DNA from: Candidatus Latescibacterota bacterium
Lineage (GTDB): Bacteria > Latescibacterota > UBA2968 > UBA8231
Assembly: GCA_964291625.2 (NCBI GenBank)
Contig: OZ220089.1
Span: forward strand, 256,001 to 320,000
DNA: 64,000 nucleotides
Reading direction: 5' to 3'
Shown: piece after piece, positions 1 to 64,000 of the stretch
Numbering within the stretch: position 1 is the first letter of the stretch
Layout of the letters: the number at the start of each line of letters is the position of its first letter
Program-made: the position numbers and the translations under genes
Notes under the pieces: generated by a model
Databases searched by the model: none
What the model was told of the DNA's origin: nothing
The model's input: only the letters and a program-made list of their open reading frames with translations

Positions 1-939
1 CCACGTGGAAGCGGTCCAGCCAGAACAAGGCGTTGGACTGCAGGAAGGACCTCACCTCCGGACGCCCGAAGTCGAAGGTCAGGGTGCCCCAGTCGGGATG
101 GAGCCCGAGATCGGCGGACTCGTAGAGGGGGGTTCCGTCGAACCGCGCCAGGCCGTGGGCGTCCTGCGGGAAGTGGCCGGGCACCCAGTCGAGGATCACG
201 CCGAGGCCGCGGCCATGGAGATGATCGACGAAGTACGCGAAGTCCTCCGGCGGTCCGAAGCGGGCCGTGGGCGCGAAGTAGCCGGTCACTTGGTATCCCC
301 AGGAGCCGTCGAAGGGGTGCTCGGCCACGCCCATGACCTCGACGTGGGTGAAGCCCAGCCTGGCGGCGTATTCGGCCAGCTCGTGGGCCAGCCGGCGCCA
401 GCCGAGGGGCTCGCCCCCGGGACCGCGCCGCCAGGAGCCGGGGTGGACCTCGTAGATGGACAGGGGCTCCCGCGTCCACGGGCATTCCCGGCGCCGCCCC
501 ATCCACTCGGCGTCGGTCCACTCGAAGTCGTGGAGGGCCACTACCGAGGCCGTGCACGGCGGCACCTCGGCGGCGAAGGCCACCGGGTCGGCCTTCTGCA
601 GCAGGTCCCCGGCGACGGTCAGGATCTCGTACTTGTAAAGGGCGCCGGCGCCCACGCCGGGAACGAAGAGCTCCCAGATTCCGCAGGACCCCGGACGGCC
701 CATGGGGTGGCGGAGTCCGTCCCAGTCGTTGAAGCCACCCACCACGCTGACCCGCTCGGCAGCCGGTGCCCACAGGGCGAAGTGCACCCCGGGCTGCCTT
801 CCAGGGTCCCGGGATGGGCCCCGAGGAAATCGTGGATCCGGTGGTGACGGCCATCGCTGAAGAGACGGCGGCCGGCGGCCCGGCCGACCCCGGGCGAAGA
901 AGGCGGCGCGGCTCCCGGAGAGGATGGGGCCGCATCCAT
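1..939 (-). CDS. glgB: 1,4-alpha-glucan branching enzyme GlgB, 5' part; runs off the window; apparent 1-nt frameshift at ~787-790
   Basis: ATG at 939 overlaps the upstream stop. The first frame gives [19 protein letters not shown]. After restoring one G it continues [24 protein letters not shown]...IWELFVPG...YKYEI...KADP...[10 protein letters not shown]...[23 protein letters not shown]...[11 protein letters not shown], all typical GH13 GlgB motifs. Confidence 0.9.
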
Positions 940-2852
940 CAGGTGGAGGCTCTCTCGAGGTCCCTTGTCTCAGGTGGAGCCGTCGAGGCGCCGCAGCAGC
1001 CGGCCTCGGGCTCGGGTTCGGACGGCGCTCCACAGCAGTCCGGCTCGGGCTCGGACACTCCCTCGCAGCAGTCGGGCTCGGGCTCCGACTCGCAGCAGGA
1101 GTGGGCGGCAGGGTCCGCGGCTCCGGCCTCGAGTACTTCGCCCACGAAGGCCCGCGGTCCCCGGCGCACCATCGAGGCCAGCATCAGCGCCCCGAGCGCG
1201 GCCAGGCACAGGTCCCGCCACCCGGCCCCGTGGGCGGCGTGGCCCAGGTCCGGCACGACCCCGGCGACCTCGGTCAGGCTGTTGACGGCGCGCCCGAGGA
1301 GCACCGTGATGACGACCACGCAGGCGGCGAAGAGCAGAGCGATCCGGCGCCCGTGGAGCCGCGTGAGGACGCCGAGGGTGGTGACGTTGGTCGCCGGCCC
1401 GGTGATCAGGAAGGCCAGGGCCGCCCCCGGGGAGACGCCGTTGAGGACCAGCACCGCCACCAGCGGCGTGGCCCCGGCGGCGCAGACGTACACCGGCATG
1501 CCCACCAGGGCCATGATCTCCACCTCGAACCCGGGCGGCACCAGCTCCGACCACCGGGTACCGACGAAACCGTGGACCAGGGCGGCCAGGGCCAGCCCCA
1601 CGAGGATCCAGGGCGCCGTGGAGTCAACCACCTCCCCCAGGCCCTGGGCCAGTCCCGTGCGCAGCCGCGACGCCAGGGGCGGTTTGGTCCCGGCGCCGGC
1701 GGCGGCCGCCCCCTGGGGCACCAGCCGCGAGGCGAAGCGGCCCACGAACCACCCCGTGCCGAGGGCGACGGCGGCGGCCGCAGCCACTCGGGCGACGGTG
1801 AACTCTCCTCCCAGCAGGGGCAGAGTGATGAGGACGGCGTCGAGGCTCAGTTCGGGCGTGGCGATGAGGAAGGCCATGGCCGCCGTCGGCGGGACCCCGG
1901 CGACCACGATCGAGCGGTAGAGGGGGACGACGCCGCAGGAGCAGACGGGCAGAGGCAGGCCGAAGGCCATCCCCCTCGCCGCCTGGGAGAGGCGGGAGCC
2001 GCGCCCCATCCAGTCCACCGTGCCCTGGGGCAGCAGGGCGTACACCAGGCCGGCGCCGACGTAGGCGATGAGCAGGGCGGGCGCCGACTCCAGGGCCAGG
2101 GTGTAGAACACGCCTGCCATCTCGGCCATGGCCCCGGAAGCCTCCTGGTCGGCGGTGGCCACGGCCAGCAGCACCAGGGCGGCCAGGGCTCCCAGGCCCG
2201 AGGGCCAGGGCCAGGGCCGGGAGGCCGTCGCTTCGACCCCCGTCGCCAGCGGATAGCGCCGGCGCAGCACGACGTGCAACAGGGCGCCCGCCGTCAACGC
2301 CTGGAACAGCCCCCAGCCGGGCCCGCCCGGGGCCGCCGCGCCCGGGAGGAAGCCGAGGAAGGCGCCCGTGGTGGCCGCCGCCATCGCCCCCAGGGCGGCC
2401 AGGGCCGGCGCCAGGCCGTAGAGCGGCCGCAGGAGGAACCACAGGGCCAGACCGACCGGCAGCCGGTGGAGGACGACGGCCAGGTGCGAGTCCCCGCCTC
2501 CGGCCCCCCCGGACAGGACCACTCCGTCGATGCAGGAGTGGACGCCGACGGCGGCCAGGGCGAGAACGAGGGCGATGACGCGGAGGGGGCGCTCCAGCAG
2601 CGGCAGACAACGCCCGACCAGCGCCGGCAGCCACAGGCCGGCGGCGACGGCCGCCGCCGCCGGCGCCCAGCCGGCCAGGGCGGCGCCGGCCGGAACCAGC
2701 TGCAGGAGGACGAAGCCGCCGACGCCGACGAAGAGGAAGCCGTCGAGGGCGGCCGTCAGACGGCCCGAGGCCCGCGCGGCCCCGTACAGCAGGGGTCCCG
2801 CGGCGAGGGCGAGCAGACCGAGGGCCAGCGGGGTCGAGGCGGAGGGATTCAT
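939..2852 (-). CDS. Predicted metal/metalloid permease (DUF318/ArsP, SO_0444-like) with N-terminal ZIP-like membrane domain and Cys-pair-rich C-terminal tail
   Basis: Motifs [34 protein letters not shown] and [10 protein letters not shown]. The N-terminal half is hydrophobic with HSCIDG and VVLHRLPVG. The tail carries four CC pairs. Confidence 0.8.
993..1097 (-). repeat. Imperfect coding tandem repeat encoding CC-x(n)-SEPEP units
   Basis: Translation [35 protein letters not shown]; the + strand shows recurring gcagcag...ggctcgggctc. Confidence 0.85.
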
Positions 2853-2973
2853 GACGGGATTTCGAATGTACTCGGGCCACCAGCCCCCGGCTACCTGGCT
2901 CCTTGCCAGGGAAGGGGGGCGGGGTTACCTAGGAGAGCCTGCGGTATCCATCCGGCTCCGGGACAAGGCCTTC

Positions 2974-4284
2974 GTGAAGACCGAAACCCTGCACGGCTGG
3001 GGGCGTCATCCACGCCTCCCCGGCGCCGTGCACCGCGCCCGCGACCTCGACGACCTGCGGCGGCTCGCCCGGTCGGACCGCGCCGGCATCGGCCGCGGCG
3101 CCGGGCGCAGCTACGGAGACGCGGCCCTCGCCGCCCACGTGGTCTCGGCCCTGCCGCTGCGTCACCTGCTCGACTTCGACGGCCAGAGCGGGGTCCTGAA
3201 GGCCCAGGCCGGCGTCAGCCTCGACGACGTGATCCGCTTCGGCCTCCCCCGAGGCTGGTTCCCCCCGGTCACCCCGGGCACCCGGCAATGCACCCTCGGC
3301 GGCTGCGTCGCCGCCGACGTCCACGGCAAGAACCACCACCGCGTCGGCGCCTTCGGGGCCTTCGTCGACGAGCTCGAGATGGTGCTCGCCGGCGGTGACG
3401 TGGTGCACTGCTCAAGGACCGAGCTCCCCGACCTGTTCTGGGCCACCCTGGGGGGCATGGGGCTGACGGGGCTGATCCACGCCGTCACCCTGCGGCTGGC
3501 GCCGGTGCGGTCCGCTTTTGTCGACAACCTCAGCGTGCGCACCGGGAGTCTGGTCGAGACCTGCCGCCTCCTGCGGGAGACCCAGGACCAGCACGCCTAC
3601 TCCGTGGCCTGGATCGATCTGCTGACGAGATCCGCGCGCCGAGGGCGGGGCCATGTGCTGCTCGGGGAGCACGCCGAGGGTCCGGCCCTGGCTCCTCTGC
3701 ACCGGGATCCGCGGTGGCAGCTGCCCCTCCTGCCGACCAACCTGGTGCGGCACTCCGGCTTGCGCCTGCTCAACGCCATCTACTACCGTCGGCAGTTCCG
3801 GAAGCGCAGCCGTCGGCGGGTCCACTACGGCCCCTACTTCCATCCCCTCGACGGCGTCGCCCACTGGAACCGGGCCTACGGCCCCCGGGGCTTCCTGCAG
3901 TTCCAGTTCGCCGTCCCCTTCGCCAGCGACGCGGAGGTGATGGCCGATGTGGTCGAGCGCACCCAGAGGGCGGCGCCCTGCTCCCTGGCGGTGCTCAAGA
4001 CCTTCGGTGACCACCCGGGCGGACCTCTCGGCTTCCCCCTGCCGGGATACACCCTGGCCCTGGACTTCCCCCGCGCCTCGGGGATCGAGAAGGCCCTGGT
4101 CGACGCCGCCGGCATGGTGGCCGCCGCCGGGGGCCGCGTCTACCTGGCCAAGGACGCCCTCCTCACCCCGGAGCAGACCGAGACCATGTATCCACGGCTC
4201 GACGAGTTCCGCGCCGCCCGCCGGCGCTACGACCCAGGTGGCCGCTTCCGGTCGGCCCTCTCCGACCGCACGGGGCTGACGTGA
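2974..4284 (+). CDS. FAD-binding oxidoreductase, DprE1-like (polyprenyl-phosphoribose 2'-oxidase)
   Basis: GTG start at 2974. Motifs GRGAGRSYGDAA, PVTPGTRQCTLGGCVAADVHGKNHH, GGMGLTG, YGPRGFLQFQF, TLALDFP and GGRVYLAKD. Confidence 0.85.
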   Translation: MKTETLHGWGRHPRLPGAVHRARDLDDLRRLARSDRAGIGRGAGRSYGDAALAAHVVSALPLRHLLDFDGQSGVLKAQAGVSLDDVIRFGLPRGWFPPVTPGTRQCTLGGCVAADVHGKNHHRVGAFGAFVDELEMVLAGGDVVHCSRTELPDLFWATLGGMGLTGLIHAVTLRLAPVRSAFVDNLSVRTGSLVETCRLLRETQDQHAYSVAWIDLLTRSARRGRGHVLLGEHAEGPALAPLHRDPRWQLPLLPTNLVRHSGLRLLNAIYYRRQFRKRSRRRVHYGPYFHPLDGVAHWNRAYGPRGFLQFQFAVPFASDAEVMADVVERTQRAAPCSLAVLKTFGDHPGGPLGFPLPGYTLALDFPRASGIEKALVDAAGMVAAAGGRVYLAKDALLTPEQTETMYPRLDEFRAARRRYDPGGRFRSALSDRTGLT

Positions 4285-5024
4285 GCGGCCGCCGCGCCCT
4301 GATCCTGGGGGCCCGCTCGGCGATCGCCGCAGCCCTGGCGGAACGGCTCGCCGGGGACGGCTGGGACCTGGTATTGGCGGCGCGGGACTGCCGGAGGCTG
4401 GAGCCGGCGGCCGCCGACCTGCGCTTGCGCCGCCAGCGGCAAGTGGACCTGCTGGAGTTCGACGCCCTCGACCTGGAGGCCCACGCAGGGCTCGCCGACC
4501 GGGTGCGTGCCACCGCGGGGCCCTTCGACCTGGTGGTCTGCGTCTTCGGGTACTCCGGCGATCCGGAGGAGGCGCGGCACGACACCGGGGAGATGACGGC
4601 GACGCTGACGACCAACTTCACCGCCGCCGCCGTCTGCCTCGGCCACCTGGCCAACGACCTGGAGGGCCGCGGGCAGGGCGGCATCATCGCCGTGAGCTCC
4701 GTCGCCGGCGACCGGGGGCGGCAGTCGAACTACGTGTACGGCGCCTCGAAGGGGGGGCTGAACGTCTTTCTGCAGGGCCTGCGGAACCGTCTGGCCCCTG
4801 CCGGGGTGCACGTGATGACGGTGAAGCCGGGGTTCGTGGACACGCCCATGACCCAGGGCCGCGAGGGGCTGTTCCTGGTGGCCTCGCCGGAGCGGGTGGC
4901 CGCCGACATCCTGCGCGCCTGGCGTCGGCGGCGGAACGTGGTCTACACGCCCTGGTTCTGGCGCTGGATCATGCTCCTGATCCGCCTCGTGCCGGAGGGG
5001 TTGTTCAAGCGCCTGAGGCTGTAG
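4281..5024 (+). CDS. SDR family oxidoreductase, DprE2-like
   Basis: ILGARSAIA nucleotide-binding motif; SSVAGDRGRQSNYVYGASK (YxxxK); 4-nt overlap with the DprE1-like gene. Confidence 0.85.
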   Translation: MSGRRALILGARSAIAAALAERLAGDGWDLVLAARDCRRLEPAAADLRLRRQRQVDLLEFDALDLEAHAGLADRVRATAGPFDLVVCVFGYSGDPEEARHDTGEMTATLTTNFTAAAVCLGHLANDLEGRGQGGIIAVSSVAGDRGRQSNYVYGASKGGLNVFLQGLRNRLAPAGVHVMTVKPGFVDTPMTQGREGLFLVASPERVAADILRAWRRRRNVVYTPWFWRWIMLLIRLVPEGLFKRLRL

Positions 5025-7239
5025 GGGCCGGAGGGTCCGGATCCTCCAGGGCCTCTCGCAGGCGGGCGGCGAGGTTGGTGTTCCGGCGGGCCGGGCGGTC
5101 GTTCTCGATGGCCCGCCGCAGGGCGCGCTGGCTGCCGATGAGGACGAAGAGCTCCCGGGCCCGGGTGACGGCGGTGTAGAGCAGGTTGCGCTGCAGCATC
5201 GGGTAGTGCTGGGTGGTCAGGGGCAGGACGACGGCCGGGAACTCCGAGCCCTGGGCGCGGTGGATGCTGATGGCGTAGGCCATGCTCAGCTGGTCGAGCT
5301 CGGCCAGCTCGTAGCGCTGCACGCCGCCGTCGTCGAAGACGACCTCGGCGAAGGACTCTTCCCCCGTTTCCAGGCGGCCGATGCGCCCCAGGTCGCCGTT
5401 GAAGACCCCCTTGTCGTAGTTGTTGCGCACCTGCATCACCCGGTCTCCCTCGCGCAGCTCGCGGTCGCCGATGGCGTGAGGCTTGCGCCCCGGGTTCAGG
5501 CGCTCCTGGAGCTGGCGGTTGAGCTGCACCGCGCCGGTCTCTCCGCGGTACATGGGAGTCAGGACCTGGATCTGCCGCATGGGGTCGAGATCCCGGCCCT
5601 GCGGCATCCGCCGGGACACCAGGTCCACCAGGCGCTGGGAGACCCGGGCGGGGTCGTCCTCCTCGACGAAGTAGAAGCCGGAGTCGGCGCGGTTGTCGAT
5701 CCGGGGCCACTCGCCGCCGTTGATGCGGTGGGCGTTGGTGACGATGAGGTTGTCGCCCGCCTGGCGGTAGATGTGGCGCAGGCGCGCCACGGGCACGACG
5801 CCGGAGTCGATGACATCCCCGAGGAGATTGCCGGGACCGACCGAGGGCAACTGGTCGGCGTCGCCCACGAGGACCAGCCGGGCGCCGTCGGGGACGGCCC
5901 GGAGCAGCGCGTTCATCAGGTTGATGTCGACCATGGAGCTCTCGTCGACGATGACCGCCTCCGCTTCGATGGGCTGGTTGCCATCGCGGCGGAAGCCGCC
6001 CTCCCGGGGGGCGTACTCCAGAAGCCTGTGGATGGTTCGGGCCTCGCGGCCGGTGGCCTCGCCCAGGCGCTTGGCGGCCCGCCCCGTGGGCGAGCACAGG
6101 GCCACCCGCAGGCCGGACGCCTCCAGGCGCCCCACGATCTGGCGGGTGATGGTGGTCTTGCCCGTGCCGGGGCCGCCGGTGACGACCAGGACCTTCCCCG
6201 CCCCCATCTGCTCCAGGGCCCATCGCTGGTCCTCTCCCAAGGACGCCTCCTCCTCGGCATCCGCCTCCCCCACCTCCTTCGCCAGGGCCGGACCCGGGGA
6301 GGTGAGTATCCGCTCCAGGGCCCGGGCCACCCCCCGCTCGGCCCGGTGCAGCCGCCCCGGATAGCAGTCCCGCCCCTCCACGACTACGTCACCCGCTTCC
6401 TGGAGGGCCGAGAGGGCCTCCGGTACTCGGCTGGAGTCGACGCCGAGGAGGAGCTCGGTCGCCGAGGCCAGCTCCTCCTCGGGCAGGAAGAGATGGCCCT
6501 CGTCGGCGGCTTCCTGCAGCAGGTAGCGGAGGCCGGCGCGCACGCGCTCCGGGGCGTCGCGGGCGATGCCGAGATCCCCGGCGATGCGGTCCGCCGTCTG
6601 GAAGCCGATGCCGCGCACGTCGCGCTGCAGCCGGTAGGGATCCTGCCGGACGCTGTGGATCGCCTCCGCGCCGTACTGCTGGTAGATGCGTACCGCGTGC
6701 CCCGTGCCGACGCCGTGGGACTGGAGGAAGACCATGACGTCGCGGATGCGCCGCTGCTCCTTCCAGGCCTCGGCGATGGCCTGAGCCCGCTTGCGCCCCA
6801 AACCCTCGATCTCCAGCAGCCGCCGCGGCTGAGCGTCGATCACTTCGAGGGAGGAGTCGCCGAAGCGGGCGACGATGCGCCTGGCCATGACCGGACCGAT
6901 CCCCTTGATCAGCCCCGAGCCGAGGTAACGCTCGATGCCTTCGGCGGTGGCGGGGTACTCGGGGATGCACGACTCCACCCGCAGCTGGCGGCCGAAGCGG
7001 GGATGGAGGTCCCAGCTCCCCTCCAGCCGCACGCTCTCGCCGGCGGAGACCGCCATGGTGCCGACGACGGTGACCGGCTCCCCCTCGCCTTCCGGGCGCA
7101 GCCGGGCGATGGTGTAGCCGTTCTCCGGGTTCTGGAAGGTGATGTGGTCGATGAGCCCCTTGAGGCGCACACCCGGCCCGGAGGCCGGGTCCTCCGGCGG
7201 CGCCCTCCCGGGGCCTTCGAAGAGGTCGCGCTCGCTCAC
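5005..7239 (-). CDS. recD2: ATP-dependent RecD-like DNA helicase RecD2
   Basis: GTG at 7239. N-terminal ITFQNPENGYT, HhH region YLGSGLIKGIGP, Walker A GGPGTGKT, TIHRLLE, DESSM, GDADQLPSVGPG and SIHRAQGSEF. Confidence 0.95.
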   Translation of the reverse strand: MSERDLFEGPGRAPPEDPASGPGVRLKGLIDHITFQNPENGYTIARLRPEGEGEPVTVVGTMAVSAGESVRLEGSWDLHPRFGRQLRVESCIPEYPATAEGIERYLGSGLIKGIGPVMARRIVARFGDSSLEVIDAQPRRLLEIEGLGRKRAQAIAEAWKEQRRIRDVMVFLQSHGVGTGHAVRIYQQYGAEAIHSVRQDPYRLQRDVRGIGFQTADRIAGDLGIARDAPERVRAGLRYLLQEAADEGHLFLPEEELASATELLLGVDSSRVPEALSALQEAGDVVVEGRDCYPGRLHRAERGVARALERILTSPGPALAKEVGEADAEEEASLGEDQRWALEQMGAGKVLVVTGGPGTGKTTITRQIVGRLEASGLRVALCSPTGRAAKRLGEATGREARTIHRLLEYAPREGGFRRDGNQPIEAEAVIVDESSMVDINLMNALLRAVPDGARLVLVGDADQLPSVGPGNLLGDVIDSGVVPVARLRHIYRQAGDNLIVTNAHRINGGEWPRIDNRADSGFYFVEEDDPARVSQRLVDLVSRRMPQGRDLDPMRQIQVLTPMYRGETGAVQLNRQLQERLNPGRKPHAIGDRELREGDRVMQVRNNYDKGVFNGDLGRIGRLETGEESFAEVVFDDGGVQRYELAELDQLSMAYAISIHRAQGSEFPAVVLPLTTQHYPMLQRNLLYTAVTRARELFVLIGSQRALRRAIENDRPARRNTNLAARLREALEDPDPPAPTASGA

Positions 7240-7877
7240 ATCAAGGCAGCTCGCAGCAGCAGGGTGACGGCCGCCCCGAGGGCGGCGCCGGCCACCAGTT
7301 GCGCCGGCGAATGGGCCTGCCGCCGCCAGCGGGCCCACCCCGCCGCCAGGGGCAGCAGCGCGCACAGGGGCCACCACGCGGCTTCCACGAGGGTGGCCGC
7401 CAGCGCCGCCCCTCCCCCGGCGCCGGTGGTGTGGATGCTGATCTTCCACCGGCGGTTCACCAGGCCGACGCCGGCGGCGCCCACTGCGAAGGACGCCGCC
7501 GCCCAGCGCTGCACCGGCGGCATCTGCAGCCCCTGGAGGAGCGCGAACCCGACGGCGTAGCAGAGGGTCCCGACGAGCAGGAACCGGCTGCGCAGAGGGC
7601 GGGGGGGATCGTAGATGTCGTCGACTCCCCCGCCCCTGGCCAGCCAGCCCAGGAGGGCCGCGGGGCCGATGGAGAACAGCAGGATGGCCAGGGCCTTGCC
7701 CCCCGCCGACCTCAGGGGATCGCCGCCGGCGGGCAGCCACAGGAAGACGACCAGGGCCAGTCCCGGCGGGCTCAGGAGATGGGTGATGCAGCGCGCCGCC
7801 CCGTCGGTCCAGCCCGACCGGTCCGCCGCGGCTTGCGCGTCTCCGTCCCCGCCGTCACCCCCGGGCCGGGCCCTCAC
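7236..7877 (-). CDS. PAP2-like (phosphoesterase-related) membrane protein
   Basis: Multi-TM protein with WKISIH and WARWRRQAHSPAQLVAG motifs; 4-nt overlaps with both neighbours. Confidence 0.65.
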   Translation of the reverse strand: MRARPGGDGGDGDAQAAADRSGWTDGAARCITHLLSPPGLALVVFLWLPAGGDPLRSAGGKALAILLFSIGPAALLGWLARGGGVDDIYDPPRPLRSRFLLVGTLCYAVGFALLQGLQMPPVQRWAAASFAVGAAGVGLVNRRWKISIHTTGAGGGAALAATLVEAAWWPLCALLPLAAGWARWRRQAHSPAQLVAGAALGAAVTLLLRAALM

Positions 7878-8311
7878 CGCTTCCACTTCTTGCCGCTGGC
7901 ATCCCTCCCTCTCCTGGCCCCCCCGGAACCCGCTTTGCCGGCGCCCTCCACGAGGAAGCCGATGAACCGCTTCTGACCGAGGGTCTTCAGGTAGGAGAGC
8001 AGGGAGACCTCCGCTTCCTTGCGGTCGAGCTTGTACCGGTCCCGGAGGCCTTCGATCATGTCCGCCACCGAGTTGCGGCCGTCGCACATCTGCCAGACCT
8101 GCGCGCCCACCTCGTCGAGGGTGATGGTCCGCTTCTCGGGGATGTAGAAGAGCTTCGACAGGAGGCGGGTCTTCCAGGTCTCCTGCCGCGTCACCGTTAT
8201 CCGGATCTCACCCTCCTCCGTCTTCTCCCACGCCAGCAGCTCGTTGCGGGCCGGCCGCGACTCCAGCATGGCGTCCCGCGTCAGCCGCGGCTTCTTCTTC
8301 GTGGCAAACAT
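7874..8311 (-). CDS. PqqD family (RiPP recognition element-like) protein
   Basis: ITLDEVGAQVWQMCDGRNSVADMIEGLRDRY...SLLSYLKTLGQKRFI matches the PqqD winged-helix consensus. Confidence 0.85.
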   Translation of the reverse strand: MFATKKKPRLTRDAMLESRPARNELLAWEKTEEGEIRITVTRQETWKTRLLSKLFYIPEKRTITLDEVGAQVWQMCDGRNSVADMIEGLRDRYKLDRKEAEVSLLSYLKTLGQKRFIGFLVEGAGKAGSGGARRGRDASGKKWKR

Positions 8312-9329
8312 ATCCGTCCATGACTTCGTCGAGGGTGTCGCCGCCTTGTTCGCGCTTCTTGAACAGATGCTCGACGATGCAGATGCGATTCAAGTCGGGG
8401 CAGTGCCAGACCGCGCCCCGCAGGTAGCGCCTCGGCCTCGGGTTGACGAAGGGCAGGGGCCGCAGCACCTGGCGCCAGCGGCTCTGGGGCCGGCCGGTGA
8501 CGCGCAGGCCATCGTGGCCGCGGAAGTCGGCCCGGGCGATCTCGTGGTTCACGTCGCGCAGGTCCTTGCGGAAGAAGGAAGGGTACCAGTTTGAAAGGTC
8601 CGTCCCCTTCAGCAGCATGTGGGCCATGCTCAGGCGGTGCACGCGCAGGACCTGGGCGCCCCCGTCCTTCTCGAAGGTCATCTTCACGTGGCCCGACTTC
8701 AACTCCTTCTCGGTGAGCTCGAAGTCCGCGGGGGCGTGGAAGGTGAGGCCGTACAGGCTCCAGTACTGCAACTCGCCGCGGGGGTGGTCCTCGAGGGTGG
8801 GCAGGATCTCGTTCACCAGGCCGATCACGCCGCCGCCGTCGTCCTTTGCCGCGAGCACCCGCAGGAGCACGATGCGGCCGCAGTCCGGACAGGCGCGGGC
8901 CAGGTTGTAGGCCCGGTAGTCTGCCTCCCAGACGAAAGTCTCGTACTCGCTGCCCTCGAGCCAGCGCTTGTCCTGGAGGAACTTCGCGCGCCGCTCGACG
9001 CGCAGCTCCATGCCCGCCTTGTCGGCTTTCTTCTGCAGCTGGGAGAGATAGCGCCCCACGAGGTCCTCGACGGGCCGGCGGATGCCCCGCTTGGGAGGGG
9101 CCCGCCACTCGACCTCGGCCCGCACCATGCGGGTGTCGTCGAGGCGCGCGTAGCCGCTGGCGGCGTCGCCGTCGACCCGGCCCATCTCCCACTCCTCCGG
9201 GACGCGCAGCCGGATCCCCTGCCAGCCGAAGTCGTAGCGTCTGCCCCCCGCGGCCTGACGGGATCTTCCGGCGGGCTGCCGGGTCGGAGCCCCGCCTTCC
9301 ACGGCCGGAAGTCCGTCGCTTGCGGACAT
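8208..9329 (-). CDS. Hypothetical protein (~373 aa) with two internally similar domains, possibly PsbP/Mog1-like
   Basis: ATG at 9329. The halves begin FGWQGIRLRVPEEWE and WSLYGLTFHAPADFE, contain ACPDCGRIVLL and HCPDLNRICIV, and end LEDH and YVCH. Overlaps the PqqD gene by about 100 nt. Confidence 0.65.
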   Translation of the reverse strand: MSASDGLPAVEGGAPTRQPAGRSRQAAGGRRYDFGWQGIRLRVPEEWEMGRVDGDAASGYARLDDTRMVRAEVEWRAPPKRGIRRPVEDLVGRYLSQLQKKADKAGMELRVERRAKFLQDKRWLEGSEYETFVWEADYRAYNLARACPDCGRIVLLRVLAAKDDGGGVIGLVNEILPTLEDHPRGELQYWSLYGLTFHAPADFELTEKELKSGHVKMTFEKDGGAQVLRVHRLSMAHMLLKGTDLSNWYPSFFRKDLRDVNHEIARADFRGHDGLRVTGRPQSRWRQVLRPLPFVNPRPRRYLRGAVWHCPDLNRICIVEHLFKKREQGGDTLDEVMDGYVCHEEEAAADAGRHAGVAAGPQRAAGVGEDGGG

Positions 9330-9352
9330 GGACCTTCCCGACCCGGACGCGC

Positions 9353-11836
9353 TTAGAAGATGAGGACCGACACCGACTTCTGGATCAGGGCGATGGAGAT
9401 CGACGCCATGCCCATGAGCGCCATGCCGCAGGCGAAGCCGACGGCGAGGACGGGCGCGTACGTGCGCCACTGTTGTCGTCCGTAGCGGTTCCAGAAGTAG
9501 TACCGGGCCAGCATGGCGCCGATGACCTCGGTGATCATCCAGTGCGGTATCGTCGTCAGGGCGCGGACGTACCCAAAGACGAGGAGGATCGGCAGCCCGA
9601 AGGCCGACAGAAAGATGTAGCTGCCCAGGCCGACGACGGTCCCGGCGACGATGAGGTTCGGCTTGATGGCGCGGAAGAGCCACGGCTCGTCGGTGGAACG
9701 CTGGATCCAGGGACTGGTGAAGTTCGGATCGGTGTCGACGGCGAAGTAGTACTCCCAGCCGGCGGGCAGGGACTGGGCGCTGGAGGCGAGGAGGGCGGGG
9801 CGAGGCGTGTCGACGACGCCGATCACCGGTCTCTCGCCCTCGACCAGGTCGGGGATGCGGTCCGGGGTGGCGACGGCGTCGCGGACCAGCTCGGCGGCGT
9901 GCGCCAGGCCCGCGACAGCGGGGCCGGCGGCGCTCACCTCGTAGCCCGCTCCGGCCGGGAGCGCCTTCTCCAGGGCGCCGGGCGGCAAGGGCGGCACGTC
10001 TTCGGGCATACCCTCGCCGAAGTGGGTGTAGAAGGCGCGCTTCTCGGACCAGGGGCCGGCCTCCCCGAGCTTGCCCTGCGACTCTATCCACTTGCTGTCG
10101 GCGGCGCGCACTCGCCAGTACCACCACTCCCCTTCCACCAGGTTCGAGGGCACCCAGGTGGCGCTGTTGCGCTCCGGCGACTCCTTCAGCTCGCTCTTCA
10201 GGGTGCCGGTGAACCAGATGCATGTCTGCAGGGCCCGGAGGCGCCACATGACCTGGGCATAGGGGTACGAGGCCGAGGGGATGGGGGCCAGCTTCCAGAT
10301 GTAGGAGGAGTAGAGGAAGGTGGCGAAGAGCACGATGGGCACCATCACCACCTCGGCCTTGATGATGCTCGTGAACTTGGTGCCCGTGAGCTCGATCTCG
10401 CGGAACTTCTGGGTCTGGGAGCCGTAGTTGCCCAGCGGGAAGGGCATGAACCAGATGTCCACGCCCTGGTACCCGGAGAGGATGATCGTCGCCTCGCGCA
10501 CGTAGGGGATCTCGATCGTCTGCCCCACCATGCCCACGAGGCGCGCGTTGACGAAGGACTGGAACGGCGTCAGCACGAACCCGAAGAACAGGAAGAACCA
10601 GATGAACTGGTGGAAGGCGGGCAGGAAGATCCAGGCGATGACGATGAGGCCGGCGGCGGTGAGCCCGTACAGGGTCAGGGCGATCCACATGGGGAAGTCG
10701 CCGCGCCCTTCGGGCACCGCCCAGGAACCGCCCCCCCTGCCGGAGGCCCTGGCGGCGGCGGCGGTGCGCAGCCCCTGCACGACCTGCCAGATACCGATGA
10801 GGGCGATGGCGATGGTCGTGCCGATGCCGAAGCTCATCCAGAAGTCGACGGAGTTGACGAAGAAGGTCTCGATGGCGCCCATGCCGGGCTGCCAGATCTG
10901 CAGGTAGCCGAGGTCGTAGAGGATCGGGTTGGCCACCGAGTGGGCGACGACGCCGAGGAAGGTGCCCATGACCCCCCAGAAAGGCATGACGAGGCCGGCG
11001 AAGATCGGCCCCAGATGGGCGGTGAACCCGAGGGGGGTGGCGGGGATGAAGTTGCCCGTGACCTGGGTGAAGTCGACGAAGGGAATGGGGATCAGCTGGA
11101 TCGGCTTGGTGAGCAGGGAGCCGGAGATCGCCGGGATCGCCACGTACAAGGTGCCGAAGACCAGGCCGATCATGGCCCCGGCGGAGAACGCCCTCCAGCG
11201 CCACGACTCCACCCCCTGGGTGGTCTCGGCCAGGGCCGTGGCCCCCTGGGCGGCGACGGGCGCGAAGGGAAAGGGCAGGCGCTCGTAGTCGGAGTTCAGC
11301 CGGAAGAGGGCATAGGCCATGGTGAACCACGAGACCCGCGAGATCACGAACTGCGCCAGCAGCAGCGAGATGGGGATGATCCAGTCGGTGTGCAGGAAGG
11401 TCCGCTGCAGCAGCGCCGGCGACTCCAGGGGCGGCGCCCACCAGTCCGGGATCAGGTTGGCGATGCCGAACTGCTGCGCCGGCGGCGACTGGCGCAGGTA
11501 CTGGTTCCACAGCAGCCCCTCGAAGGCGCCGGTCTCGGCGGCGATCAGTCCCGCCGCCACGTAGTAGAGGACGTATACCTCCTGGCGCGTCAGGGAGGTG
11601 AAGGAGCGCTTGGTGATCTCGGCGAAGAGGATGATCGTCACCCACTCCGCCGCGGCGCCGAGGGAACCGCCCACCATGAGGCTGAGGTACATGTTCCCCG
11701 GGATCATGACGAAGGCGACGAAGAAGACGCCGAGGATCGCCTTGCGGGTGAAGCCGTCCTCGAACTCGGTCGGCGTCTCGAGGAGGTCGCGGTACTCTTC
11801 GACTTCCTGGTTGGCGTTGCTCTTGCGTCTCAGCAT
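9353..11836 (-). CDS. OPT (oligopeptide transporter)-like membrane protein with an inserted soluble FN3-like domain
   Basis: 827 aa with many TM segments; FEDGFTRKAILG and DYERLPFPFAPVAAQGATALAE resemble OPT-superfamily motifs; hydrophilic insert with WWYWRVRAA...GPWS. Confidence 0.75.
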   Translation of the reverse strand: MLRRKSNANQEVEEYRDLLETPTEFEDGFTRKAILGVFFVAFVMIPGNMYLSLMVGGSLGAAAEWVTIILFAEITKRSFTSLTRQEVYVLYYVAAGLIAAETGAFEGLLWNQYLRQSPPAQQFGIANLIPDWWAPPLESPALLQRTFLHTDWIIPISLLLAQFVISRVSWFTMAYALFRLNSDYERLPFPFAPVAAQGATALAETTQGVESWRWRAFSAGAMIGLVFGTLYVAIPAISGSLLTKPIQLIPIPFVDFTQVTGNFIPATPLGFTAHLGPIFAGLVMPFWGVMGTFLGVVAHSVANPILYDLGYLQIWQPGMGAIETFFVNSVDFWMSFGIGTTIAIALIGIWQVVQGLRTAAAARASGRGGGSWAVPEGRGDFPMWIALTLYGLTAAGLIVIAWIFLPAFHQFIWFFLFFGFVLTPFQSFVNARLVGMVGQTIEIPYVREATIILSGYQGVDIWFMPFPLGNYGSQTQKFREIELTGTKFTSIIKAEVVMVPIVLFATFLYSSYIWKLAPIPSASYPYAQVMWRLRALQTCIWFTGTLKSELKESPERNSATWVPSNLVEGEWWYWRVRAADSKWIESQGKLGEAGPWSEKRAFYTHFGEGMPEDVPPLPPGALEKALPAGAGYEVSAAGPAVAGLAHAAELVRDAVATPDRIPDLVEGERPVIGVVDTPRPALLASSAQSLPAGWEYYFAVDTDPNFTSPWIQRSTDEPWLFRAIKPNLIVAGTVVGLGSYIFLSAFGLPILLVFGYVRALTTIPHWMITEVIGAMLARYYFWNRYGRQQWRTYAPVLAVGFACGMALMGMASISIALIQKSVSVLIF

Positions 11837-11854
11837 TCTCGGAAGGGCCGCGGT

Positions 11855-14800
11855 TCAGGCGGAGACGGAATCGGCGGGGGCGCCGGCCAGCAGTTCCTGC
11901 CCCTGGCTCCGGTAGGCCTCCTTGGCCTCGGAGTCGACGGTGCGCCAGATGAGGAACTGCTTGCGGATGACGTTCATGAAGCGCTGGTTGACGCGCCGCC
12001 ACGAGGCGTCCTCGCCGCTCAGGCGGCGGATGTCGAGCTGGATCTGGTAGATGTTGTGCTCGGACTCGGGCAGGGCGCGGATGACGACGTGCTGGCTCAC
12101 CCCCAGGTCGAAGGGCGCCAGCCAGATGTTCATGTCGATGGTGTACCCCTCGCCGTACTCGGAGTCGAGGCGGCCCAGCTTGGCGCCGTCGGTGTAGAAG
12201 GTCCCGATCGATTCCTCGGAGTAGGAGTCGAAGTAGCCGATGAGGAAGACCGACAGGCCGAGGACGTCGCGCCCCGCCACGGTGAAGGGGAACTCGAAGT
12301 GCCAGTCGTCCCCTTCGGGCCGGGGCAGCCGCCAGCGGCGGGTCACGTCGGGTACCGCCATCTGCGACGCCCGGCGCGCCGGGTAGATGGTGGAGAGCAT
12401 GACCACCGCCATCACCAGGATGCAGGAGAGCACCGCCGACAGGGACGAGTAGTTGAGGGTGAAGCCGGTGACCACCCCGAGCTGGGTCAGAAGGGTCGCC
12501 GTGATCTGACCGACGAGGTAGCCGGCCACCACCCCGAGGACGGAGTAGACGCAGGACTCGGCCATGAACAGCCAGGCGATATGCCCCGGCGCCAGGCCCA
12601 CGGAGGAGTAGATGCCGATCTCGCGGAAGCGCTCGTAGACGCTGCCCATCATCGTGTTGAGGACGATGAGGGCGGCGATGAGGATCGGCACGAAGAGGTT
12701 GGCCACCCCCGACAGCGAGGTCATGCCCAGGGAGCTGTAGATCGACACCTTGATGTAGTCGTCCCCCGGCTCCTGGATGCCGGCGAAGAGGGTCACCGCC
12801 AGGCGCGACAGGAACTGCTCGATCTCGGCGCGCTCGTCGACGCCCTCGTCGAAGCGGATCGCCACCGACTGCAGGGGATTGCCGCTGCCCACGTTGCGCA
12901 GCGTGTGGTACGGCAGGATCAGGGTGTTGGCCGGCTCCAGGTGGACGAAGGGCTTGATCACCACCTGCGCGTCCTCGAGGCCCTGCTTCTCCCGCTGCTC
13001 CTCCTCGGCGATCTCCTGCACCGCCTGGCCGCCGGTGACGGCGAAGTCGGCGGGCGTCATCGTCTCGTCGTCGAGGTCCTTCAGCTCCTTCATGCGCGTG
13101 GAGTTGATGATGCCGATGACGGTGAACTGCTCGCCGAAGACGCGCACCGTGGCGCCGCCGGCGTCGACCTCGCCCATGTCGATGCCGAGCTTGTCGGCCC
13201 CGAGCATATCGTTGGGCAGGATGCAGACCCTCTCCTCGCCCTCCTGGAACCAGCGTCCCGCCAGCAGGGCCTGGTCGAGGCCTGTCACCTCGGTCTCGGA
13301 CGGGGTCAGGCCGAGGACGCCGAGGGCGTTATGGGCATCCTCGCCGTACTTGATCTTGATGTGGGCCTTCTTCTGGTTGTCGTACCAGCTCCGCGGCGCG
13401 ATGGCGGCCCGGTCGCCGAAGTTGCTGTGGGCGTACTCGAGGACCGACTCCTCCAGCGGCGTCCACGCCTTGCTGCGGATCAGCAGGCCCTCGTAGAGCC
13501 CCTCGTTGTCGCGCTCGATCTGGTTGTAGCGCAGGGCCGTCTGGATGGACGTGAAGGACAGGACCGTGAAGGTGAGCAGCAGCAGGGTGACGAAGGTCAG
13601 CGCCGTGCGCAGCTTGCGGCGCTTCATGTTGCTGATGCCCAGGAGGAAGGCGGTGAGGGAGGCGCTGGAGCGGCTCACGTCGGTGTCGTGGATGACCGCC
13701 ACCTCGGTGCGCAGTTTCTTCATCTGCTCGTTGAAGCGGCCGGAGATGATCCACATGACGAGGACCGCGAGGACGAGGATCACGAAGGCCAGGAGGATGA
13801 CGAAGGGGTTGGACAACTCGAAGGCCGGGTGGACGAAGGAGAGGACGATCCAGATGACGAGGAAGATGCCCGCGAAGCCCATGATCTGGCGCTGGATCGT
13901 GGCCGCGGTGATCAGCAGGCGCTCGGCGAAGTAGGCGCAGGGCAGGACCAGGGCCATGAAGAAGATGATGCCCTGGATGACGTCGTTCTGGGTCGACTTG
14001 ACGTCGGGATAGGCCCGCGACTCGAGGCCGATGGCCGAGCGCGTGTGGCGCACGAACGCGCTCCACTCCTTGCGCTCCAGGGCCGCCGCCGCCCGTTCCA
14101 GCTCTCCCCGGGCGCGCTCGTGCAGGTCGTTCAGGCGCTGGTTCTCGATGGCGAAGCTCCGCAGCTCGCGCATGCGGGCCTCGTCGAGGGTCCACATGTC
14201 CCTGGCCGACTGGTAGGAGGTGCGCGCGAAGGAGGATCCCGGCTCCATGGCGAAGCCCGCGCCCAGGGCCTCCTCCTTGTCGTCGGGGTTCTCGGAGTTC
14301 AGCAGCAGGGAGCGGAAGCCGAGGATCCCGGCGCCGAAGCCCATCTTCACCAGGGCTCCCGGCCGGGCGAAGAGCACGCCCACCGGCTCGTCCTTGGCCG
14401 AGGGGCCCTCCCCGATGGTGTATCCGTACTCCACGGGGGAGGCGTTGGTCTCGTCGAAGACGGTGACCTCGGAGAGCTTGGTGAGGTAGCGGGGATCGAC
14501 GATGTCGAAGAAGTTGAAGGCCTGGCACGGGAAGAGGACGACCATCCACTCCTTGTCGCGCCAGTCCATCTTGATCAGCATCGGGTAGGCCTGGTCGCCC
14601 TGGATGCCGCGGTCCGGCGCGTAGCTGACCCGTCCGGTGGCCGGGTCCATGCGGTAACCCTCCACCTGGACCTGCTCGACGCGGATGCGGTTGACGAAGA
14701 AGGCGCCGTCGCCGTCGACGACTTCGAAGTACTCGCCGCGCACGCCCTTGTAGGACTTCTTCTTGCCGTTGCGCACGACGCCGACAGCGCCCGTGCGCGG

Positions 14801-16666
14801 CAGGTCGGGAACGATGCTGCGCCTCGGGAAGACCATGGTCCGCGCCTTCAGGGACCGCATCGTGTCCTTGAGGCGCATCTTGAAGTCGGGGAACAGCTCC
14901 GGATCCTCGAAGGCCATGTGGAACATCCCCGCCAGGGCCCGGATCTGCCGCGAGAGGTTGTCGTAGCGGATGTGCTGCGCCCGGTCGAGGGGCGTGTCGA
15001 CGAGGAACCGGGCATCGTTGACGGTGACGAAGGCCAGGGCGGGGGTGCCCGTGGTCAGCACCAGCTCGCTGTTCACGGAAATCTCGCCGGGGACGAAGGT
15101 CTCCCAGCTCTTCCCCCCCTCGGGACTGATGCCGTTCACCAGGACGTCGCGGAAGCTGTAGCCCAGCTCGCGGCTCACCTTTCGCGAGTACCCCATGAAG
15201 TTCTTGCCGAAGGGTGCGAAGTAGCGCTTGTAGTAGAAGCTCGAGTTGCTGTTCCAGATGCCGAGCTCGTCGGTCTGCGTCGACAGGTCGAGGCTGATGA
15301 ACAGGTTCACGTCGAGGGAATCGACCTTCGGATCGACCCACTCGCGGTAGAAACCCAGGCGCAGGTCCTCGTCGTCGCCGAGCTCCCTCAGCAACTCGTC
15401 GGAGGTGTCGAAGGAGGCCTGGCGCCGGTCGCCCCCCTTCCGGTAGCGGAGCCGCCAGTCGTCGCCGTCGCGGACGATCAGGTCTTCCCCGTCGGCCATG
15501 GAGGCCCTGGCCACGGCGCGCACCAGCAGGGTGTCGGTCTCGGCCACGGAGCGCACCAGCGCCTCCTTGCCGCTGAAGGTCTCCTCGCCGAGACGGTAGG
15601 TGACCCCGTCCTCCCCCTCGCCGATCAGCCCGCGGGCCAGGGACGCTTCGACGACCCGGCGCAGGACCATGCGGTCGATGAAGGGGTTCTCGTCGCGCAG
15701 GTAGCGCTGGATGAAGTCGTCGATGCCGCGCAGGGCGAGGTGGTGCGCGGAGGTGGCGAGGAACAGGACCGAGCGCGCCGGGGGATGCTCGCGGAAGTAC
15801 CGGGCCAGCTCGAGCAGGGCCGTGATCCCCGCCGCCTGCTCGGCGCCGGGTGCGAGGGAAGGCACGACCGACATGGCGTCGTAGTACGACTCCAGGACGA
15901 TCACGTCCTCCTGGAGCAGAGGGTCGTAACCGGGGATGAAGCCCATGACGTTCCAGGCCGGGCGCCGCTCCCAGTCCATGCGGTACTCGAGGTGGACCGA
16001 GGGCGGCGTACCCGCGCCCTCGATCGCCTCCCGCAGCAGTCCGCCGTCCGCGCCGCTGACCCAGAACCGGGGCAGGTCGAGGGGCATGGTGAGGAACTTC
16101 TTCTCGCCTTCGAGATAGACGGTCGAGTCGGGCTCGATGAAGACGACGGCGGCAGCGCCGAGGTAGGCGCCGTTGAGCCAGTTGTCGCCGGAGTTGAAGT
16201 CGAGGACGACGACGGCTCCCGCCACGTCCTGGCCGTCGAGCTCCTCGAACTCCCCCCGGCCGCCGTAGATCAGGGGCCCGTGGATGCCGCCGTCGGGCAG
16301 GGTCGAGGTGCGCACCAGGTTGGGCCACAGTCCGTGGAGCTCCACGGACGGCCCTCCCGCGATCCTCAGCCGCCCTCCCTGGTCGACGGGCACGGAGACG
16401 TCGTACTTGTGGAAGGTGATGTCGTGCAGACCGATCTGCCGGAACTGGCGGTGCACGTGCAGGGCCGCCTGCTCGGCGCCGGGATAGCCGGCCACGCGCG
16501 AACCGAGGCCCGAGAAGAATCCCACGGTCTGGCGCAGACGGTCCTCCGGCGCCAGCTCGCGCAGGGCCTCGAAGTCGACTTCGGCCGCCGCCGGCGCCGC
16601 CGCGAGGACGGCGAGCAGGCCGAGGGACCCCGCGCGCAGACGGAGAAACGGGCGGATATCGGTCAT
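11855..16666 (-). CDS. ~1600-aa fusion: signal peptide, PA domain, M28 peptidase-like domain (metal ligands substituted), membrane segment, MacB-like periplasmic domain and FtsX-like permease
   Basis: Signal LGLLAVLAAAPAAA; SRVAGYPG; PA-like GPLIYGGRGEFEELDGQDVAGAVVV; M28-like SYYDAMSVVPSLAPGAEQAAGITALLELAR; NMKRRKLRTALT; NTMMGSVYERFREIGIYSSVG...AESCV; IYPARRAS. An alternative start lies at 16693. Confidence 0.85.
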   Translation of the reverse strand: MTDIRPFLRLRAGSLGLLAVLAAAPAAAEVDFEALRELAPEDRLRQTVGFFSGLGSRVAGYPGAEQAALHVHRQFRQIGLHDITFHKYDVSVPVDQGGRLRIAGGPSVELHGLWPNLVRTSTLPDGGIHGPLIYGGRGEFEELDGQDVAGAVVVLDFNSGDNWLNGAYLGAAAVVFIEPDSTVYLEGEKKFLTMPLDLPRFWVSGADGGLLREAIEGAGTPPSVHLEYRMDWERRPAWNVMGFIPGYDPLLQEDVIVLESYYDAMSVVPSLAPGAEQAAGITALLELARYFREHPPARSVLFLATSAHHLALRGIDDFIQRYLRDENPFIDRMVLRRVVEASLARGLIGEGEDGVTYRLGEETFSGKEALVRSVAETDTLLVRAVARASMADGEDLIVRDGDDWRLRYRKGGDRRQASFDTSDELLRELGDDEDLRLGFYREWVDPKVDSLDVNLFISLDLSTQTDELGIWNSNSSFYYKRYFAPFGKNFMGYSRKVSRELGYSFRDVLVNGISPEGGKSWETFVPGEISVNSELVLTTGTPALAFVTVNDARFLVDTPLDRAQHIRYDNLSRQIRALAGMFHMAFEDPELFPDFKMRLKDTMRSLKARTMVFPRRSIVPDLPRTGAVGVVRNGKKKSYKGVRGEYFEVVDGDGAFFVNRIRVEQVQVEGYRMDPATGRVSYAPDRGIQGDQAYPMLIKMDWRDKEWMVVLFPCQAFNFFDIVDPRYLTKLSEVTVFDETNASPVEYGYTIGEGPSAKDEPVGVLFARPGALVKMGFGAGILGFRSLLLNSENPDDKEEALGAGFAMEPGSSFARTSYQSARDMWTLDEARMRELRSFAIENQRLNDLHERARGELERAAAALERKEWSAFVRHTRSAIGLESRAYPDVKSTQNDVIQGIIFFMALVLPCAYFAERLLITAATIQRQIMGFAGIFLVIWIVLSFVHPAFELSNPFVILLAFVILVLAVLVMWIISGRFNEQMKKLRTEVAVIHDTDVSRSSASLTAFLLGISNMKRRKLRTALTFVTLLLLTFTVLSFTSIQTALRYNQIERDNEGLYEGLLIRSKAWTPLEESVLEYAHSNFGDRAAIAPRSWYDNQKKAHIKIKYGEDAHNALGVLGLTPSETEVTGLDQALLAGRWFQEGEERVCILPNDMLGADKLGIDMGEVDAGGATVRVFGEQFTVIGIINSTRMKELKDLDDETMTPADFAVTGGQAVQEIAEEEQREKQGLEDAQVVIKPFVHLEPANTLILPYHTLRNVGSGNPLQSVAIRFDEGVDERAEIEQFLSRLAVTLFAGIQEPGDDYIKVSIYSSLGMTSLSGVANLFVPILIAALIVLNTMMGSVYERFREIGIYSSVGLAPGHIAWLFMAESCVYSVLGVVAGYLVGQITATLLTQLGVVTGFTLNYSSLSAVLSCILVMAVVMLSTIYPARRASQMAVPDVTRRWRLPRPEGDDWHFEFPFTVAGRDVLGLSVFLIGYFDSYSEESIGTFYTDGAKLGRLDSEYGEGYTIDMNIWLAPFDLGVSQHVVIRALPESEHNIYQIQLDIRRLSGEDASWRRVNQRFMNVIRKQFLIWRTVDSEAKEAYRSQGQELLAGAPADSVSA

Positions 16667-16704
16667 GACCGGGTAATGATCGGCAAACGGCATGGGCCCC
16701 GCAA

Positions 16705-17235
16705 TCACCGCCGGGGGGCGAGACCTCCCCCGTAGCCCGCCCTGGCCAGGGCCCTCACCGCGTAGTAGGTGATCAGCCCCGTCATCGCCCCGGAGAGGAC
16801 GCCGCCCACCAGGAAGAGGGGCAGCAGCCGCAGCAGACCCGCCTGGGAGAGGTAGATCTCGGCCACCAGCAGCTGCGTCACCTGGTGGACGACGGCTCCC
16901 GCGATGCTCAGCCCCACGGGGCTCAACAGGCCGGGCACGGATCGCCGCAGGCCGACCATCGCGGCCAGGCTCGTGAGGGCGGCGCTGCCCCCGATGACCG
17001 ACGCCGGGCCGGCCAGACCGCCGCTCAGCAGACCGCCGACGAGGACCTTCACGGCGCCCACCGCCGCCGCCGGACCGCCGCCGAAGAGCAGCAGCGTCGC
17101 CAGGACGGCGGCGTTGCCGAGTCCGAGCTTCATCCACGGCAGGGGGCGCGGCACCGCCGTTTCGAAGACGAAGAGGATCAGAGCGGCGGCCGACATCAGG
17201 CCCAGGAAGGCGGCGCGCCTGCCGGGCGAGAGCAT
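16705..17235 (-). CDS. Gx transporter family protein (heptaprenyl diphosphate synthase component I-like)
   Basis: FETAVPRPLPWMKLGLGN and SPVGLSIAGAVVHQVTQLLVA motifs; adjacent to a NusG domain II gene, the usual pairing. Confidence 0.85.
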   Translation of the reverse strand: MLSPGRRAAFLGLMSAAALILFVFETAVPRPLPWMKLGLGNAAVLATLLLFGGGPAAAVGAVKVLVGGLLSGGLAGPASVIGGSAALTSLAAMVGLRRSVPGLLSPVGLSIAGAVVHQVTQLLVAEIYLSQAGLLRLLPLFLVGGVLSGAMTGLITYYAVRALARAGYGGGLAPRR

Positions 17236-17660
17236 CAGCGGCTGACCCCGTCGAAGGCGGGGCCGCCCTCGCCTTCGACCCGGACCACCAGATGGTTGGG
17301 GACACAGACCGCCACGTCGCCCACCGCCCGCAGCCAGCCGCGGCGGACGCAGATCCGCCGGGCGCAGGGAGAGGCGGCCACGCGGACGCGGCTGCCGTCG
17401 ACCACCACCTCGCTCGCCCCGGCGGGGCCGGGGACCTCGATCCGCGCCGCTTCGCTCAGCGGCAGGAGGCGCACGACCTCGCCTCCCACCTGGACGCTCG
17501 CCGACCGGGGGGTACCGCCGCCGGGCCTCGACACGAGCAGGACCGCCGCCAACAGCAGAACCGCCGCCGCGAGGACGATGTCGCCCGGGCTGGGAGGCAG
17601 GGGCCGGTACGGCTTGACACTCCCCCTGGGGCTGTTTACACTGCCGAGAGCGCCACGCAA
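17235..17660 (-). CDS. NusG domain II-containing protein (DUF1312); start uncertain
   Basis: GDIVL followed by a TM helix; VRVAASPCARRICVRRGWL...VAVCVPNHLVVRV...DGVS. Confidence 0.85.
   Translation of the reverse strand: MRGALGSVNSPRGSVKPYRPLPPSPGDIVLAAAVLLLAAVLLVSRPGGGTPRSASVQVGGEVVRLLPLSEAARIEVPGPAGASEVVVDGSRVRVAASPCARRICVRRGWLRAVGDVAVCVPNHLVVRVEGEGGPAFDGVSR
17614..17642 (+). promoter_or_regulatory. Sigma70-type promoter upstream of rel
   Basis: TTGACA (17614-17619), 17-bp spacer, TACACT (17637-17642), about 125 bp before the rel start. Confidence 0.7.
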
Positions 17661-17767
17661 GGCCGTATCTCGTTGTCGGCTATGGAGTAACCGCCGTTTC
17701 GCGAGGCCTGCTTCGAGGCCTCCGGCCCCCCCTTGCCCGTCGAGCCCGCAACGGCGCCACCGGGCTT

Positions 17768-20056
17768 GTGAGCCCCCTCTTGACGACCCCCCGGATCGCC
17801 ATCGACGAAGCGCCCCCCCGCAACGGGGAGGAGCTGCCGGAGCGCCCGGGCCCCACCAACCTCGAGGCCCTGCTCGAGGACTCGCGGGACCACCTGCAGC
17901 TTCAGATGCTGCTCATCGAGGTCGCCTCGTGCAACGAGTCCGCCGACTTCGACCTGGTTGCGCGCGCCTACCACTTCGCGCACCAGGCCCACGCCGGCCA
18001 GATCCGCAAGTCGGGGGAACCCTTCCTCCAGCACATCGTCGAGGTGGCTCGAATCCTCGCCCAGCTGCGCCTCGACACGACCACCGTCGCCGCCGGCCTG
18101 CTCCACGACGTGGTCGAGGATACGGAGGTCACCCAGGACCAGATCGAGTCCCGGTTCGGGTCCAAGATCTCGGCCCTCATCGACGGGGTCACCAAGATCG
18201 AGCGCTTCCAGCTCGAGAGCCGCGAGGCCCGCCAGGCCGAGACCTTTCGCAAGATGCTGCTTTCCATGGTCGAGGACATCCGGGTCATCCTGGTCAAGTT
18301 CGCCGACCGGCTGCACAACATGCGCACCCTGGACGCCCTCGACGACCACCAGCGCCAGCGCATCTCCCACGAAACCCTGGAGGTCTATGCGCCCCTGGCC
18401 CACCGGCTGGGCCTGGCCCGGATCCGCTGGGAGCTGGAGGACCGCAGCCTCAAGCATCTCGAGCCCGCGTTCTACCGTGAGATCCGGGAGAAGGTGGCCA
18501 TGCGGCGCGAGGAGCGGGAGCGCCTGATCGACGGCTTCAAGACGCCCCTGGCCGAGGAGCTGACCCGCAGCGGCATCGAGGCCGAGATCACCGGGCGTCC
18601 GAAGAACTTCTACAGCATCTACAACAAGATGCGCAGCCGGGTGAAGCCCTTCGAGGAGATCTACGACCTCACGGCGGTGCGCATCATCGTCGGCACCGTG
18701 CGCGAGTGCTACCACACCCTCGGCCTGGTGCACACCCTCTACCGACCGATCCCCGACCGCTTCAAGGACTACATCGCCACGCCGAAGACCAATATGTACC
18801 AGTCCCTGCACACCACCGTCATCGGCCCCCAGGGCATGTCGGTGGAAGTGCAGATCCGCACCTGGGAGATGCACCACACGGCGGAGATCGGCATCGCCGC
18901 CCACTGGCGCTACAAGGGAGGCGGGGCCGGGGAGAGCAGCGACCTCGACCAGCAGATGAACTGGCTGCGCCAGGTCCTCGACTGGCAGCGGGACGCCACC
19001 GACCCCGTGGAGTTCATGGAGAACCTGAAGATCGAGCTCTTCCAGGACGAGATCTTCGTCTTCACCCCCAAGGGGGATCTCCACCAGCTGCCGAAGGAGG
19101 CGACCCCCATCGACTTCGCCTTCGCCATCCACACCGACATCGGCCTCCATTGCCTCACCGCCAAGGTGGACGGCCAGATCGTGCCCCTGAGCACGCCCCT
19201 GACCAGCGGCGCCACGGTGCAGATCATCACCTCGCCCCACCAGAAGCCGAATCCGTCCTGGCTCGAGATGGTCAAGACCGCCAAGGCCCGCCAGGCGATC
19301 CGCCGCTGGGTGAAGGAGGAGCGGCTCTCCCAGAGCGTTCGCCTCGGCCAGGAGATCCTCGAGCACGAGCTGAAGCGCTACCGCCACCGCGCCGGCAGCG
19401 AGGCCCTCGAGGAGCTGGCGGCGGAGCTCAAGCTGGCCGACACCGAGCACCTCTACGCGGCCATCGGCTCCGGCGACCTGTCGGTGAGCCGCGCCGTCAA
19501 CCGCCTCGTGCCGAATCCGCCGAAGCGGCGGGTGAGGCCGCTGATCCGCGACCGGCGGGGCATCCGCATCCAGGGCATGAACGACATGATGATCCACTTC
19601 GGGAAGTGCTGCACTCCGATCCCCGGGGACCCGATCATCGGCCTCATCACCCGGGGCCGGGGGCTGTCGGTGCATCGCACGGACTGCCCCAACTTCGCCG
19701 ACCTCGCCGAGGACCCGGAGAGCCTCACGCCGGTGGCCTGGGACCTCGAGGAGGAACAGGCCTTCACGGTGCAGCTCCTCGTGCGCGGGCATGACCGCAA
19801 GTACTTCCTCTCCGACGTGACCCGAATCATCTCCGACACGGGGGCCAACATCGTCAGTTGCGAGACCCGGACCCTGGCTCACGTCGTGGAGGAGACGTTC
19901 CGGATCGACGTGCACGACTCCCGGCAGCTGCAGAAGATGGTGAAGAAGCTGCGCGGCGTGGAAGGCGTCACCGAGGTGCAGCGCGTCGACAAGGTTGCCG
20001 TGGAGGGGCCGAAGGACCCCGACGGGGAGGCCTGGAGTTCCGACGAGCGCCGGTGA
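17768..20056 (+). CDS. relA: Bifunctional (p)ppGpp synthetase/hydrolase (long RSH, Rel/SpoT)
   Basis: Intact HD motif (LLHDVVEDT), KFADRLHNMRTL, GRPKNFYSIYNKM, RFKDYIATPK, YQSLHTTV, EVQIRT, TGS (FVFTPKG), KCCTPIPGD and a C-terminal ACT domain. Confidence 0.97.
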   Translation: MSPLLTTPRIAIDEAPPRNGEELPERPGPTNLEALLEDSRDHLQLQMLLIEVASCNESADFDLVARAYHFAHQAHAGQIRKSGEPFLQHIVEVARILAQLRLDTTTVAAGLLHDVVEDTEVTQDQIESRFGSKISALIDGVTKIERFQLESREARQAETFRKMLLSMVEDIRVILVKFADRLHNMRTLDALDDHQRQRISHETLEVYAPLAHRLGLARIRWELEDRSLKHLEPAFYREIREKVAMRREERERLIDGFKTPLAEELTRSGIEAEITGRPKNFYSIYNKMRSRVKPFEEIYDLTAVRIIVGTVRECYHTLGLVHTLYRPIPDRFKDYIATPKTNMYQSLHTTVIGPQGMSVEVQIRTWEMHHTAEIGIAAHWRYKGGGAGESSDLDQQMNWLRQVLDWQRDATDPVEFMENLKIELFQDEIFVFTPKGDLHQLPKEATPIDFAFAIHTDIGLHCLTAKVDGQIVPLSTPLTSGATVQIITSPHQKPNPSWLEMVKTAKARQAIRRWVKEERLSQSVRLGQEILEHELKRYRHRAGSEALEELAAELKLADTEHLYAAIGSGDLSVSRAVNRLVPNPPKRRVRPLIRDRRGIRIQGMNDMMIHFGKCCTPIPGDPIIGLITRGRGLSVHRTDCPNFADLAEDPESLTPVAWDLEEEQAFTVQLLVRGHDRKYFLSDVTRIISDTGANIVSCETRTLAHVVEETFRIDVHDSRQLQKMVKKLRGVEGVTEVQRVDKVAVEGPKDPDGEAWSSDERR

Positions 20057-20085
20057 CCGCCGCCGCGTCCGGCACCGGGAGGCCG

Positions 20086-20115
20086 TTGACACGATGCGCG
20101 GAGCCCGGGTACCTT
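20086..20115 (+). promoter_or_regulatory. Probable sigma70 promoter of hisC
   Basis: TTGACA (20086-20091), 18-bp spacer, TACCTT (20110-20115), 27 bp before the ATG. Confidence 0.55.
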
Positions 20116-20142
20116 GCCGCCGGTTCCGCTCGCACCCGGCCC

Positions 20143-21198
20143 ATGACCCCCTTCCTCCCCCACATCGCCGGCATGGCCGGATACCTCCCCGGCGAGCAGC
20201 CCGCCGACGGCGAGTACCTCAAGCTCAACACCAACGAGAACCCCTACCCGCCGTCGCCGCTGGTCCTGGCGAGGCTGCGCGCCGCCCTCGACGGCCGCCT
20301 GCGCCGCTATCCCGACGCCGCCGCCACCGGGGTTCGCCGGCGTCTGGCGGCCCTCTTCGGCCGCGACGAGGATCAATTCCTGGTCGGCAACGGCTCCGAC
20401 GAGCTGCTCAACGTCGCCGTGCGCTGCTTTGCCGGCGCCGCCGACGGGGTCGCCTTCGCCACGCCGACCTACCCCTACTACGCCAAGCTCGTGGAGCTGC
20501 AGGACGCCCGCCGGGTGGCCATCGAGTTCGACGATGACTTCGCCCTGCCGGCGTCTCTCTCCGCTGCCGACGCCCGGCTGACCCTGGTGCCCAACCCGAA
20601 CTCTCCCTCGGGGACGGTCGTGGCCCGCGAGGATCTCGAGTCCCTGGCCGCCGGCCTGTCCGGCATCCTTCTCATCGACGAGGCCTACGTCGACTTCGCC
20701 CGCGGGGGCGCCCTCGATCTCGTGGGCCGCCACGCCAACGTGATCGTCGCCCGCACTCTGTCCAAGTCCTTCTCCCTCGCCGGACTCCGCATCGGCTTCT
20801 GCGTCGCCTCCCCCGAGGTGGTCCGCGGGATGGGCAAGGTGAAGGAGCACTACAACATCAACACCCTGAGCCAAGTCGCCGCCGAGGCCGCCCTCGAAGA
20901 TGTCGACTGGATGCGGAGGAACGCCCGCCGGGTCGCCGCCACCCGGTCGCGCCTGACCGGAGCCCTCCGCGGGCACGGCTGTCACGTCTGGGAGTCGGAG
21001 GCCAACTTCGTCCTCGCCCGGATGCCCTCCGGCGCCGACGCGGGGAGGATCGCCTCGGAGTTGAGGCGGCGCCGCATCCTGGTCCGCTACTTCGGCGGCG
21101 ATCCGAGGCTCAGCGACTGCCTGCGCATCTCCGTCGGCACCGACTCGGAGATCGACCGGCTGCTCCAGGAGCTCCACGGGTTGATGCGGAAGGCCTGA
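20143..21198 (+). CDS. hisC: Histidinol-phosphate aminotransferase
   Basis: YLPGEQP, KLNTNENPYPPSP, GNGSDE, NPNSPSG, DEAYVDF, RTLSKSFSLAGLRIG and LRISVGT. Confidence 0.95.
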   Translation: MTPFLPHIAGMAGYLPGEQPADGEYLKLNTNENPYPPSPLVLARLRAALDGRLRRYPDAAATGVRRRLAALFGRDEDQFLVGNGSDELLNVAVRCFAGAADGVAFATPTYPYYAKLVELQDARRVAIEFDDDFALPASLSAADARLTLVPNPNSPSGTVVAREDLESLAAGLSGILLIDEAYVDFARGGALDLVGRHANVIVARTLSKSFSLAGLRIGFCVASPEVVRGMGKVKEHYNINTLSQVAAEAALEDVDWMRRNARRVAATRSRLTGALRGHGCHVWESEANFVLARMPSGADAGRIASELRRRRILVRYFGGDPRLSDCLRISVGTDSEIDRLLQELHGLMRKA

Positions 21199-21214
21199 AC
21201 CGCCCCTCCGGGTG

Positions 21215-21742
21215 CTACCGCCGCCCGGCCTCCCGCACCCGCTTCAGGGCGTCCACCTCCGACATCCTCAGACCGACGCGGCGCGAGATCTCGGCCGTTG
21301 ACAGGCCCTGCTCGAGCATCTCGCGGGCCCGGCGGTAGGCCTCCCCCCCGGGATCCGGGAATCCCTCCGGCCGGCGCTGCGCGGTCCCGGAAGCCCTGGC
21401 CGCCCGGCCCTCCCCCGTGGCCCCCGCGAGGCGAGGCCCCGTCTCGGCCGGCCTCGGAGGCGGGACGGTGCCGGCGGCCTTCGGGGAGGCCGTCGATCCG
21501 GGGACCCGGGGCGGGGCGGGCCCTGAGGGGGGCGGTTGTTCGAGAGTCCGGCAGAGGTCGGACAGGCGTTGGCCCAGATTGTGCAGGCTCCGGTGCTGAC
21601 CCTCCAGGAGGGTCAACCGCCGGTCCAGCTCGCGCTTCTGTTCCCGCAACCAGGACCGGAACCAGAAAGCCAGGGTCCCGGCGAGGATCAGGAAGAGCAG
21701 ATCGAGGAGGATCTGGCGCAGGGCGGAGTCAGGAAGGTTCAC
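21215..21742 (-). CDS. Hypothetical membrane-anchored protein with coiled coil, Pro-rich linker and C-terminal HTH-like (DUF2802-like) domain
   Basis: N-terminal TM; AYRRAREMLEQGLSTAEISRRVGLRMSEVDAL. Confidence 0.6.
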   Translation of the reverse strand: MNLPDSALRQILLDLLFLILAGTLAFWFRSWLREQKRELDRRLTLLEGQHRSLHNLGQRLSDLCRTLEQPPPSGPAPPRVPGSTASPKAAGTVPPPRPAETGPRLAGATGEGRAARASGTAQRRPEGFPDPGGEAYRRAREMLEQGLSTAEISRRVGLRMSEVDALKRVREAGRR

Positions 21743-21775
21743 CGGACCAATATACCCCCGTACCCCGCAAACCCG

Positions 21776-22777
21776 CTATCGATCATCCGCTGGAGGGATC
21801 CTCCCGGGGGCTGCAGCAGGTCCGATGCGGTCCCGCACCGGCGGCGTCCGGCCGCCCCGCTGATGGAGGCTGGCCAGCATGTCCCCCAACAGACCGGTGG
21901 AGAACAACTGGAATCCCACGATGATCAGCAGGATGGCGAGCATCAACAGGGGATGGCGGTTCTGGATCGTGCCGGTCTGCCACCACAGGTTCGTGATGTA
22001 TGCGCCGATGGCGCCGCCCGCGATCGTGCTCAGCAGCCCGAGGGAGCCGAAGAGATGCATGGGCGTCGACATGAAGCGGACCACGAAGGTGATGGACAAC
22101 AGGTCGAGGAGACCGTTCAGGAGGCGCCGGGTGCCGAACTTGGAACGCCCGAAGCGGCGGGGATGGTGGGTCACCGGCAGCTCGGCGACGCGGTACCCGG
22201 CCCAGTGGGCGATGGCGGGCAGGAACCGGTAGAGCTCCCCGTACAGGTAGGGCAGGGCCTCCTCCACCACCTCTCGCCGGTACAACTTGAGGCCGCAGTT
22301 GAAGTCGTGCAGGCGGATGCCGGAGACGGCCGACGTGATCAGGTTGAAGAGCTTCGACGGCAGGGTCTTGGTGAGGGGATCGCGGCGCTTCCTCTTCCAT
22401 CCCGACACCAGGTCCCGGCCGCCCTCCGCCTCGAGGGCAACCAGCAGGTTGGGGATCTCCGCCGGATCGTCCTGCAGGTCCGCGTCCAGGGTCGCCACCA
22501 GCCGGCCCCTGGCTTCCTTGAAGCCGAGGGCCAGGGCCGCGGCCTTGCGGTAGTTGCGGCGGAAGCGGACCGCCCGCAGCCACCCGTAGCTTCCGGAGAG
22601 CCGTGCGAGCACCTCGAAGGAGCCGTCGGTGCTGCCGTCGTCGACGAAGACCACCTCGAAGGTGAGGCCCTGGCCGGAGAGGGCGGCCTCGACCTGCTCG
22701 CACAGAGGCTCGAGGCTCTCCTCCTCGTTGTACAGGGGAACCACGATGGTCAGATCGATGGGGCCATCCGCAGACAT
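21776..22777 (-). CDS. GT2 glycosyltransferase (DPM1/ArnC-like polyprenol-phosphate glycosyltransferase)
   Basis: SD AGAGGAG; IVVPLYNEEES, VDDGSTD, TLDADLQDDP, HDFNCGLKLYR; two C-terminal TMs. Confidence 0.92.
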   Translation of the reverse strand: MSADGPIDLTIVVPLYNEEESLEPLCEQVEAALSGQGLTFEVVFVDDGSTDGSFEVLARLSGSYGWLRAVRFRRNYRKAAALALGFKEARGRLVATLDADLQDDPAEIPNLLVALEAEGGRDLVSGWKRKRRDPLTKTLPSKLFNLITSAVSGIRLHDFNCGLKLYRREVVEEALPYLYGELYRFLPAIAHWAGYRVAELPVTHHPRRFGRSKFGTRRLLNGLLDLLSITFVVRFMSTPMHLFGSLGLLSTIAGGAIGAYITNLWWQTGTIQNRHPLLMLAILLIIVGFQLFSTGLLGDMLASLHQRGGRTPPVRDRIGPAAAPGRIPPADDR

Positions 22778-22938
22778 CGCCACTCCTCTTCGAGCCGGCC
22801 TCGTGGCCGCGGGATCTCCCTGGACTCCGTGCATGGTTCCAAGATAAGGCAGGAGAGAGGGCGGGGCTCCCATGGGATCAGACCCCGTCAGCCTCCCGTC
22901 ACTATACTCTCTCAGGTCCTCACCTGCCCCCGGATGAC

Positions 22939-24357
22939 GTGATCCCACTCGCCCCCGACGCCCACGTCCACCTGATCGCGGCCTGCGGCACGGCCATGGG
23001 CTCCCTGGCCGGAATGCTGAAGAGCCGCGGCCATCGCGTCACCGGATCGGACCGCAACGTCTACCCGCCCCTGAGCGACTTCCTCCGGGCCGAGGGCATC
23101 CACCTCTTCGAGGGATTCGACCCGGGGAACATCGATCCCGCGCCTGACCTCGTCGTCGTGGGCAACGCTGTCTCCCGAGGCAATCCCGAGCTGGAGGCCG
23201 TCCTCGACGCCGGACTTCCCTACACCAGTCTTCCCGAGATCCTGCGCGACCTGTTCCTGGCCGGCCGCCGGCCGATCGTCATCACGGGCACCCACGGGAA
23301 GACCACGACGACGGCGATGGCCGCTTTTCTGCTGCGGTCCGGGGGGCTCGATCCCTCCTGGCTCGTGGCCGGCCTGCCGCGGGACCTGGATCGCCCCTAC
23401 CATCTGGGCGGGGACCCCTGGTTCGTCATCGAGGGAGACGAGTACGACAGCGCCTACTTCGCCAAGACGGCGAAGTTCCTGTACTACCGCCCCCATCTGC
23501 TCATCATCAACAACATCGAGTTCGACCACGCCGACATCTACCGCGACCTGGACGAGATCCGCCGAGCCTTCCGGCAGGTCGTCAACCAGGTGCCGCGCAC
23601 CGGCCTGATCCTTGCCAACGGAGACGATCCCGTCGTCGCCGAGACCGTCGCCCAAGCCCCTGCTCCGGTGGAGACCTTCGGTCTGGGCTCCCACAACCAC
23701 TGGCGGGCCCTCGAGGTGGAGAGCGGCCAGCGCGGGCAGTCCTTCGACCTCGTACGTGGCGGGCAGCCCTGCGGCCGCCCGCGGCTGTCCCTCGGCGGCG
23801 AGCACAACCTGCGCAATGCCCTCGGAGCGTTGGCGGCGGCGGCTTTCACCGGAGCCGACCTGGAACTTTGTGGCGCGGCCCTGCCCGGCTTTGTCGGCGT
23901 GAGCCGCAGGCAGGAGCACCTCGGCACCATCGGCGAAGTCCGGCTCATCGACGACTTCGCCCACCATCCCACGGCGGTGGCCCAGACCCTGGCCGGCCTT
24001 CGGCGGTCCTTTCCCGGGGGCCGGCTCTGGGCCGTCTTCGAGCCCGCCAGTGCCTCGAACGCGCGGGCCACCTTCGAGGCCCTCTACGTCCAGGCCTTTG
24101 CCAAGGCCGACGCCGTCATCCTCGGGGCGGTTCCGCGGCCGGAGCGCAGCGGCGAGGAGGAACCGTTCTCACCGGATCGCCTCGCCGGTCACCTGCGGAC
24201 GCGGGGCGTCGAAGCCCGGCACCTGCCCTCGCCCGAGGCGATCGCCGCGCACCTGGCCGACCACGCGGCCCGGGGCGATACGGTGCTGTTCATGAGCAAC
24301 GCCGGCTTCGGCGGCGTGCAGCAGCTGACGGCGGAAGCCCTGCGCCGCCGGAGCTGA
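22939..24357 (+). CDS. mpl: UDP-MurNAc:L-Ala-gamma-D-Glu-meso-DAP ligase (murein peptide ligase, MurC family)
   Basis: CGTAMGSLA, VYPPLS, GNAVSRGNPE, GTHGKTTT, EGDEYDSAYFAK, NNIEFDHADIY and DDFAHHPTA. Confidence 0.9.
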   Translation: MIPLAPDAHVHLIAACGTAMGSLAGMLKSRGHRVTGSDRNVYPPLSDFLRAEGIHLFEGFDPGNIDPAPDLVVVGNAVSRGNPELEAVLDAGLPYTSLPEILRDLFLAGRRPIVITGTHGKTTTTAMAAFLLRSGGLDPSWLVAGLPRDLDRPYHLGGDPWFVIEGDEYDSAYFAKTAKFLYYRPHLLIINNIEFDHADIYRDLDEIRRAFRQVVNQVPRTGLILANGDDPVVAETVAQAPAPVETFGLGSHNHWRALEVESGQRGQSFDLVRGGQPCGRPRLSLGGEHNLRNALGALAAAAFTGADLELCGAALPGFVGVSRRQEHLGTIGEVRLIDDFAHHPTAVAQTLAGLRRSFPGGRLWAVFEPASASNARATFEALYVQAFAKADAVILGAVPRPERSGEEEPFSPDRLAGHLRTRGVEARHLPSPEAIAAHLADHAARGDTVLFMSNAGFGGVQQLTAEALRRRS

Positions 24358-24500
24358 TCCCGCCTTCCTCCACCCCATCAGGGACGCCCGGAAGCGAGAC
24401 TCCCGGCAGCGAGTGGGTGTCTCCGTCGCCGGGAGTGTGAGCAGGCGGCCACGTTCCGGCGCTTCCTCCAGCGGTTCGACAACCCCCTGAATTCGCTCCA

Positions 24501-24546
24501 GAACAATGAGTTGCGGAATCACCCCAGAGCCGGCACGGGAGTTGCA
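24501..24546 (+). promoter_or_regulatory. Sigma54 (-24/-12) promoter with upstream IHF-like site
   Basis: CGGCACGGGAGTTGCA (24531-24546) gives GG-N10-GC and closely matches TGGCACG-N4-TTGC. GAACAATGAGTTG (24501-24513) resembles WATCAA-N4-TTR with two mismatches. Confidence 0.65.
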
Positions 24547-24612
24547 CCGAGACGGGCCCGGCAGGCGGAAGGTCCTTCGCCCGCCCCCACCCCTTTCCCG
24601 GAGGCATTCCCC

Positions 24613-25284
24613 ATGCTGACTCGAGTGTTGCGCATCTCCCCCTGGCTGGCCGGCTGGCTCATCCTCACCGGCGCCGGCTCCGCTGGCGGCGAGCCGGGGC
24701 CCGTCGTCGTGAGCGAGTTGATGTGGGCGGGAAGCTCCGCCTCCAGCTCCGACGAGTGGATCGAGCTCTACAACCGCGGCTCCGACACGGTGAACCTCGC
24801 CGGCTGGACGATCACCCGCGGCGACGGCGAGGACGAGCGCCTGATGGTCCTCATCGAGTCCGGCCAGCTGCCGCCGGGCGGGGTCTTCCTGATCTCCAAC
24901 TACGGCCACGAGGACGAACGCTCCCGCCTGGCGGCGGCACCCTCCCTCGTCGACCCGCAGGTCTCCCTGCCCAACAGCAAGCTCCGTCTCCGCCTCTACG
25001 ACGGTCCCCCCGAGTCGGGAGCCGTCATCGACCTGGTCGACGACGGAAAGGGCGCACCCTTCGGCGGCCTGAGCGGTGATATGAAAGCGGCCATGGTGCG
25101 GACCGACCTGGAGGCCCCGGGGGACGAGAAGAGTTCGTGGACCACGGCCACCGCAGCCAGCGGATGGGACCCGGGGGCCACCGAGCTCGGCACCCCCGGT
25201 ACCATGCCCGGCGAGCAGTCCTCGACGGAGATTCCCACCAACGTATGGGCCGTCGCCTGGGGGACGATCAAGCACGGGCTCTGA
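24613..25284 (+). CDS. Secreted lamin-tail-domain (LTD) protein with C-terminal WGxIK motif
   Basis: Signal peptide; VVVSELMWAGS...DEWIELYN...VNLAGWTI; GTPG; ends VAWGTIKHGL. Confidence 0.85.
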   Translation: MLTRVLRISPWLAGWLILTGAGSAGGEPGPVVVSELMWAGSSASSSDEWIELYNRGSDTVNLAGWTITRGDGEDERLMVLIESGQLPPGGVFLISNYGHEDERSRLAAAPSLVDPQVSLPNSKLRLRLYDGPPESGAVIDLVDDGKGAPFGGLSGDMKAAMVRTDLEAPGDEKSSWTTATAASGWDPGATELGTPGTMPGEQSSTEIPTNVWAVAWGTIKHGL

Positions 25285-25336
25285 GAGCCGCGTCCGCCGA
25301 CCGAGGTTCGTATCTTCCTGCAATCGGCATCTCGCA

Positions 25337-25371
25337 GCCCCGCCGCCCCGCAACCCGGATGGCGGCGGGGC
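25337..25371. other. GC-rich inverted repeat (11-bp stem) between the LTD and CRTAC1-like genes
   Basis: GCCCCGCCGCC (25337-25347) pairs with GGCGGCGGGGC (25361-25371); no U-tract. Confidence 0.5.
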
Positions 25372-25398
25372 CAGCACGACTACACCAGGGCCATCTCT

Positions 25399-27113
<1,715 letters not shown>

Positions 27114-27114
<1 letters not shown>

Positions 27115-27158
27115 AAAGAACGCAAACGAGCCCGGCCGCAAGGCGCGGGCGGGCTCGT
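27114..27158 (-). terminator. Intrinsic terminator closing the minus-strand PorV-TPR-ExbBD-DUF4159 unit
   Basis: Stem ACGAGCCCG (27126-27134) / CGGGCTCGT (27150-27158), followed on the minus strand by TTGCGTTCTTTT. Confidence 0.6.
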
Positions 27159-27180
27159 CAGGCGGGACCGGCGGCTCCGG

Positions 27181-28521
27181 CTACTGGGCGTACTGACTGA
27201 CGTTGGCGATGCCGCCGGGCTGGGTCAGGGCGAAGACGATCAGGTTGACCCCGAACTGGAGGCCGCGCTCCCGGGCATCGGCATTCGGATCGCCCCAGAA
27301 CCAACTGATGTTGAGGTCGGAGAAGATCACGGCCACCCGGCCCCGAAGCTCGAGCATCTCGAGGTCGAAGACGTTGCCGCCGGGCGCTCCTCCCTTGGGA
27401 GGTCCGTCGCCGAAGTCGTAGAAGCTGGAGAACAGGGAGTGGTTCTTCTCGACCCGCTGCCACCGGGCGCCGTCGCCGGAGAGGACCTTCTCGTCCTTCA
27501 TGAGCGACTTGAACTGGCGGTCGAAGATGGTGCCCGCCGTGCCCGCCCCCGTGCCCTCCAGGCTGCCCTCCGAGTTGGCATGGCGGATCTCCTCCGCGAA
27601 GAGGAAGCCGCCCTGGCGGAGGTACTCTCCCAGGTTCTCCTTCTCCGTGGAGGAAAACTGGAAGATGGCGTTGTTCCCGGTCATGTAGAGGAACGGTTCC
27701 TTGAAGATCTGCGAGTCGCTCAGACGCAGCGTCACCCCCTCGATGCGGGCGTTGATGCGCGTATGGTCGCGCATGTAACGCATCAACTCCTCGACGGCGG
27801 TGGGGAAGCGGTCCGTGCTCTTGTTGGCCAGGTCGTAGTCCATGACGCTCATGTTGAAGAACCCGCGGATGTTGCGCTTGTTCTCCGGGTCCTGGATCAG
27901 GATCGCCTGGTAGCGGCCGAAGTCGAGATCCTGGACGTTGAGCAACTCCTGCTTCAGACTCAGGGCCTCCTGAACGGGGGCCGCCGTCTCCGTGAGCTCG
28001 ATCATCTCGACCTCGTCGAAGGCCAGATCCTCCGCCTTGGCCCCGGAGAACGCGCCCAGCACCTGGCTGCCGGGCAGCACCGCACCGAGGAGGTCGGAAC
28101 CGATGGCGCTCACGTCGGCGATGGCGGTGATGTCGGTGGGCAGATCCGGCGGCGACAGCGACGCCAGCATTTCCATCTGCACCTCCGAGATCTCGGGCTG
28201 CTTGGCCAGGTCGAAGTTCTTCTCGAGGATCGGCGGCGGCGCCTGGAAGCGGATCAGCTTCGCCTCCTCCTCGGTGACCTGCTGCTCGTAGTACCAAGCG
28301 ACGCCCCAGGCGACGGCCTCGATGACTATGGCCACCGCGAGACTCACGAACAGGGCCGCCCGCCGGCCCGCCGTGGCCCGCCAGAGGACGTAGACCAGCA
28401 CGGCACCAACGAGAGCGTTGAGCCCCAGCACCTGGGTCTTCGAGAAGAACCCGATGATGACGACATGAAGGAAGACAGCGATCCCGAAGGAGCCGTACAG
28501 TATCTTTCTACGCTCTTCCAC
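27181..28521 (-). CDS. DUF4159-domain protein with N-terminal membrane anchor (TonB-like His-containing TM) and extended linker
   Basis: SFGIAVFLHVVIIG; C-terminal PFLYMTG...FSSTEKENLGEYLRQGGFLFAE...HSLFSSFYDF...GRVAVIFS...GVNLIVFALT. Confidence 0.8.
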   Translation of the reverse strand: MEERRKILYGSFGIAVFLHVVIIGFFSKTQVLGLNALVGAVLVYVLWRATAGRRAALFVSLAVAIVIEAVAWGVAWYYEQQVTEEEAKLIRFQAPPPILEKNFDLAKQPEISEVQMEMLASLSPPDLPTDITAIADVSAIGSDLLGAVLPGSQVLGAFSGAKAEDLAFDEVEMIELTETAAPVQEALSLKQELLNVQDLDFGRYQAILIQDPENKRNIRGFFNMSVMDYDLANKSTDRFPTAVEELMRYMRDHTRINARIEGVTLRLSDSQIFKEPFLYMTGNNAIFQFSSTEKENLGEYLRQGGFLFAEEIRHANSEGSLEGTGAGTAGTIFDRQFKSLMKDEKVLSGDGARWQRVEKNHSLFSSFYDFGDGPPKGGAPGGNVFDLEMLELRGRVAVIFSDLNISWFWGDPNADARERGLQFGVNLIVFALTQPGGIANVSQYAQ

Positions 28522-28551
28522 TTTCCGTTCCCCGTGGCTTGTTCAACTGAT

Positions 28552-28575
28552 CCCCGCCGGCAAGGGCCGGCGGGG
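28552..28575. other. Perfect 10-bp hairpin between exbD and the DUF4159 gene (attenuator or mRNA stabiliser)
   Basis: CCCCGCCGGC-AAGG-GCCGGCGGGG. Confidence 0.55.
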
Positions 28576-28587
28576 CGTTGGGGTCGA

Positions 28588-28995
28588 CTACTTCCCTCTC
28601 TGCGGCTCCGTGGCGATGATCTGGTCGACCACCCCCACCTGACGAGCGATATCCATGATCTGCACGATCTGGCCATGGGTGGCGCGCTCGTCGCCCTGGA
28701 TGATGATCATCGTCGTGTTGTCCAGGATCTGACGCTTCTCCTGGATCCGGTCCTTCAGGTTGGCGAAGGTCACGGTCTGGTGATTCAGCTTCATGTTGCC
28801 GTCCTGATCGACGACGATGAACAGGTTCTCCTTCTCGGGCGCCTGCGCCTCCTCCGCCTCGGGCAGTTTGATGTCGAGACCCGGGGTGATGGCGAAGACC
28901 GCCGTCACCATGAAGAAGATCAGCAGCTGGAACACCACGTCGATCATCGGCGTAAGGTCCGGCTTCTCGTCGTAGCGCCTTTTTTCCTGTGCCAT
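28588..28995 (-). CDS. exbD: ExbD/TolR family protein
   Basis: DLTPMIDVVFQLLIFFMVT with the conserved TM Asp; IIIQGDERATHGQIVQIMD. Confidence 0.93.
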   Translation of the reverse strand: MAQEKRRYDEKPDLTPMIDVVFQLLIFFMVTAVFAITPGLDIKLPEAEEAQAPEKENLFIVVDQDGNMKLNHQTVTFANLKDRIQEKRQILDNTTMIIIQGDERATHGQIVQIMDIARQVGVVDQIIATEPQRGK

Positions 28996-29019
28996 TATTC
29001 GGCCTCCGAGCCCCCCCGG

Positions 29020-29670
29020 TTAGGCGGTCTGGCTCTGCCAGCGGCGCAGCAGGGCATCCACGAACCCGTGCCCGTAGGGCTCGAACTGGATACCCTTGCC
29101 CTCGGCGCGCTGTGCGAAATAGGTGTAGATGGCCAGCGAAGGCACGGCGATGACGAGACCGGTCACCGTCGTGATCAGCGCCTCGGAGATACCGGCGGCG
29201 ACGATCGTCGGCTCGCCCAGTCCCTTCTCGGCGATGCCCTCGAAGGCGCGGATCATTCCGTTCACCGTTCCCAGCAGGCCGAGGAGCACGACCGAGCTGG
29301 CGACGAACTGGATCACCGACAGGTAGCGCTCGAGGTAGCTGCTCGCGGCGCGCTCTACCGTGCCGTTCATCTCGGCGCGCATCTCCTCGATGCTGCGCTG
29401 CTCGCGGGAGAGGTGCTCGAAGCGCTCGATGCCCTCGGCGTAGACATCCCCCTCCAGACGGCCGATCTCCCTGCAGTACTCCTGGAGCTGGTCGAAGGAA
29501 GCCCCGGAGTCGATCCGGCCGGTGACGTCGTTGGTCACCTCGGACAGTTCATCCTCCGACCGCATCCGCGCGTAGGTGACGATGCGCTCGATGAAGAATC
29601 CGAGGGCCATGATCGACCACAAGCCGAGGGGCCACATGAACGGTCCACCATCCTGAAAGAACTCCAGCAT
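29020..29670 (-). CDS. exbB: MotA/TolQ/ExbB proton channel protein
   Basis: GGPFMWPL...IER; LLGLLGTVNGMIRAF; GISEALITTVTGLVIAVP; strong SD AAGGAGG. Confidence 0.93.
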   Translation of the reverse strand: MLEFFQDGGPFMWPLGLWSIMALGFFIERIVTYARMRSEDELSEVTNDVTGRIDSGASFDQLQEYCREIGRLEGDVYAEGIERFEHLSREQRSIEEMRAEMNGTVERAASSYLERYLSVIQFVASSVVLLGLLGTVNGMIRAFEGIAEKGLGEPTIVAAGISEALITTVTGLVIAVPSLAIYTYFAQRAEGKGIQFEPYGHGFVDALLRRWQSQTA

Positions 29671-29759
29671 GATCGCTGATCCTCCTTGAGTTAGGGCTCA
29701 GATCTCTCGGCCCGAATCACTGAGTAAAAGGTTCATTGCGATGCCATGGTTTCGGGTGC

Positions 29760-32700
29760 TCAGAGAACGCGCGCTTCCTCCAGCGCCTCCAACTGCTGCC
29801 TCGAGAAGTCCACCTGCGGCGAGAAGCGCTGGATGCTGCCGTACTTCTGGACCACCTGCTGGAACTCCTCGGCCGCTTTGCGGTACTCCTCGAGAGCCAT
29901 GTACGCCGAGGCGATGTTGACGGCTGCGTTGACCGCCTGGTCGCTGTCCGGAAAGCGCTCGATCACCTCCTTGAAGATCTCGATGGACTCCACGTACTGC
30001 TCGCCGTCGAACAAGGACTCGCCCGCGGCGTAGACGTTGTAGGCCTCGATCTCCGACAGGTGGCCGAGGAGGACGGACGCCTTGCGGCGCAGGGGCCGGT
30101 CCTTGGCTTTCAGACGCTGCTCGGGGAACATCTCCAGGAACTTCCGGTAGCTCGCCGAGGCGAGATCGTACTCCTTCTCGCCGTAGTAGTAGTCGCCCAG
30201 GGTGAATTGGCTGGCGGCGCCGAAATCGCCGTCGGGGTGCTCGGTGACGATCCGCTCGAAGAAGGGAAGGGCGTCGGCCTTGGTGTACTCCTCCCCCAGG
30301 TCGGAGAGGTGGATGATGGCCCACGCCTTGTTGTACAGGGCGTCGTCGACGACGTCCGACCGCGAATAGCGGCCCAGAACGGCGTCGTACTTGCGCATGG
30401 CCTCCCTGAAGATCCCCTTCTTGTTTTCCCGGGTCTCGCCCTGGGCCAGATTGAAGACCGCCTCCCCCGCCCGGAACAGGGACTGGGCCGCGAACTCGGA
30501 GCGCGGGAACTTCGAGGCGAGATCTTCGAAAGTCTTGCTGGACTCGCGCCACTTGCCCATGCGGTACTCGGCAAAAGCGGCGTAGTAGTAGGCGTAGACC
30601 ACCTTCTCGTCGTCGGGGTAGGCCGTGTAGTAGGTCCTGAAGGCCTCGGCCACGTAGGGCAGGTACTGCACGTTGCCGTCCCCCGACATCTTGTTGTATG
30701 CGGCTCCGATCTGGAACTGCGCGTTTCGCGCCCAGCCGATCTGCGGATAGTTGTCGACGATGGTCTGGTAGGTCTGGACCGCCTTCTCCAGGTCGCCGGA
30801 CCGGAACTGGCTGTTGCCCTGCACGAAGAGGGCGTTGGCAATGTCCTCCGCGTCGACGGCCAGATCGAGGAGCTGCTGCGAGGCCGCGACGCTCTGCTCG
30901 TATCGCCCGAGGCGGAAGTAGGCGCTGGCCATGCGGATCAGCACGCGCACCTTGTCCTCCTGCGTCGTCAGGCGCGCCAGCATGTCTTCGTAGGTGCGTA
31001 TCGCATCCTCCGGATCCTGCTTCTCCGCCATGGAGATCAGCTGCAGCTGGGCGTTGCGGGCCAGGGTCTCGTCGCCGGACTCGATCACCTGCGTCAACAG
31101 CTTCGTGGCCTCCGCGTCCTGCCCCTGCGCGGCGAAGGAGAGGGCCATGGCGAAGTTGACCTTCAGCGCCATGCTCTCGGCAAGGTCCTGATCCAGGAGC
31201 CACTGGTAGTCGGCCAGGGCCCTGGAGAACCGGTTGGCCTTGTGGTAAGCCAGGGCGCGGCCGTAGCGAACCTCCCGGATCACGCCCGACTCGGGGTATT
31301 CGTCGATGACCTTCGTGTATCGATTGATGGCGTCCACATAGTTGTCGTTGTTGAGATCGAGCTGGGCGATCTGGTAGTGGGCCTGGGCCTCCAGCGCCCG
31401 ATCGCCCGTGACGCCCTTCAGCAGTTGGTCGAGGACCCCGCGGCCCTCCTCGGAGCGGCCGGCGCCGATGTGGATGTTGGCCGCCTCGATCAGGGATGCC
31501 ACGTAGACCTCGCCGGCCTCGCGGCCGACGCGGGAGAAGGCGTCGATGGCGCCGTCCAGCTCACCCCTCTGCTTGTAGAGGAGCCCGAGGCCGTAGTTGG
31601 CATCGGCGGCATGGCGGGTCTCGCCGTAGTTGTCGGCGATGATGCGATAGGCCTCGATGGCCTCGTCGAAGCGCTGCTGCTCGGTGTTGACGCGGCCTAT
31701 CCGCAGCAGGCAGAGAGGCGCCTGATCGGACCGTGGGAAGCTCTCCACCACCTGTCCGTAGACATCCAGGGCGGTCTCGTAGTCCTCCAGCTTCTCGGAG
31801 GACCAGCCGGCGCTGTACAGGGCGTTGGCCCGCAGGCCGGTTTCGCTGTCGGGATAGAGGGTGGCGACGGCGGAGTACTCCTGGCGGGCCTCTTCGAAGT
31901 CCCCTGCGAAGTAGCGGGCCTCGCCCTTGTTGTACTGGGCGATGGGCGGGTACGGCGTGTCTCCGTAGAGTTCGATCACCTGGTTGTAGGTGGTGTAGGC
32001 CTCTTCGAAACGCTCCTGTTTCTGTGCCGGCTCCTCGGAGCGCTGGCCCCACTCCATGAAGTTGTCGCCGAGGCGCATCTGCACCTTGGCCTTGTAGAAC
32101 CGCTCCTCCGCAGTCTCCTGGGCCGTTATCAGCTCCTCGTAAGCCTCCTCGAAGGCGCCCCCCCGCCGATAGATCTCGGCGACGCGAAGAGAGGAGGTCT
32201 CGAAGAGCTGCCGGTAGTTGTCGAAGTCGACGTTCTTGCCCTCCCGGAAGGAGCCGCGGAGCAACTCGTACATCCGGTCGTAGAGATCGCGAACCTCCCG
32301 GTAGCCGGCGATCGCCTCCTCGCTGCGCCCCATCTGGTCGAAGGCCTGCGCCTTGAGATAGGTGGCCTGGGCGATGACGGGACTGCTGGGGTAGACCTCG
32401 AGGACGACCTCGGCCTCCTCGACGGCCATCTCGTACTCCTCCTTCTCGTAGTAGGAGGAGGCGATCCGGAACTGCGAGTCGGAGGCGTAACGATCGTCGG
32501 GATAGGCCTCCAGCATGCCCCGAAGCGCGGTGATGGCGTCGTCGTAGCGCTCGAGGTTGAACAGGCTCCAGCCCGAGTAGAAGTACGCCTCCCCCGCCAG
32601 GTCGGAGCTGGGGAAGAGGTCGGCGTAGCGCTTGTACTCCTCGGCGGCCTTGTCAAACTCCTTCTGCAGGAAGCGCGTCTCCGCCACGCGGAACTGCACG

Positions 32701-33053
32701 AGGGACCGGAAGTCCTCGTCCACCTCCTCCATGGCGATCACCTCGCGGAAGGCTCCCACCGCCTCCTCGTGCTGGCCGCTGCGCATGCGGGCGTTGCCCA
32801 GCTGGTACCAGGCCGCCGCCATCACCGGCAGCTCGAGGTCGTCGCCGAAGGTGACGCGCACGCTGTCGGTGCGCACGGCGGGGCTGTCGAACTTGACGAT
32901 CTTCGAGTACTCGAGGATCGCCCCCTCGTACTCGCCCAGGGCGTAGAGGCTCTGGCCGGCGTCGAAGTTCGTCTTCAGCGTCTGCGGCACCGGGAGGAAC
33001 AGGCTGGTGCCCACCCCCAGCCCCAGTGCGATCAGCCCGATCCAGATCGTCAT
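29760..33053 (-). CDS. Large (1097 aa) membrane-anchored TPR protein (BamD/YbgF-like repeats)
   Basis: N-terminal hydrophobic helix; many TPR units with YPxS linkers. Confidence 0.9.
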   Translation of the reverse strand: MTIWIGLIALGLGVGTSLFLPVPQTLKTNFDAGQSLYALGEYEGAILEYSKIVKFDSPAVRTDSVRVTFGDDLELPVMAAAWYQLGNARMRSGQHEEAVGAFREVIAMEEVDEDFRSLVQFRVAETRFLQKEFDKAAEEYKRYADLFPSSDLAGEAYFYSGWSLFNLERYDDAITALRGMLEAYPDDRYASDSQFRIASSYYEKEEYEMAVEEAEVVLEVYPSSPVIAQATYLKAQAFDQMGRSEEAIAGYREVRDLYDRMYELLRGSFREGKNVDFDNYRQLFETSSLRVAEIYRRGGAFEEAYEELITAQETAEERFYKAKVQMRLGDNFMEWGQRSEEPAQKQERFEEAYTTYNQVIELYGDTPYPPIAQYNKGEARYFAGDFEEARQEYSAVATLYPDSETGLRANALYSAGWSSEKLEDYETALDVYGQVVESFPRSDQAPLCLLRIGRVNTEQQRFDEAIEAYRIIADNYGETRHAADANYGLGLLYKQRGELDGAIDAFSRVGREAGEVYVASLIEAANIHIGAGRSEEGRGVLDQLLKGVTGDRALEAQAHYQIAQLDLNNDNYVDAINRYTKVIDEYPESGVIREVRYGRALAYHKANRFSRALADYQWLLDQDLAESMALKVNFAMALSFAAQGQDAEATKLLTQVIESGDETLARNAQLQLISMAEKQDPEDAIRTYEDMLARLTTQEDKVRVLIRMASAYFRLGRYEQSVAASQQLLDLAVDAEDIANALFVQGNSQFRSGDLEKAVQTYQTIVDNYPQIGWARNAQFQIGAAYNKMSGDGNVQYLPYVAEAFRTYYTAYPDDEKVVYAYYYAAFAEYRMGKWRESSKTFEDLASKFPRSEFAAQSLFRAGEAVFNLAQGETRENKKGIFREAMRKYDAVLGRYSRSDVVDDALYNKAWAIIHLSDLGEEYTKADALPFFERIVTEHPDGDFGAASQFTLGDYYYGEKEYDLASASYRKFLEMFPEQRLKAKDRPLRRKASVLLGHLSEIEAYNVYAAGESLFDGEQYVESIEIFKEVIERFPDSDQAVNAAVNIASAYMALEEYRKAAEEFQQVVQKYGSIQRFSPQVDFSRQQLEALEEARVL

Positions 33054-33071
33054 GGAAGGAGTCTCCTCTTC

Positions 33072-33998
33072 CTACAGTTGCCAGGCCAGGGAGAACCGGT
33101 GGGAGCCGTTGGCCTCGGACAGTTCGAGGGGGATGTGGTAGCCGTAGTCGAAGAGCATCTTGTTCCAGCGGTACCCCAGACCCGCGTTCAGGTCGCCCTT
33201 GGCGTCCTCTTCGAAGGCCCGGCTGCCGCCGGCGCGAAGCATCAGGCCCTCCACCAGGCTCGTCTCCCCGCCCAGCACCAGACGGCTCTCCGAACCATCG
33301 CCCCCCAAGTCCCGAACCGACCACTGAACCGAAAGCAGCATCTGGTCCCGGCGGTGGCTCACCCCCACCGACAGGTCCATCGGAAGGTCCCCCGCCCCCG
33401 ACTCCAGGGAGCCGCCGCAGTCGCAGGTGGCGTTCGGCTGAAGGACGTTCTGCAGTTGAACCCCCAGACGGGCCCCCTGAAACGGCGTCCGCCACAGAAG
33501 ACCCACGTCGGCGCCCACCGAACCCGCGCTCTGACCCGACACCGGGTCGTTGCTGTCGAAGTCCGACACCTGCCAGAACACGTACTTGCCCGTCAGGCCC
33601 AACTGGAGGTCCCGGCTCAGGCGATAGCCCACGCCCAGAAACGCCCCGTTCTCCGACATCTGCTCCGAGCCGATGCGCTCGTAGCCTACCCCCAGCGCCA
33701 GACGGCCGCCCAGGGGCTGCGTCAGAGACACCACGTGCTGGCCGAGGTCGTCCTCCTCCAGACCCGAGTGCAGAAGCGACACGTTGGTGTACGCCAGCTG
33801 ACGCCCCGTCAAGGTCGCCAGACCCGCCGGGTTGGCGAACATCGCATCGCCGTTGTCGGCCACCGCCACGAAGGCGTTGCCCAGCGACGCCGACCGGGCG
33901 CCGGCCCCGAGATTCTGGATGTTCACCACCGCTTCCGAACCCGTCACAAGGGACAGTACGAAAGCGAGGGACACGGTGATGGTGATCCGGCTTGCCAT
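33072..33998 (-). CDS. PorV/PorQ-family (FadL-like) outer-membrane beta-barrel
   Basis: SD AAGGAGG; signal peptide; GAGARSASLGNAFVAVADNGDAMFANPAGLA hatch motif; amphipathic strands; ends HRFSLAWQL. Confidence 0.8.
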   Translation of the reverse strand: MASRITITVSLAFVLSLVTGSEAVVNIQNLGAGARSASLGNAFVAVADNGDAMFANPAGLATLTGRQLAYTNVSLLHSGLEEDDLGQHVVSLTQPLGGRLALGVGYERIGSEQMSENGAFLGVGYRLSRDLQLGLTGKYVFWQVSDFDSNDPVSGQSAGSVGADVGLLWRTPFQGARLGVQLQNVLQPNATCDCGGSLESGAGDLPMDLSVGVSHRRDQMLLSVQWSVRDLGGDGSESRLVLGGETSLVEGLMLRAGGSRAFEEDAKGDLNAGLGYRWNKMLFDYGYHIPLELSEANGSHRFSLAWQL

Positions 33999-34051
33999 TT
34001 TAGGCTCCTCCTTGCTGGCCGCCCGCGTCTCCCGCGGGCCTGGGCGAGACA

Positions 34052-34804
34052 TCAGCCGGCCGTCTCGAGCTCGAGACGACCGTCGCGGAAGATCCGGCCG
34101 ATGTCGCGCTGGAATCGGCAGTTGATCCGTACCGTCTCCACGGGCTCGTTGCGGTGGTCGAACCGCAACACGGCGTCGTGGATGACGACTTCGACTTCGC
34201 TCACGTCGTGGTGGAGAGCGGGGAAGATGAGGAACCCCTCCACCTCCTGGCCGACGAAGACCTCCTCGTTCTTGTAGAGCGTTCGCCGCAGCAGATCGAG
34301 GCGCTCCTGGTACCGGGCGTACTCGTTGCCGCGGAAGCCGGTGGCGTAGGCCCGGTAATAGGTGTCGAGTTGCTGCAGCTGCAGGCTCCAGTACTCCGAG
34401 CCGCTCCCCGAGCGCAGGACGATGCGCGCGGGATCGATCTTGACCTTGGGATAGCGGTGGTTGGCGACCCGGAGGTGGAAGGTGGTGAACCGGGAGCGCT
34501 CGGCGTCGCCCTCCCAGAAGCGGGTGTCGCCGAAGGTGTAGGGGTTGGTCGACTGCGGACCGGAGACCGAATGGGGGAGGAACTGGCGGTTGAGATCGTC
34601 ATCTGTGAGGGCCTGAAGCTCGACTCGGAAATCCCCTTGGACGAAGGCGACGCCGCCTTGATCCGCCACCGTGCTCCCCAGCGGCTGCTGCAGGGAAGGC
34701 TGCAGGGGGCTGGCGTAATGATAGTAACCGCAGCCGGAGGCGCCACACAACCCCAGCAAGGCCGTAAGCCAGAGCGCACGTCGAAAGCGGGGGCATGGAA
34801 TCAT
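34052..34804 (-). CDS. Hypothetical lipoprotein
   Basis: Signal LWLTALLGLCGASGC; globular beta-rich body; NPYTFGD. Confidence 0.7.
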   Translation of the reverse strand: MIPCPRFRRALWLTALLGLCGASGCGYYHYASPLQPSLQQPLGSTVADQGGVAFVQGDFRVELQALTDDDLNRQFLPHSVSGPQSTNPYTFGDTRFWEGDAERSRFTTFHLRVANHRYPKVKIDPARIVLRSGSGSEYWSLQLQQLDTYYRAYATGFRGNEYARYQERLDLLRRTLYKNEEVFVGQEVEGFLIFPALHHDVSEVEVVIHDAVLRFDHRNEPVETVRINCRFQRDIGRIFRDGRLELETAG

Positions 34805-34837
34805 CGGCTGTCCGCGGAGTCCTCTCGGTCGAGGGCC

Positions 34838-35725
34838 TTAATATAGTGTTTCGGGCGCGGCAAATGTAGATTTTATCCGGCCCCAGGTCGAGGACCGGAC
34901 GAGGGTGGGGACCATGGGCGCCAGCCTGAGGTCGGTGAAGCGGTCGGCCAGCCGGAAGGCGTTGTATCCGCCGGAGAGGGACCACTTGGCGTCGAGCAGC
35001 TCCGAGTGCTCGTCGTAGTCGGCGAACTCCAGGTTGAACCCGATGACGTCGCCGGCGGCCAGCAGCCGGCGGCGGCTGAGGAAGTCGGCCGTCATGTCGA
35101 CCTCGTCGAAGACGGCCAGACTGAACTCGTAGCTGACGACGGCCGGCCCCCCCTCGGAGCCCTCCACGGCCATCGCCGCCCGGGTATACGCTCCGTCGGG
35201 CTCGGAGTACCATGCGGCGGCGGAGAAGTTCACGAGAAAGTCCCCGTCCTCGTGAGGCCCTGCCAGCACGAAGTGGCTCGCCTGGGCGCCGTTGCGCTCG
35301 AGCTGCTCGCTCTGGCTCAGGTCGCTGAAGTCGGCGTACTGGCCTCCGGAGTGGTCGCCGTCGACGAAGATCTCCAGATCGTCGTCCTGGAAGATGCGGG
35401 TGGTGGCCGTCCCTTGGGGGCGGTCGACCTGGTGGATGTCGTCGCGGACCTGGGCGGCGAGGTAGATCCGATTGGTGTGCGGGCTCCAGCCGATCCATAC
35501 CAGGATGTCCAGATCCTCGGCGTCGGCAGGAGCTTCATCCACGAGATCGACGAAGTCCTCCGTCGTCAGCGTCGCCCGGCCGGCCTGCGCCCAGTCCCCC
35601 AGCTGGCCGTCCACCTCGGGGGCCGCGCCCTCCGGGAACTGGAGGGCCGCCACCTCCCGGCCTTCGGGCAGGTGGCCGCTGGCCGACGACGCGGCCAGCA
35701 GGACGGCCAGACAGAGGGCTCGCAT
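34838..35725 (-). CDS. Secreted CBM9-like (sugar-binding/DOMON-like) protein with C-terminal TWGRIK motif
   Basis: Signal MRALCLAVLLAASSASG; PEVDGQLGDW, IYLAAQVRDD, DDLEIFVDGD, YEFSL, GDVIGFNL; ends SSTWGRIKSTF. An alternative start lies at 35761. Confidence 0.75.
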   Translation of the reverse strand: MRALCLAVLLAASSASGHLPEGREVAALQFPEGAAPEVDGQLGDWAQAGRATLTTEDFVDLVDEAPADAEDLDILVWIGWSPHTNRIYLAAQVRDDIHQVDRPQGTATTRIFQDDDLEIFVDGDHSGGQYADFSDLSQSEQLERNGAQASHFVLAGPHEDGDFLVNFSAAAWYSEPDGAYTRAAMAVEGSEGGPAVVSYEFSLAVFDEVDMTADFLSRRRLLAAGDVIGFNLEFADYDEHSELLDAKWSLSGGYNAFRLADRFTDLRLAPMVPTLVRSSTWGRIKSTFAAPETLY

Positions 35726-35967
35726 GCCGGCCGGAGCCGAGTTGTGGCGCGCGCAGGTCATGGTCGATGCCGGCGGCTGCCCACTGGAGAGGATATCCAG
35801 TCGAGGGGGATGATCGCGGATCGGTCGCGCGTAAGATAGCCCCCTGCCGGGGGCCGGCAACCGGCTTCGGCCGCACCGGCCGGACGCTCCGCGGCCCCGT
35901 CCCGCGACGTGCCCCGGGTATGGGTGTCTTGCCCCTCTGCGGCGCCTCCTTAGGTTCGGTCGGACCG

Positions 35968-37452
35968 ATGATTCGACGATCGATCCTCCCCCTGGCGCTG
36001 GCGCTCTGCCTGGGGTGCGGCCCCTCGCCGCAGCCGCCCGCAGAAGCCGCCGCCGCCGAGCGCCACCTGGCGGAGGGCCGCTACGGCGAGGCCCTGGCAC
36101 TCCTGCGGCAGCAGCTCGCGTCGGGGGACCTCCCTCGAGTGCACGCCGGCCTCGGGAACGCTCATGCCCGCCTCGGGCGCCTGGACTCCGCCGCCGCCCA
36201 CTACCAGGCCAGCCTCTCCCTCGATCCGCGGCCGGTGGAGGTCCACCACAACCTCGGCGTCGTGCTGGCCGACCTCGGGCGCTTCGACGAAGCCGTGGCC
36301 GCCCTCGAGCGCGCCGTCGACCTGGACCCTGGATTCGCGCCCTCCCACCTGACCCTCGGGCTCTTCCGCAGCAAGGTCGGCGACTACAAGGGCGCCGAAG
36401 CCGCTTTCCGAGCGGCCGCCGATGCCGGAGACCCTTCCGCGCACCGGCACCTCGGCGGGCTCTACGTCCGGCTCGGCCGCTACGACGAAGCCGACCGCGC
36501 CTTGGAGCAGGCCCTGAAGGCGAACCCCCGCGACGCCGAGAGCCACCGCCTGCGGGCGGTCTCGCTGCGGTCCCGCGGCGACCTGGAGGGGGCCGCGGCC
36601 TCCTTCTCGCGCGCCGTGGAGCTGGCCCCCGACGACCACGAGGCGCTCTTCGGCCTGGCCAACGTGAGGATCGCCTCGGGCGACACCGAGGGCGGCCGTC
36701 GCCTGCTGGAACGGTACGAGCAGCTGCGCCAGGGCGCCGGCGAGGTCGAGCACCTGCGCCGCCTCCTGGATGGGCGCCCCGGGGACGTGGAGGCGCGGAT
36801 GGCCCTCGCCGGGAGGCTCCTGCGGGACGGCCTCGAGCCGGAGGCGGCGAGACAGTACGAGGTGGTGCTGGCCTACGACGCCGGGCAGGTCGAGGCGCGG
36901 CTGCGCCTCGGGCAGCTGTACCGAGACCGGGGGGACACGCTCCGGGCCCTCCAGGCGCTGTCCGCCGCCCCCGTCGAGGACGCGCGCCTGGCCTTCTTCC
37001 TCGGCTCCCTGCAGCTGATGCACGGCGACCTGGAGGCGGGCGCCGCCACCCTCGAGCGCGCCGCTGTCCTGGACCCCGGCCGCGGGGAGGTCCTGAACAA
37101 CCTCGGCAACGTCCGCCTGATGCAGGGGAACCCCGAGGCGGCGGCCGCCGCCTTCCGCCGGGCCCTCGCCGCTGCCGCGCCGTCGGCGCAGGCCGCCCTC
37201 AACCTGGGAACCCTCTGGGTCCAGGCCGGGCGAGAGGACAGCGCCGCCGCCTGCTACCGGCTGGCCCTGGGAATCGACCCGGACCTGGCCGCCGCCCATC
37301 TCGCCCTCGCCCGCCTGCACGACCGCGGCGGCCGCCGCGGCGAGGCCGCCGCCTCGTACGAACGTCTGCTCGCGGCCTCCCCGGACCCGGCCCTGCGGGA
37401 GGAGGCCCGCGTATACCTCCGCCGCTGGAGAGAGCGGTCCGGGGGCGGCTGA
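35968..37452 (+). CDS. TPR-repeat lipoprotein
   Basis: Lipobox LALCLGC; repeated HNLG/NNLG TPR units. Confidence 0.88.
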   Translation: MIRRSILPLALALCLGCGPSPQPPAEAAAAERHLAEGRYGEALALLRQQLASGDLPRVHAGLGNAHARLGRLDSAAAHYQASLSLDPRPVEVHHNLGVVLADLGRFDEAVAALERAVDLDPGFAPSHLTLGLFRSKVGDYKGAEAAFRAAADAGDPSAHRHLGGLYVRLGRYDEADRALEQALKANPRDAESHRLRAVSLRSRGDLEGAAASFSRAVELAPDDHEALFGLANVRIASGDTEGGRRLLERYEQLRQGAGEVEHLRRLLDGRPGDVEARMALAGRLLRDGLEPEAARQYEVVLAYDAGQVEARLRLGQLYRDRGDTLRALQALSAAPVEDARLAFFLGSLQLMHGDLEAGAATLERAAVLDPGRGEVLNNLGNVRLMQGNPEAAAAAFRRALAAAAPSAQAALNLGTLWVQAGREDSAAACYRLALGIDPDLAAAHLALARLHDRGGRRGEAAASYERLLAASPDPALREEARVYLRRWRERSGGG

Positions 37453-37459
37453 CGCTGAC

Positions 37460-39196
37460 GTGACACCCTGGACCCTCGTGGCCCTGGCCGCCGCCCTGGC
37501 GGGCTGCCGGCCGGAGGCGCCCCCCGGGGCCGCCGGGCCCGCGGAGGGGCCGCCGCCCGCGGGATTCGCCGTCCGCTTCGTCGACGCGGCCGCCGAGGTC
37601 GGCCTCGACGCCGCCCACGTGAGCGGCTTCAGCGAGGCGCGGTTCTTCCCCGAGACCATGGGCGGCGGCGGCCTGTTGTGGGACTACGACCGCGACGGCT
37701 GGCTGGACGTGTACCTCGTCAACGGCAGACCCCTCGCCCCCGGCGACGACGGCCCCCCCGTCGGCAACCGGCTGTTCCGCGGCCTCGGGGACGGCACCTT
37801 CGCGGAGACGACCTCCGCGGCGGGTGTGGGCCACCGGGGCTACGGCAACGGCTGCGTCGCCGGCGATCTCGACGGCGACGGCGACGGCGATCTCTACGTC
37901 ACCAACTACGGCGCCGATGTGCTCTTCCGGAACGACGACGGCGCCTTTGGCGACATCACCCTCGCCGCCGGCCTCGGAGACCCGGGCTGGGGCACGGGGT
38001 GCGCCGTCCTCGATCACGACCTCGACGGCGACCTGGACCTCTACGTGGCGCGCTACGTCGACTACGAGCTGGCCGACGCCGCGACGGAGACGGTCCCGTA
38101 CCTCTCCCGCTCCGAGGGCGCCGGACCGGGAGGGCCGGGATACCCCCATCCCGACAACTTCGACGGCCTCGGCGACCTGCTGCTGCGCAACGACGGCGGC
38201 CCGGGTCCGGTCTTCACCGACGTGTCGGCCGCCGCCGGCGTCCACCTGGCCGGCGGCAAGGGCCTGGGCGTGGTCACCGCGGACGTGGACGGCGACGGCT
38301 GGACGGACCTGTACGTGGCCAACGACGCGACGCCGAACTACCTCTTCATCAATCGCCGGGACGGGACCTTCGAGGAGCGGGCCGCCCGCTCCGGGGTCGC
38401 CTACGGCGAGAGCGGCCTGCCGGAGGCGGGCATGGGGGTCGACGCCGCCGACTACGACGGCGACGGCCGCCTCGACCTCACGGTGACCAACTTCCAGGGA
38501 GAGCCGAACAGCCTCTTCCGCAACCAGGGGGACGGGTCCTACTTCCTGCCCGAGGCGTACGCCTCGGGCACCGGCGCCGTCACGGTCCCCGCCCTGGCCT
38601 TCGGCACCAACTGGGTCGACGTGGACGGCGACGGCCGGCTGGACCTGTTCGCGGCCAACGGCCACGTCCTCGACAACGTGCGCTCCTTCGACCGCTCGAC
38701 GACCTACCGCCAGCGCAACTTCCTGTTTCACAACCGCGGGCCGGGGGCCTACGGCAACACCCTCTTCGCCGACGTCACCTCCATCGCCGGCCCGGGCCTG
38801 GCCCAGGAGCGCGTGAGCCGCGGCTCGGCCGCCGGCGACCTGGACAACGACGGCGACCCGGACCTCCTGGTGATCAACCTCGGGGACCGGGTGTCGTTGC
38901 TGCGCAACGAGGGCGGCAACGGCAACGGCTGGCTGTCGGTGCGCCTGCGGCGGGCCTCCTCCGGCGGCGGCGAGGGCGCCCGGCTGCGACTGCACTCGCC
39001 GTCGGGAACACAGTGGCGGGAGGTCAGCAGCGGCCGCAGCTACCTGTCCCAGAGCGATCCCCGGGTGCTCTTCGGCCTCGGGCCGGACAGCCGGGTGGAC
39101 AGCCTGGAGGTCTGGTGGCCGGGCGGGGCCCGCGAGGTCTACCGGGACCTGGAGGCGGGCCGGTTCCTCGACCTGGTCGAGAACGGGGCCCGCTGA
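37460..39196 (+). CDS. CRTAC1-family lipoprotein (FG-GAP repeats plus ASPIC/UnbV)
   Basis: Lipobox LAGC; ETMGGGG...DYDRDGWLDVY; multiple DxDGDGxxD; SYLSQSDPRVLFGLG. Confidence 0.9.
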   Translation: MTPWTLVALAAALAGCRPEAPPGAAGPAEGPPPAGFAVRFVDAAAEVGLDAAHVSGFSEARFFPETMGGGGLLWDYDRDGWLDVYLVNGRPLAPGDDGPPVGNRLFRGLGDGTFAETTSAAGVGHRGYGNGCVAGDLDGDGDGDLYVTNYGADVLFRNDDGAFGDITLAAGLGDPGWGTGCAVLDHDLDGDLDLYVARYVDYELADAATETVPYLSRSEGAGPGGPGYPHPDNFDGLGDLLLRNDGGPGPVFTDVSAAAGVHLAGGKGLGVVTADVDGDGWTDLYVANDATPNYLFINRRDGTFEERAARSGVAYGESGLPEAGMGVDAADYDGDGRLDLTVTNFQGEPNSLFRNQGDGSYFLPEAYASGTGAVTVPALAFGTNWVDVDGDGRLDLFAANGHVLDNVRSFDRSTTYRQRNFLFHNRGPGAYGNTLFADVTSIAGPGLAQERVSRGSAAGDLDNDGDPDLLVINLGDRVSLLRNEGGNGNGWLSVRLRRASSGGGEGARLRLHSPSGTQWREVSSGRSYLSQSDPRVLFGLGPDSRVDSLEVWWPGGAREVYRDLEAGRFLDLVENGAR

Positions 39197-39205
39197 ACTC
39201 TCCCG

Positions 39206-41824
39206 CTACGGCTCTATGCCCGCGTAGATGGTGATGAAGCCTCGCGTCCGGGTCTTCACCGGCTCGAACCGGAGGTCGCGGCGGCTGACCTCGAAACCGA
39301 GGGTGGTGGTCAGCAGGTAGCCCTGGTAGTCGGACAGGTTCATGATCTGCACCGTCGTCGTCAGCCCCCTGTAGGAGGGGCTGGCCCCGGGGGGCACCGG
39401 GTCCCGCAGCTGGTTGAAGACCTCGTACTCCACGCCCCCTTCGACGAAGCTCTTCTGCATGATCGGGTGGCGGAGGACGATCATGAAGAGCTCGGTCAAC
39501 TCCTGGCGGCGCGACTCTTCCCGGGCCACCGGGGCCGAGCGCGACCACTCGCTCTTCCACCGGGGTGTGACGAGCGTCTGCCCGAGGCTCCAGCTGTAGT
39601 GGGCCTTGTTGATCACCCCGAGGAACCAGGACGACCGGCGCTGGCCCCGCAGCTCCAGGTCGAGGTCGTCGTCGACCTGCCGCCACCAGGTCCACTTCAC
39701 CTTGTTGTCCAGGGAGAGATCGCCCCTCCGGTGCTGCCAGCCCGCCCAGGTCGTGTTCACCCAGGTGTCCTGCGCCGCCAGCGGGTCGAGGACGGGGAAG
39801 AGATCCCCCCGGGCGTTGGGCAGCTGCACCCACTGCAGCAGGTCGTCGCGGATCGTGTCCCGGACCCGGCGCAGGTCCTGGAAGAGACGCAGACGCCCCC
39901 GGGCGGCGGTGTTCCAGTCGACGGCGAGCTGTCCGTAGTTGGCCCGGTTGTGGCGGTCGTCGGAGATCTGCTCCACCTCCATGCGGCCCAGGGTGAGGCG
40001 GATGTCGGGCCCGACGTGGAAGCCGCCGTAGAGGTTGAAGCCCTGCTGGTCGCGCCGGTAGGGGAAGTCGGGCCGCTCGTCGTTCTCGAAGCGGTCCACC
40101 GTGCCGTTGTGGTTGGCGTCGACGCCGTAGAGGTACGCCGGGCGGTCGGCGAAGTAGCGCAGGAAGGGCTCCTCCCAGTCGGGGAGCAGGTTCTGGCGCT
40201 CCTCGTTGTCGTTCTGGTTGAAGTCCCAGATGCGGTCGTTGTTCTCGTCGAGCCCCGGGAAGACGTCCTCGTCCCCCGCGCTCGAGCCCTTGCGGCGCCA
40301 GTCCGGAGCCCTGTCGTAGTCGTCGTTGTCCTCGACGAACTCGTAGATCTCGAAGAGGTTGTCGTAGTCCGGCACCGAGGTCTCCTTCTCCACGGTGGCG
40401 AAGGAGGTGGAGTACCCGGGGTCCATGCCGAAGGCCTCGAGGAGGCCGAACCACGGGTAGTCCTTGCGGGAGACGTTGAGCAGCCACCCCAGGGACCGGT
40501 CCCGGGCGGTCTCGTGGCGCTCCCGGTGCGGGTTGGGGTACTTGCGGTAGCGGTGGTTGAGGTTGACCTCGAGGTAGCCGTCGAGCCCGTGGAGGTCCGT
40601 CGTCTGCACCGTGAAGCCGGCGATCTGGTTGCCCGTGGGCATGCCGTAGTCGAAGCGCAGGACGCGCTGGTTGGAGCCGTCCCTGACGTTGCCCCGGGCC
40701 CTGGCGAGGGGCAGAAAGACGACGACGTCGTCGGCGTTGACCTGGCGGTCGGAGGCGATGTCGATGCGGTAGTCGTTGGCCACCACCAGCTCGACCTCGA
40801 CGCGCTCGATCTCCGTCGGGTCGGGTCCCGCGTAGGTGCGGTCGCCGAAGTCGTAGGTGACGACGATCTCGTCGCCGTCCGCCGCCAGGAACCCGGCCCG
40901 CTGCAGGCCGCCCTCCACGAGGGGGCGGAAGCCGATCTCGGAGGCGCGGACGGTGCCGCCGTCGAGGTCGTGGATCCGCAGGTCCGAGGAGAACAGGGCG
41001 CCCCCGGAGCCGTCGCCGGGAGAGTCGTCGGAGATGCGCACCTGGATGCGGTTGACGGTGCGGAAGTTCTGGCCCTCCGAGAGCACGCCGGAGATGATGT
41101 CGCTACCGAAGCCGTCGAGCTGGGTGACCGAGTGGTGGGCGTTGACGTAGGTGCCGCCCACGACCAGGAAGTCGCCGACCTGGGACTCCATCCGGCCCCC
41201 GAAGAGGTTGGTGTTGCTGGTGCGCCCCTCCGGCAGGAACGAGGGCGAGTTGGGCTCGTTGATGCGCGACAGGAGGAGGGTGACGGCGTGCTTGTCGGAG
41301 GCGAAGTCCCACTGCAGGCCGTTGAACTCCGGCTTGCTGAAGGTCATCGGCGTAAGGGTCGTGCGGATGCGGTTGCCCACGGTGACCGCCAGGTGGTACT
41401 GCCCCTTGTGATCGGAAGCCACGGCGAGGCTCGAGAACCAGCCGCTGAAGCGGCCCGTCTTCTCCAGCACGCTGCCGAAGGGCACCGAGTTCTGCTGGCG
41501 CCAGTCGTAGACCAGCCAGCCGCGGGTCAGCAGGTTGCCGTAGGCATCGTACCAGTAGTCCCCCTCCAGCGACGTGGAGACGTAGCGCTGGTAGTTCTGG
41601 CGGGCGTAGTTGGAGTACTGCCACTGCTTCCACTGGTACTCCGCGTAGAGCTCCTGGGGCACGTACCACTTGCGCAGGGCCGGGTCGAGGGCGTCGAAGA
41701 TCACCCCCGGCCCCGTGGGCTCGAAGCTGACCCGGCCGCCGCGCTTGACCGTGCCCAGGCGGGCGCCGTAGTCCTGGGCCCCGGCGGCGGCGGCCAGCAG
41801 CAGAATCGTCAGTATCCGCACCAT
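39206..41824 (-). CDS. Hypothetical exported, putative outer-membrane protein (~872 aa), paralog A
   Basis: ATG at 41824 with signal MVRILTILLLAAAAGAQ; amphipathic beta strands; Asp/Asn-rich segment; colinear similarity to 43782-46499. Confidence 0.7.
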   Translation of the reverse strand: MVRILTILLLAAAAGAQDYGARLGTVKRGGRVSFEPTGPGVIFDALDPALRKWYVPQELYAEYQWKQWQYSNYARQNYQRYVSTSLEGDYWYDAYGNLLTRGWLVYDWRQQNSVPFGSVLEKTGRFSGWFSSLAVASDHKGQYHLAVTVGNRIRTTLTPMTFSKPEFNGLQWDFASDKHAVTLLLSRINEPNSPSFLPEGRTSNTNLFGGRMESQVGDFLVVGGTYVNAHHSVTQLDGFGSDIISGVLSEGQNFRTVNRIQVRISDDSPGDGSGGALFSSDLRIHDLDGGTVRASEIGFRPLVEGGLQRAGFLAADGDEIVVTYDFGDRTYAGPDPTEIERVEVELVVANDYRIDIASDRQVNADDVVVFLPLARARGNVRDGSNQRVLRFDYGMPTGNQIAGFTVQTTDLHGLDGYLEVNLNHRYRKYPNPHRERHETARDRSLGWLLNVSRKDYPWFGLLEAFGMDPGYSTSFATVEKETSVPDYDNLFEIYEFVEDNDDYDRAPDWRRKGSSAGDEDVFPGLDENNDRIWDFNQNDNEERQNLLPDWEEPFLRYFADRPAYLYGVDANHNGTVDRFENDERPDFPYRRDQQGFNLYGGFHVGPDIRLTLGRMEVEQISDDRHNRANYGQLAVDWNTAARGRLRLFQDLRRVRDTIRDDLLQWVQLPNARGDLFPVLDPLAAQDTWVNTTWAGWQHRRGDLSLDNKVKWTWWRQVDDDLDLELRGQRRSSWFLGVINKAHYSWSLGQTLVTPRWKSEWSRSAPVAREESRRQELTELFMIVLRHPIMQKSFVEGGVEYEVFNQLRDPVPPGASPSYRGLTTTVQIMNLSDYQGYLLTTTLGFEVSRRDLRFEPVKTRTRGFITIYAGIEP

Positions 41825-41841
41825 CCCCTTCTCCCCGCTCT

Positions 41842-43785
41842 TCAGTAGGCCACGGCGAGAACGCCGTGGTGGTCCTCGGCAAAGGCGTCGGCGTCGATCC
41901 GCAGGCGCCAGATATAGGTGCCCGGCGCCAGGGGGCGGCCGTCGGCGCCGCGGCCGTCCCACAGGTATTCCGAGGGCCCCAGGCCGTGGAGCCCGAGGTC
42001 GGCGTGGGCCACGCGCCGGCCGGAGAGATCGAAGAGCTCGAAGCGCACCGGGGCCCTGTCGGTCAGTTGCAGCAGGTTGAACTGCACCCGCAGTCCGTCG
42101 TTGAGGCCGTCTCCGTTGGGCGTCACCACCCGGGTGGAGAGGGCGATCTGTCCCACGAGGCGGCCGATCTGCTCCTCCGGGATGGCCACGAAGAGACCGG
42201 ACAGCTCGTCGTGGTCGCCGGGCCCGAAGTCGGCGGCATCGCCGCCCTCGAGGGGCTGGGGCACGGAGGGATAGCGGCTGTTGATGGCGCGGCCCGAGAA
42301 CGTGGTCCCGAAGCGGAACACCGGCAGATCGAAGGTGAACTCGAGGACGTCCCCCGCCCCGGAGATGAGGGGCAGGCCGATGCGGAAGGCGTCGTGCCTC
42401 GAGAACAGGACCTCCGCCTCCAGGGCCTCGCCGTTCAACCGCACCTCGCGCACCCGCTCCATGGGGACCGTCGTGTCCACCTCGAGCTGGTCGAAGCCGA
42501 GGACCGCTCCCGCCCGGCCCACGCGGACGGCGTAGCGGAAGCTGGCCGGCTCCTCGACCTGCGCGAGTCGCGGATAGACCTCCGCCCGCAGGGTGTCGGC
42601 GATCGGCGGCCTCAGATAGGGGAAGGAGATGCTGTCCACCTGCCGGGTGTCGAAGAGGCGGCCGGCGAACTCCAGCCGGAACTGCACCCAGCGGCGCGGG
42701 ATCGGGGCGGTGACCGGCGCCCCGAGGGCCGCCGACTTCCAGGGGCTCCAGCTGTCGACGTCCTCGACCACCCCGGCGCGGTCCTGGGACTCGAGGTCCC
42801 GGTACTCCTCCGGGGTGATCTCGGCGAGGATGGTGCTCTCCGGATCCTCCGGGTCGGGCACGCGGCGCCGGAAGACCAGCGGCGTGTCGTCGTTGCCCGT
42901 GCGCACTCGCACCCTCATCTCGGAGAACGCGGGCGGCCCGGCGATCTCCTCCACCCAGCGCAGCGGCCCGATGGAGGCCCGCCCCCCGAGGTCGATCAGG
43001 TCCGAGTAGTAGACCCCTCCGTCCAGGTACCCGGTGCCGTAGACCTCCAGCTCGTCCACCTCGAAGGGCCGCTCGCTCAGGGAGCGCAGCTTCACCTGGC
43101 GCACGTAGCGCGGGTCCACGCGCACGTCGACGACGGGGTCGGTGTTGTTGGTGACCCGCTCCACGAGGATGTCCGGACTGCCGGCGGCGCGATCCGTCTG
43201 CCGCGGGTTGATCCACACCTCGTAGGCGCGCAGGTAGTCGTCGTGGAAGGGCGTCTCCGGCGTGGCCGCGACGGTGTTGCGCGGATAGAAGCGGATGCGC
43301 TCGACCCCCACCTGGCGCCCGAAGTCGAGCCACACCCAGATCCCGAAACTGGTCAGGGTCGGCTCGAGGAGGGTCGGCTTGCGCTCGAAGGCCACGGTGT
43401 GGTCGCCGTTCACCAGCCCCTCCAGCTGCCTGCGCACCAGGGCGGAGGGCCGGCCGATGGAGTTCGGCGCCCGGATGCGGCCGCCCCTCTCGAGGACGAG
43501 GCCGGCGATGTTGGTCTCGCCGTCGTAGTACCGGGGGCTGATCCAGCCCGGGCGATGGTCGAACTCGATGTCGGCGCCGGGGGCGTTCCCCGTGTCGAGG
43601 ACCGCCCGGACGCCGGACTTCACCAGGTGGACGGGGTCTCCCCGGCCGCCCCCTTCGGCCCAGGAACGGCCGCCGTCCCCGAGGGTGTAGCGGCCGAGCT
43701 GGGCCCCGGCGCCGTCGGCGCAGGCCAGGACCGCCAGGGCGAGGGCCGCGGCGCCGGCCCGCCGGGTGCGGAGGCCGCGGCTCAC
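41842..43785 (-). CDS. Secreted protein (~647 aa): discoidin-like domain plus C-terminal FlgD-Ig / T9SS type-B CTD-like domain
   Basis: GTG at 43785; signal ending GAGAQ; WLDFGRQVGVERIRFYPR; VTPNGDGLND...LFDLSGRRV...WDGRGADGRPLAPGTYI; ends AVAY. Confidence 0.8.
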   Translation of the reverse strand: MSRGLRTRRAGAAALALAVLACADGAGAQLGRYTLGDGGRSWAEGGGRGDPVHLVKSGVRAVLDTGNAPGADIEFDHRPGWISPRYYDGETNIAGLVLERGGRIRAPNSIGRPSALVRRQLEGLVNGDHTVAFERKPTLLEPTLTSFGIWVWLDFGRQVGVERIRFYPRNTVAATPETPFHDDYLRAYEVWINPRQTDRAAGSPDILVERVTNNTDPVVDVRVDPRYVRQVKLRSLSERPFEVDELEVYGTGYLDGGVYYSDLIDLGGRASIGPLRWVEEIAGPPAFSEMRVRVRTGNDDTPLVFRRRVPDPEDPESTILAEITPEEYRDLESQDRAGVVEDVDSWSPWKSAALGAPVTAPIPRRWVQFRLEFAGRLFDTRQVDSISFPYLRPPIADTLRAEVYPRLAQVEEPASFRYAVRVGRAGAVLGFDQLEVDTTVPMERVREVRLNGEALEAEVLFSRHDAFRIGLPLISGAGDVLEFTFDLPVFRFGTTFSGRAINSRYPSVPQPLEGGDAADFGPGDHDELSGLFVAIPEEQIGRLVGQIALSTRVVTPNGDGLNDGLRVQFNLLQLTDRAPVRFELFDLSGRRVAHADLGLHGLGPSEYLWDGRGADGRPLAPGTYIWRLRIDADAFAEDHHGVLAVAY

Positions 43786-46499
43786 TGCAGCCCCGCGTTC
43801 ATGCTCACGAAGAGCAGCGACGAGCGTTCGGCCGGTCCCGACTCCGGGGCGCGGTCTCCTACCTGGATGCCGCCGCGCGTGACCAGCTGGTAGCCCTGGT
43901 AGCCGACCCGGTTGATCACCTGCACGATCAGGGTTCGGGCCGTGAAGCCGCTGTCGAGCTCCCGGCGCTCCCCCTCCAGCAGCCAGCCCCGGGTCCACTC
44001 CAGGCCGAGCTGCAGCTCGGTGTCGAAGAGTTGCTTACCGTAGCGGGCGTAGTAGTTGACGCTGGTCAGCTCGGAGAGCAGCGGCTGCCGCCACATGAGG
44101 AAGAGGGACTCCTCCAGGCTGCGGGCCGGGGGCCGCCGGGCGTCGTAGGGGCGGTCGGCGCGGTACTCGCTCTTCCAGCGCGGCTCCAGCAGTCCCCGGC
44201 CCACCGGGATCGACCACTCGGCCCGGTTGATCAGGCCCAGGAACCCCGACCTCACCCGCCTCTCCTCCAGGCGCACCTCGTCCTCGTCCCGGCGCTGCCG
44301 GAAGGTCTCCCACTTGAACCGGTGGAAGAGGCGCACGCCCCGTCCCGGCCGCTGATCGAGGTCGGCGTAGAAGGTGTTGCGCCAGGTGTCCCGGGAGGGC
44401 AGCAGGTCCCGGTCGTCCTCCATGCGCCCCGTCGAGCCGCTCGGCTGCACCCAGGTCTGCAGATGATCGGGGATGTCGTCGCGCACCGAGGCGCCGAAGT
44501 CGAAGAGGCGGAGGCGGGAGCGCCCCAGGCGCCCGGTCCAGGCGAGCATGGCGTACCACGACTCCGTCCTGCCGTCGCCGGAGATCAGGCGCATGCGCTG
44601 GCGGCCGGCCACGAGGCGGGCGTCGGGGGTGACGAAGAGCTTGCCGTGGAGGTTGAAGCCGCGGTGGTCGCGCCGGTAGGGGTAGTCGGCATGCAGGTCG
44701 TTCTCGAAGGGGTCGGCGGTGCCGTTGTGGTTCATGTCGACGCCGAAGAGGAACTCGGGCCGGTCCGACCGGAAGCGCAGGAAGGGCTCCTCGTAGTCGG
44801 GAACCAGGTTGCGGTTGTAGTTGAGGGAGACCGCCACCGGCTCTCCCGGCCGCGCGAAGGCCCCTGCCGGGCGGCGGGTGTTGTTCTGGTTGTAGTCGTA
44901 GATGTAGTCGCGGTTGAAGTCGACGCCGGGGAAGGCGATCCCGCCCGAACCGGTCTGCCACGGCCGCGACCACTCGGGGACGGCGTCGTGGTCGTCGTCG
45001 TCGTCGACCAGCTCGTAGAGCATGGGCACGGGGGCCTTGTACTGGATCAGGCCGTTGCCGAGGGTCAGCCAGTGGTTGGTGCTGTAGGCGTCGTCCATGG
45101 AGAACGTCTCCAGGAACAGGCCCCACGGATAGAGGTTCCAGGCGGCGATGCCGTAGGCGGCCCAGGCGGTGCGCACCATCTCGTGGTGCCGGCTCAGCCG
45201 CGGATTGGGATACCTCCGGTGCTGGCGGTTGAGGACCGTCTCCCCCTGCACCGACAGACCGTGCCAGTCCACCAGGTCCCAGTCGAAGCCGACCAGCTCG
45301 TTGGCCGTGGGCAGGCCGTAGTCGAGGAGCAGGACGCGGCCGTTGCTCTCGTCCCGGACGTTGCCCGCCGCCCGCGCGTAGGGGAGGAAGACCGTCTCCG
45401 GGTTGCGCAGGCCGTCCGTCTGGAGATTCGAGGCGAGCTCGATCCGGTAGTCGTTGGCCACGGCCAGCTCCACGGCGGCCGCCGTCAGCGCCCTCGGGTC
45501 GAGGCCGAGCTCGTGCAGGCCCCCCAGGTCGTACTCCAGGAGCAGGCGCTCCGACCCGTCCACCACCAGGGCGCCTTCGCGCAGGCGCCCTCCCTCGATC
45601 AACGGAAGGAGGCCGAGGTCCCGGCCGCTGATGCGCACCCCGTTGGTGTCGGTGAAGACGATGTCGTGGCGGAAGACCCGGGCGCCGCCGACCCCGTCCG
45701 CCGGCGAGTCGTCCCGGACCTGCACCCAGAGCTTGTCCGGGGTACGGTTCTGATTGCTGGTGAGCACGCCGGCCAGCGGGTTGCCGGCCCGGAACTCCGG
45801 CTCGGTGTTGGAGTTGTGCAGGTTCACGTAGGTCAGCCCGAAGCTGCCGGCCGCGAAGGGGACGTAGCCCAGCCGGCCGCCCATCAGGTGGGTCACGTTC
45901 CGGCGGGGGCCGGTGGGCTGGCTCGGCCGGGAGAGGAGCAGGGTGCTCTCGAGCCGGTCCCTGGCATAGTCGAGGCGCACCCCCTCGAAGCGGGGCTTGC
46001 GCAAGGTCAGGGGCGTGAGCTGCGCGTCGAGGACACTGCCCATCATGAGGCGGTAGGTCTCCCCGCCCCGCCGGTCCGAGGCGATGGCGAGCCCCTGGAA
46101 GGCTCCCGGGAACTGAGGCCACAGGATGTCCGAGCCCTCCCGCGACGGCTGCACCTGCTCCCAGGAGTAGACCAGCCAGCCGCGGCCCAGGTGCTCGCCG
46201 AAGGAGTCGTACCACTCCTCCCCCGCCAGGAACGGGTCCAGGTAGCGCAGGTAGCGGTCGCGGGCGTAGTTGGCGCCGGTTTCGTACCAGTGGGCGGCGT
46301 AGGTCCCGGCCAGGCTTCGGGAGGCGTACCACTTGTGCAGGGCCGGAGTCGTGTAGTCCACCTCGAAGCGCGGGGACAGGTCGGCCAAGGCCCGCGTGGG
46401 GTGACTCTGTCCCTCCACCAGGGGCGGGAAGCCCCCGGCCAGGAGCAGGGCCGCCCACAGGGCCGCACGGGGCCCCCGACCGGTCGCCGGAGCGGGCAT
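43782..46499 (-). CDS. Hypothetical exported, putative outer-membrane protein (905 aa), paralog B
   Basis: Signal peptide; shares PAL(R/H)KWY, NYAR, RGWLVY, TP(M/L)T, VANDYRI, DYG(M/L)PT and EEPFLR with paralog A. Confidence 0.7.
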   Translation of the reverse strand: MPAPATGRGPRAALWAALLLAGGFPPLVEGQSHPTRALADLSPRFEVDYTTPALHKWYASRSLAGTYAAHWYETGANYARDRYLRYLDPFLAGEEWYDSFGEHLGRGWLVYSWEQVQPSREGSDILWPQFPGAFQGLAIASDRRGGETYRLMMGSVLDAQLTPLTLRKPRFEGVRLDYARDRLESTLLLSRPSQPTGPRRNVTHLMGGRLGYVPFAAGSFGLTYVNLHNSNTEPEFRAGNPLAGVLTSNQNRTPDKLWVQVRDDSPADGVGGARVFRHDIVFTDTNGVRISGRDLGLLPLIEGGRLREGALVVDGSERLLLEYDLGGLHELGLDPRALTAAAVELAVANDYRIELASNLQTDGLRNPETVFLPYARAAGNVRDESNGRVLLLDYGLPTANELVGFDWDLVDWHGLSVQGETVLNRQHRRYPNPRLSRHHEMVRTAWAAYGIAAWNLYPWGLFLETFSMDDAYSTNHWLTLGNGLIQYKAPVPMLYELVDDDDDHDAVPEWSRPWQTGSGGIAFPGVDFNRDYIYDYNQNNTRRPAGAFARPGEPVAVSLNYNRNLVPDYEEPFLRFRSDRPEFLFGVDMNHNGTADPFENDLHADYPYRRDHRGFNLHGKLFVTPDARLVAGRQRMRLISGDGRTESWYAMLAWTGRLGRSRLRLFDFGASVRDDIPDHLQTWVQPSGSTGRMEDDRDLLPSRDTWRNTFYADLDQRPGRGVRLFHRFKWETFRQRRDEDEVRLEERRVRSGFLGLINRAEWSIPVGRGLLEPRWKSEYRADRPYDARRPPARSLEESLFLMWRQPLLSELTSVNYYARYGKQLFDTELQLGLEWTRGWLLEGERRELDSGFTARTLIVQVINRVGYQGYQLVTRGGIQVGDRAPESGPAERSSLLFVSMNAGLQ

Positions 46500-49001
46500 C
46501 AGTAGGCCACGTGCACGAGGCGGACCCGGCTGGTGCGCCGGCCTCCGGTGTCCACGCCCACCCCGACGCGGGCGGCATAGATGCCCGGCGCCACGAGGGC
46601 GCCCGAGTCGTCGCGGCCGTCCCAGGGGAAGTCATGGCGGCCGCTGGCCTGGGGCGGCACCCGGGTCAGGTCGCGCACGAGCCGGCCGGAGAGGTCGTGG
46701 ATGCCCACCGTGATCCGCGGCGGCCCCCGCACCTGGAAGACCTGGAAGGAGAGGACGGCCTCGTCGTTGACGCCGTCGCCGTTGGGGGTCAGCACCGGCG
46801 GCGTCACCTCCAGCGGCGCCAGCAGGCGCCCGGCCTCCAGGTCGGAGACGACCACCAGGGACTGGCTCTCCACCAGGTCGGTGGCGTCTCCCTCGCTGGC
46901 GATCTGCAGGATCCCGGGCTTCCGAGGAGCGGGACAGCTCGACCCGGAAGGTGGTGCCGCTGAGGAAGACCTGGGTGCGGATGCGGGCCGCATAGACCGA
47001 GCGGCCCGAGGTGACCGGCCCGGGAAAGCGGACGTCCACGCCTCCCTCCACCGGAGCGGCGGAGGCGGTGGCCAGCAGGTCGACGGCGTTCCCCGTGCGC
47101 AGGCGGGCCTCGGAGCCGGCGTGCAGCGACACCAGTGTCATGGGCGCGCTCGAGGAGGAGCGGATCCCCATGCGGTCGAAGCCCGGGTCGCCCGCCCGGA
47201 AGCGGGGCCGCATGTAGATGGTGAACTCCTGATCGACCCCCGCGGGCACCTCGCTGGTGGGCCAGATCTCGGCCCACACCTGGTCCACCAGGGGCTCGGC
47301 GAGACCGATCCGCAGGCCGCGTATGGCGGCGCGCCTCAGGGGGTTGATGGTCAACAGGCGCACCTGGGCCAACGCGTAGCGCCGCGGACTCGGCGAGCGG
47401 AAGGGCTCCGGCGACTCGCGGTAGACCTCGCTCCAGCTGCTCCACTTCTGCCCGGGCACGTAGAGCGTGTCCACGGGACCCCGGTTCGACTCGCGGGCCC
47501 TCTCCCAGCGCTCCTGCTCGATGGGGAAACCGGCGGCGTCGAGGTATCTCAGCTCCTGGCGCAGGTCGTCTCCCGAGCGCGTGCGGACCTCGATGCGGGT
47601 CTCCCGCGGCGCCTCCCCCTCCCACGACAGGGAGCTGAACATGCGCGACCCCGGCAGGGCGATCAGGGGGGAGGTGAGGACCACCTCCGAGACGAAGCCC
47701 TCGCCGAAGGCCAGCATCTCGGCGAGCTGGCCGCTCTCCTGCTCGGTGCCGAGCAGCGCCAGGGCCCGCAGCTGCACGTGGCGCACCTCCTGCAGCGGGA
47801 AGCTCTCCTCCAGCTGGTGGAAGCGGTCGCGGTTCAGGCGCTCGTCCAGCTCGTTCCAGACGCGCTCCCCGTTGGGGTCGATGGAGCCGTCGGAGAGCAG
47901 CACCTGGTAGGCCCGAAGCGGCTGCTCGGGGGTGACCAGGCGCACCCGGTCGAGCCAGTACTTGGCGCCCAGGTCGACCTCCAGCTGGTTGCGCCGGCGC
48001 ACCTGGTCATACGGCTTGATGGGGAACCACGTGTAGAAGAACCCGTCCGTCGAGATGGTGCGCACCAGGTCGCCGATGGCCCGGGTCTGGAGGTTGATGA
48101 GCCGCTGCGTGTTGAGGACCACGTTCTCTCCGGGGGTGATCACCTCCAGCTCCGCCACCCGGGGGCGCTCGCGGCGGAAGTGGCGCACCGGCCCCCGTTC
48201 GGCCTCGGGCAGGTCGCTCCAGGTCGCCTCGGAGACCGGGATCTCCCGGCCCGCCACCGTGGTGCGGTGGTAGGCCACCGCGCCCCGGTCCTCCGGCGGC
48301 AGGGCCGCGTGCTCCTCCGGCGAGACCTCGCGGCCTCGGTCCCCGTCCGAGCCGAGGGCCTCCAGACGGACGAACTGCACCACCTGGCCCGTCACCCCCG
48401 GAGGCAGGGGGCGCTGCGGCTTGATGTCGAAGACGAAGTGCCGCCCGTCCTTGTTGGGCAGGACCACCTGGCCGGCGCGGAAGTACTCCAGGTCGTCGTT
48501 GAGGCGGCCGAGCCCGTTGGAGAGGCGTACGCGGAACTTCAGGAACGGATCGCCCTCGCCCTCGGGCGCGAACCGCACCACCACCTGCTCGGCGATCACG
48601 GCGCGGCCGAGGTCGATCTCGACGAACCAGTCCTCCACATCGTCGGCCGGGTCGGGCTCCCACCAGGTGAGGGGGTCCCCGTCGTGCACCAGGGATCCCG
48701 TCTCCGCGCCGCTGCCGATGGCGTGGACGCCGCCCGTGACCGTGTCGGAGTCGGCGAATATGGCCATGTACTCGTGGGCATCGAGGGCGGCGTTGCCCCG
48801 CCGCTGCAGCCCCCGGGGGGTCACGGTGCCGTCAGGCCCCAGCTCCAGGGCGCCCTCGGGCAGCTGCCACGCCGACCAGTGAGCGGCGCGGTCGACGACG
48901 ACCTCCGTCGGCCTCAGCCGGTACCCCTCCTGGGGGGCTGCGGCGGTGCCCAGGAGCACGAGAGCGGCCGCGAGCCAGCTGGGCGGGCGGGGACGGACCA
49001 T
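46499..49001 (-). CDS. Secreted protein (~833 aa if corrected) with discoidin-like domains and FlgD-Ig / type-B CTD-like tail; apparent 1-nt frameshift at ~46918-46923
   Basis: ORF 46632-49001 (HDGDPLTWW...EIDLGR; EVDLGAKYWLDRVR) joins the frame of 46499-46993 (PGILQ...LTPNGDGVND...WDGRDDSGALVAPGIY...HVAY) after removing one base. Confidence 0.78.
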
Positions 49002-50813
49002 TCAGTAGGCCAGTTCCACCACGCCCCGGCGCCGGCCGGTGCCGCCGTCGGCATGCACGCGCAGCTCGTAGAGGTAGAGGCCGGGAGGGACCCGGCGGCC
49101 GCTGCTGTCGAGACCGTCCCAGGCGGCGGTGAGGGTGCCGGCGCCGTGCTCCGCCTCCCAGGCCCGGACCAGGGGGCGGCCGTCGACAGCGAAGATGTCG
49201 AGGGTCAGCCTCGCCGGTTCCATGAGCTTGAGGAGGGTGAAGGTCAGCTCGAGCCGGTCGTTGACGCCGTCGGCGTTCGGGGTCGTCACGGGGCTGGCGG
49301 CCCTCAGGTTGGAGATCAGGGACAGGCGCCCCGCTGCCGCCCCGTGGCGGACGACCAGACCGCCTCCGGGCTCGCCGTCGATGTCGGCGGGGCGCGCGAC
49401 CTGGTAGGCCACCCTCGATCCCCCCTCCTCGGTGCGCCGGTCGATGGCCTGCACCTCGAACCTCGTGCGCTCGTGGAAGACCGTGGCCGTGAACTCCACC
49501 TGCAGGAAGCTGCCGTCCTGCACCACCCGGCGGGGCAGGTTGACGGTGAAGCCGGTGCCCGGCTCGACGTCGATGAAGGGCAGGACCTCCAGGTCGTCGA
49601 CGCGGATGCTTTGGACCTCGCCGATCTCGGCCGCCGTCCTTACCTGCAACTGCCGGAAACCGGTGTCCCGGTGAGACTCGGAGCCGGTGCGGTCCAGGTG
49701 GACCTGAAGGGAGAGGGTGAAGGGGCTCTCCACCCCGGCCCGCGCCTCCAGGGGCGAGATCTCGGCCGCCAGGTCCCGGGCGACCGGTGGATGGATGTAC
49801 TCGAACCGCAGCTCCCGCAGGCCGGCGCCGGGTTCCGTCAGGGTGATCTGGAACTGCAGGTAGCGTTTCAGGGGTGGCGAGCGCACGAGTCCGTCGGTGA
49901 CCGGCTCCCATGGGCTCCAGGCCGGATTGGGCTCGACCGGCCCCCTGTCCTCCGGCGGGGCGTTCTCCCAGCCCGCCTTGCTGTACTGGATCACGTCGCC
50001 GCCCTGGATCAGGTAGTAGAGGAGGGGGCTCCGGTCCGGCCCGGTGCGGGTGCGCACCACCACGGGCGCGGTGGAGATGTCGCCGCCCTCGTAGAGCACG
50101 CGTCCCCACACGGGCTCCGGCCGGCCGGCCCGCAGCGGCTGGGACTCGTACTCCCCCACGGGGACCGTGCCGTCCGAGTAGACCTCCAGCTCGGCGATCT
50201 CCCAGGCGCGGTCGACCTGCGGCTCCAGGGCCAGCAGGCGCGCCTCCACGCTGGGGAAGCGCTTGTCCACCACGGGGGAGGTGTTCTCGTTGGGGGCCTT
50301 GAAGAACATCAGCCGGCGGGAGTCGGCCAGGGGGTCGAGACTCTGCGCCGCGGACAGGGTGAACTCCTGCAGGAACCGGTTGCGGTTGCGGAAGTCGAGG
50401 CGGGGGAAGAACCGGACGCGGTTCATACGGAAGGTGGCCCCCAGGTCGACCCACAACGTGGAGGACCGCTCCACGCCCTCCTGCAGGTCGGGATCGAAGA
50501 AGGTGGTCGGATCGCCGTCGAAGAGCGCTTCGCCGCCGGGCAGCGGCGTGAACCCCCTCTCCGGGTCCGAGTACAGCACCCGTCCGCCGCGCTCGCCGAG
50601 GGTGGCGGTCAGGTTCGCGTTGGCCTCCACGTCCCACATCCAGATGCCGTCCCCGGTGACGGCGACGTACCGCGAGGAGGACTCCGCCCCCCGCCAGGAG
50701 AGCTCGGGGCCGACGGAGACGTAGCGGACCTCGCCGGCCGACGGTCGGCCCAGCGACAGGAGGGCGGCCGCTACCGCCAGCGGCCGCATCATCGCCAGGT
50801 GAGTTGCGGCCAT
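49002..50813 (-). CDS. Secreted protein (~603 aa): discoidin-like domain plus FlgD-Ig / type-B CTD-like tail
   Basis: ATG at 50813; LFDGDPTTFF...WVDLGATFRMNRVRFFPR; TTPNADGVND...WDGLDSSGRRVPPGLY; ends ELAY. Confidence 0.8.
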   Translation of the reverse strand: MAATHLAMMRPLAVAAALLSLGRPSAGEVRYVSVGPELSWRGAESSSRYVAVTGDGIWMWDVEANANLTATLGERGGRVLYSDPERGFTPLPGGEALFDGDPTTFFDPDLQEGVERSSTLWVDLGATFRMNRVRFFPRLDFRNRNRFLQEFTLSAAQSLDPLADSRRLMFFKAPNENTSPVVDKRFPSVEARLLALEPQVDRAWEIAELEVYSDGTVPVGEYESQPLRAGRPEPVWGRVLYEGGDISTAPVVVRTRTGPDRSPLLYYLIQGGDVIQYSKAGWENAPPEDRGPVEPNPAWSPWEPVTDGLVRSPPLKRYLQFQITLTEPGAGLRELRFEYIHPPVARDLAAEISPLEARAGVESPFTLSLQVHLDRTGSESHRDTGFRQLQVRTAAEIGEVQSIRVDDLEVLPFIDVEPGTGFTVNLPRRVVQDGSFLQVEFTATVFHERTRFEVQAIDRRTEEGGSRVAYQVARPADIDGEPGGGLVVRHGAAAGRLSLISNLRAASPVTTPNADGVNDRLELTFTLLKLMEPARLTLDIFAVDGRPLVRAWEAEHGAGTLTAAWDGLDSSGRRVPPGLYLYELRVHADGGTGRRRGVVELAY

Positions 50814-50814
50814 C

Positions 50815-52319
50815 TCAGAACGGCGCCCAGTTCGGGTGCAGGTCGTCGTACGGATCATCGGTCACCCGCTCCTCGGCGCCGCCCTCGACGGGGACGATGT
50901 AGATGTCGTAGCGCGTCTCCACGTCGACCAGCCGGGCGAAGGCGATGCGGGTGCCGTCGGGAGACCAGGTGGGAGTCTCCTCCCAGGCCTCGCCGAAGGT
51001 CAGCTGCCGGGCGCCGCTGCCGTCGGCGGCCATGACCCAGATGTGGCTGATGTCGAAATCGTCCGGATCCAGCGCGACATAGGCGATCCAGGCCCCGTCG
51101 GGCGACCACGAAGGTTGTCCGGCGTACTGGCCCTCCGGCGAGAGCCGCTCCGTGCCGCCGCCGGCCGGGTCCATGATGGTGATACCGTCCTCGCCGTCGT
51201 AGGCGATCGAGGCGCCGTCGGGCGACCACGCGGGCGACCGGCCCCACGGGGCCAGGGGCTCGTGGGTGAGCCTCTCCACGCCGCTGCCGTCGGCGTTCAT
51301 GACGAAGACCTGCGGCCCCCTCCCTCCCCCGCCGCTGCGCTCGAAGGCGATGCGCTGGCCGTCGGGCGACCAGGCGGGAGCCGAGTCGTAGGCGTCGCCG
51401 CGCGTCAGGTTCACCGGGTTCCCGCCGTCGGCGTCCATGACGTAGATCTCGAGGTCCCCGTCGCGGATCGAGCTGAAGGCCACCTTCGTCCCGTCCGGCG
51501 ACCGGGCCGGCTGCTCGCCCCGGCGGGTGAAGTAGAGGGTTTCCAGGGAGTCGGGGAAGGTGCCGTCCGACTTCGGCAGACCGATCAGGCCCGAGGACAG
51601 GTTCACCACCTCGCCGCTCTCCAGGTCCAGGGAGTGCACCTCCAGGTCGCGCAGGTATTCGCTCTCGAGGCGCCGGTTCGAGGTGAACAGGAGCTGAGTA
51701 GCGTAGGCCGACCCGTCCGGCAGGACCACCTGCGCCGTGTCCTCCGGCTCCGGTGCCGTGAACTCCACGGTCACCCCCCCTCGCGGAGGGCGGCGGCCTG
51801 GGCCCGGGCCGCCTCGCTCAGCGGGTTGCCGGTGAGATCGACGCTCTGCAGGCTGTCCAGACCCGCCAGGGCCGACACCTCCGCCACCTCGTTGTCGGCC
51901 AGCAAGAGCACCTGCAGGCCCTTCAGCGACTCCAGGGGCGTGACCTCCTCGACCCGGTTGCTCCCCAGGTCGAGGTAGCGCAGCCGCGTCAGCCCCGACA
52001 GCGGCGACAGGTCGCGGATCTCGTTGCCGTACAGGTCCAGGGCCTCCAGCCGGCTCAGCTGCTCGATGCCGTCCAGGTTCGCGATCCCCCGCTCCTTGGC
52101 CGTCAGCGAGACCAGCCCGGCCGCGTCGCCTGTCTCCCCCGCGGCTTCGGTCACCGCCGACTGCAGGGCCGAGTCCGCGAAGACCAGGGCGACGCCCGTG
52201 CCGCCCCCGGGGCCGGGGCCGACGGGCGGGTCGGGCTCGGAGCCGCAGCCGGCCAGCATCAGGACGGCCACCAGGGCCGCGAGCTTCCAGGTCATCACCA
52301 TCGCAGGCGCTCCGGACAT
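50815..52319 (-). CDS. LRR plus TolB-like (PD40) beta-propeller lipoprotein, copy 4; split by a 1-nt frameshift in a G7 tract at 51774-51780
   Basis: Lipobox MLAGC; internalin-type LRRs; WSPDG repeats; ends PNWAPF. Adding one G restores REGGVTVE, colinear with paralog RERGVTVE. Confidence 0.85.
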
Positions 52320-52320
52320 C

Positions 52321-53850
52321 TCAGAACGGCGTCCAGTTGGGGTCCATGTCATCGTGGGGATCGTCGGTGACCCGCTCCTCGGCACCGCCCTCGACATCGA
52401 CGATGTAGATGTCGTAGCGGATATCCTGCTCCGACTGCCGCGCGAAGGCGATCCGGGTGCCGTCGGGGGACCACGTCGGGTTGCTGTCCCAGGTCTCGGC
52501 GAAGGTCAGCTGCCGGGCGCCGCTGCCGTCGGCGCCCATGACCCAGACGTGGCTGAAGTCCCTGGCCGTGTCCGCCTTGGTGTAGGCGATCCGTTCACCG
52601 TCCGGCGACCACGTCGGGCGCGTCCCCCCGAGGCCAGCCTGCGAGATGAGATGCAGGGATCCGCTGCCGAGCTCGAGGAGGTGGATTCCCCAGTCGGTCC
52701 CCATGGCGGAGACGCAGGCGATGGACGCGCCGTCGGGCGACCACGCCGGCGAGCCGGCCCAGGGGGCCAGGGGTTCGTACGTGAGCTGCTCCACGCCGCT
52801 GCCGTCGGCGTTCATGACGAAGATGTGGGGCACCCCGCCGTCGCGTTCCGACACGAAGGCGATGCGCCGCCCGTCGGGCGACCAGGCGGGACCCGAGTCG
52901 AACGCGTCGTGGCGGGTGAGGTTCACCGGATCGCCTCCGTCCGCGTCCATGACATAGATCTCCATGTCGCCGTCCCGGAAGGAGGCGAAGACCACCCTCG
53001 TCCCGTCGGGCGACCGGGCCGGCTCCTCGCTGGTCCGCGAGGCGTAGTGCCGTTCCAGCGAGTCGGGAACCGAGCCGTTGGAAAAGGGGACGGCGGCCAG
53101 GACCGAGCACAGGTTCACGACCTCGCCGGTCTCCAGGTCCAGGGAATGCACCTCGCGGCTGGACAGGTAGCCGCCCTCGAGCCGCCGATTCGAGGAGAAC
53201 AGGAGCACCGAGGCGCCCAGGGGAGGGGCCGGACCCTCCGGCGGGATCACCTCCACGCTGTCCTCCGCCTCCGGCACGGCGACCTCCACGGTCACGCCGC
53301 GCTCGCGGAAGGCGGCGGCCTGGGCCTGGGCCGCCTCGCTCAGCGGGTTGCCGGTGAGATCGACGCTCTGCAGGCTGTCCAGACCCGCCAGGGCCGACAC
53401 CTCCGTCACCTCGTTGTCGGCCAGGAGCAGCACCTGCAGGCTCCTCAGCGACTCCAGGGGCGTGACCTCCTCGACCCGGTTGCTCCCCAGGTCGAGGTAG
53501 CGCAGCCGCGTCAGCCCCGACAGCGGCGACAGATCGCGGATCTCGTTGCCGTACAGGTCCAGGGCCTCCAGTCGCGTCAGCTGCTCGATGCCGCCCAGGT
53601 CGGCGATCCCCCGCTCCTTGGCGGTCAGGGAGACCAGCCCGGCCGCGTCACCCGTCCCGGCCCCGACGGCGGCCTCCTCCACCGCCGCCTGCAGCGCCGA
53701 GTCCGCGAAGACCAGGGCGACGCCCGTGCCGCCCCCGGGGTCGGGGTCGGGCCCGATGGGGCCGTCCGGGTCCGAGCCGCAGCCGGCCAGGGCCAGGGCG
53801 GCCGCCAGGGCCGTGAGCTTCCGGGTCATCGTCGAGTGCGCTCCCGACAT
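52321..53850 (-). CDS. LRR plus TolB-like (PD40) beta-propeller lipoprotein, copy 3 (509 aa)
   Basis: Lipobox ALAGC; VFADSALQAAV cap; LEALDLYGNEIRDLSPL; WSPDG repeats; ends PNWTPF. Confidence 0.9.
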   Translation of the reverse strand: MSGAHSTMTRKLTALAAALALAGCGSDPDGPIGPDPDPGGGTGVALVFADSALQAAVEEAAVGAGTGDAAGLVSLTAKERGIADLGGIEQLTRLEALDLYGNEIRDLSPLSGLTRLRYLDLGSNRVEEVTPLESLRSLQVLLLADNEVTEVSALAGLDSLQSVDLTGNPLSEAAQAQAAAFRERGVTVEVAVPEAEDSVEVIPPEGPAPPLGASVLLFSSNRRLEGGYLSSREVHSLDLETGEVVNLCSVLAAVPFSNGSVPDSLERHYASRTSEEPARSPDGTRVVFASFRDGDMEIYVMDADGGDPVNLTRHDAFDSGPAWSPDGRRIAFVSERDGGVPHIFVMNADGSGVEQLTYEPLAPWAGSPAWSPDGASIACVSAMGTDWGIHLLELGSGSLHLISQAGLGGTRPTWSPDGERIAYTKADTARDFSHVWVMGADGSGARQLTFAETWDSNPTWSPDGTRIAFARQSEQDIRYDIYIVDVEGGAEERVTDDPHDDMDPNWTPF

Positions 53851-53851
53851 C

Positions 53852-55381
53852 TCAGAACGGCGTCCAGTTGGGGTGCATGTCATCGTGCGGATCGTCGGTC
53901 ACCCGCTCCACGTCGCCGCCCTCCGCGGGGACGATGTAGATGTCGTAGCGGGTCTCCTGCTCCGTCTGCCGCGCGAAGGCGATGCGGCGGCCGTCGGGGG
54001 ACCACGTGGGGGTCCGGTCCCAGACCTCGGCAGAGGTCAGCTGCCTGGCGCCGCCGCCGTCGGCATCCATGACCCAGATGTGGCTGGAGTCGGTGGTCGT
54101 GTCGACGACGGTAAAGGCGATCCGGGCGCCGTCGGGCGACCACGACGACTCCCCGCCCTCCGGGGAGAGAAGGCGCATCACTCCGCTGGCCAAGTCCAGC
54201 ACGTAGATCCCTTGCACGCCTCCCTGGGACGAGAGACAGGCGATCGACGAGCCGTCGGGGGACCACGCGGGCCAGAAAACCCACGAGGCCTGGGGCTCGT
54301 CGGTGAGCTGCTCCACCCCGCCGCCGTCGGCGTCCATGACGAAGAGCTGGCCCAGCCGTCCTCCGTCGTTGCGGTTCGACACGAAGGCGATGCGCCCTCC
54401 GTCGGGCGACCAGGCCGGATACTGGTCATTCGCCGGGTGGCGCGTCAGGTTCACCGGGTCGCCGGCGGCGGCGTCCTGGACGTAGATCTCCTGGTCCCTG
54501 TCCCGGCGCGAGGTGAAGGCCACCCGGGTGCCGTCCGGCGACCGGGCCGGTTCCTCGCTGCTTCGCGGGTGGTAGGCGGTCAGGGAGTCGGGCACGGTGC
54601 CGTCGGCCAGGGGGAGAACGGCCAGGGCCGGGGACAGGTTGACCACCTCGCCGGTCTCCAGGTCCAGGGAGTGGACCTCGAGGCCGGAAAGGTAGGAACC
54701 CTTCGTGCGCCGGTTGGAGGAGAACAACAACTGCGAACCGCGCAGAGCACGGCCAGGCTCCCCGGGTGGTTCCTCGGGCGGGACCACCTCGACGCTGTCC
54801 TCCGGCTCCGGCTCCGGCGCGGTCAGCTCCACGGTCACGCCGCGCTCGCGCAGGGCGGCGGCCTGGACCCGGGCCGCCTCGCTCAGCGGGTTGCCCGTGA
54901 GATCCAGGCTCTGGAGGCTGTCCAGACCGGCGAGGGCGGAGATCTCCGTCACCCCGTTGTCGGCCAGCAGCAGCACCCGCAGGCCCTTCAGCGACTCCAG
55001 GGGCGAGACCTCCTCGACCCGGTTGCTCCCCAGGTCGAGGTAGCGCAGCCGCGTCAGCCCCGACAGCGGCGACAGGTCGCGGATCTCGTTGCCGTACAGG
55101 TCCAGGGCCTCCAGCCGGGTCAGCTGCTCGATGCCGTCCAGGTTCGCGATCCCCCGCTCCTTGGCCGTCAGGGTGACCAGCCCGGCCGCGTCGATGGTCC
55201 CGGCCGCGACCTCGGCTTCGTCCACGGCCGCCTGCAGCGCCGAGTCCGCGAAGACCAGGGCGGCGCCCGCGCCACTCCCCGGGTCGGGATCGGGCCCGAT
55301 GGGCGGGTCCGGCTCCGAGCCGCAGCCGGCCAGGGCGCACAGGACCAGGGCTCGCGTTGATGCCGCCGTCATGGACCTCAT
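53852..55381 (-). CDS. LRR plus TolB-like (PD40) beta-propeller lipoprotein, copy 2 (509 aa)
   Basis: ATG at 55381 overlaps the upstream TGA; lipobox CALAGC; same architecture; ends PNWTPF. Confidence 0.9.
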   Translation of the reverse strand: MRSMTAASTRALVLCALAGCGSEPDPPIGPDPDPGSGAGAALVFADSALQAAVDEAEVAAGTIDAAGLVTLTAKERGIANLDGIEQLTRLEALDLYGNEIRDLSPLSGLTRLRYLDLGSNRVEEVSPLESLKGLRVLLLADNGVTEISALAGLDSLQSLDLTGNPLSEAARVQAAALRERGVTVELTAPEPEPEDSVEVVPPEEPPGEPGRALRGSQLLFSSNRRTKGSYLSGLEVHSLDLETGEVVNLSPALAVLPLADGTVPDSLTAYHPRSSEEPARSPDGTRVAFTSRRDRDQEIYVQDAAAGDPVNLTRHPANDQYPAWSPDGGRIAFVSNRNDGGRLGQLFVMDADGGGVEQLTDEPQASWVFWPAWSPDGSSIACLSSQGGVQGIYVLDLASGVMRLLSPEGGESSWSPDGARIAFTVVDTTTDSSHIWVMDADGGGARQLTSAEVWDRTPTWSPDGRRIAFARQTEQETRYDIYIVPAEGGDVERVTDDPHDDMHPNWTPF

Positions 55382-56914
55382 CAGAAGGGCGCCCAGCACG
55401 GGTCCCTGTCGACGCCCGGATCGTCGGTGAGCTGCTCGCCGGCGCCCCCCTCCGCGGGGATGACGTAGAGGTCGTAGGCAATCCCTTCCGCCCGGTCCTC
55501 CCGCGCCAGGACGATGCGGGCGCCGTCGGGAGACCACCTGGGGGGGCCGCGCCGGAAGAACCGCCCCACGGTCAGCTGGCGGGCCTCCCCGCCCCGGGCG
55601 GGGATCTTCCACACCTGGCTCCTCGAATTCGACGGTCTCCACGTAGGCGATCCAGCGGCCGTCCGGGGACCACGATGGCCCCCACGCCAGTCCGTCGTCG
55701 TCGGTGAGGAGCCGGGCCTCCCGGCTGGACAGGTCCAGGACGAAGATCCCTGAAAAGCCGTGGCCGTCGTACTTGTTGAAGGCGATCGACGAGCCGTCCG
55801 GCGACCACGCCGGATGCTCGGCGCTTTGGCTCAGGGGATCTGAGGTCACCTGCTCCACGCCGCTGCCGGCGGCGTCCATGACGAAGATGTCGGTGTTGTT
55901 GCGCCAGGGCCGGATCTCGACGTCGCCGTTGCGGTCGGAGACGAAGGCGATGCGCTCCCCGTCGGGCGACCAGGCGGGATTCGCGTCATAGGCCTGGTGA
56001 AGGGTGAGGTTCTCCGGCCGGCCGCCGTCGGCGTCCATGGCGTAGATCTCGTAGTTGCCGAAGTCCCGATACGAGGTGAAGGCGATCCTTCTCCCGTCGG
56101 GGGACTGGGCCGGCTCCACCCCGTGGCGCGGCGGCGGCCGCCCGCTGGAATCGTCCCCGGACAGGGGCGCCTCGGCCAGGGCTTCCGCCAAGTTGACGAC
56201 CTCGCCAGTCCCCGAGTCCAGGGAATGCACCTCGAGGTCCCAGTCGTCCCCGGTCCGGCGGCTCGAGACGAAGACGATCGGCAGCTCCCCCAGGACGACC
56301 CCGCCCCCGCCCGGATCCTCCGGCTCCTCGGGCTCCGTGATGTCCACGGTCACGCCCCGTTCCCGCAGCGCCGGCACCTGGGCGTCGACGGCGTCCCCGG
56401 TCAACGGGTTGCCCGTGAGGTCGACGCTGTTCAGGCTGTCGAGACCCGCCAGGGCGGAGATCTCCCTCACCTCGTTGTCGGCCAGCACCAGCACCTGAAG
56501 GCTCTTCAGCGACGCCAGGGGGGTCACCTCCTCCACCCGGTTGTTCCCGAGGTCGAGGTAGCGCAACCGTTTGAGCCCCGCCAGCGGCGACAGGTCCAGG
56601 ATCTCGTTGCCGTACAGGTCCAGGGCCTCCAGTCGCTCCAGCTGCCCGATGGCGCCCAGGTCGGCGATACCCCGCTCCCTGGCGTTCAGGGAGACCAGCT
56701 CCTCCGCGCTTCCGGCAGCGGCCGCCGCGGCCTCTTCCACCGCCGCCTGCAGGGCCGAGTCGGCGAATACCAGGGCGACGCCGGTGGGGCCGACGGGATC
56801 GGGACCGGGACCGACGGCCGGGTCCGGCTCCGAGCCGCAGCCGGCCAGGACCCAGACGCAGACCGCCATCCGGGGGGTGGTCTCCACGATCCTCCGCAAG
56901 GTCGGAAAGTCCAT
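55381..56914 (-). CDS. LRR plus TolB-like (PD40) beta-propeller lipoprotein, copy 1; apparent 1-nt frameshift at ~55618-55624
   Basis: Lipobox VLAGC; same architecture. The last blades (SQVWKIPARGGEARQLT...PCWAPF) lie in another frame. The start could be 56914 or 56870. Confidence 0.82.
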
Positions 56915-56954
56915 GATTATTAAGGGGTTATGGACAATTGTGGACTTAGTCAAG
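56915..56954 (-). promoter_or_regulatory. AT-rich probable promoter/operator of the 56.9-39.2 kb minus-strand unit
   Basis: TTGACT on the minus strand at 56954-56949; palindrome ACAATTGT (56934-56941); IHF-like TATTAAGGGGTTA (56918-56930). No clean -10 box. Confidence 0.45.
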
Positions 56955-59037
56955 CGTCTTCGCAGCAGAAGACGCCCACGGACCAGGGCTCGATCCGAAC
57001 CTCGAAGGCCCCATCCTCGACCGCCACTTCGCCGCCCGTGAGCAGGTCCTCCGCGCTCCGGATTGGCCCGGGGCGCAACCTCGCCTTTGCGGAGGACCGC
57101 TCGAGGTTGAAGGCGAAGACCAGCCGCCCGCCGCGCCGGGACCTGCGGAGGGTGGTGACCAGGGGGTCGCCGGCCACCGCCACGGGCGGCTCGATGCCGG
57201 CCTCCTCCACGAGGCCGAGGACCAGCGGCGGATGGCCGACATCCCCGAATCCCGCCGACAGGGTCAGGCCGTACCAGGTGAAGCGTCCGTCGCCGCTGCG
57301 CACGGCCACCACCTGGCTGCCGAGCCGGGCGATCGCGGTGGTGTCCCCTTGCGGCTCGAGCACGGCGTACCCGCAGGGGGACGAGACGGCCACCGACCCG
57401 TACGGTGTCCGCAACCGGTTCTCCCCTCTCCGGATGTCGTGGGGCGTCACCGCCGAGAAGTCCTCCACGCGGACGCCGAAGCGCTCGGCGAAACCCTCGG
57501 GAGGGGCCTCGCTCGACAGGCCGTCGGCCTGGTAGAGTCCGAAGCTGCCCTCGGCGACCAGCCGTGTCCCAGGACTCTCCTCCAGGGTCCGATGGATGCG
57601 GTCCCGTGCCTCTGCGCCCATGAGGGCGAGGTTGGGCAGGAAGAGGAGGCGGTAGCCCGACCAGTCCATGCGCGGCGACAGGATGTCGGCGGGGATGCCG
57701 TGACGCCAGAGGGTCCGGTAGACCCCCCGGAGATCGGCGTTGAAGCGCTCGGTCTCGCCGTTGAGGCCGAAGAGCTCCTGGGACTCCGGGTGGTAGACGA
57801 TGCCCACCTCCGCCCGGGGGCACCCGAGGGGCAGGTGGTCCTTCATCCTCTCGATGCCGTCCACGGCGGCGGCCACCGCTCGCAGACGCGCCGTGGGCCG
57901 TCCGTCGAGGGCGGCGAGGTTGTACCCGGGGGACTCGAAGCTGAGGTACTCGGGGCGGTACTGCCAGAACATGCATCCCGCGGCGCCGCCGGCGAGGGTC
58001 ATCCACAACAGGGTGGTCAACTCGCGCGGATCGGACTGCTTCTTCCAGGTCACCCCGCCGCGAGACATGCCGGCGTAGATCTCCTCGTTCCACCAGCGGC
58101 CGTTCACGCCCTGGCTGCGCGAGAGATCGAAGCTGAAGGCCCGATCGGCGAGCGGGTACGGGTCCTCCGAGGTGAGCAGGTTGTTCGAGGACATGGACAT
58201 GCCCCAGCTGTCCACGTGTCGGGCGCACTCGTCGTCCCAGGGGCGCGGCGTGGAGGCGGCGTGGGCCCGGAGCTCGTGGAGGGGGTCGATCCTCCGGGCC
58301 TCGGCCACCATCCATCGCAGGTGGTCCACGAGGTTCAGGCGGTGGAAGCGCAGGTAGAGCAGCATCTCCACCACGTTGTGGTTCGACCGCGGCGGCTCCA
58401 CGTCCTCCCAGTCCCGGTAGCGGCGCAGGAGCCGGACGTTCAGTTCCTCGAGGGTGAAGCGCTCGCGCAGCCAGGCCTTGTAACGAGCCCGGGTATGGCC
58501 GCAGTAGCAGGGCAGGCCGTCCCCGTGACGGGGCCAGGACGGGCTCACGCCGTCCCAGAGCCCCCACACCAGAAGGTTGGGCCGGTCCTTGTAGCGGGCG
58601 ACCACGTGCCGAAGGAGAGCTCCGCCGCGCTCGCGCCAGGCCGGGTGGTCGCAGCAGTGGACCATCGCCCCCTGGGGTGTGGCGGGGCTCGCGTCTCCCA
58701 GGCTCGGCTCGCCCCGGTGGCTGACGGTCCTCATGTCCGGGTGCTCCCGGAGCAGCCACTCGGGACAGGCGCCGTGAGTGGCGAGAGTGATGTCCATCCA
58801 CACCCAGAGACCGTGCTTCGCCGCCAGATCGAAGAGCCGGTCGAAGTCGTCGAGCTGGTAGACGCCCGGAGCCGGCTCCATCCAGTTCCAGTAGCTGAAG
58901 CTGCGCACGACCCGGAGACCGGCCTGCCGGATCCGCGCGAAATCCCCGTCCCACAGACCGGTCCCCGGGACCGGCGCACGGTAGTACTCCACTCCCACGG
59001 GGAAGGGTGTGTCCGGATGGAGCCTGAATGCGGGCAT
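56950..59037 (-). CDS. GH42 beta-galactosidase-like glycoside hydrolase
   Basis: GVEYY...WDGDFARIRQAGLRVVR...WNWMEPAPGVYQLDDFD; PEWL; CYC; WLRERFTLEELN; WWNEE; trimerisation domain DWSGYRLLFLP. Confidence 0.85.
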   Translation of the reverse strand: MPAFRLHPDTPFPVGVEYYRAPVPGTGLWDGDFARIRQAGLRVVRSFSYWNWMEPAPGVYQLDDFDRLFDLAAKHGLWVWMDITLATHGACPEWLLREHPDMRTVSHRGEPSLGDASPATPQGAMVHCCDHPAWRERGGALLRHVVARYKDRPNLLVWGLWDGVSPSWPRHGDGLPCYCGHTRARYKAWLRERFTLEELNVRLLRRYRDWEDVEPPRSNHNVVEMLLYLRFHRLNLVDHLRWMVAEARRIDPLHELRAHAASTPRPWDDECARHVDSWGMSMSSNNLLTSEDPYPLADRAFSFDLSRSQGVNGRWWNEEIYAGMSRGGVTWKKQSDPRELTTLLWMTLAGGAAGCMFWQYRPEYLSFESPGYNLAALDGRPTARLRAVAAAVDGIERMKDHLPLGCPRAEVGIVYHPESQELFGLNGETERFNADLRGVYRTLWRHGIPADILSPRMDWSGYRLLFLPNLALMGAEARDRIHRTLEESPGTRLVAEGSFGLYQADGLSSEAPPEGFAERFGVRVEDFSAVTPHDIRRGENRLRTPYGSVAVSSPCGYAVLEPQGDTTAIARLGSQVVAVRSGDGRFTWYGLTLSAGFGDVGHPPLVLGLVEEAGIEPPVAVAGDPLVTTLRRSRRGGRLVFAFNLERSSAKARLRPGPIRSAEDLLTGGEVAVEDGAFEVRIEPWSVGVFCCEDA

Positions 59038-59098
59038 TGAGGAAACCTCCCGGCGCCACTAAGCTCTTTCGCCCACCTTGGAGAAACGCGGCTCGTCG

Positions 59099-60925
59099 AT
59101 GAACATCCTGGGGATCTCCGCCTACTACCACGACAGCGCCGCCTGCCTCGTGCGGGACGGCGAGATCGTGGCCGCGGCCCAGGAGGAGCGCTTCACCCGC
59201 AGGAAGCACGACCACGAGTTCCCGGCCAAGGCCGTCGACTTCTGCCTCGACTACGGCGGCCTCGATCCCGGAAACCTCGATCTGGTCGCCTTCTACGACA
59301 AACCGCTCCTCAAGTTCGACCGCCTCCTCGAGACCTGGATCAGCTTCGCCCCGAGGGGCTTCAAGCTCTTTCTCATGGGCATGCCCTTGTGGTTGAGGCA
59401 GAAGCTGCACACCCCCCGGGAACTCGACCGCGGCCTGCGCGGCGGCTACGGAGGGCGCTACCTCTTCCCCTCCCACCACGAGTCGCACGCGGCCAGCGCC
59501 TTCTACCCCTCCCCCTTCCAGGAGGCCGCCATCGTCACCCTGGACGGCGTCGGCGAGTGGGCCACGGGAACCATCGCCAGGGGCCGGGACCACGAGATCG
59601 AGATGCTCAGGGAGATGCGCTTCCCCCACTCCCTCGGCCTGCTCTACTCGGCCTTCACCTACTTCACCGGTTTCCGGGTCAACAGCGGCGAGTACAAGCT
59701 CATGGGCCTGGCGCCGTACGGCGAGCCCGTCTACCGCGACCTCATCGTCGAGGAGATGCTCGACATCAAGGAGGACGGCTCCTTCCGCATGGACATGTCC
59801 TACTTCGGGTTCTGCCATACCGATGTCATGACCACGCCGAAGATGGACCGGCTCTTCGGAGGGCCGCCGCGGCAGCCGGAGGGCGAGATCACCCGGCGCG
59901 AGATGGACCTGGCCGCCTCGATCCAGGCGGTGACCGAGGAGATCGTGCTGAAGATCGCGGGCCACGCCCACGAGCTGACGGGCGCCCGCCACCTGGTGAT
60001 GGCCGGCGGCGTCGCCCTCAACTGCGTCGCCAACGGCCGCCTGCTGCGCGAGGGACCCTTCGAGGACCTGTGGGTCCAGCCCGCCGCCGGAGACGCGGGG
60101 GGCGCCCTCGGAGCGGCCCTGTTCACCTGGCACCAGCTCCTGGGCAACCCCCGAAGGGCGGCGCCCCGGGACAGTCAGGGAGGGTCCCTGCTCGGCCCCC
60201 GCTTCGACGACGACGAGATCCGCCGGGACCTGGACGCGGCCGGAGCAGTGTACCGTCGCTGCGAGGAAGAGACCGAGCTGATCGACCGCATCGCGGAGCT
60301 GGTGGCGCAGGAGAAGGTGGTGGGGCACTTTGCCGGCCGCGCCGAGTTCGGTCCGCGGGCCCTCGGCAGCCGCTCCATCCTCGGCGACGCGCGCTCCGCC
60401 GAGATGCAGTCGGTGATGAACCTCAAGATCAAGTTCCGCGAGTCCTTCCGGCCCTTCGCCCCCGCCGTCCTGCGCGAGGACGTGGGCGAGTTCTTCGAGA
60501 TGCCGCCCGGGTACGACAGTCCCTACATGCTCGTCGTGGCGCCGGTCCGGGAGGAGCATCGGCTGCCTTCCGGCTCGACTCCCGGGGGGCTGGAACAGCG
60601 CCACGAGAGGCGCTCCACGGTCCCGGCCATCACCCACGTCGACTACTCCGCCCGCGTGCAGACCGTCGACGCCGGCCACCACCCCCGGTTCCGCAGGATC
60701 GTCGAGCGCTTCAAGGAGCGGACGGGAACCCCGGTCCTGATCAACACCAGCTTCAACGTCCGCGGCGAGCCGATGGTGAACACCCCCGCCGACGCCTACC
60801 GCTGCTTCATGGCCACCGGCATGGACGCCCTGGTGCTGGAGAGCTGCCTCCTTCTGAAGGAGGACCAGCCCGAGGCCCGGGCCTTCGACGCCTCGGCGTA
60901 CCTCTCCGAGTTCGCCCTGGACTGA
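59099..60925 (+). CDS. Carbamoyltransferase (NodU/CmcH family)
   Basis: MNILGISAYYHDSAA, QEERFTRRKH, HHESHAASAF, LDGVGE, GEYKLMGLAPYG, GGVALNC, EFGPRALG, KFRESFRPFAP and NTSFNVRGEP. Confidence 0.95.
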   Translation: MNILGISAYYHDSAACLVRDGEIVAAAQEERFTRRKHDHEFPAKAVDFCLDYGGLDPGNLDLVAFYDKPLLKFDRLLETWISFAPRGFKLFLMGMPLWLRQKLHTPRELDRGLRGGYGGRYLFPSHHESHAASAFYPSPFQEAAIVTLDGVGEWATGTIARGRDHEIEMLREMRFPHSLGLLYSAFTYFTGFRVNSGEYKLMGLAPYGEPVYRDLIVEEMLDIKEDGSFRMDMSYFGFCHTDVMTTPKMDRLFGGPPRQPEGEITRREMDLAASIQAVTEEIVLKIAGHAHELTGARHLVMAGGVALNCVANGRLLREGPFEDLWVQPAAGDAGGALGAALFTWHQLLGNPRRAAPRDSQGGSLLGPRFDDDEIRRDLDAAGAVYRRCEEETELIDRIAELVAQEKVVGHFAGRAEFGPRALGSRSILGDARSAEMQSVMNLKIKFRESFRPFAPAVLREDVGEFFEMPPGYDSPYMLVVAPVREEHRLPSGSTPGGLEQRHERRSTVPAITHVDYSARVQTVDAGHHPRFRRIVERFKERTGTPVLINTSFNVRGEPMVNTPADAYRCFMATGMDALVLESCLLLKEDQPEARAFDASAYLSEFALD

Positions 60926-60941
60926 GGGAGACCACTGTCCC

Positions 60942-61379
60942 ATGCTCCGGATCGACCTCCGGCCCGACCGGAAGAAGCTGCGGCACTTCGGCTTCATCGC
61001 CCTCGGCGGCTTCGGGGCCCTGGCGGCCATGGCCTGGTTCGAGCGGCTGGTCTTCGCCTTCGGCCTGGGCGAGGCCCGTCCCATCGCCGCCGGGGTCCTG
61101 GCGGGGCTGGGACTCCTGTCGGCCCTTCTCTCCCTCGTCCACCCCAGGGCCAACCGTCCCTTGTACGTCGGCCTCACCCTGCTCGCCCTGCCGGTTGGCT
61201 ACCTGGTCTCCTACCTGACGATGGGCGCCCTGTTCTTCCTCCTCATCACCCCCCTGGGCCTGCTCTTCCGGATCATCGGGCGCGACCCCCTGCAGCGGCG
61301 GTTCCGAAGGGAGGCCGAGTCCTACTGGATCCCCCTGGGGCCGCGGCCACCCCGGGAGCGCTACTTCCGGCAGTTCTGA
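60942..61379 (+). CDS. SxtJ family membrane protein
   Basis: KKLRHFG; FFLLITPLGLLFRIIGRDPL...SYW...YFRQF; lies after the carbamoyltransferase. Confidence 0.88.
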   Translation: MLRIDLRPDRKKLRHFGFIALGGFGALAAMAWFERLVFAFGLGEARPIAAGVLAGLGLLSALLSLVHPRANRPLYVGLTLLALPVGYLVSYLTMGALFFLLITPLGLLFRIIGRDPLQRRFRREAESYWIPLGPRPPRERYFRQF

Positions 61380-61399
61380 CCGCAGAGACGGAGACCGAC

Positions 61400-61600
61400 G
61401 TGACAGACGATCCGCAAAGCGACGACCTCGCCGCCCAGGCCCGGCAGAAGCGCAGCGGCCTGGCCTCCGAGTTCCTCGCCTTTCTGAGGGACAACAAGAA
61501 GTGGTGGCTGGCGCCGATCCTGCTCACCATCGCCGGCCTCGGGCTGGTGGTCATGCTCAGCGGCACCGCCGCGGCGCCCTTCATCTACACCTTGTTCTGA
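61400..61600 (+). CDS. DUF5989 (SxtK-like) small membrane protein
   Basis: EFLAFLRDNKKWWLAPI...APFIYTLF. Confidence 0.92.
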   Translation: MTDDPQSDDLAAQARQKRSGLASEFLAFLRDNKKWWLAPILLTIAGLGLVVMLSGTAAAPFIYTLF

Positions 61601-61698
61601 TCCCTTCGGCGGCGCCCGCCGGGGCCTGGCGGACAGACGGGTCCGACCCCGCGGAGGAGACCCGCCCTCGGGGCGGGCCCTCGCGGGAAGGTGTCTGT

Positions 61699-62562
61699 CT
61701 ACTGCTCGGTGGGGGCGCTGCCGGCGGCGGCGGTGGAGTCGGGCGCGGACGCCGGGTCGTGAAGCACCAGGAGGCGCACGTCCCTGAGGCCGATGGCGAA
61801 CCGGGAGGAGCCGGCGTACCCGGTGAAGGCGGAGTCGACGCGGCTGCGGTACTGGTAGTCGCGCTCGCCGGAGAGGCGCACGGTGCTGGCCTCGACGGTG
61901 GCCGTGATCGTCTTCCCCGATCTGAGGGAGATGACGATGGGCCGGACCTCGACCCCGGCTTCCCTGAACTCGATCTTCTCGATCTTGCTCATGTCGAGGC
62001 TGCGCCGCCTCCGGCCCTGCTCGAAGGCGAACTCGCGCTGGCCGCGGAAGAGAAGGTTCTGCACCTGGAACATGCGGCCCTTCTCGTTGACCAGCGTCGC
62101 CCGCAGGGGCGGCTTCGGCTTGATGGGCACGCCGCCGTCCGGATGGTGCAGGACGACCTCGGCCACGTCGCGCAGCAGGACCGTGAAGGGGCCGAGCCGG
62201 GTCGAGCCCGAGACGCTCTCCGGCGGGATGCCGCCGCCGAGGGCTTCGACGTTGGCCGCGGTGGAAGCGATGACGTAGGTCCCCCGCTCCTCCTTGCCGG
62301 TGCGCATCCGAACGACGAGGTCCTGCTGCTCCTCGCGGGGACCGCTGGCAAAGCGGAAACGGTCGATCTCGCGCAGGGGGACCTCCCGGCGGACGCCCTT
62401 CAGATAGTAGGACAGGGAGGTCTTGCCCCGGACCTTCAACTTCGTCAGCTCGAAGCGGTTGCCCTGCCGGTCGATGAGGGTGGCCGCCAGGTCGGCCGCC
62501 GACGGGGCCGCCCCGAGGGCGAGGAAGCACGAGGCCAGGGTGAGGATGCGAGCCGCCATCAT
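61699..62562 (-). CDS. Hypothetical secreted protein with two internally repeated beta-rich domains
   Basis: Signal peptide; LAATLIDRQGNRFELTKL vs LRATLVNEKGRMFQVQNL; FTVLLRDVAEVVLH vs FAIGLRDVRLLVLH. Confidence 0.7.
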   Translation of the reverse strand: MMAARILTLASCFLALGAAPSAADLAATLIDRQGNRFELTKLKVRGKTSLSYYLKGVRREVPLREIDRFRFASGPREEQQDLVVRMRTGKEERGTYVIASTAANVEALGGGIPPESVSGSTRLGPFTVLLRDVAEVVLHHPDGGVPIKPKPPLRATLVNEKGRMFQVQNLLFRGQREFAFEQGRRRRSLDMSKIEKIEFREAGVEVRPIVISLRSGKTITATVEASTVRLSGERDYQYRSRVDSAFTGYAGSSRFAIGLRDVRLLVLHDPASAPDSTAAAGSAPTEQ

Positions 62563-63251
62563 CGCTGCGGCTCCTGCTGCTGCGAGTCCGGTCCTTCCTG
62601 GGTATCGGTGCCCAGATCGATGATCACCGGCGTGGGCCGGCCGAAGGCGACCTCGAAGGACCGGATCTCGTCGAGCCCCGAGGGGCTGTTCTCGAGGCGC
62701 AGCTTGTAGGTGCCCACGGGCAGGATGAAGTAGCGCAACTCGCTCGTGGTCATGCCCCGGCCGAGGACGGTGCGCATGGTGTAGTCGAGAAACAGGAACG
62801 GGATCTGGGAGAACCCCTGCCCCCCGGTGATCAGGACCTGCACCCTGCCGAGGTGGAGGACGACGTGGGCCTCCTGTCCCATCTGGATCTTCACGCCGCG
62901 CTCGACGACGCTGTCCTTGATGTCGGTGTTGACGGTGACGTCGTAGGTGCCCGGGTCGAGGTCGACGACGAGCCGGTTCTCGGACCACGAACGCTCGAAG
63001 GCGGAGGGCGAGAAGGCGGAAGCCCTCGGCATGTCCTCGTAGACGATCTCTCCGCTCTCGGAGTCCTCGACGAAGAAGTTCAACTCCTGGATGCCGCCGG
63101 CCTCGAGGAAGAGCCGGCCCTTGCCCTCGGGGATCGGGGGAGGTCCGTACGCCGACCCGCCACCGCTCTGGGTGCTGGCGCAGGCAAGGAGGAAGCAGGC
63201 CGCCAGAGGCGAGGCGAAGCACCACCAGGTCGATCGGATTCGGGAGGTCAC
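62559..63251 (-). CDS. Hypothetical lipoprotein with two Ig/PEGA-like domains
   Basis: SD AAAGGAGG; lipobox FLLAC; LDPGTYDVTV and LPVGTYKLRL. Confidence 0.7.
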   Translation of the reverse strand: MTSRIRSTWWCFASPLAACFLLACASTQSGGGSAYGPPPIPEGKGRLFLEAGGIQELNFFVEDSESGEIVYEDMPRASAFSPSAFERSWSENRLVVDLDPGTYDVTVNTDIKDSVVERGVKIQMGQEAHVVLHLGRVQVLITGGQGFSQIPFLFLDYTMRTVLGRGMTTSELRYFILPVGTYKLRLENSPSGLDEIRSFEVAFGRPTPVIIDLGTDTQEGPDSQQQEPQR

Positions 63252-63291
63252 AGGATCCTCCTTTCAGAGGAAGAACGCGTCGGTTGGGTAC

Positions 63292-64000
63292 CTAGTTCCC
63301 CGACGGGGAATTGTCAACCAGGCGGACGACGAGGATGTTCCTCTCCGGCCCCGCCGCGGAACGGGCCTGGCGCCGGAAGGACCGTTCGTCGGTCCGGAAA
63401 TCGGGATAGGCGGCGGCCGTGGTCACGCCCCGCGCCAGCAGCTCGCTCCACAGCGGTTCCACGCGCTTCACGAAGCCCGCCGCCACCACGAAGTAGTCGG
63501 CCCCTTCCGCCGCCAGCGAGTCGAGCCGGGAGGCCTCGAAGAGATCCGGGGTGATCTGCCAGCCCTTGCGGTGGCAGTAGTAGAGCAGGGTCGGGCTTCG
63601 GGTGCGGAACGGCCCGCCCCGGTCCTCGTCGATGTCGCCGGCCACAAGCCGCGCGCCGGCCGGCATCCGCGCGTCGAGGACGCGTCCGGCGAGCTCGCAG
63701 GTGCGGTAGTAGTCGTAGATCCTGTTCCCGGGGCGGTAGTAGTCCCCCAGCTTCCACAGGCCGCCGGCCGCCACCGCCGCCAGGGACAGGGCCACCAGCG
63801 ACCGCGCCCGGAGCGACCCCGGCCGGAGCCGCCGCAGCTGCCGGCCCACGACGCCGGACAGGCACGCGCCTCCCGGCTCCCACAGGGCAGCCAGGGGCGC
63901 GGCGGCGAAGACCGCCGCCGGCAGGGCGAAGGGCAGCTGGTAGTAGTGGAGCCGGCGGTTGCCCTCGGGGATGAGGAGGACGTACAGCAGCAGGCCGCCG
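63292..64000 (-). CDS. 3' end of a probable GT-C (ArnT/family 39-like) membrane glycosyltransferase; truncated by the window edge
   Basis: The frame is open to the edge: LLLYVLLIPEGNRRLHYYQLPFALPAA...PTLLYYCHRKGW...GADYFV. Confidence 0.6.
   Translation of the reverse strand, partial: GGLLLYVLLIPEGNRRLHYYQLPFALPAAVFAAAPLAALWEPGGACLSGVVGRQLRRLRPGSLRARSLVALSLAAVAAGGLWKLGDYYRPGNRIYDYYRTCELAGRVLDARMPAGARLVAGDIDEDRGGPFRTRSPTLLYYCHRKGWQITPDLFEASRLDSLAAEGADYFVVAAGFVKRVEPLWSELLARGVTTAAAYPDFRTDERSFRRQARSAAGPERNILVVRLVDNSPSGN

Follow-up and report, generated by a model that had tools for sequence, protein, structure and literature searches.

What is a protein with the fold of an M28 aminopeptidase, and without that enzyme's two-zinc catalytic site, doing at a bacterial membrane? 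The question is raised by a large minus-strand gene in the window, i.e., the whole 64-kb stretch of DNA analysed here (C1:256001-320000), which comes from an uncultured Latescibacterota bacterium. The first-pass annotation had proposed that the domain is "nicalin/nicastrin-like" and that it is either a recognition module attached to a membrane machine or the seat of a re-wired His-His metal site. We found no study of this family in the literature, nor any relevant paper joining FtsX/MacB with M28 or with Latescibacteria.

Gene, domain layout and membrane module

The gene encodes 1612 amino acids (ATG at 16693, stop at 11855-11857), and the database contains a 1612-residue protein that is 99% identical to its product; the segment that had attracted attention (15290-15910) corresponds to residues 262-468. 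From the N-terminus onward, the protein carries a signal peptide, an M28-like ectodomain, three extra TM helices, a MacB/FtsX-type module and a C-terminal cytoplasmic domain (Table 1). Pfam recognizes three parts of it: M28 (PF04389; 29.1 bits, cut-off 21.3), MacB_PCD (PF12704; 28.7 bits, cut-off 27) and FtsX (PF02687; 57.2 bits, cut-off 25.5), with the M28 match covering only profile positions 1-78 of 193 while still standing above the curated cut-off. A hydropathy scan places the N-terminal hydrophobic stretch at residues 21-39, with an Ala-rich end, and the signal peptide is presumably cleaved. No Pfam family was found for residues 613-900 at E up to 5, and the structure searches barely probed the fold of this region. 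The C-terminal domain gave weak fold matches to Bet v 1/Aha1/StART-like chains (Z 8-9, a range the tool rates common), so that a helix-grip-like fold is possible for the modelled domain, as a lead.

Table 1. Features of the large gene and of its downstream neighbours (window coordinates)
Feature	Position	Strand	Basis or remark
PqqD-like peptide-chaperone-type protein	7874-8311	-	present in 59/80 loci; Pfam PqqD E 5.3e-13
373-aa protein, no family	8208-9329	-	present in 59/80 loci
N1, 827-aa polytopic membrane protein, no named family	9353..11836	-	downstream of the large gene
Whole gene P0001, 1612 aa	11855..16693	-	ORF, start, Pfam
N-terminal signal peptide or anchor, residues 1-38	16580..16693	-	hydropathy scan, sequence
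PA-bearing M28 aminopeptidase fold, active site substituted, residues 39-612	14858..16579	-	AF2 model, VIA, Foldseek
SYYD motif, residues 269-272	15889-15878	-	
GAEQ motif, residues 283-286	15847-15836	-	
AHH motif, residues 316-318	15748-15740	-	LALRG ends at 15725
Helical/beta insertion, ~125 residues (about 330-460)	15314..15706	-	unaligned in hhalign
Linker from the M28 fold to the membrane: beta-rich domain plus three long helices, residues 613-900	13994..14857	-	secondary structure of the model
Three additional TM helices, residues about 905-927, 935-955 and 962-985	13739..13981	-	hydropathy, helices of the predicted model
MacB/FtsX-type (type VII ABC) permease module, residues about 1025-1445	12359..13621	-	Pfam, profile, VIA
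C-terminal cytoplasmic domain, alpha/beta, family-conserved, residues 1446-1612	11858..12358	-	no Pfam family

The proposed attachment to a membrane machine is borne out by Pfam, by PDB profile searches and by VIA, all of which identify the part fused to the M28-like domain as a MacB/FtsX-type permease. There are seven TM helices in total, and the last four, together with a periplasmic core domain, make up this module (TM1, core domain, TM2-TM4). The family profile matches MacB in the PDB (5lil, E 7.5e-20, chain residues 269-655), and the wide VIA search returned YtrF (Z 15.9), 5xu1 (15.0), HrtB (14.6), MacB (14.5), FtsX (13.9), LolC (13.1) and YbbP (13.0). Judging from hydropathy, the M28-like head and the core domain are both predicted to lie outside the membrane. 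The protein thus shares with the type VII ABC transporters (MacB, LolCDE, FtsEX, YbbAP, YtrEF and HrtBA) the four-helix FtsX-type bundle and the placement of the periplasmic core domain between TM1 and TM2; it differs from them in its three extra TM helices, its 860-residue N-terminal ectodomain and its added C-terminal cytoplasmic domain, and further in having no adjacent ATPase gene and, as its conserved partner, a large polytopic membrane protein. Members of this group, according to the passages of the literature that concern them, act by mechanotransmission on periplasmic partners, and the pairings described there include periplasmic hydrolases (FtsEX with EnvC and its amidases, YbbAP with TesA).

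The fold of the ectodomain and its nearest relatives

Residues 38-900 were modelled with AF2 (pLDDT 94.1, pTM 0.93), and the search of this model with Foldseek, which had been suggested as a check, and with VIA returned a complete PA-bearing M28 fold with active aminopeptidases on top. In VIA, the Aeromonas aminopeptidase (AAP, 1amp) superposes with Z 29.9 and rmsd 2.4 over 265 of 291 residues, with BSAP (Z 29.4) and 2ek8 (Z 29.1) close behind, and AAP ranks first again across 48,161 representative chains; Foldseek finds 2ek8 at 2.8e-22. As modelled, the ectodomain is a complete PA-bearing M28 alpha/beta fold. The PA-M28 aminopeptidases (Aneurinibacillus AM-1, 2ek8; Bacillus subtilis BSAP/YwaD, 6hc6) and the Aeromonas/Vibrio proteolyticus enzyme share its catalytic-domain fold at Z 29-30, are its best sequence matches, have their motifs at equal positions and have the apical-domain insertion in common with it. 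What sets the present protein apart from them is the replacement of three of the five zinc ligands and of the general-base Glu (by His), an extra insertion of ~125 residues in this clade, and ~1000 further residues with seven TM helices. The insertion separates the H317/H318 strand from the D469 strand and is specific to the window's clade: among 115 listed sequences of the wider family, the equivalent of residues 322-612 spans 161-188 residues in the shortest 60, versus 291 here, and distant family representatives align in two stretches.

Further down the VIA matches are transferrin receptor 1 (Z 26-27), glutaminyl cyclases (Z 24-27) and a GPI transamidase chain (Z 19.8; 7w72 chain A, which we take to be the M28-like GPAA1 subunit). 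These resemble the head in structure and differ from it in their residue replacements and in their partners, which shows that the M28 fold has been re-used repeatedly without two-zinc chemistry. The named ESM Atlas clusters that lie nearest to the domain belong to M28 and carboxypeptidase Q families of bacteria (scores 0.89-0.91), which serve as leads only.

The "nicalin/nicastrin-like" label fared less well. Both proteins are significant in searches of the PDB with the family profile (nicalin at E 5.1e-9, aligned at profile positions 248-472; nicastrin at E 4e-4 to 9e-4), yet they fall far behind the ordinary PA-M28 aminopeptidases (2ek8 at 4.8e-25, BSAP/YwaD at 7.4e-22) and score level with or below AAP (6e-12 to 2e-10), with nicalin ranking 14th with the family profile and eighth with the single sequence, where its match is weak (E 0.0084). 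Nicalin and nicastrin are both missing from the best 50 structure matches listed (Z at least 18.1) by Foldseek, by VIA on the top 1000 of Foldseek and by the VIA search of 48,161 chains, and they may match at lower Z. A diverse profile covering just the second half of the domain gave chance-level matches and YwaD at E 0.82, with no nicalin among them; of two sub-profiles built from close relatives, the one for residues 296-482 returned the AAP E151H mutant alone (E 0.12) and the one for residues 450-625 nothing at E up to 10.

That the domain should be a specific prokaryotic relative of nicalin and nicastrin, through a recent shared ancestor or derived features, seems to us very unlikely. Beyond the significant matches themselves, the idea draws on a parallel: like nicalin and nicastrin, the domain would be an inactive M28-fold ectodomain with a polytopic membrane partner. 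One article treats nicalin-TMEM147 and nicastrin-APH-1 as homologous pairs (PMC7505659), and a passage of another describes the substrate-binding role of nicastrin as derived from a peptidase (PMC2647162). The searches point elsewhere, however: ordinary aminopeptidases are far ahead in sequence and head every structure list, the second-half profile is without nicalin, and the ESM Atlas neighbours come from the bacterial M28 and carboxypeptidase Q groups. The membrane part argues in the same direction; nicalin (in BOS, with TMEM147 and NOMO) and nicastrin (in gamma-secretase, with APH-1) are likewise M28-superfamily ectodomains on polytopic machinery, but each of them spans the membrane once, with a C-terminal TM helix that packs on a separate 7-TM protein of the APH-1/TMEM147 type. 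The head described here continues in cis into seven TM helices, four of them FtsX-type.

The zinc site and the conservation of its pocket

The reading that the M28 motifs HxD, GAxD(D/N) and EE have become YYD, GAEQ and HH holds on the full minus-strand ORF. In HMMER alignments to solved aminopeptidases (AAP chain numbering), Y270 and D272 take the places of the His and Asp of HxD, E285 that of the GAxD Asp (AAP D116/D117; the exact column is ambiguous, with a one-residue gap), and H317 and H318 those of AAP residues 151 and 152. Profile-profile alignment with four canonical M28 genes from this genome (probability 99.4%, E 3.9e-21) confirmed these equivalences and also identified D469, in an NFDS motif, as the fourth ligand Asp and S542 as the position of the His in the SDH motif. 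The five-ligand set His/Asp/Glu/Asp/His reads Y270, E285, H318, D469, S542: three of the five are replaced (His by Y270, Glu by H318, His by S542), one has changed conservatively (Asp to E285) and D469 is kept, while the general-base Glu of the EE motif has become H317. Both kinds of alignment agree that the domain lacks the canonical co-catalytic zinc site as well as the general-base Glu, as had been claimed. Other residues of note in the fold are N541, E543, D560 and R562.

The substitutions are not due to chance, since relatives carry identical amino acids at these positions: in an alignment of 31 sequences, D272, E285, H317 and D469 are each present in all 31, Y270 in 29 and H318 in 27. 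We extended this to a wider sample of the family (the query plus 149 diverse representatives, n=150), in which not one sequence keeps the canonical ligand set. Position 270 is Tyr in 114 of these sequences, His in 12 and Phe in 11; position 542 is Ser in 54, Ala in 28, Gly in 25 and His in 8; and position 318 is Phe in 80, His in 18 and Tyr in 17. D272 (148/150), H317 (145/150) and D469 (132/150, with 12 gaps) are retained, the E285 position is Glu or Asp in 131, and R562, a family-specific residue, is nearly invariant (138/150). The alignments thus indicate an M28 domain that lacks the canonical two-zinc site and keeps a conserved pocket, one that is still under selection though the zinc ligands are gone; by homology, the conserved residues of the pocket would cluster in space. 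The suggested re-wired His-His metal site is tenable for the window's own clade and is not a feature of the family, since position 318 is mostly Phe.

This family is large. Of the clusters formed at 50% identity, 690 have a representative that matches at E <=1e-30, a match is present in 108 of 121 genomes sampled across the phylum, and the window's own genome carries five copies; one family member bears LysM and NMB0315-like domains.

The near-invariant His at the general-base position, D272 and D469 would also fit an altered catalytic centre. It is possible, if less probable than the reading we prefer below, that the head is a re-wired hydrolase or transferase, in which H317 would act as general base in a carboxylate-rich site (E285, D469, D272 and E543, joined by H318 in the window's clade). 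Such an enzyme would use at most one metal, and it would process a substrate of the periplasm or cell wall under the control of the MacB-type module. The retention of H317, D272, D469 and the acidic residue at 285 speaks for it, as does the best-scoring AAP entry for the segment, an E151H mutant which its depositors titled "functional"; the hydrolase pairings of type VII ABC systems and the LysM and NMB0315-like domains of the one family member, which hint at a cell-wall context, are in keeping with it. On the other hand, a His ligand has been lost from both zinc sites (positions 270 and 542), Phe, which ligates no metal, occupies the Glu152 position in over half of the wider sample and position 270 in some of it, and the canonical set is found in none of the 150 sequences.

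A further reading, that the head is a structural scaffold only (a rigid spacer or oligomerization platform in the periplasm, with its residues kept for stability), is in our view improbable. The confident, compact model does suggest a rigid unit of head, beta domain and stalk, and the transferrin receptor, a PA-M28 relative, is known to use the fold for protein-protein contacts. The most conserved positions, however, are the former catalytic ones plus the family-specific R562 and D560, and such charged residues are seldom retained for packing alone.

Neighbouring genes and a proposed function

The gene downstream of the large one encodes the 827-residue membrane protein N1, which occupies the same place in 68 of 80 related Latescibacterota-type loci. 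In a Planctomycetota locus, a homologue of N1 directly follows a copy of the large gene (hhalign probability 100%, E 4e-140), and the two genes are a conserved pair in two phyla. N1 has no sequence match in the PDB. Its matches to OPT transporter models are confined to the last 50-60 profile positions and fall below threshold (TIGR00728 at E 0.0013 and 17.4 bits, cut-off 128; PF03169 at 22 bits, cut-off 25.8), so that we keep this assignment only as a lead. Other paralogues of the large gene adjoin DUF6785/DUF6784 membrane proteins, and in one family member such proteins form part of the chain itself; we found no paper that mentions DUF6785 or DUF6784. Homology of N1 to these proteins was rejected at the sensitivity used (BLASTP negative, hhalign probability 1%; 4% for the Planctomycetota homologue). 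For the PqqD-like protein, every match to the NCBIfam PqqD-type models is below cut-off.

No such neighbour supplies an ABC ATPase. None of the genome's 68 ABC_tran matches falls in the window, the nearest being at C1:193484 and C1:414516; of the four other paralogues in the genome, three likewise have no ATPase gene next to them, and for the fourth an ABC ATPase match lies downstream at a distance of about 8 kb. A cognate ATPase may be encoded elsewhere. Because no ATPase gene is near, ATP-driven coupling of the module stays a proposal.

We give roughly even odds (about 0.5) to the reading that the head is a ligand-recognition pseudo-peptidase, coupled to the MacB-type module and working with N1. 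The head forms the outward-facing part of a 1612-residue inner-membrane protein, followed by the beta-rich domain, a three-helix stalk and the seven TM helices. For its acidic, His-containing pocket (D272, E285, H317, D469 and E543, with R562 in addition) we propose a ligand of amine or peptide type, captured on the outer side of the membrane. The MacB-type module would change its conformation in concert with the head, and the whole would act together with the co-encoded N1. The data show the domain architecture, the missing canonical ligands, the conserved substituted pocket and the conserved gene pair; what we infer for this system is that the head binds instead of hydrolysing, that it is coupled to the permease, what kind of ligand it has and where the energy comes from. 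There is ample precedent for inactive M28-fold ectodomains as binding modules, namely the transferrin receptor, nicastrin, nicalin and the GPI-transamidase subunit, and the first and last of these appear among our structural matches.

A bolder version, which we regard as a long shot, is that these proteins constitute a new envelope machine, widespread in Latescibacterota and Planctomycetota, in which a MacB/FtsX-type mechanotransmission module, possibly without a dedicated ATPase, would carry a pseudo-aminopeptidase receptor in cis and depend on an obligatory polytopic partner; on the outer side of the membrane, the receptor would capture peptide or amine termini, which it would then pass to N1 or to a partner of the DUF6785/DUF6784 type. 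If this is true, bacteria would have evolved, independently, a functional equivalent of the nicastrin/nicalin principle.

Eukaryotes offer several examples of membrane machines with inactive M28-fold receptors (nicastrin, nicalin, transferrin receptor and GPI transamidase), and what we describe here would be the same evolutionary move in bacteria, made with a different machine, a MacB/FtsX-type permease. The family is a tractable one in which to ask what an M28 pocket without zinc and with an invariant His binds or does, what role an FtsX-type module plays without an accompanying ATPase gene, and what the conserved membrane partner is.

Active-site residues of the M28-like head

The peptide on which the first-pass annotation based an M28 domain without its metal and catalytic residues is present in P0001, the M28-like/FtsX fusion protein (SYYD 269-272, GAEQ 283-286, AHH 316-318). 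The ATG at 16693 was taken as its plausible start since it lies 12 nt past the upstream gene's stop (ORF inspection) and directly before a signal-peptide-like stretch. A public collection holds a protein of exactly the same length, 1612 residues, that is 99% identical, and relatives are publicly annotated as "FtsX-like permease family protein" or "M28 family peptidase." A long antisense ORF was rejected as a gene, a stop-poor frame being expected at the window's G+C of 63-77%.

Alignments to solved aminopeptidases place the HxD motif at Y270-Y271-D272, the Asp of GAxD at E285 (with a one-residue gap in the alignment), and positions 151 and 152 of the Aeromonas/Vibrio proteolyticus aminopeptidase (AAP, chain numbering) at H317 and H318; by phmmer against PDB sequences, YwaD/BSAP of Bacillus subtilis aligned with residues 18-330 (E 1.1e-5) and AAP with residues 277-336. 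The second half was mapped with the help of four canonical M28 genes of the window's own genome, which share H, D, D-N, E-E, and D as invariant columns, as expected. A comparison of their profile with that of the family (probability 99.4%, E 3.9e-21) confirmed the first three motif equivalences and placed the fourth-ligand Asp at D469, the Asp-His of the SDH motif (itself found in two of these four genes) at N541-S542, and the His of HxPxD at D566, the last in agreement with a marginal YwaD match. From what is established for family M28, we take the mapped positions to be the zinc ligands and general base of AAP.

P0001 has at least 300 near relatives; of 31 aligned sequences, D272, E285, H317, and D469 occurred in all, Y270 in 29, and H318 in 27. 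A full scan with HMMER across 1.84 billion cluster representatives yielded 2619 matches at E ≤ 0.001, the weak end of which will contain ordinary M28 proteins, and 690 at ≤ 1e-30. When the query and 149 representatives (P0122-P0270) were aligned to the family HMM (n = 150), position 270 was Y in 114, H in 12, F in 11, and N in 5; position 285 was E in 109 and D in 22; and position 542 was S in 54, A in 28, G in 25, and H in 8. D272 (148), H317 (145), D469 (132, with 12 gaps), E543 (108), D560 (131), and R562 (138) were widely kept. The canonical ligand set was found in none of the 150, nor was Glu at position 317; YDEHHDNSE was the reading of 91/121 close sequences. Judged from the residue counts in these 31, 150, and 121 sequences, the two-zinc site was lost before the family diversified, and the polar set D272, E/D285, H317, D469, and E543, with the family-specific D560 and R562, is under strong selection. 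The same counts limit the His-His pair to the window's clade (position 318 is F in 80/150, H in 18, Y in 17, C in 11, and G in 11), and the proposed His-His metal site therefore fails as a general feature. The main rival to the reading proposed below, and a less likely one, is an enzyme re-wired to use H317 as its base: the best AAP match to the active-site segment is an E151H mutant titled functional, and type VII ABC systems are known that work with periplasmic hydrolases.

Fold of the head and its distant relatives

Residues 38-900 were modeled with AlphaFold2 from 59 aligned sequences, with a mean pLDDT of 94.1 and a pTM of 0.93. In the Foldseek comparison with the PDB that had been proposed at first pass, the best matches were PA-domain M28 aminopeptidases (2ek8, 2.8e-22; BSAP; PaAP; 3iib), followed by the transferrin receptor and glutamate carboxypeptidase II. 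VIA-align gave AAP at Z 29.9 (rmsd 2.4, 265/291 residues), BSAP at 29.4, and 2ek8 at 29.1. AAP was again first (Z 29.6) when 48,161 representative chains were searched independently, and after it came other active aminopeptidases, the transferrin receptor, glutaminyl cyclases, and M20/M42 enzymes, with a GPI-transamidase chain at Z 19.8. By these matches, the M28 fold of the modeled head is complete. The first 78 positions alone of the Pfam M28 model match P0001, since an insertion of ~125 residues (~330-460) interrupts the domain in the window's clade; the stretch 322-612 comprises 161-188 residues in the 60 shortest of the 115 wider-family sequences listed.

Nicalin and nicastrin are real but distant relatives of the head. 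The single sequence matched nicalin at E 0.0084; the family profile matched it at 5.1e-9 and nicastrin at 4e-4 to 9e-4, but ordinary aminopeptidases were far ahead of both in sequence and stood at the top of all structure lists. Neither protein was among the structural matches listed (Foldseek, VIA-align, and the 48,161-chain pass; a likeness of lower Z would fall outside these lists), and nicalin was not found with a profile of the domain's second half. Taken together, this is a general M28-superfamily likeness, with its center in the motif surrounding E285 and in the next helix; beyond that, the label "nicalin/nicastrin-like" finds no support in these searches.

Membrane module, paralogues, and gene neighborhood

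That the head is attached to a membrane machine was borne out: it is fused in cis to a MacB/FtsX-type module. Hydropathy indicates a signal-like segment at 21-39, with seven TM segments further on (residues 905-1437), Pfam assigns MacB_PCD to 1041-1218 and FtsX to 1334-1445, and the family profile matches MacB 5lil (E 7.5e-20) throughout the latter's membrane and periplasmic part. When residues 880-1612 were modeled (pLDDT 84.9), the model matched YtrF (Z 15.9), the 5xu1 transporter (15.0), HrtB (14.6), MacB (14.5), FtsX (13.9), LolC (13.1), and YbbP (13.0). We infer that the periplasmic core domain lies on the outer side of the membrane, as does the 860-residue head. The C-terminal 165 residues are cytoplasmic and conserved in the family, with no named family in Pfam; in fold they weakly resemble helix-grip proteins of the Bet v 1/Aha1/StART-like kind (Z 8-9), which is unusual for a MacB/FtsX-type permease.

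Features of the locus (window positions) and paralogues (C1 and C2, contigs of the same genome)
Feature	Position	Strand	Remark
Big gene (P0001)	long frame 17305..11855; plausible start ATG at 16693	minus	1612 residues translated
P0001 C-terminal domain	11858-12358	minus	
N1	9353-11836	minus	827-aa polytopic membrane protein; after big gene in two phyla
373-aa gene	8208-9329	minus	no family; in 59/80 loci
PqqD-like gene	7874-8311	minus	peptide-chaperone type; in 59/80 loci
Hpre_diP_synt_I-type membrane protein	16705-17235	minus	directly upstream
NusG_II-domain protein	17235-17660	minus	directly upstream
RelA/SpoT-type gene	17768-20056	plus	full-length (p)ppGpp synthetase/hydrolase
RecD2-type helicase	5005-7740	minus	
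Antisense ORF	8846-16735	plus	2629 aa; rejected
Paralogue L093	C2:551502-555914		
Paralogue L094	C1:4218159-4222475		
Paralogue L095	C2:987131-991675		
Paralogue L096	C1:968287-972819		

The 80 related loci all come from MAGs labeled Latescibacterota or, where the record is older, Gemmatimonadota and others. In 68 of them the big gene has a homologue of N1, the membrane protein encoded after it, downstream and on its own strand: directly after the big gene in 66 and 6-9 kb further on in L059 and L076. Of the 12 loci without a match, five break off at the big gene or within it (L031, L041, L047, L066, L071), four are the second copy in their genome (L034, L038, L050, L069), and three simply gave no match (L067, L068, L080). 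N1 has no Pfam family, and its match to OPT oligopeptide transporters, at their C-terminal end, stays below threshold. In Planctomycetota, at the one locus covered (L099), a relative of a distant member of the family is likewise followed immediately by a homologue of N1 (hhalign probability 100%, E 4e-140), from which the ~150-residue insertion in the middle of N1 is missing.

After N1 come the 373-aa and PqqD-like proteins, the genes overlapping by ~100 nt as called; their neighborhood showed no RiPP enzyme, radical-SAM or other. The Hpre_diP_synt_I/NusG_II pair is kept upstream in ~60/80 loci, and the flanking RelA/SpoT-type and RecD2-type genes are both syntenic in most.

The window's genome (5.9 Mb) carries five copies of the fusion. 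One paralogue is directly followed by a DUF6785/DUF6784 membrane protein, another has two such proteins before it and an 897-aa protein (47% identity to N1) after it, and a further one is followed by an 890-aa protein (45%). None of the genome's 68 ABC_tran matches is in the window; one is ~8 kb from a paralogue. A WYL/WCX regulator lies in one paralogue neighborhood, and a WCX domain ends one database family member. DUF6785/DUF6784 is fused to one database member, and P0215, P0212, and P0213 carry extra N-terminal modules ahead of the head (LysM and NMB0315-like domains on one database member, Big_5 on two), which hint at cell-wall or surface binding. In a phylum sample, 108/121 genomes had a match at E ≤ 1e-20, the other 13 all belonging to one family-level group.

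Proposed function

We put at roughly even odds (about 0.5) that the head is a pseudo-peptidase that serves to recognize a ligand. On this reading the pocket that was once the active site, now acidic and with a new Arg beside the invariant His, would take up a ligand of amine or peptide type on the outer side of the membrane, and the head, held rigidly on its stalk above the MacB/FtsX-type module, would operate together with the co-encoded N1. An excerpt of PMC2647162 presents nicastrin as an inactive peptidase-derived ectodomain serving as receptor on a membrane complex, and one of PMC7505659 describes the nicalin-TMEM147 and nicastrin-APH-1 pairs as such systems. A functional analogy with these proteins, in each of which a peptidase-derived ectodomain is tied to a membrane complex, seems reasonable as analogy and not as membership. 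A literature search (supplementary files aside) found no paper on the M28-like/FtsX architecture or its DUF6785/DUF6784 neighbors. We regard the protein as a variant on two themes already known, the type VII ABC permease and the inactive M28-fold receptor.

Follow-up and report, generated by a model that had tools for sequence, protein, structure and literature searches.

The seven co-directional ORFs on the minus strand at positions 27181..35725 of the window (the whole stretch of 64,000 nucleotides analyzed) probably encode a Ton/Tol-like envelope module, energized by proton-motive force and linking the inner to the outer membrane. From the 5' end of the operon these are a CBM9-like secreted protein, a lipoprotein, a PorV-like barrel, a 1097-aa TPR protein, an ExbB, an ExbD and a DUF4159 protein, i.e. 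the very run that the initial annotation had listed; the intergenic gaps are of 0-89 nt. This gene run is conserved and syntenic, beyond chance, across most of 74 related Latescibacterota loci. The process that it energizes is most likely a step of outer-membrane capture or transport, or of surface assembly, and lies outside the type IX secretion (T9SS) core. None of the seven proteins matches the TonB_C, Plug, TolB, Pal or Gld families, which agrees with the earlier statement that a TonB-dependent receptor, tolB/pal and gldKLMN are missing from the operon; nor could any of its genes be assigned to a substrate or cargo.

At the 3' end of the operon, RNA folding gives a terminator-like hairpin with a U-rich tail (27112..27159, minus strand; hairpin proper at ~27125-27159), with a folding energy of -33.8 kcal/mol and a z of -3.06, a value equalled by 1 of 200 shuffles, while a simple consensus scan gives no terminator. 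The terminator announced in the initial annotation stands by folding and not by consensus. Contigs from RNA libraries of three studies cover the operon, but DNA may be present in such contigs, and they do not establish that the genes are transcribed as one unit. One of them, of 4577 nt, corresponds to positions 27181-31759 and runs through the DUF4159, ExbD and ExbB genes into the TPR gene.

Conservation was analyzed in the 74 public loci whose DUF4159 match is >=45% identical, and for each gene only the loci with enough upstream DNA were taken as denominator. The ExbD gene is present in 63 of 71 loci, ExbB in 62 of 66, the TPR gene in 46 of 48, the PorV-like barrel in 37 of 41, the lipoprotein gene in 30 of 38 and the upstream CBM9-like gene in 30 of 37. 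Part of the misses are short paralogues (L103, L105 and L106) and others are diverged motors, as in L074 where Pfam recognizes an ExbB and two ExbDs in the same slot. The ExbB is 73-100% identical in orthologous loci. Two early-branching loci, L096 and L098, carry an F3-family protein of ~875 aa in the slot of the barrel.

Both stator subunits of a Ton system are encoded in the operon: an ExbB/TolQ-type protein (29020..29670, minus strand; 216 aa; PF01618 MotA_ExbB, 86.7 bits) and a single-copy ExbD/TolR-type protein (28588..28995, minus strand; 135 aa; PF02472, 100.2 bits). The membrane helix of the latter holds an Asp, D19 in the translation, which we take to be the equivalent of D25 in E. 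coli ExbD. With the equivalog models exbB, ExbD, tolQ and tolR the two motor proteins remain below the respective cut-offs; for the ExbB the best NCBIfam models are tolQ (77.9 bits) and exbB (59 bits). The TPR protein (29760..33053, minus strand) begins with a hydrophobic anchor or signal and matches many TPR families (TPR_6, 238.9 bits); its score with the PorW/SprE model, 93.3 bits, is under the cut-off of 250.

The candidate force transducer (27181..28521, minus strand; 446 aa) is a DUF4159 protein both by Pfam score (PF13709, 97.1 bits for a cut-off of 25.9) and by fold. Its AlphaFold model consists of three membrane helices (residues 2-25, 28-49 and 54-81), a disordered linker of ~125 residues (82-206) and an alpha/beta head (207-441). 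This head superposes on PDB 4i66, the solved DUF4159 member used as fold reference, with a VIA Z of 22.0 and an rmsd of 2.0 over 187 residues (Foldseek E 8e-12, TMt 0.82). The next structural matches are GATase1-like folds (Z 7-9.3), and no vWA fold appears among the 50 structural matches or the Foldseek matches listed; the head is GATase1-like and probably non-catalytic. The charges around the helices (RRK ahead of helix 1, GRR ahead of helix 3 and acidic residues following it) suggest that it is periplasmic. The protein had been called TonB-like, which suits its architecture (anchor, linker and a presumably periplasmic head) and does not suit the head, GATase1-like and devoid of TonB_C. The literature searched mentions DUF4159 only in a Pfam database paper.

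Of 28 aligned relatives, 20 carry a His at the corresponding place of the anchor helix, and 15 combine this His with a Ser four residues earlier. The window copy, with Glu68 and Ala64 in place of this His and Ser, lacks the Ton-type Ser-x3-His motif; the change of His to Glu or Leu is limited to a 5-row subclade. For that copy a coupling to the motor in the manner of TonB is therefore unsupported by the motif. With two additional helices at its N terminus, the window copy might also be a polytopic partner and not a transducer.

The nearest published description is that of non-TonB "motor-driven force transducers" (Williams-Jones et al. 2025, Mol Biol Evol 42:msaf138, PMC12204202); in that paper, proteins made of a transmembrane helix, a linker and a non-TonB head adjoin TPR-tolQ-tolR genes. 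The likeness covers the membrane helix, the disordered linker and the globular non-TonB head, the gene placed directly after the TPR and motor genes, and the His-bearing anchor motif, present in most DUF4159 relatives. In addition, just past the anchor, a conserved stretch with invariant P97 and F103, and with F92 in >=90%, sits where the "motor box" of TonB and TolA is placed in the same paper. A vWA-fold head belongs to the type described there, and the DUF4159 head has GATase1-like matches and no vWA one among those listed; a heterologous ExbD pair is described whereas the operon has one ExbD, and the window copy is without the anchor His; moreover, the present operon belongs to Latescibacterota and further includes genes for a PorV-family barrel, for a lipoprotein and for a CBM9-like protein. 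With the Ton system it shares the ExbB/ExbD stator, the gene of an anchored, putatively periplasm-spanning protein directly downstream and an outer-membrane barrel as presumed target; it differs in having neither TonB_C nor a Plug receptor.

On the outer-membrane side, the barrel (33072..34052, minus strand; 326 aa, probable start at Met19, position 33998) is a divergent member of the PorV/PorQ family. It aligns with NF033709 over positions 3-325 of 326 (E 1.1e-23), with 84.4 bits, just below the 90-bit cut-off (78.7 bits in the six-frame search of the genome). Its scores with the equivalog models are 24.7 for PorV (cut-off 250) and 31.3 for PorQ (cut-off 220), and it shares 28% identity (E 1e-9) with the genome's PorU-linked PorV. 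The protein is not this PorU-linked copy, and its slot holds F3 in L096 and L098. The initial annotation had opposed a plain FadL transporter to its own reading; the barrel has no Toluene_X (FadL) match. Neither the barrel sequence nor a 16-row profile retrieved an outer-membrane barrel chain from the PDB, the profile giving only two unrelated rows (E 0.57-0.88). The lipoprotein, "Lipo250" (34052..34804, minus strand; 250 aa, lipobox Cys25), matches no Pfam or NCBIfam family; its model (pLDDT 85.7) is a beta-sandwich whose matches, MPT63/YjhA-like, are weak (best E 1.6e-3). The CBM9-like protein (34838..35725, minus strand), whose start was placed at the signal-peptide Met of an ORF open to 36100, scores 20-21.2 bits with Pfam CBM9_1, under the cut-off of 23.4, and gives tblastn matches at 21 further sites of the genome.

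The host is an uncultured sponge-associated bacterium. Its genome has six paralogous cassettes, that of the window included, each with a full-length membrane-anchored DUF4159 protein, a TPR protein of ~1085 aa (the 1097-aa protein having five such paralogues) and a Lipo250-family gene. ExbB and ExbD adjoin the DUF4159 gene, or lie within ~8 kb of it, in four of the six. The five other cassettes have no PorV-like gene and carry F3-family proteins of 900-1050 aa. The whole genome contains 2 TonB_C matches, both outside the operon, versus 7 ExbB genes; a canonical TPR-ExbB-ExbD-TonB set is found elsewhere, and none of the 24 Plug receptors is near any cassette.

We infer the coupling to the motor and the target of the head, as well as what kind of material is transported or assembled and in which direction, along the following lines. 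ExbB and ExbD would form the inner-membrane stator. The 446-aa protein would be an analogue of TonB/TolA, anchored beside this stator, crossing the periplasm by its linker and carrying the DUF4159 head at its end. This head may engage the outer-membrane end of the module, i.e. the PorV-family barrel, the beta-sandwich lipoprotein and the CBM9-like secreted protein, and the TPR protein would be the scaffold of the assembly. The outer-membrane partner is exchangeable among cassettes, a PorV-like barrel in the window operon and F3-family proteins elsewhere.

It is unlikely, if conceivable, that the operon is instead a T9SS-linked machine, in which ExbBD, TPR and DUF4159 proteins power or assist a shuttle of the PorV type that serves some of the CTD cargo in a phylum without GldKLMN. 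The genome does encode, outside the operon, SprA (606.4 bits), PorU (571.3 bits) and an adjacent PorV-family protein (241 bits), with 102 TIGR04183 CTD matches. GldL, GldM and GldN gave no match in it to TIGR03513, TIGR03517, PF12081, PF12080 or TIGR03523, families that none of the control genomes carries, and the best GldK match is 138.7 bits, far under the cut-off of 350; canonical gld machinery is undetected genome-wide, in keeping with the initial annotation. Within the phylum SprA is above its cut-off in 145 of 151 genomes and GldL in 0 of 151; all 151 have CTD tails. The PorV/PorQ-family barrel found at most loci, and a second one downstream in L093, also favor a link, as does the tendency of cassette lineages to have more CTD first-look candidates per genome (24-182 in family f1 vs 8-32 in f2 and f4), although the scoring covered up to 35 candidates per genome and related genomes are not independent samples. 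CTD-bearing proteins had been announced nearby: two proteins with weak CHU_C/FlgD_ig tails are indeed encoded at 41842-43998 and 49002-50858, 6-15 kb from the operon, but TIGR04183 gives no CTD match throughout the window, the operon included.

The phylogenetic profile argues against the core T9SS role earlier proposed. A membrane-anchored DUF4159 protein (E <= 1e-18) is present in only 92 of 151 genomes, and in none of those of four SprA-bearing families (f2, 0/30; f4, 0/19; f3, 0/2; f8, 0/5), i.e. it is absent from 56 SprA-positive genomes; f8 still has 36-101 CTD candidates per genome. Representatives of these four families have no orthologue of the operon ExbB either (identity <= 38%). The operon shares with the T9SS (SprA/PorV/PorU plus GldLM) a PorV/PorQ-family barrel and a proton-driven motor, GldLM and ExbBD being described as having a common 5:2 build, but the barrel is sub-cut-off and not PorU-linked, Gld proteins are lacking, and F3-family proteins occupy the barrel slot in L096, L098 and other cassettes. 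The SprA-positive genomes without the DUF4159 protein and the replacement of the barrel by F3 therefore point to a force-transduction module with an exchangeable outer-membrane partner rather than to a core T9SS motor. Still less probably, ExbBD motors, DUF4159 transducers and TPR scaffolds took over the energizing or shuttle function of T9SS in CTD-rich Latescibacterota lacking GldKLMN, the operon being the version with a PorV-type carrier. Such a takeover, if true, would mean that a 5:2 motor was recruited to T9SS a second time and independently.

A substitute for Tol-Pal, tethering or stabilizing the outer membrane, e.g. at division, without TolB and Pal and with a CpoB-like TPR protein, appears improbable. 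No TolB is above the cut-off in the genome (best 123.8 bits vs 343), the best NCBIfam models of the motor proteins are tolQ and tolR, both under their cut-offs, and PMC12204202 reports that no tol-pal locus could be identified in Bacteroidetes. The TPR protein matches the CpoB/YbgF model in 9 stretches (290.5 bits), but any long TPR array would do so. No OmpA-like peptidoglycan-binding domain was found in the operon proteins, and six cassettes in one genome, along with their total loss from four families that have SprA, fit a housekeeping role poorly.

Least probable of all is a surface transport of the Myxococcus Agl-Glt/Nfs type, in which a TolQR-type motor drives periplasmic TPR proteins together with a TonB-like anchor and barrels of the outer membrane, and material is moved along or onto the surface: the parts list equals that of the Glt "core complex" in Luciano et al. 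2011 (PMC3169522), with a TolQR-type motor (aglRQS), a giant TPR protein (gltD, 1191 aa), a TonB-like anchored protein (gltG), gltE and gltC, outer-membrane proteins and multiple paralogous copies per genome, but the likeness was judged on composition only, no Glt-specific family matches the operon proteins, and GltG has TonB_C (Table 1 of that paper) where a DUF4159 head is found here. The same source places the core complex, in several copies, in non-gliding bacteria including Fibrobacter, and a F. succinogenes cluster OmpA-TPR-TPR-ExbB-ExbD-ExbD-TonB (FSU_2396-2403) is given in PMC6851124.

The Ton/Tol-like module remains the preferred reading, and its cassette, well conserved, duplicated several times and apparently expressed, is a further variant among the systems run by ExbB/TolQ-type motors. 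To our knowledge only three jobs are firmly assigned to such motors, i.e. uptake via TonB receptors, upkeep of the envelope by Tol-Pal, and myxobacterial gliding or spore-coat transport. We know of no study of DUF4159, the end domain of the cassette arm, and the outer-membrane partner can be a small barrel of the PorV/FadL type in one case and an unnamed protein of very large size in another. Throughout the phylum SprA, PorU, PorV and up to ~100 CTD proteins per genome are found, yet the GldLM motor is undetected. Whether a hidden GldLM or a different motor is at work, either would be informative on how outer-membrane work is powered.

The operon is a genuine, conserved module of the Ton/Tol kind: its arm ends in a DUF4159 head, and its outer end is a PorV-family barrel. 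Its mechanism is inferred. The run of seven minus-strand genes described in the initial annotation is borne out, at the same place, by ORF calls and family matches, with an intergenic spacing of 0–89 nt. It encodes in order a CBM9-like secreted protein (34838–35725; Pfam CBM9_1 21.2 bits, below the cut-off of 23.4), a lipoprotein of 250 aa without Pfam or NCBIfam family (34052–34804), a PorV/PorQ-family barrel (33072–34052; NF033709 over the full length at 84.4 bits vs 90, E 1.1e-23), a TPR protein of 1097 aa matching many TPR families (29760–33053), ExbB (29020–29670; PF01618), ExbD (28588–28995; PF02472) and a DUF4159 protein of 446 aa, hereafter the transducer (27181–28521; PF13709, 97.1 bits). 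The terminator proposed at its end is retained on folding grounds, as a hairpin with a U-rich tail lies 3' of the DUF4159 gene (-33.8 kcal/mol, z -3.06), but a consensus terminator scan found none there. The G+C content is 63–68% in the operon vs 68–76% in its flanks. RNA-library contigs from three studies cover the operon, one of 4577 nt spanning 27181–31759 and another 32164–33966; they agree with expression of the operon, short of proving it. The sequencing runs, RNA and DNA, in which this stretch occurs are from metagenomes of sponge and marine origin. The genome assembly itself is of 5.9 Mb in two contigs (C1 and C2 below), 95% complete with 6.6% contamination, and the window is C1:256001–320000.

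Conservation was surveyed at 74 public loci whose DUF4159 match is 45% identical or more, each gene being counted where the upstream DNA sufficed. On this basis ExbD is present at 63 of 71 examinable loci, ExbB at 62 of 66, the TPR gene at 46 of 48, the PorV-like barrel at 37 of 41, the lipoprotein at 30 of 38 and the CBM9-like gene at 30 of 37. Three of the loci missing genes carry short, C-terminal-only DUF4159 paralogues, and loci of the L074 type retain a diverged ExbB and two ExbDs in the motor slot. Short DUF4159 proteins of ~300 aa, 45–55% identical to the head of the transducer (its DUF4159 domain), also occur outside the operon in many genomes of family f1 (e.g. L103, L105, L106); none was seen at this identity in the present genome. 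The operon is old, because orthologues extend to families f6, f9, f11, f12 and f13 of the phylum (E 1e-116 to 1e-138).

The AlphaFold model of the transducer (28-row alignment, mean pLDDT 66.8) displays helices at 2–25, 28–49 and 54–81, disorder at 82–206 and a confident alpha/beta head at 207–441. More distant orthologues and paralogues have a single helix, which corresponds to helix 3 of the window copy, referred to as the anchor helix. The head superimposes on a solved DUF4159 protein, 4i66 (Z 22.0, rmsd 2.0, 187 residues), and the next structure matches, for which Foldseek was also run, are class-I glutamine-amidotransferase-like folds (Z 7–9.3). Judged from the sequences, an amidotransferase-type nucleophile in the head is nevertheless unlikely, since no Cys is invariant among the 28 relatives. 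The anchor helix carries a His in 20/28 sequences, with a Ser four residues before it in 15/28. Glu takes the place of this His in the window copy as well as in three close relatives, and Leu does so in one more; these five copies form one subclade. Past the anchor comes a conserved stretch in which P97 and F103 are invariant among the 28 relatives; according to PMC12204202, the "motor box" of TonB and TolA sits where this stretch lies. The designation "TonB-like" thus holds for the architecture (helix, linker, head), as in TonB and TolA, but not for the head, which is not TonB-like, and the anchor motif is missing from the window copy.

Six full-length membrane-anchored DUF4159 proteins are encoded in this genome, and each has next to it both a TPR protein of ~1085 aa and a protein of the lipoprotein family. 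In two of the other five cassettes so formed, ExbB-ExbD-ExbD lies inside the cluster, and in a third it is ~8 kb off. Four sister cassettes start with two or three members of F3, a family of 22 proteins of 900–1050 aa in this genome, whereas in the window cassette the CBM9-like, lipoprotein and PorV-like genes occupy this position. At two loci of the window-type transducer group (L096 and L098) the slot before the TPR gene likewise holds an F3-family protein, of ~875 aa, and the PorV-like barrel is absent from it. The outer-membrane partner is therefore exchangeable: the TPR protein, the motor and the DUF4159 protein are the constant core around which it is interchanged. The groups of the transducer tree were drawn from the same gene context that they then display, so their clean split says no more than that the window-type proteins constitute a single old group of paralogues.

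No NCBIfam family was found for the F3, F8 and F9 proteins of the sister cassettes, and Pfam yields just weak DUF5683 matches for F9. Two sister cassettes, L010 (C2:58908–60251) and L009 (C1:4434069–4435712), include a DUF4340 protein (145.7 bits), a SurA-like double-PPIase protein and small DUF5683-like membrane proteins. A TPR lipoprotein and FG-GAP/ASPIC (UnbV) pair flanks the window cassette (35968–37452 and 37460–39196, plus strand; also 25789–27114), and members of both families also border cassettes A and C in this genome.

The lipoprotein is modelled confidently (pLDDT 85.7) as a beta-sandwich with inserted helices, for which structure matches are weak (MPT63/YjhA-like, best E 1.6e-3). 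Two protein-atlas queries, the lipoprotein included, returned Latescibacterota clusters only, the lipoprotein giving in addition a weak DUF4352 lead (score 0.84). Against the PDB, the barrel sequence found nothing at E <= 1 and its 16-row profile just two irrelevant rows (E 0.57–0.88), with no solved PorV; for the CBM9-like protein the PDB sequences offered a single row (E 0.6). The barrel gene recurs, 92.6–97% identical, at C2:448672–449604 (L014). This second copy stands alone, between a gene of the cytidylate-kinase-like type, one for a GFO/IDH/MocA oxidoreductase and sugar-acid genes, and seems to be a recent duplicate placed outside the operon.

The genome has seven ExbB genes in total and one canonical TPR-ExbB-ExbD-TonB set. 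Its 24 Plug receptors are not close to any cassette, and no TolB match exceeded the cut-off. Two further ExbB/ExbD sets (C1:29882–31012 and C2:15105–17049) have neither TonB_C nor DUF4159 adjacent, and one of them is followed by a 724-aa protein without family.

The initial annotation saw in the operon a candidate for machinery like that of type IX secretion (T9SS), a variant secretion or outer-membrane assembly system driven by ExbBD and serving CTD-bearing proteins encoded nearby. The genome does encode SprA (606 bits) as well as PorU (571 bits), next to which lies a PorV-family protein (241 bits), and it has 102 matches to the CTD, the T9SS cargo tail. The gld part of the expected machinery did not come up: GldL, GldM (three models) and GldN gave no match, in a search whose control genomes all lack these families and which thus had no positive control, and the best GldK-like score was 138.7 bits vs a cut-off of 350. 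No paper in the literature searched joins Latescibacter with type IX secretion. In the phylum, SprA and CTD tails were surveyed in 151 genomes (PorU and PorV being confirmed in the present genome only). SprA is over the cut-off in 145 and CTD matches occur in 151/151, with at most 35 candidates scored per genome and only rough first-look candidate numbers for comparison; GldL is over the cut-off in 0/151, again by a search without positive control as the control genomes lack the family. The membrane-anchored DUF4159 protein (E <= 1e-18) is found in 92/151 genomes and in none of families f2 (30 genomes), f4 (19), f3 (2) and f8 (5), all SprA-positive and CTD-bearing, so the phylogenetic profile speaks against a core T9SS role. 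Representatives of these four families have only 1–3 ExbB homologues, none of them more than 38% identical to the window ExbB. The operon barrel, below its family cut-off, is distinct from the PorU-linked PorV. As for nearby cargo, the TIGR04183 search found no CTD within the 64-kb window, but two minus-strand proteins have weak C-terminal FlgD_ig/CHU_C tails (41842–43998, 27.7 and 26.8 bits; 49002–50858, 22.4 and 20.3 bits). Both, however, are part of an adjacent cluster that includes an F3-family gene (43782–46499) and resembles a type-B-CTD-like cargo cluster. The operon may have an accessory T9SS role in cargo-rich lineages. A core role is unlikely because of the DUF4159-less families, the ubiquity of CTDs, the divergent ExbBs, the barrel not linked to PorU and the absence of a TIGR04183 match from the window.

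Williams-Jones et al. 2025 (PMC12204202) describe TolA/TonB-like proteins of unknown function in which a membrane helix and a linker carry a head of non-TonB (vWA) type; the genes for these proteins follow TPR, tolQ and tolR in several phyla. The operon resembles this class in transducer architecture and synteny and differs in the head (DUF4159 vs vWA). It also shares its parts list with the Glt "core complex", which Luciano et al. 2011 (PMC3169522) place in multiple copies in non-gliding bacteria including Fibrobacter. An OmpA-TPR-TPR-ExbB-ExbD-ExbD-TonB cluster of F. succinogenes is up-regulated on cellulose, according to PMC6851124. DUF4159 was named in the searched literature only in a Pfam database paper. 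New here are the census of six cassettes, the finding that the outer-membrane slot is exchangeable, the missing anchor His of the window copy and the phylum-wide profile of SprA without GldL.

Follow-up and report, generated by a model that had tools for sequence, protein, structure and literature searches.

The 64-kb stretch of DNA from an uncultured Latescibacterota bacterium analysed here (the window) carries a five-gene cassette on the minus strand (50813-39206), in which genes for three secreted proteins with C-terminal domains (CTDs) resembling type IX secretion system (T9SS) type-B signals are interleaved with genes for two giant predicted outer-membrane β-barrels, in the order cargo, cargo, barrel, cargo, barrel. 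The barrels are most likely dedicated outer-membrane partners of the CTD proteins, acting as carrier or anchor and possibly as conduit. We propose, as an explanation to which we give an even chance, that the cassette encodes cognate lectin- or adhesin-like CTD proteins together with dedicated giant barrels that hold them at the cell surface, within a larger envelope module. The proposal is built on gene order, translational coupling, paralogy, CTD homology, the predicted barrel fold and gene linkage in 51 assemblies, all of which we observed.

The strand and the junctions of the cassette were read directly from the sequence, and the order and coupling given in the preliminary description of this DNA hold. 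CargoA (49002..50813, minus strand) follows the upstream PD40 gene through TGAgATG and is joined to cargoB (46499..49001, minus strand) by TGA/ATG with zero spacer. The ATG of barrel1 (43782..46499, minus strand) shares 1 nt with the cargoB stop (TGATG), cargoC (41842..43785, minus strand) starts with GTG in a 4-nt overlap with barrel1 (GTGA), and barrel2 (39206..41824, minus strand) is separated from cargoC by a 17-nt spacer with a GGGGAG-type Shine-Dalgarno sequence. The GC3 values of all five ORFs (0.89-0.97) are of coding type. Such coupled junctions count in favour of cognate cargo-barrel pairs. CargoB had been treated as one ORF, which it is not in the window: one extra base at about 46920-46921 (window TCGGAAGCC, against TCGG-AGCC, one base fewer, in locus L002) breaks the frame; the N-terminal part belongs to the frame of 46632-49001, the CTD to that of 46499-47137, and the span of 2503 nt amounts to 834 codons plus 1 nt. 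In the near-identical locus L002 (95% DNA identity) cargoB is an intact ORF of 833 aa. The array of LRR-PD40 genes upstream changes frame twice more, near 55790 and at 51774, and together with the cargoB break these changes indicate indel errors or recent decay; programmed frameshifting in cargoB is the less likely reading, given the in-frame copy in L002 and these two changes.

CargoA is a 603-aa secreted all-β protein, cargoB a discoidin-domain protein and cargoC a 647-aa secreted multi-domain β protein, and hydrophobic, signal-like N-terminal segments were recognised in the cargos by eye. Of the three proteins previously described as secreted paralogs, cargoA and cargoC are indeed paralogs (29% identity, E=1e-44), while cargoB is only distantly related to them (E=1e-4 outside the CTD). 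In all three the CTD reaches the last residue (ELAY in cargoA, HVAY in cargoB, AVAY in cargoC) and the tail contains TPN(G/A)DGxND and WDG..PGxY, so that these shared features of the preliminary description stood, whereas the discoidin-like domain that it assigned to every cargo has HMM support in cargoB only (PF22633 scores 29.9 bits, above its cut-off of 27.8, and PF00754 24.2 bits, below its 28.2). The match of cargoA to F5_F8_type_C_2 is weak (E=0.085), and cargoC and its orthologs (35 sequences) gave no match to a discoidin HMM. The AF2 model of cargoC (pLDDT 79.7) finds PorU, galactose oxidase, neuropilin b1b2 and Ig-rich proteins in Foldseek, as well as the S-layer protein 7ptp, the discoidin resemblance being at the level of the fold and of low TM-score. 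Taken together, the cargos look like adhesins.

The type-B-like character of the tails, also proposed before, is favoured by cargoC, which matches PF13585 (CHU_C) with 27.0 bits at a gathering cut-off of 27, by its orthologs, of which 35/35 match CHU_C at E<=0.01, and by the NCBI product name of some of them, 'T9SS type B sorting domain-containing protein'. The corresponding score of cargoA is below the cut-off (22.4 bits), and the frame encoding the cargoB CTD has no CHU_C match at E<=0.001 (Pfam). The FlgD_ig model scores 27.9 bits in cargoC (cut-off 27), 20.3 bits in cargoA and 39.8 bits in the cargoB CTD frame. TIGR04131 is matched by 21/35 cargoC orthologs at E<=0.01, and the window tails, with 15.2 and 13.5 bits, remain far under its cut-off of 35. 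Judged by these profile matches, the cargo tails are probably divergent T9SS type-B (CHU_C)/FlgD-Ig-like domains; FlgD_ig scores at or above those of CHU_C, with low TIGR04131 scores, mean that they could also be a generic Ig-like module. Tyrosine is the terminal residue in 192/209 CTD ORFs.

The two large proteins, barrel1 (905 aa) and barrel2 (872 aa, with a signal peptide), had been called paralogs, and they align over their full length with 37% identity (E=2e-166). Neither matches a Pfam or NCBIfam family at E<=0.1. An HMM built for their own family spans positions 38-880 of barrel1; the family numbers 767 representatives when clustered at 50% identity, and at least 591 genomic matches to it were confirmed in species-representative genomes. 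The AlphaFold and Foldseek check favours the barrel fold. The AF2 model of barrel2 (pLDDT 82.9, pTM 0.81) consists of about 26-30 long meander strands connected as hairpins, with turns of 2 residues and longer loops in alternation, and DSSP assigns 30 strand segments to it, 26 of them with at least 8 residues, closure and strand number both being estimates. The top Foldseek matches are all large outer-membrane barrels of 26-30 strands (SlpA, LptD, MtrB; TM 0.17-0.32, identity 7-10%), and the best three are Deinococcus SlpA (8agd, 8ae1, 7zgx; E about 1e-7, TM 0.17-0.28). SprA appears only at ranks 22 and 31 (TMq 0.18-0.19), and an identity as a mini-SprA was rejected. The SlpA_C family (PF21620) is matched weakly by 9/52 barrel family members (best E=7.6e-5), and the window barrels match neither SlpA_C nor SLH in Pfam. 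A search of PDB chains with the single barrel sequence found nothing, and the barrel profile found PDB sequences at chance level only (a nanobody, E=0.011; a restriction enzyme subunit, E=0.065). In the ESM Atlas the nearest named cluster, DUF6029 ('TonB-dependent receptor-like'), stands at 0.89, below the level at which it would be more than a lead, and was set aside; the matches are otherwise unnamed clusters from Latescibacterota and Gemmatimonadota.

Barrel2 has a conserved N-terminal segment at about residues 38-130 and an Asp/Asn-rich, EF-hand-like loop at about 495-592 with invariant D499, D526, D569, N571, N573, D577 and E580. Hydrophobic dyad periodicity in the predicted strands of the single sequence is not above that of shuffles (1.76 vs 1.56 ± 0.22), and that of the family profile is modestly above it (1.44 vs 1.12 ± 0.16; 21/1000 shuffles reach the value). 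Neither window barrel contains cysteine, and family members end a few residues past the last strand. No fused barrel forms above 1527 aa were found, which is weak evidence. The large proteins are thus predicted, from the model and its fold matches, to be outer-membrane β-barrels of an unannotated family.

The association of the barrels with CTD proteins extends well beyond the window. A CTD gene ends just upstream, on the same strand, of 96/109 barrel ORFs with an N-terminus, and CTD-barrel (CB) adjacency is found in 73/80 loci from 51 assemblies of Latescibacterota and of MAGs labelled Gemmatimonadota or Handelsmanbacteria, related genomes in which these counts are not independent events. The adjacency spans at least five module architectures and barrels that are 45-75% identical. 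Many loci hold two or three CTD genes per barrel (CBMCC, MCBCC), a departure from strict one-to-one pairing, and genomes carry several paralogous barrel loci. The preliminary description had named the lack of a barrel fold or of conserved linkage to CTD proteins as what would speak against it; the proteins are predicted to be barrels and the linkage is strongly conserved, and neither check refutes it. The conserved linkage suggests a mode of protein display at the cell surface that is so far undescribed.

The cassette lies within a larger cluster, also on the minus strand, which the earlier account had missed. Upstream, four tandem paralogs of lipoproteins with LRR and PD40 (TolB-like β-propeller) domains (50815..56848, minus strand) were delineated with the Pfam PD40 and LRR models and a tblastn map, and the last of them is coupled to cargoA directly downstream. 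Their scores against the TIGR02800 TolB propeller (190-199 bits) are under the cut-off, and their homologs come after the barrel in 13/80 loci (pattern BPC). Beyond barrel2 are a CBM9-like secreted protein (34838..35761, minus strand; PF06452, E=2.7e-4, 21.3 bits vs 23.4), whose Atlas clusters carry CBM9_1 and which has a homolog in 45/80 loci, most often placed immediately behind the barrel or ahead of the CTD genes; a 250-aa putative lipoprotein (34052..34804, minus strand) with the sequence ...LGLCGASGC... and no family match, which has a homolog in 19/80 loci; and a small outer-membrane barrel that probably belongs to the PorV/PorQ (FadL-like) family (33072..34052, minus strand). The last of these matches NF033709 (PorV_fam) over model positions 3-325 of 326 with 84.4 bits (cut-off 90, E=1.1e-23), is far under the cut-offs of the PorQ and PorV equivalog models, and has homologs in L002, L017 and L022. 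The downstream end of the cluster (27181..33053, minus strand) encodes a giant TPR protein (1097 aa), a TolQ/ExbB-like and TolR/ExbD-like pair and a DUF4159 protein; the motor pair scores best as TolQ/TolR and not as ExbB/ExbD, all Tol matches being below equivalog cut-offs. TPR and FG-GAP/ASPIC genes (Pfam) in the opposite orientation (35767..39196, plus strand) separate barrel2 from this remainder in the window and in L002; the insert is absent there in L012, L017, L018 and L022 and is thus confined to this lineage. In L022 (CCBCBMLVTQRD) the TPR, motor and DUF4159 genes are contiguous with the barrel2 gene via the CBM9-like, lipoprotein and PorV-like genes. A GH42 gene lies about 6 kb upstream of the cassette with the four LRR-propeller genes in between; its homolog was seen in 0/80 loci, whose fetched flanks are too short to reach that far, and it makes a weak argument for glycan use.

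Known type-B carrier pairs are SprB-SprF of Flavobacterium johnsoniae and PG1035-PorP-PorE of Porphyromonas gingivalis. To our knowledge, experiments have established type-B CTD proteins and their carriers in Bacteroidota alone, with a small PorP/SprF barrel as the carrier. According to published reports, type-B CTD genes are directly followed by a porP/sprF-like carrier gene (PMC12618676), the carrier anchors the type-B cargo (PMC12618676; PMC9143113) and is a 14-stranded FadL-type barrel (PMC9143113), genes for β-propeller and TPR lipoproteins (PorE-like) adjoin the carrier genes in F. johnsoniae (PMC9143113), and SprF and its close homologs have a periplasmic C-terminal tail with a Cys-Xaa-Cys motif (PMC12635249). 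The cassette is similar in that its cargos combine a Sec-type signal, as judged by eye, with a C-terminal CHU_C-type domain and are adhesin-like, the barrel gene stands directly downstream of a cargo gene, position alone being common to both, several cognate pairs occur per genome, and TolB-like propeller genes flank the cargo-barrel pairs as porE-like genes do porP-like ones. It differs in its host phylum, Latescibacterota as opposed to Bacteroidota, and in its tails, which are under the TIGR04131 cut-off and have a near-invariant terminal Tyr. The barrels themselves are about three times the size of PorP/SprF (872-905 aa, about 26-30 strands vs 14), are devoid of cysteine and hence of a twin-Cys tail, and have no match to PorP/SprF (PF11751/TIGR03519) in the window (E<=0.1) or among 52 family members (E<=1). 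The earlier suggestion that they are cognate partners agrees with the published rule in the downstream position; the barrels are not members of the PorP/SprF family, and it is by analogy with these systems that they may be the cognate partners of the CTD proteins. The PorV/PorQ-family barrel in the same conserved cluster counts in favour of such a T9SS-carrier-like pair.

Among large barrels of the 'plug-and-barrel' or sheath type, LptD-LptE and MtrB-MtrA/C have 26 strands, Deinococcus SlpA 30 and SprA 36, and each of the four functions together with a partner protein that sits inside it or on it. The window barrels share their size class and meander β topology; however, LptD, SLH and other family HMMs have no match in them or in the 52 members (apart from the weak SlpA_C matches above), and the conserved N-terminal segment and EF-hand-like loop are seen in none of the Foldseek matches. 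With its TolQ/TolR-like motor, TolB-like propellers, YbgF-like TPR repeats, outer-membrane barrels and putative adhesins, the cluster resembles the Tol-Pal and Myxococcus Agl-Glt systems. It differs from them in that no TolA, TonB or Pal was seen, no Glt family model matched, and its adhesin candidates carry T9SS-type tails. Among the papers listed by the literature search, nothing relevant concerned adhesins and β-barrels in Latescibacterota, and the available part of PMC4454575, on Latescibacteria, makes no mention of T9SS or such barrels.

We considered whether each giant barrel could be the outer-membrane translocon for its adjacent CTD proteins, in a two-partner-like, T9SS-independent manner possibly powered by the TolQ/TolR-like pair, the CTD being a targeting signal whose last strand, with Tyr at its end, makes contact with the barrel. 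From barrel geometry, about 26-30 strands would give a lumen fitting folded Ig-size domains, and the Tyr ends resemble a β-signal-like terminal strand. The strict cargo-barrel adjacency and coupling, the motor and TPR genes in the same conserved cluster, the lack of T9SS core genes (SprA, GldKLMN) within the 64-kb window and a literature search in which no paper linked Latescibacter or Latescibacterota with type IX secretion or T9SS agree with this. However, we know of CHU_C-type tails only as T9SS signals, the PorV/PorQ-family barrel hints at T9SS-type machinery in the lineage, translational coupling suggests a stoichiometric complex over a catalytic channel, and the absence of core genes pertains to the 64-kb window alone. 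Relatives within the FCB group have also been reported as likely T9SS carriers, in the part of PMC11285876 available. On balance, translocation by the barrels themselves appears unlikely. A broader version, an undescribed Latescibacterota envelope machine made up of the barrels, CTD proteins, TolB-like lipoproteins, PorV/Q-like barrel, TPR protein and TolQR-like motor, in which the giant barrel is conduit and anchor at once, the cargo docks by addition of its Tyr-ended strand and the EF-hand-like calcium loop of the barrel keeps it outside, resulting in SprA-free, T9SS-like display and possibly surface movement, is in our view quite unlikely.

The lectin-like domains of the cargos (PF22633 in cargoB; the galactose oxidase and neuropilin discoidin fold matches), the frequent CBM9-like partner, the GH42 gene and an ExbB/ExbD-type motor could instead belong to a SusC/SusD-like uptake system, as the preliminary description had entertained, in which the barrel would be a glycan channel energised by the ExbB/ExbD-like pair, and the CTD proteins would bind glycans at the surface as lids or harvesters. 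No match to Plug or to TonB-dependent receptors was found in the window barrels or the 52 family members, nor a TonB box in the latter, the strand estimate is well above 22, and the partners carry secretion-type CTDs with no SusD family match or SusD-like lipoprotein signal. The motor is best classed as TolQ/TolR with no TonB seen, the cluster is without an inner-membrane sugar transporter, and GH42 did not recur, albeit in flanks too short for a fair test; we consider uptake of this kind very unlikely. Equally doubtful, to a high degree, is a structural coat without a role in secretion or nutrient capture, in which abundant SlpA-like barrels anchor an S-layer-like or sheath layer of CTD proteins. 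It accords with SlpA as the best three fold matches of barrel2, the weak SlpA_C matches in the family, 7ptp among the matches of cargoC and the multiple paralogous loci per genome, but the SlpA TM-scores are low, the window barrels lack an SlpA_C match and an SLH or coiled-coil N-terminal part, the PDB search with the barrel profile yields no meaningful match, and the CHU_C-type tails and motor genes are left unexplained. A coat would in any case overlap with anchoring by the barrels and does not exclude it.

In the anchored-pair mechanism that we prefer, the cargos would be Sec-exported, non-enzymatic proteins that combine a discoidin-like domain and Ig-like domains with a divergent T9SS type-B-like CTD, and the giant barrel encoded directly downstream would be made in step with them via translational coupling. 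The CTD with its almost invariant terminal Tyr may provide the grip for docking of the cargo onto the barrel or into it, and the barrel would retain the cargo at the cell surface and may also aid its crossing of the outer membrane; we infer the physical binding, the surface location, the route across the outer membrane and the ligand. The barrels would thereby stand in functionally for the 14-strand PorP/SprF carriers of Bacteroidota, as a different, larger and unannotated family. The pairs would be part of a bigger module with the LRR-propeller lipoproteins, the CBM9-like protein, the putative lipoprotein, the PorV/PorQ-family barrel, the TPR protein and the TolQ/TolR-like motor, whose likely output is the presentation of glycan-binding proteins, be it for adhesion, to capture polymers or for surface movement.

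The barrel family is large and strongly conserved, and it has neither a Pfam or NCBIfam model, a solved relative nor a paper found in the literature search; it holds the genomic position of the carrier in another FCB phylum. Should the pairing be physical, the barrels would be outer-membrane partners of a new kind for sorting signals of the CTD type, hundreds of 'hypothetical' barrels would gain a function, and there would be a way to study how abundant uncultured bacteria of sediment and water present glycan-binding proteins. Such pairing would have consequences, too, for views of how the T9SS carrier system evolved.

Five consecutive minus-strand ORFs make up the cassette, namely three secreted proteins with a type-B-like C-terminal domain (CTD), cargoA (50813-49002, 603 aa), cargoB (49001-46499, split between two frames in the window) and cargoC (43785-41842, 647 aa, GTG start), and two large predicted outer-membrane barrels, barrel1 (46499-43782, 905 aa) and barrel2 (41824-39206, 872 aa). 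The window has a G+C content of about 70%, and the third-position G+C of 0.89-0.97 in all five ORFs indicates that they are real genes in this genome. The junctions are tight: cargoA adjoins cargoB with zero spacer (TGA followed directly by ATG), cargoB overlaps barrel1 by 1 nt (TGATG), barrel1 overlaps cargoC by 4 nt (GTGA), and cargoC and barrel2 are separated by 17 nt that include a ribosome-binding site of the GGGGAG type. Because the start of cargoA is itself coupled to a PD40-propeller gene upstream (TGAgATG), the cassette forms the distal portion of a longer operon. Full-length identity between the two barrels is 37% (E=2e-166); cargoA and cargoC share 29% identity (E=1e-44), with cargoB more distantly related. 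The preliminary description treated cargoB as one ORF; in the window its final ~100 residues (TPNGDGVND ... HVAY) are encoded in a second frame, at 46499-47137. Locus L002, which comes from a public MAG of Latescibacterota and shares 95.4% identity with the window across 14.6 kb, encodes cargoB as an uninterrupted 833-aa ORF with one base fewer at 46920-46921, where the extra base of the window (minus strand AA in TCGGAAGCC) breaks the frame of a gene of 2503 nt, i.e. 834 codons and one base. Either an indel in the assembly or a pseudogene of very recent origin accounts for this break. Two further frame changes lie in the adjoining upstream array of LRR-PD40 genes, at 51774, where copy 4 falls into separate LRR and PD40 ORFs, and near 55790 within copy 1, which makes assembly indels no less likely than genuine decay.

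Each cargo protein begins with a hydrophobic segment that, judged by eye, resembles a signal peptide, and ends in a domain of about 100 aa. Scored from its proper start, cargoC reached 27.0 bits against Pfam CHU_C (‘Type IX secretion signal domain’; gathering score 27) and 27.9 bits against FlgD_ig, cargoA stayed under the cut-off on both models, the tail of cargoB matched FlgD_ig alone, and the window tails scored far under the cut-off of NCBIfam TIGR04131. Among 35 cargoC orthologs, all matched CHU_C at E<=0.01 and 21 matched TIGR04131. PF13585 is precomputed in most of the 120 cargo homologs listed, a few of which carry the NCBI names ‘T9SS type B sorting domain-containing protein’ or ‘gliding motility-associated C-terminal domain-containing protein’. 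From these sequence matches, we conclude that the tails are probably divergent members of the CHU_C/type-B CTD superfamily, a superfamily that itself overlaps FlgD-type Ig domains. The 209 terminal-CTD ORFs in 80 related loci (L001-L080) carry a TPN(G/A)DGxND-like motif in 167 cases, a WDG..GxY-like motif in 189 and a C-terminal Tyr in 192 (AY 90, VY 89). The terminal-Tyr rule is far stricter than the domain match alone would demand, and is reminiscent of the beta-signal of outer-membrane proteins. An AlphaFold2 model of cargoC (35-sequence alignment, pLDDT 79.7) is all-beta and multi-domain, and its Foldseek matches are Ig-rich surface proteins, PorU, galactose oxidase and neuropilin b1b2, with the low TM-scores expected of a flexible multi-domain model. 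Among the three cargos, HMM support for a discoidin domain was confined to cargoB.

In Pfam and NCBIfam neither barrel matched a model at E<=0.1, and neither matched a PDB sequence. They belong to a large, well-conserved family, with at least 919 homologs in a 90%-clustered set, the best 120 of which are 56-98% identical over the full length and all unnamed or ‘hypothetical’, and 767 representatives at E<=0.001 in a 50%-clustered library. The AlphaFold2 model (52-sequence alignment, mean pLDDT 82.9, pTM 0.81) has about 30 long strands, connected alternately by 2-residue turns and longer loops, and this predicted series is the pattern of an outer-membrane barrel; the figure of 26-30 strands comes from the DSSP list of the model and is, like the closure of the barrel, an estimate. 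A crude test of hydrophobicity alternation along the strands gave no significant signal for the single sequence and a modest one when averaged over the family (21 of 1000 shuffles reached the value), which is weak support. Outside the strands lie a conserved DDSPxDG motif and, disordered in the model, a conserved N-terminal segment (~38-130). An invariant Asp/Asn-rich stretch of barrel2 (~495-592; window ~40050-40340, minus strand), between two barrel strands, matched no Pfam model; its spacing, D-x-N-x-N-G-x-x-D-x-x-E, in our own reading resembles EF-hand or dockerin calcium loops. Because of the turn/loop alternation, the 125-residue insertion that contains it is presumably on the long-loop, extracellular side.

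The pairing of CTD and barrel genes extends well beyond the window. A barrel profile scan with one genome per species returned 591 confirmed relatives, and the best 80 loci were kept; they derive from 51 assemblies by hand count, with up to five kept loci per assembly, and every host is either a member of Latescibacterota or a MAG with the label Gemmatimonadota/Gemmatimonadetes or Handelsmanbacteria. Using HMMs built from the three window tails and the barrel alignment, we found a same-strand terminal CTD ending just upstream of 96 of the 109 barrel ORFs that retain an N-terminus (counting the two in the window). The 13 exceptions comprise three barrels at contig edges, seven behind another barrel and three others (L011, L013 and L036). 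CTD-barrel (C-B) adjacency occurs in 73 of the 80 loci, the remaining seven being truncated or edge cases, and the exact order of the window, C-B-C-B, was found again in 23. Other architectures keep the pairing, including, with M for a CBM9-like gene, CBMCC (12 loci), MCCB (11), CBB (7) and MCBC (6), so the linkage has outlasted rearrangement among old paralogs. Because the genomes are related, none of these counts represents independent events. In the tandem CBB loci (L043, L044, L052, L054, L068, L078 and L015) one barrel gene follows another, and on the opposite strand of L064 lie two additional barrel relatives that are more distant (E ~1e-103 to 1e-114).

The cassette is flanked by a wider cluster, which the preliminary description had not recognised. 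Upstream on the minus strand, an array of four tandem lipoprotein paralogs combining LRR and PD40 (TolB-like propeller) domains occupies 50815-56848; parts of the paralogs share 59-83% identity, and in 13 loci a gene of this type lies between a barrel and a further CTD gene (pattern BPC). Downstream, on the strand of the cassette, lie genes for a CBM9-like protein (45 of 80 loci have a homolog), a lipoprotein (19 of 80), a PorV/PorQ-family barrel (33072-34052, 326 aa; NF033709 matched along the whole model at 84.4 bits, just below the cut-off of 90), a 1097-aa TPR protein and, at 27181-29697, a TolQ/ExbB-like and TolR/ExbD-like pair with a DUF4159 protein after it. The PorV/PorQ-family protein is the only T9SS-flavoured component identified in the window besides the tails. 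For the TolQ/ExbB-like and TolR/ExbD-like pair, the best-scoring models were TolQ and TolR (both below cut-off), and neither TolA nor TonB nor Pal was seen in the vicinity. Plus-strand TPR and FG-GAP/ASPIC-UnbV genes (35767-39196) separate barrel2 from this downstream cluster, an interruption shared with L002; the cluster is contiguous in L012, L017, L018 and L022. In L022 the CBM9-like, lipoprotein, PorV/PorQ, TPR, TolQ/TolR-like and DUF4159 genes trail barrel2 uninterrupted, and in L012, L017 and L018 the first two or three are in the same place. A second FG-GAP/ASPIC paralog (25285-27114, plus strand) adjoins a lamin-tail-domain protein (24358-25284). Elsewhere in the window, an 1866-aa minus-strand ORF (11855-17455) unites an M28 peptidase-like region with MacB-periplasmic and FtsX permease domains; the ORF after it (9353-11854, minus strand; 833 aa) has a very high third-position G+C (0.96) and matched no Pfam or NCBIfam model.

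In Bacteroidota, as described in PMC12618676, every type-B CTD substrate relies on a cognate PorP/SprF-like outer-membrane protein, whose gene usually lies directly downstream; this protein remains attached to the substrate and serves as its surface anchor (PMC12618676, PMC9143113). The carriers are FadL-type barrels with 14 strands, and genes for propeller/TPR lipoproteins (PorE-like) often stand beside them (PMC9143113). The Latescibacterota cassette shares the genetic logic of this system and would resemble it in its working. The giant barrels, however, do not belong to the PorP/SprF family, from which they differ in every defining feature tested, i.e. HMM match, strand number and Cys tail; barrel1 and barrel2 contain no cysteines. 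Since the cassette repeats the Bacteroidota genetic logic with another partner, we favour a dedicated-partner role, and propose, with an even chance of being right, that the giant barrels hold the lectin-like CTD proteins at the cell surface and possibly help them across the outer membrane. To cross, the cargo would use either the barrel itself or a canonical T9SS translocon with its genes in another part of the genome.

Other roles can be weighed against the same data. Foldseek against the PDB matched the barrel model to outer-membrane barrels exclusively, the best being Deinococcus SlpA (30 strands) and LptD and MtrB (26 strands), at TM-scores of just 0.17-0.32 and 7-10% identity. An SlpA-like anchor for a surface coat would fit the first of these matches; Pfam SlpA_C matched 9 of 52 family members weakly and neither window copy, and we regard this role as quite improbable. 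SprA appears at ranks 22 and 31. The possibility that the barrels form a self-contained translocon is somewhat less remote, if still unlikely. It is equally improbable as the coat anchor that barrels and cargo form a SusC/D-like uptake complex. No catalytic family matched cargoA, cargoB or cargoC; a GH42 gene (56950-59058, minus strand) lies upstream of the LRR-PD40 array, and a search for homologs found none in the 80 loci, whose flanks are too short to reach that far. Divergent from it are genes for a carbamoyltransferase (620 aa) and then a small SxtJ-like protein (59063-61379, plus strand).

Our literature searches found no paper linking Latescibacterota to T9SS, and the list of other FCB phyla in which T9SS may occur, as given in a review (PMC11285876), does not include this phylum, for which none of these cassette features has been described before. 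The sorting-tail superfamily and the genetic logic of the cassette are known; what is new is an unannotated and much larger partner family, together with a distinct set of accessory genes.
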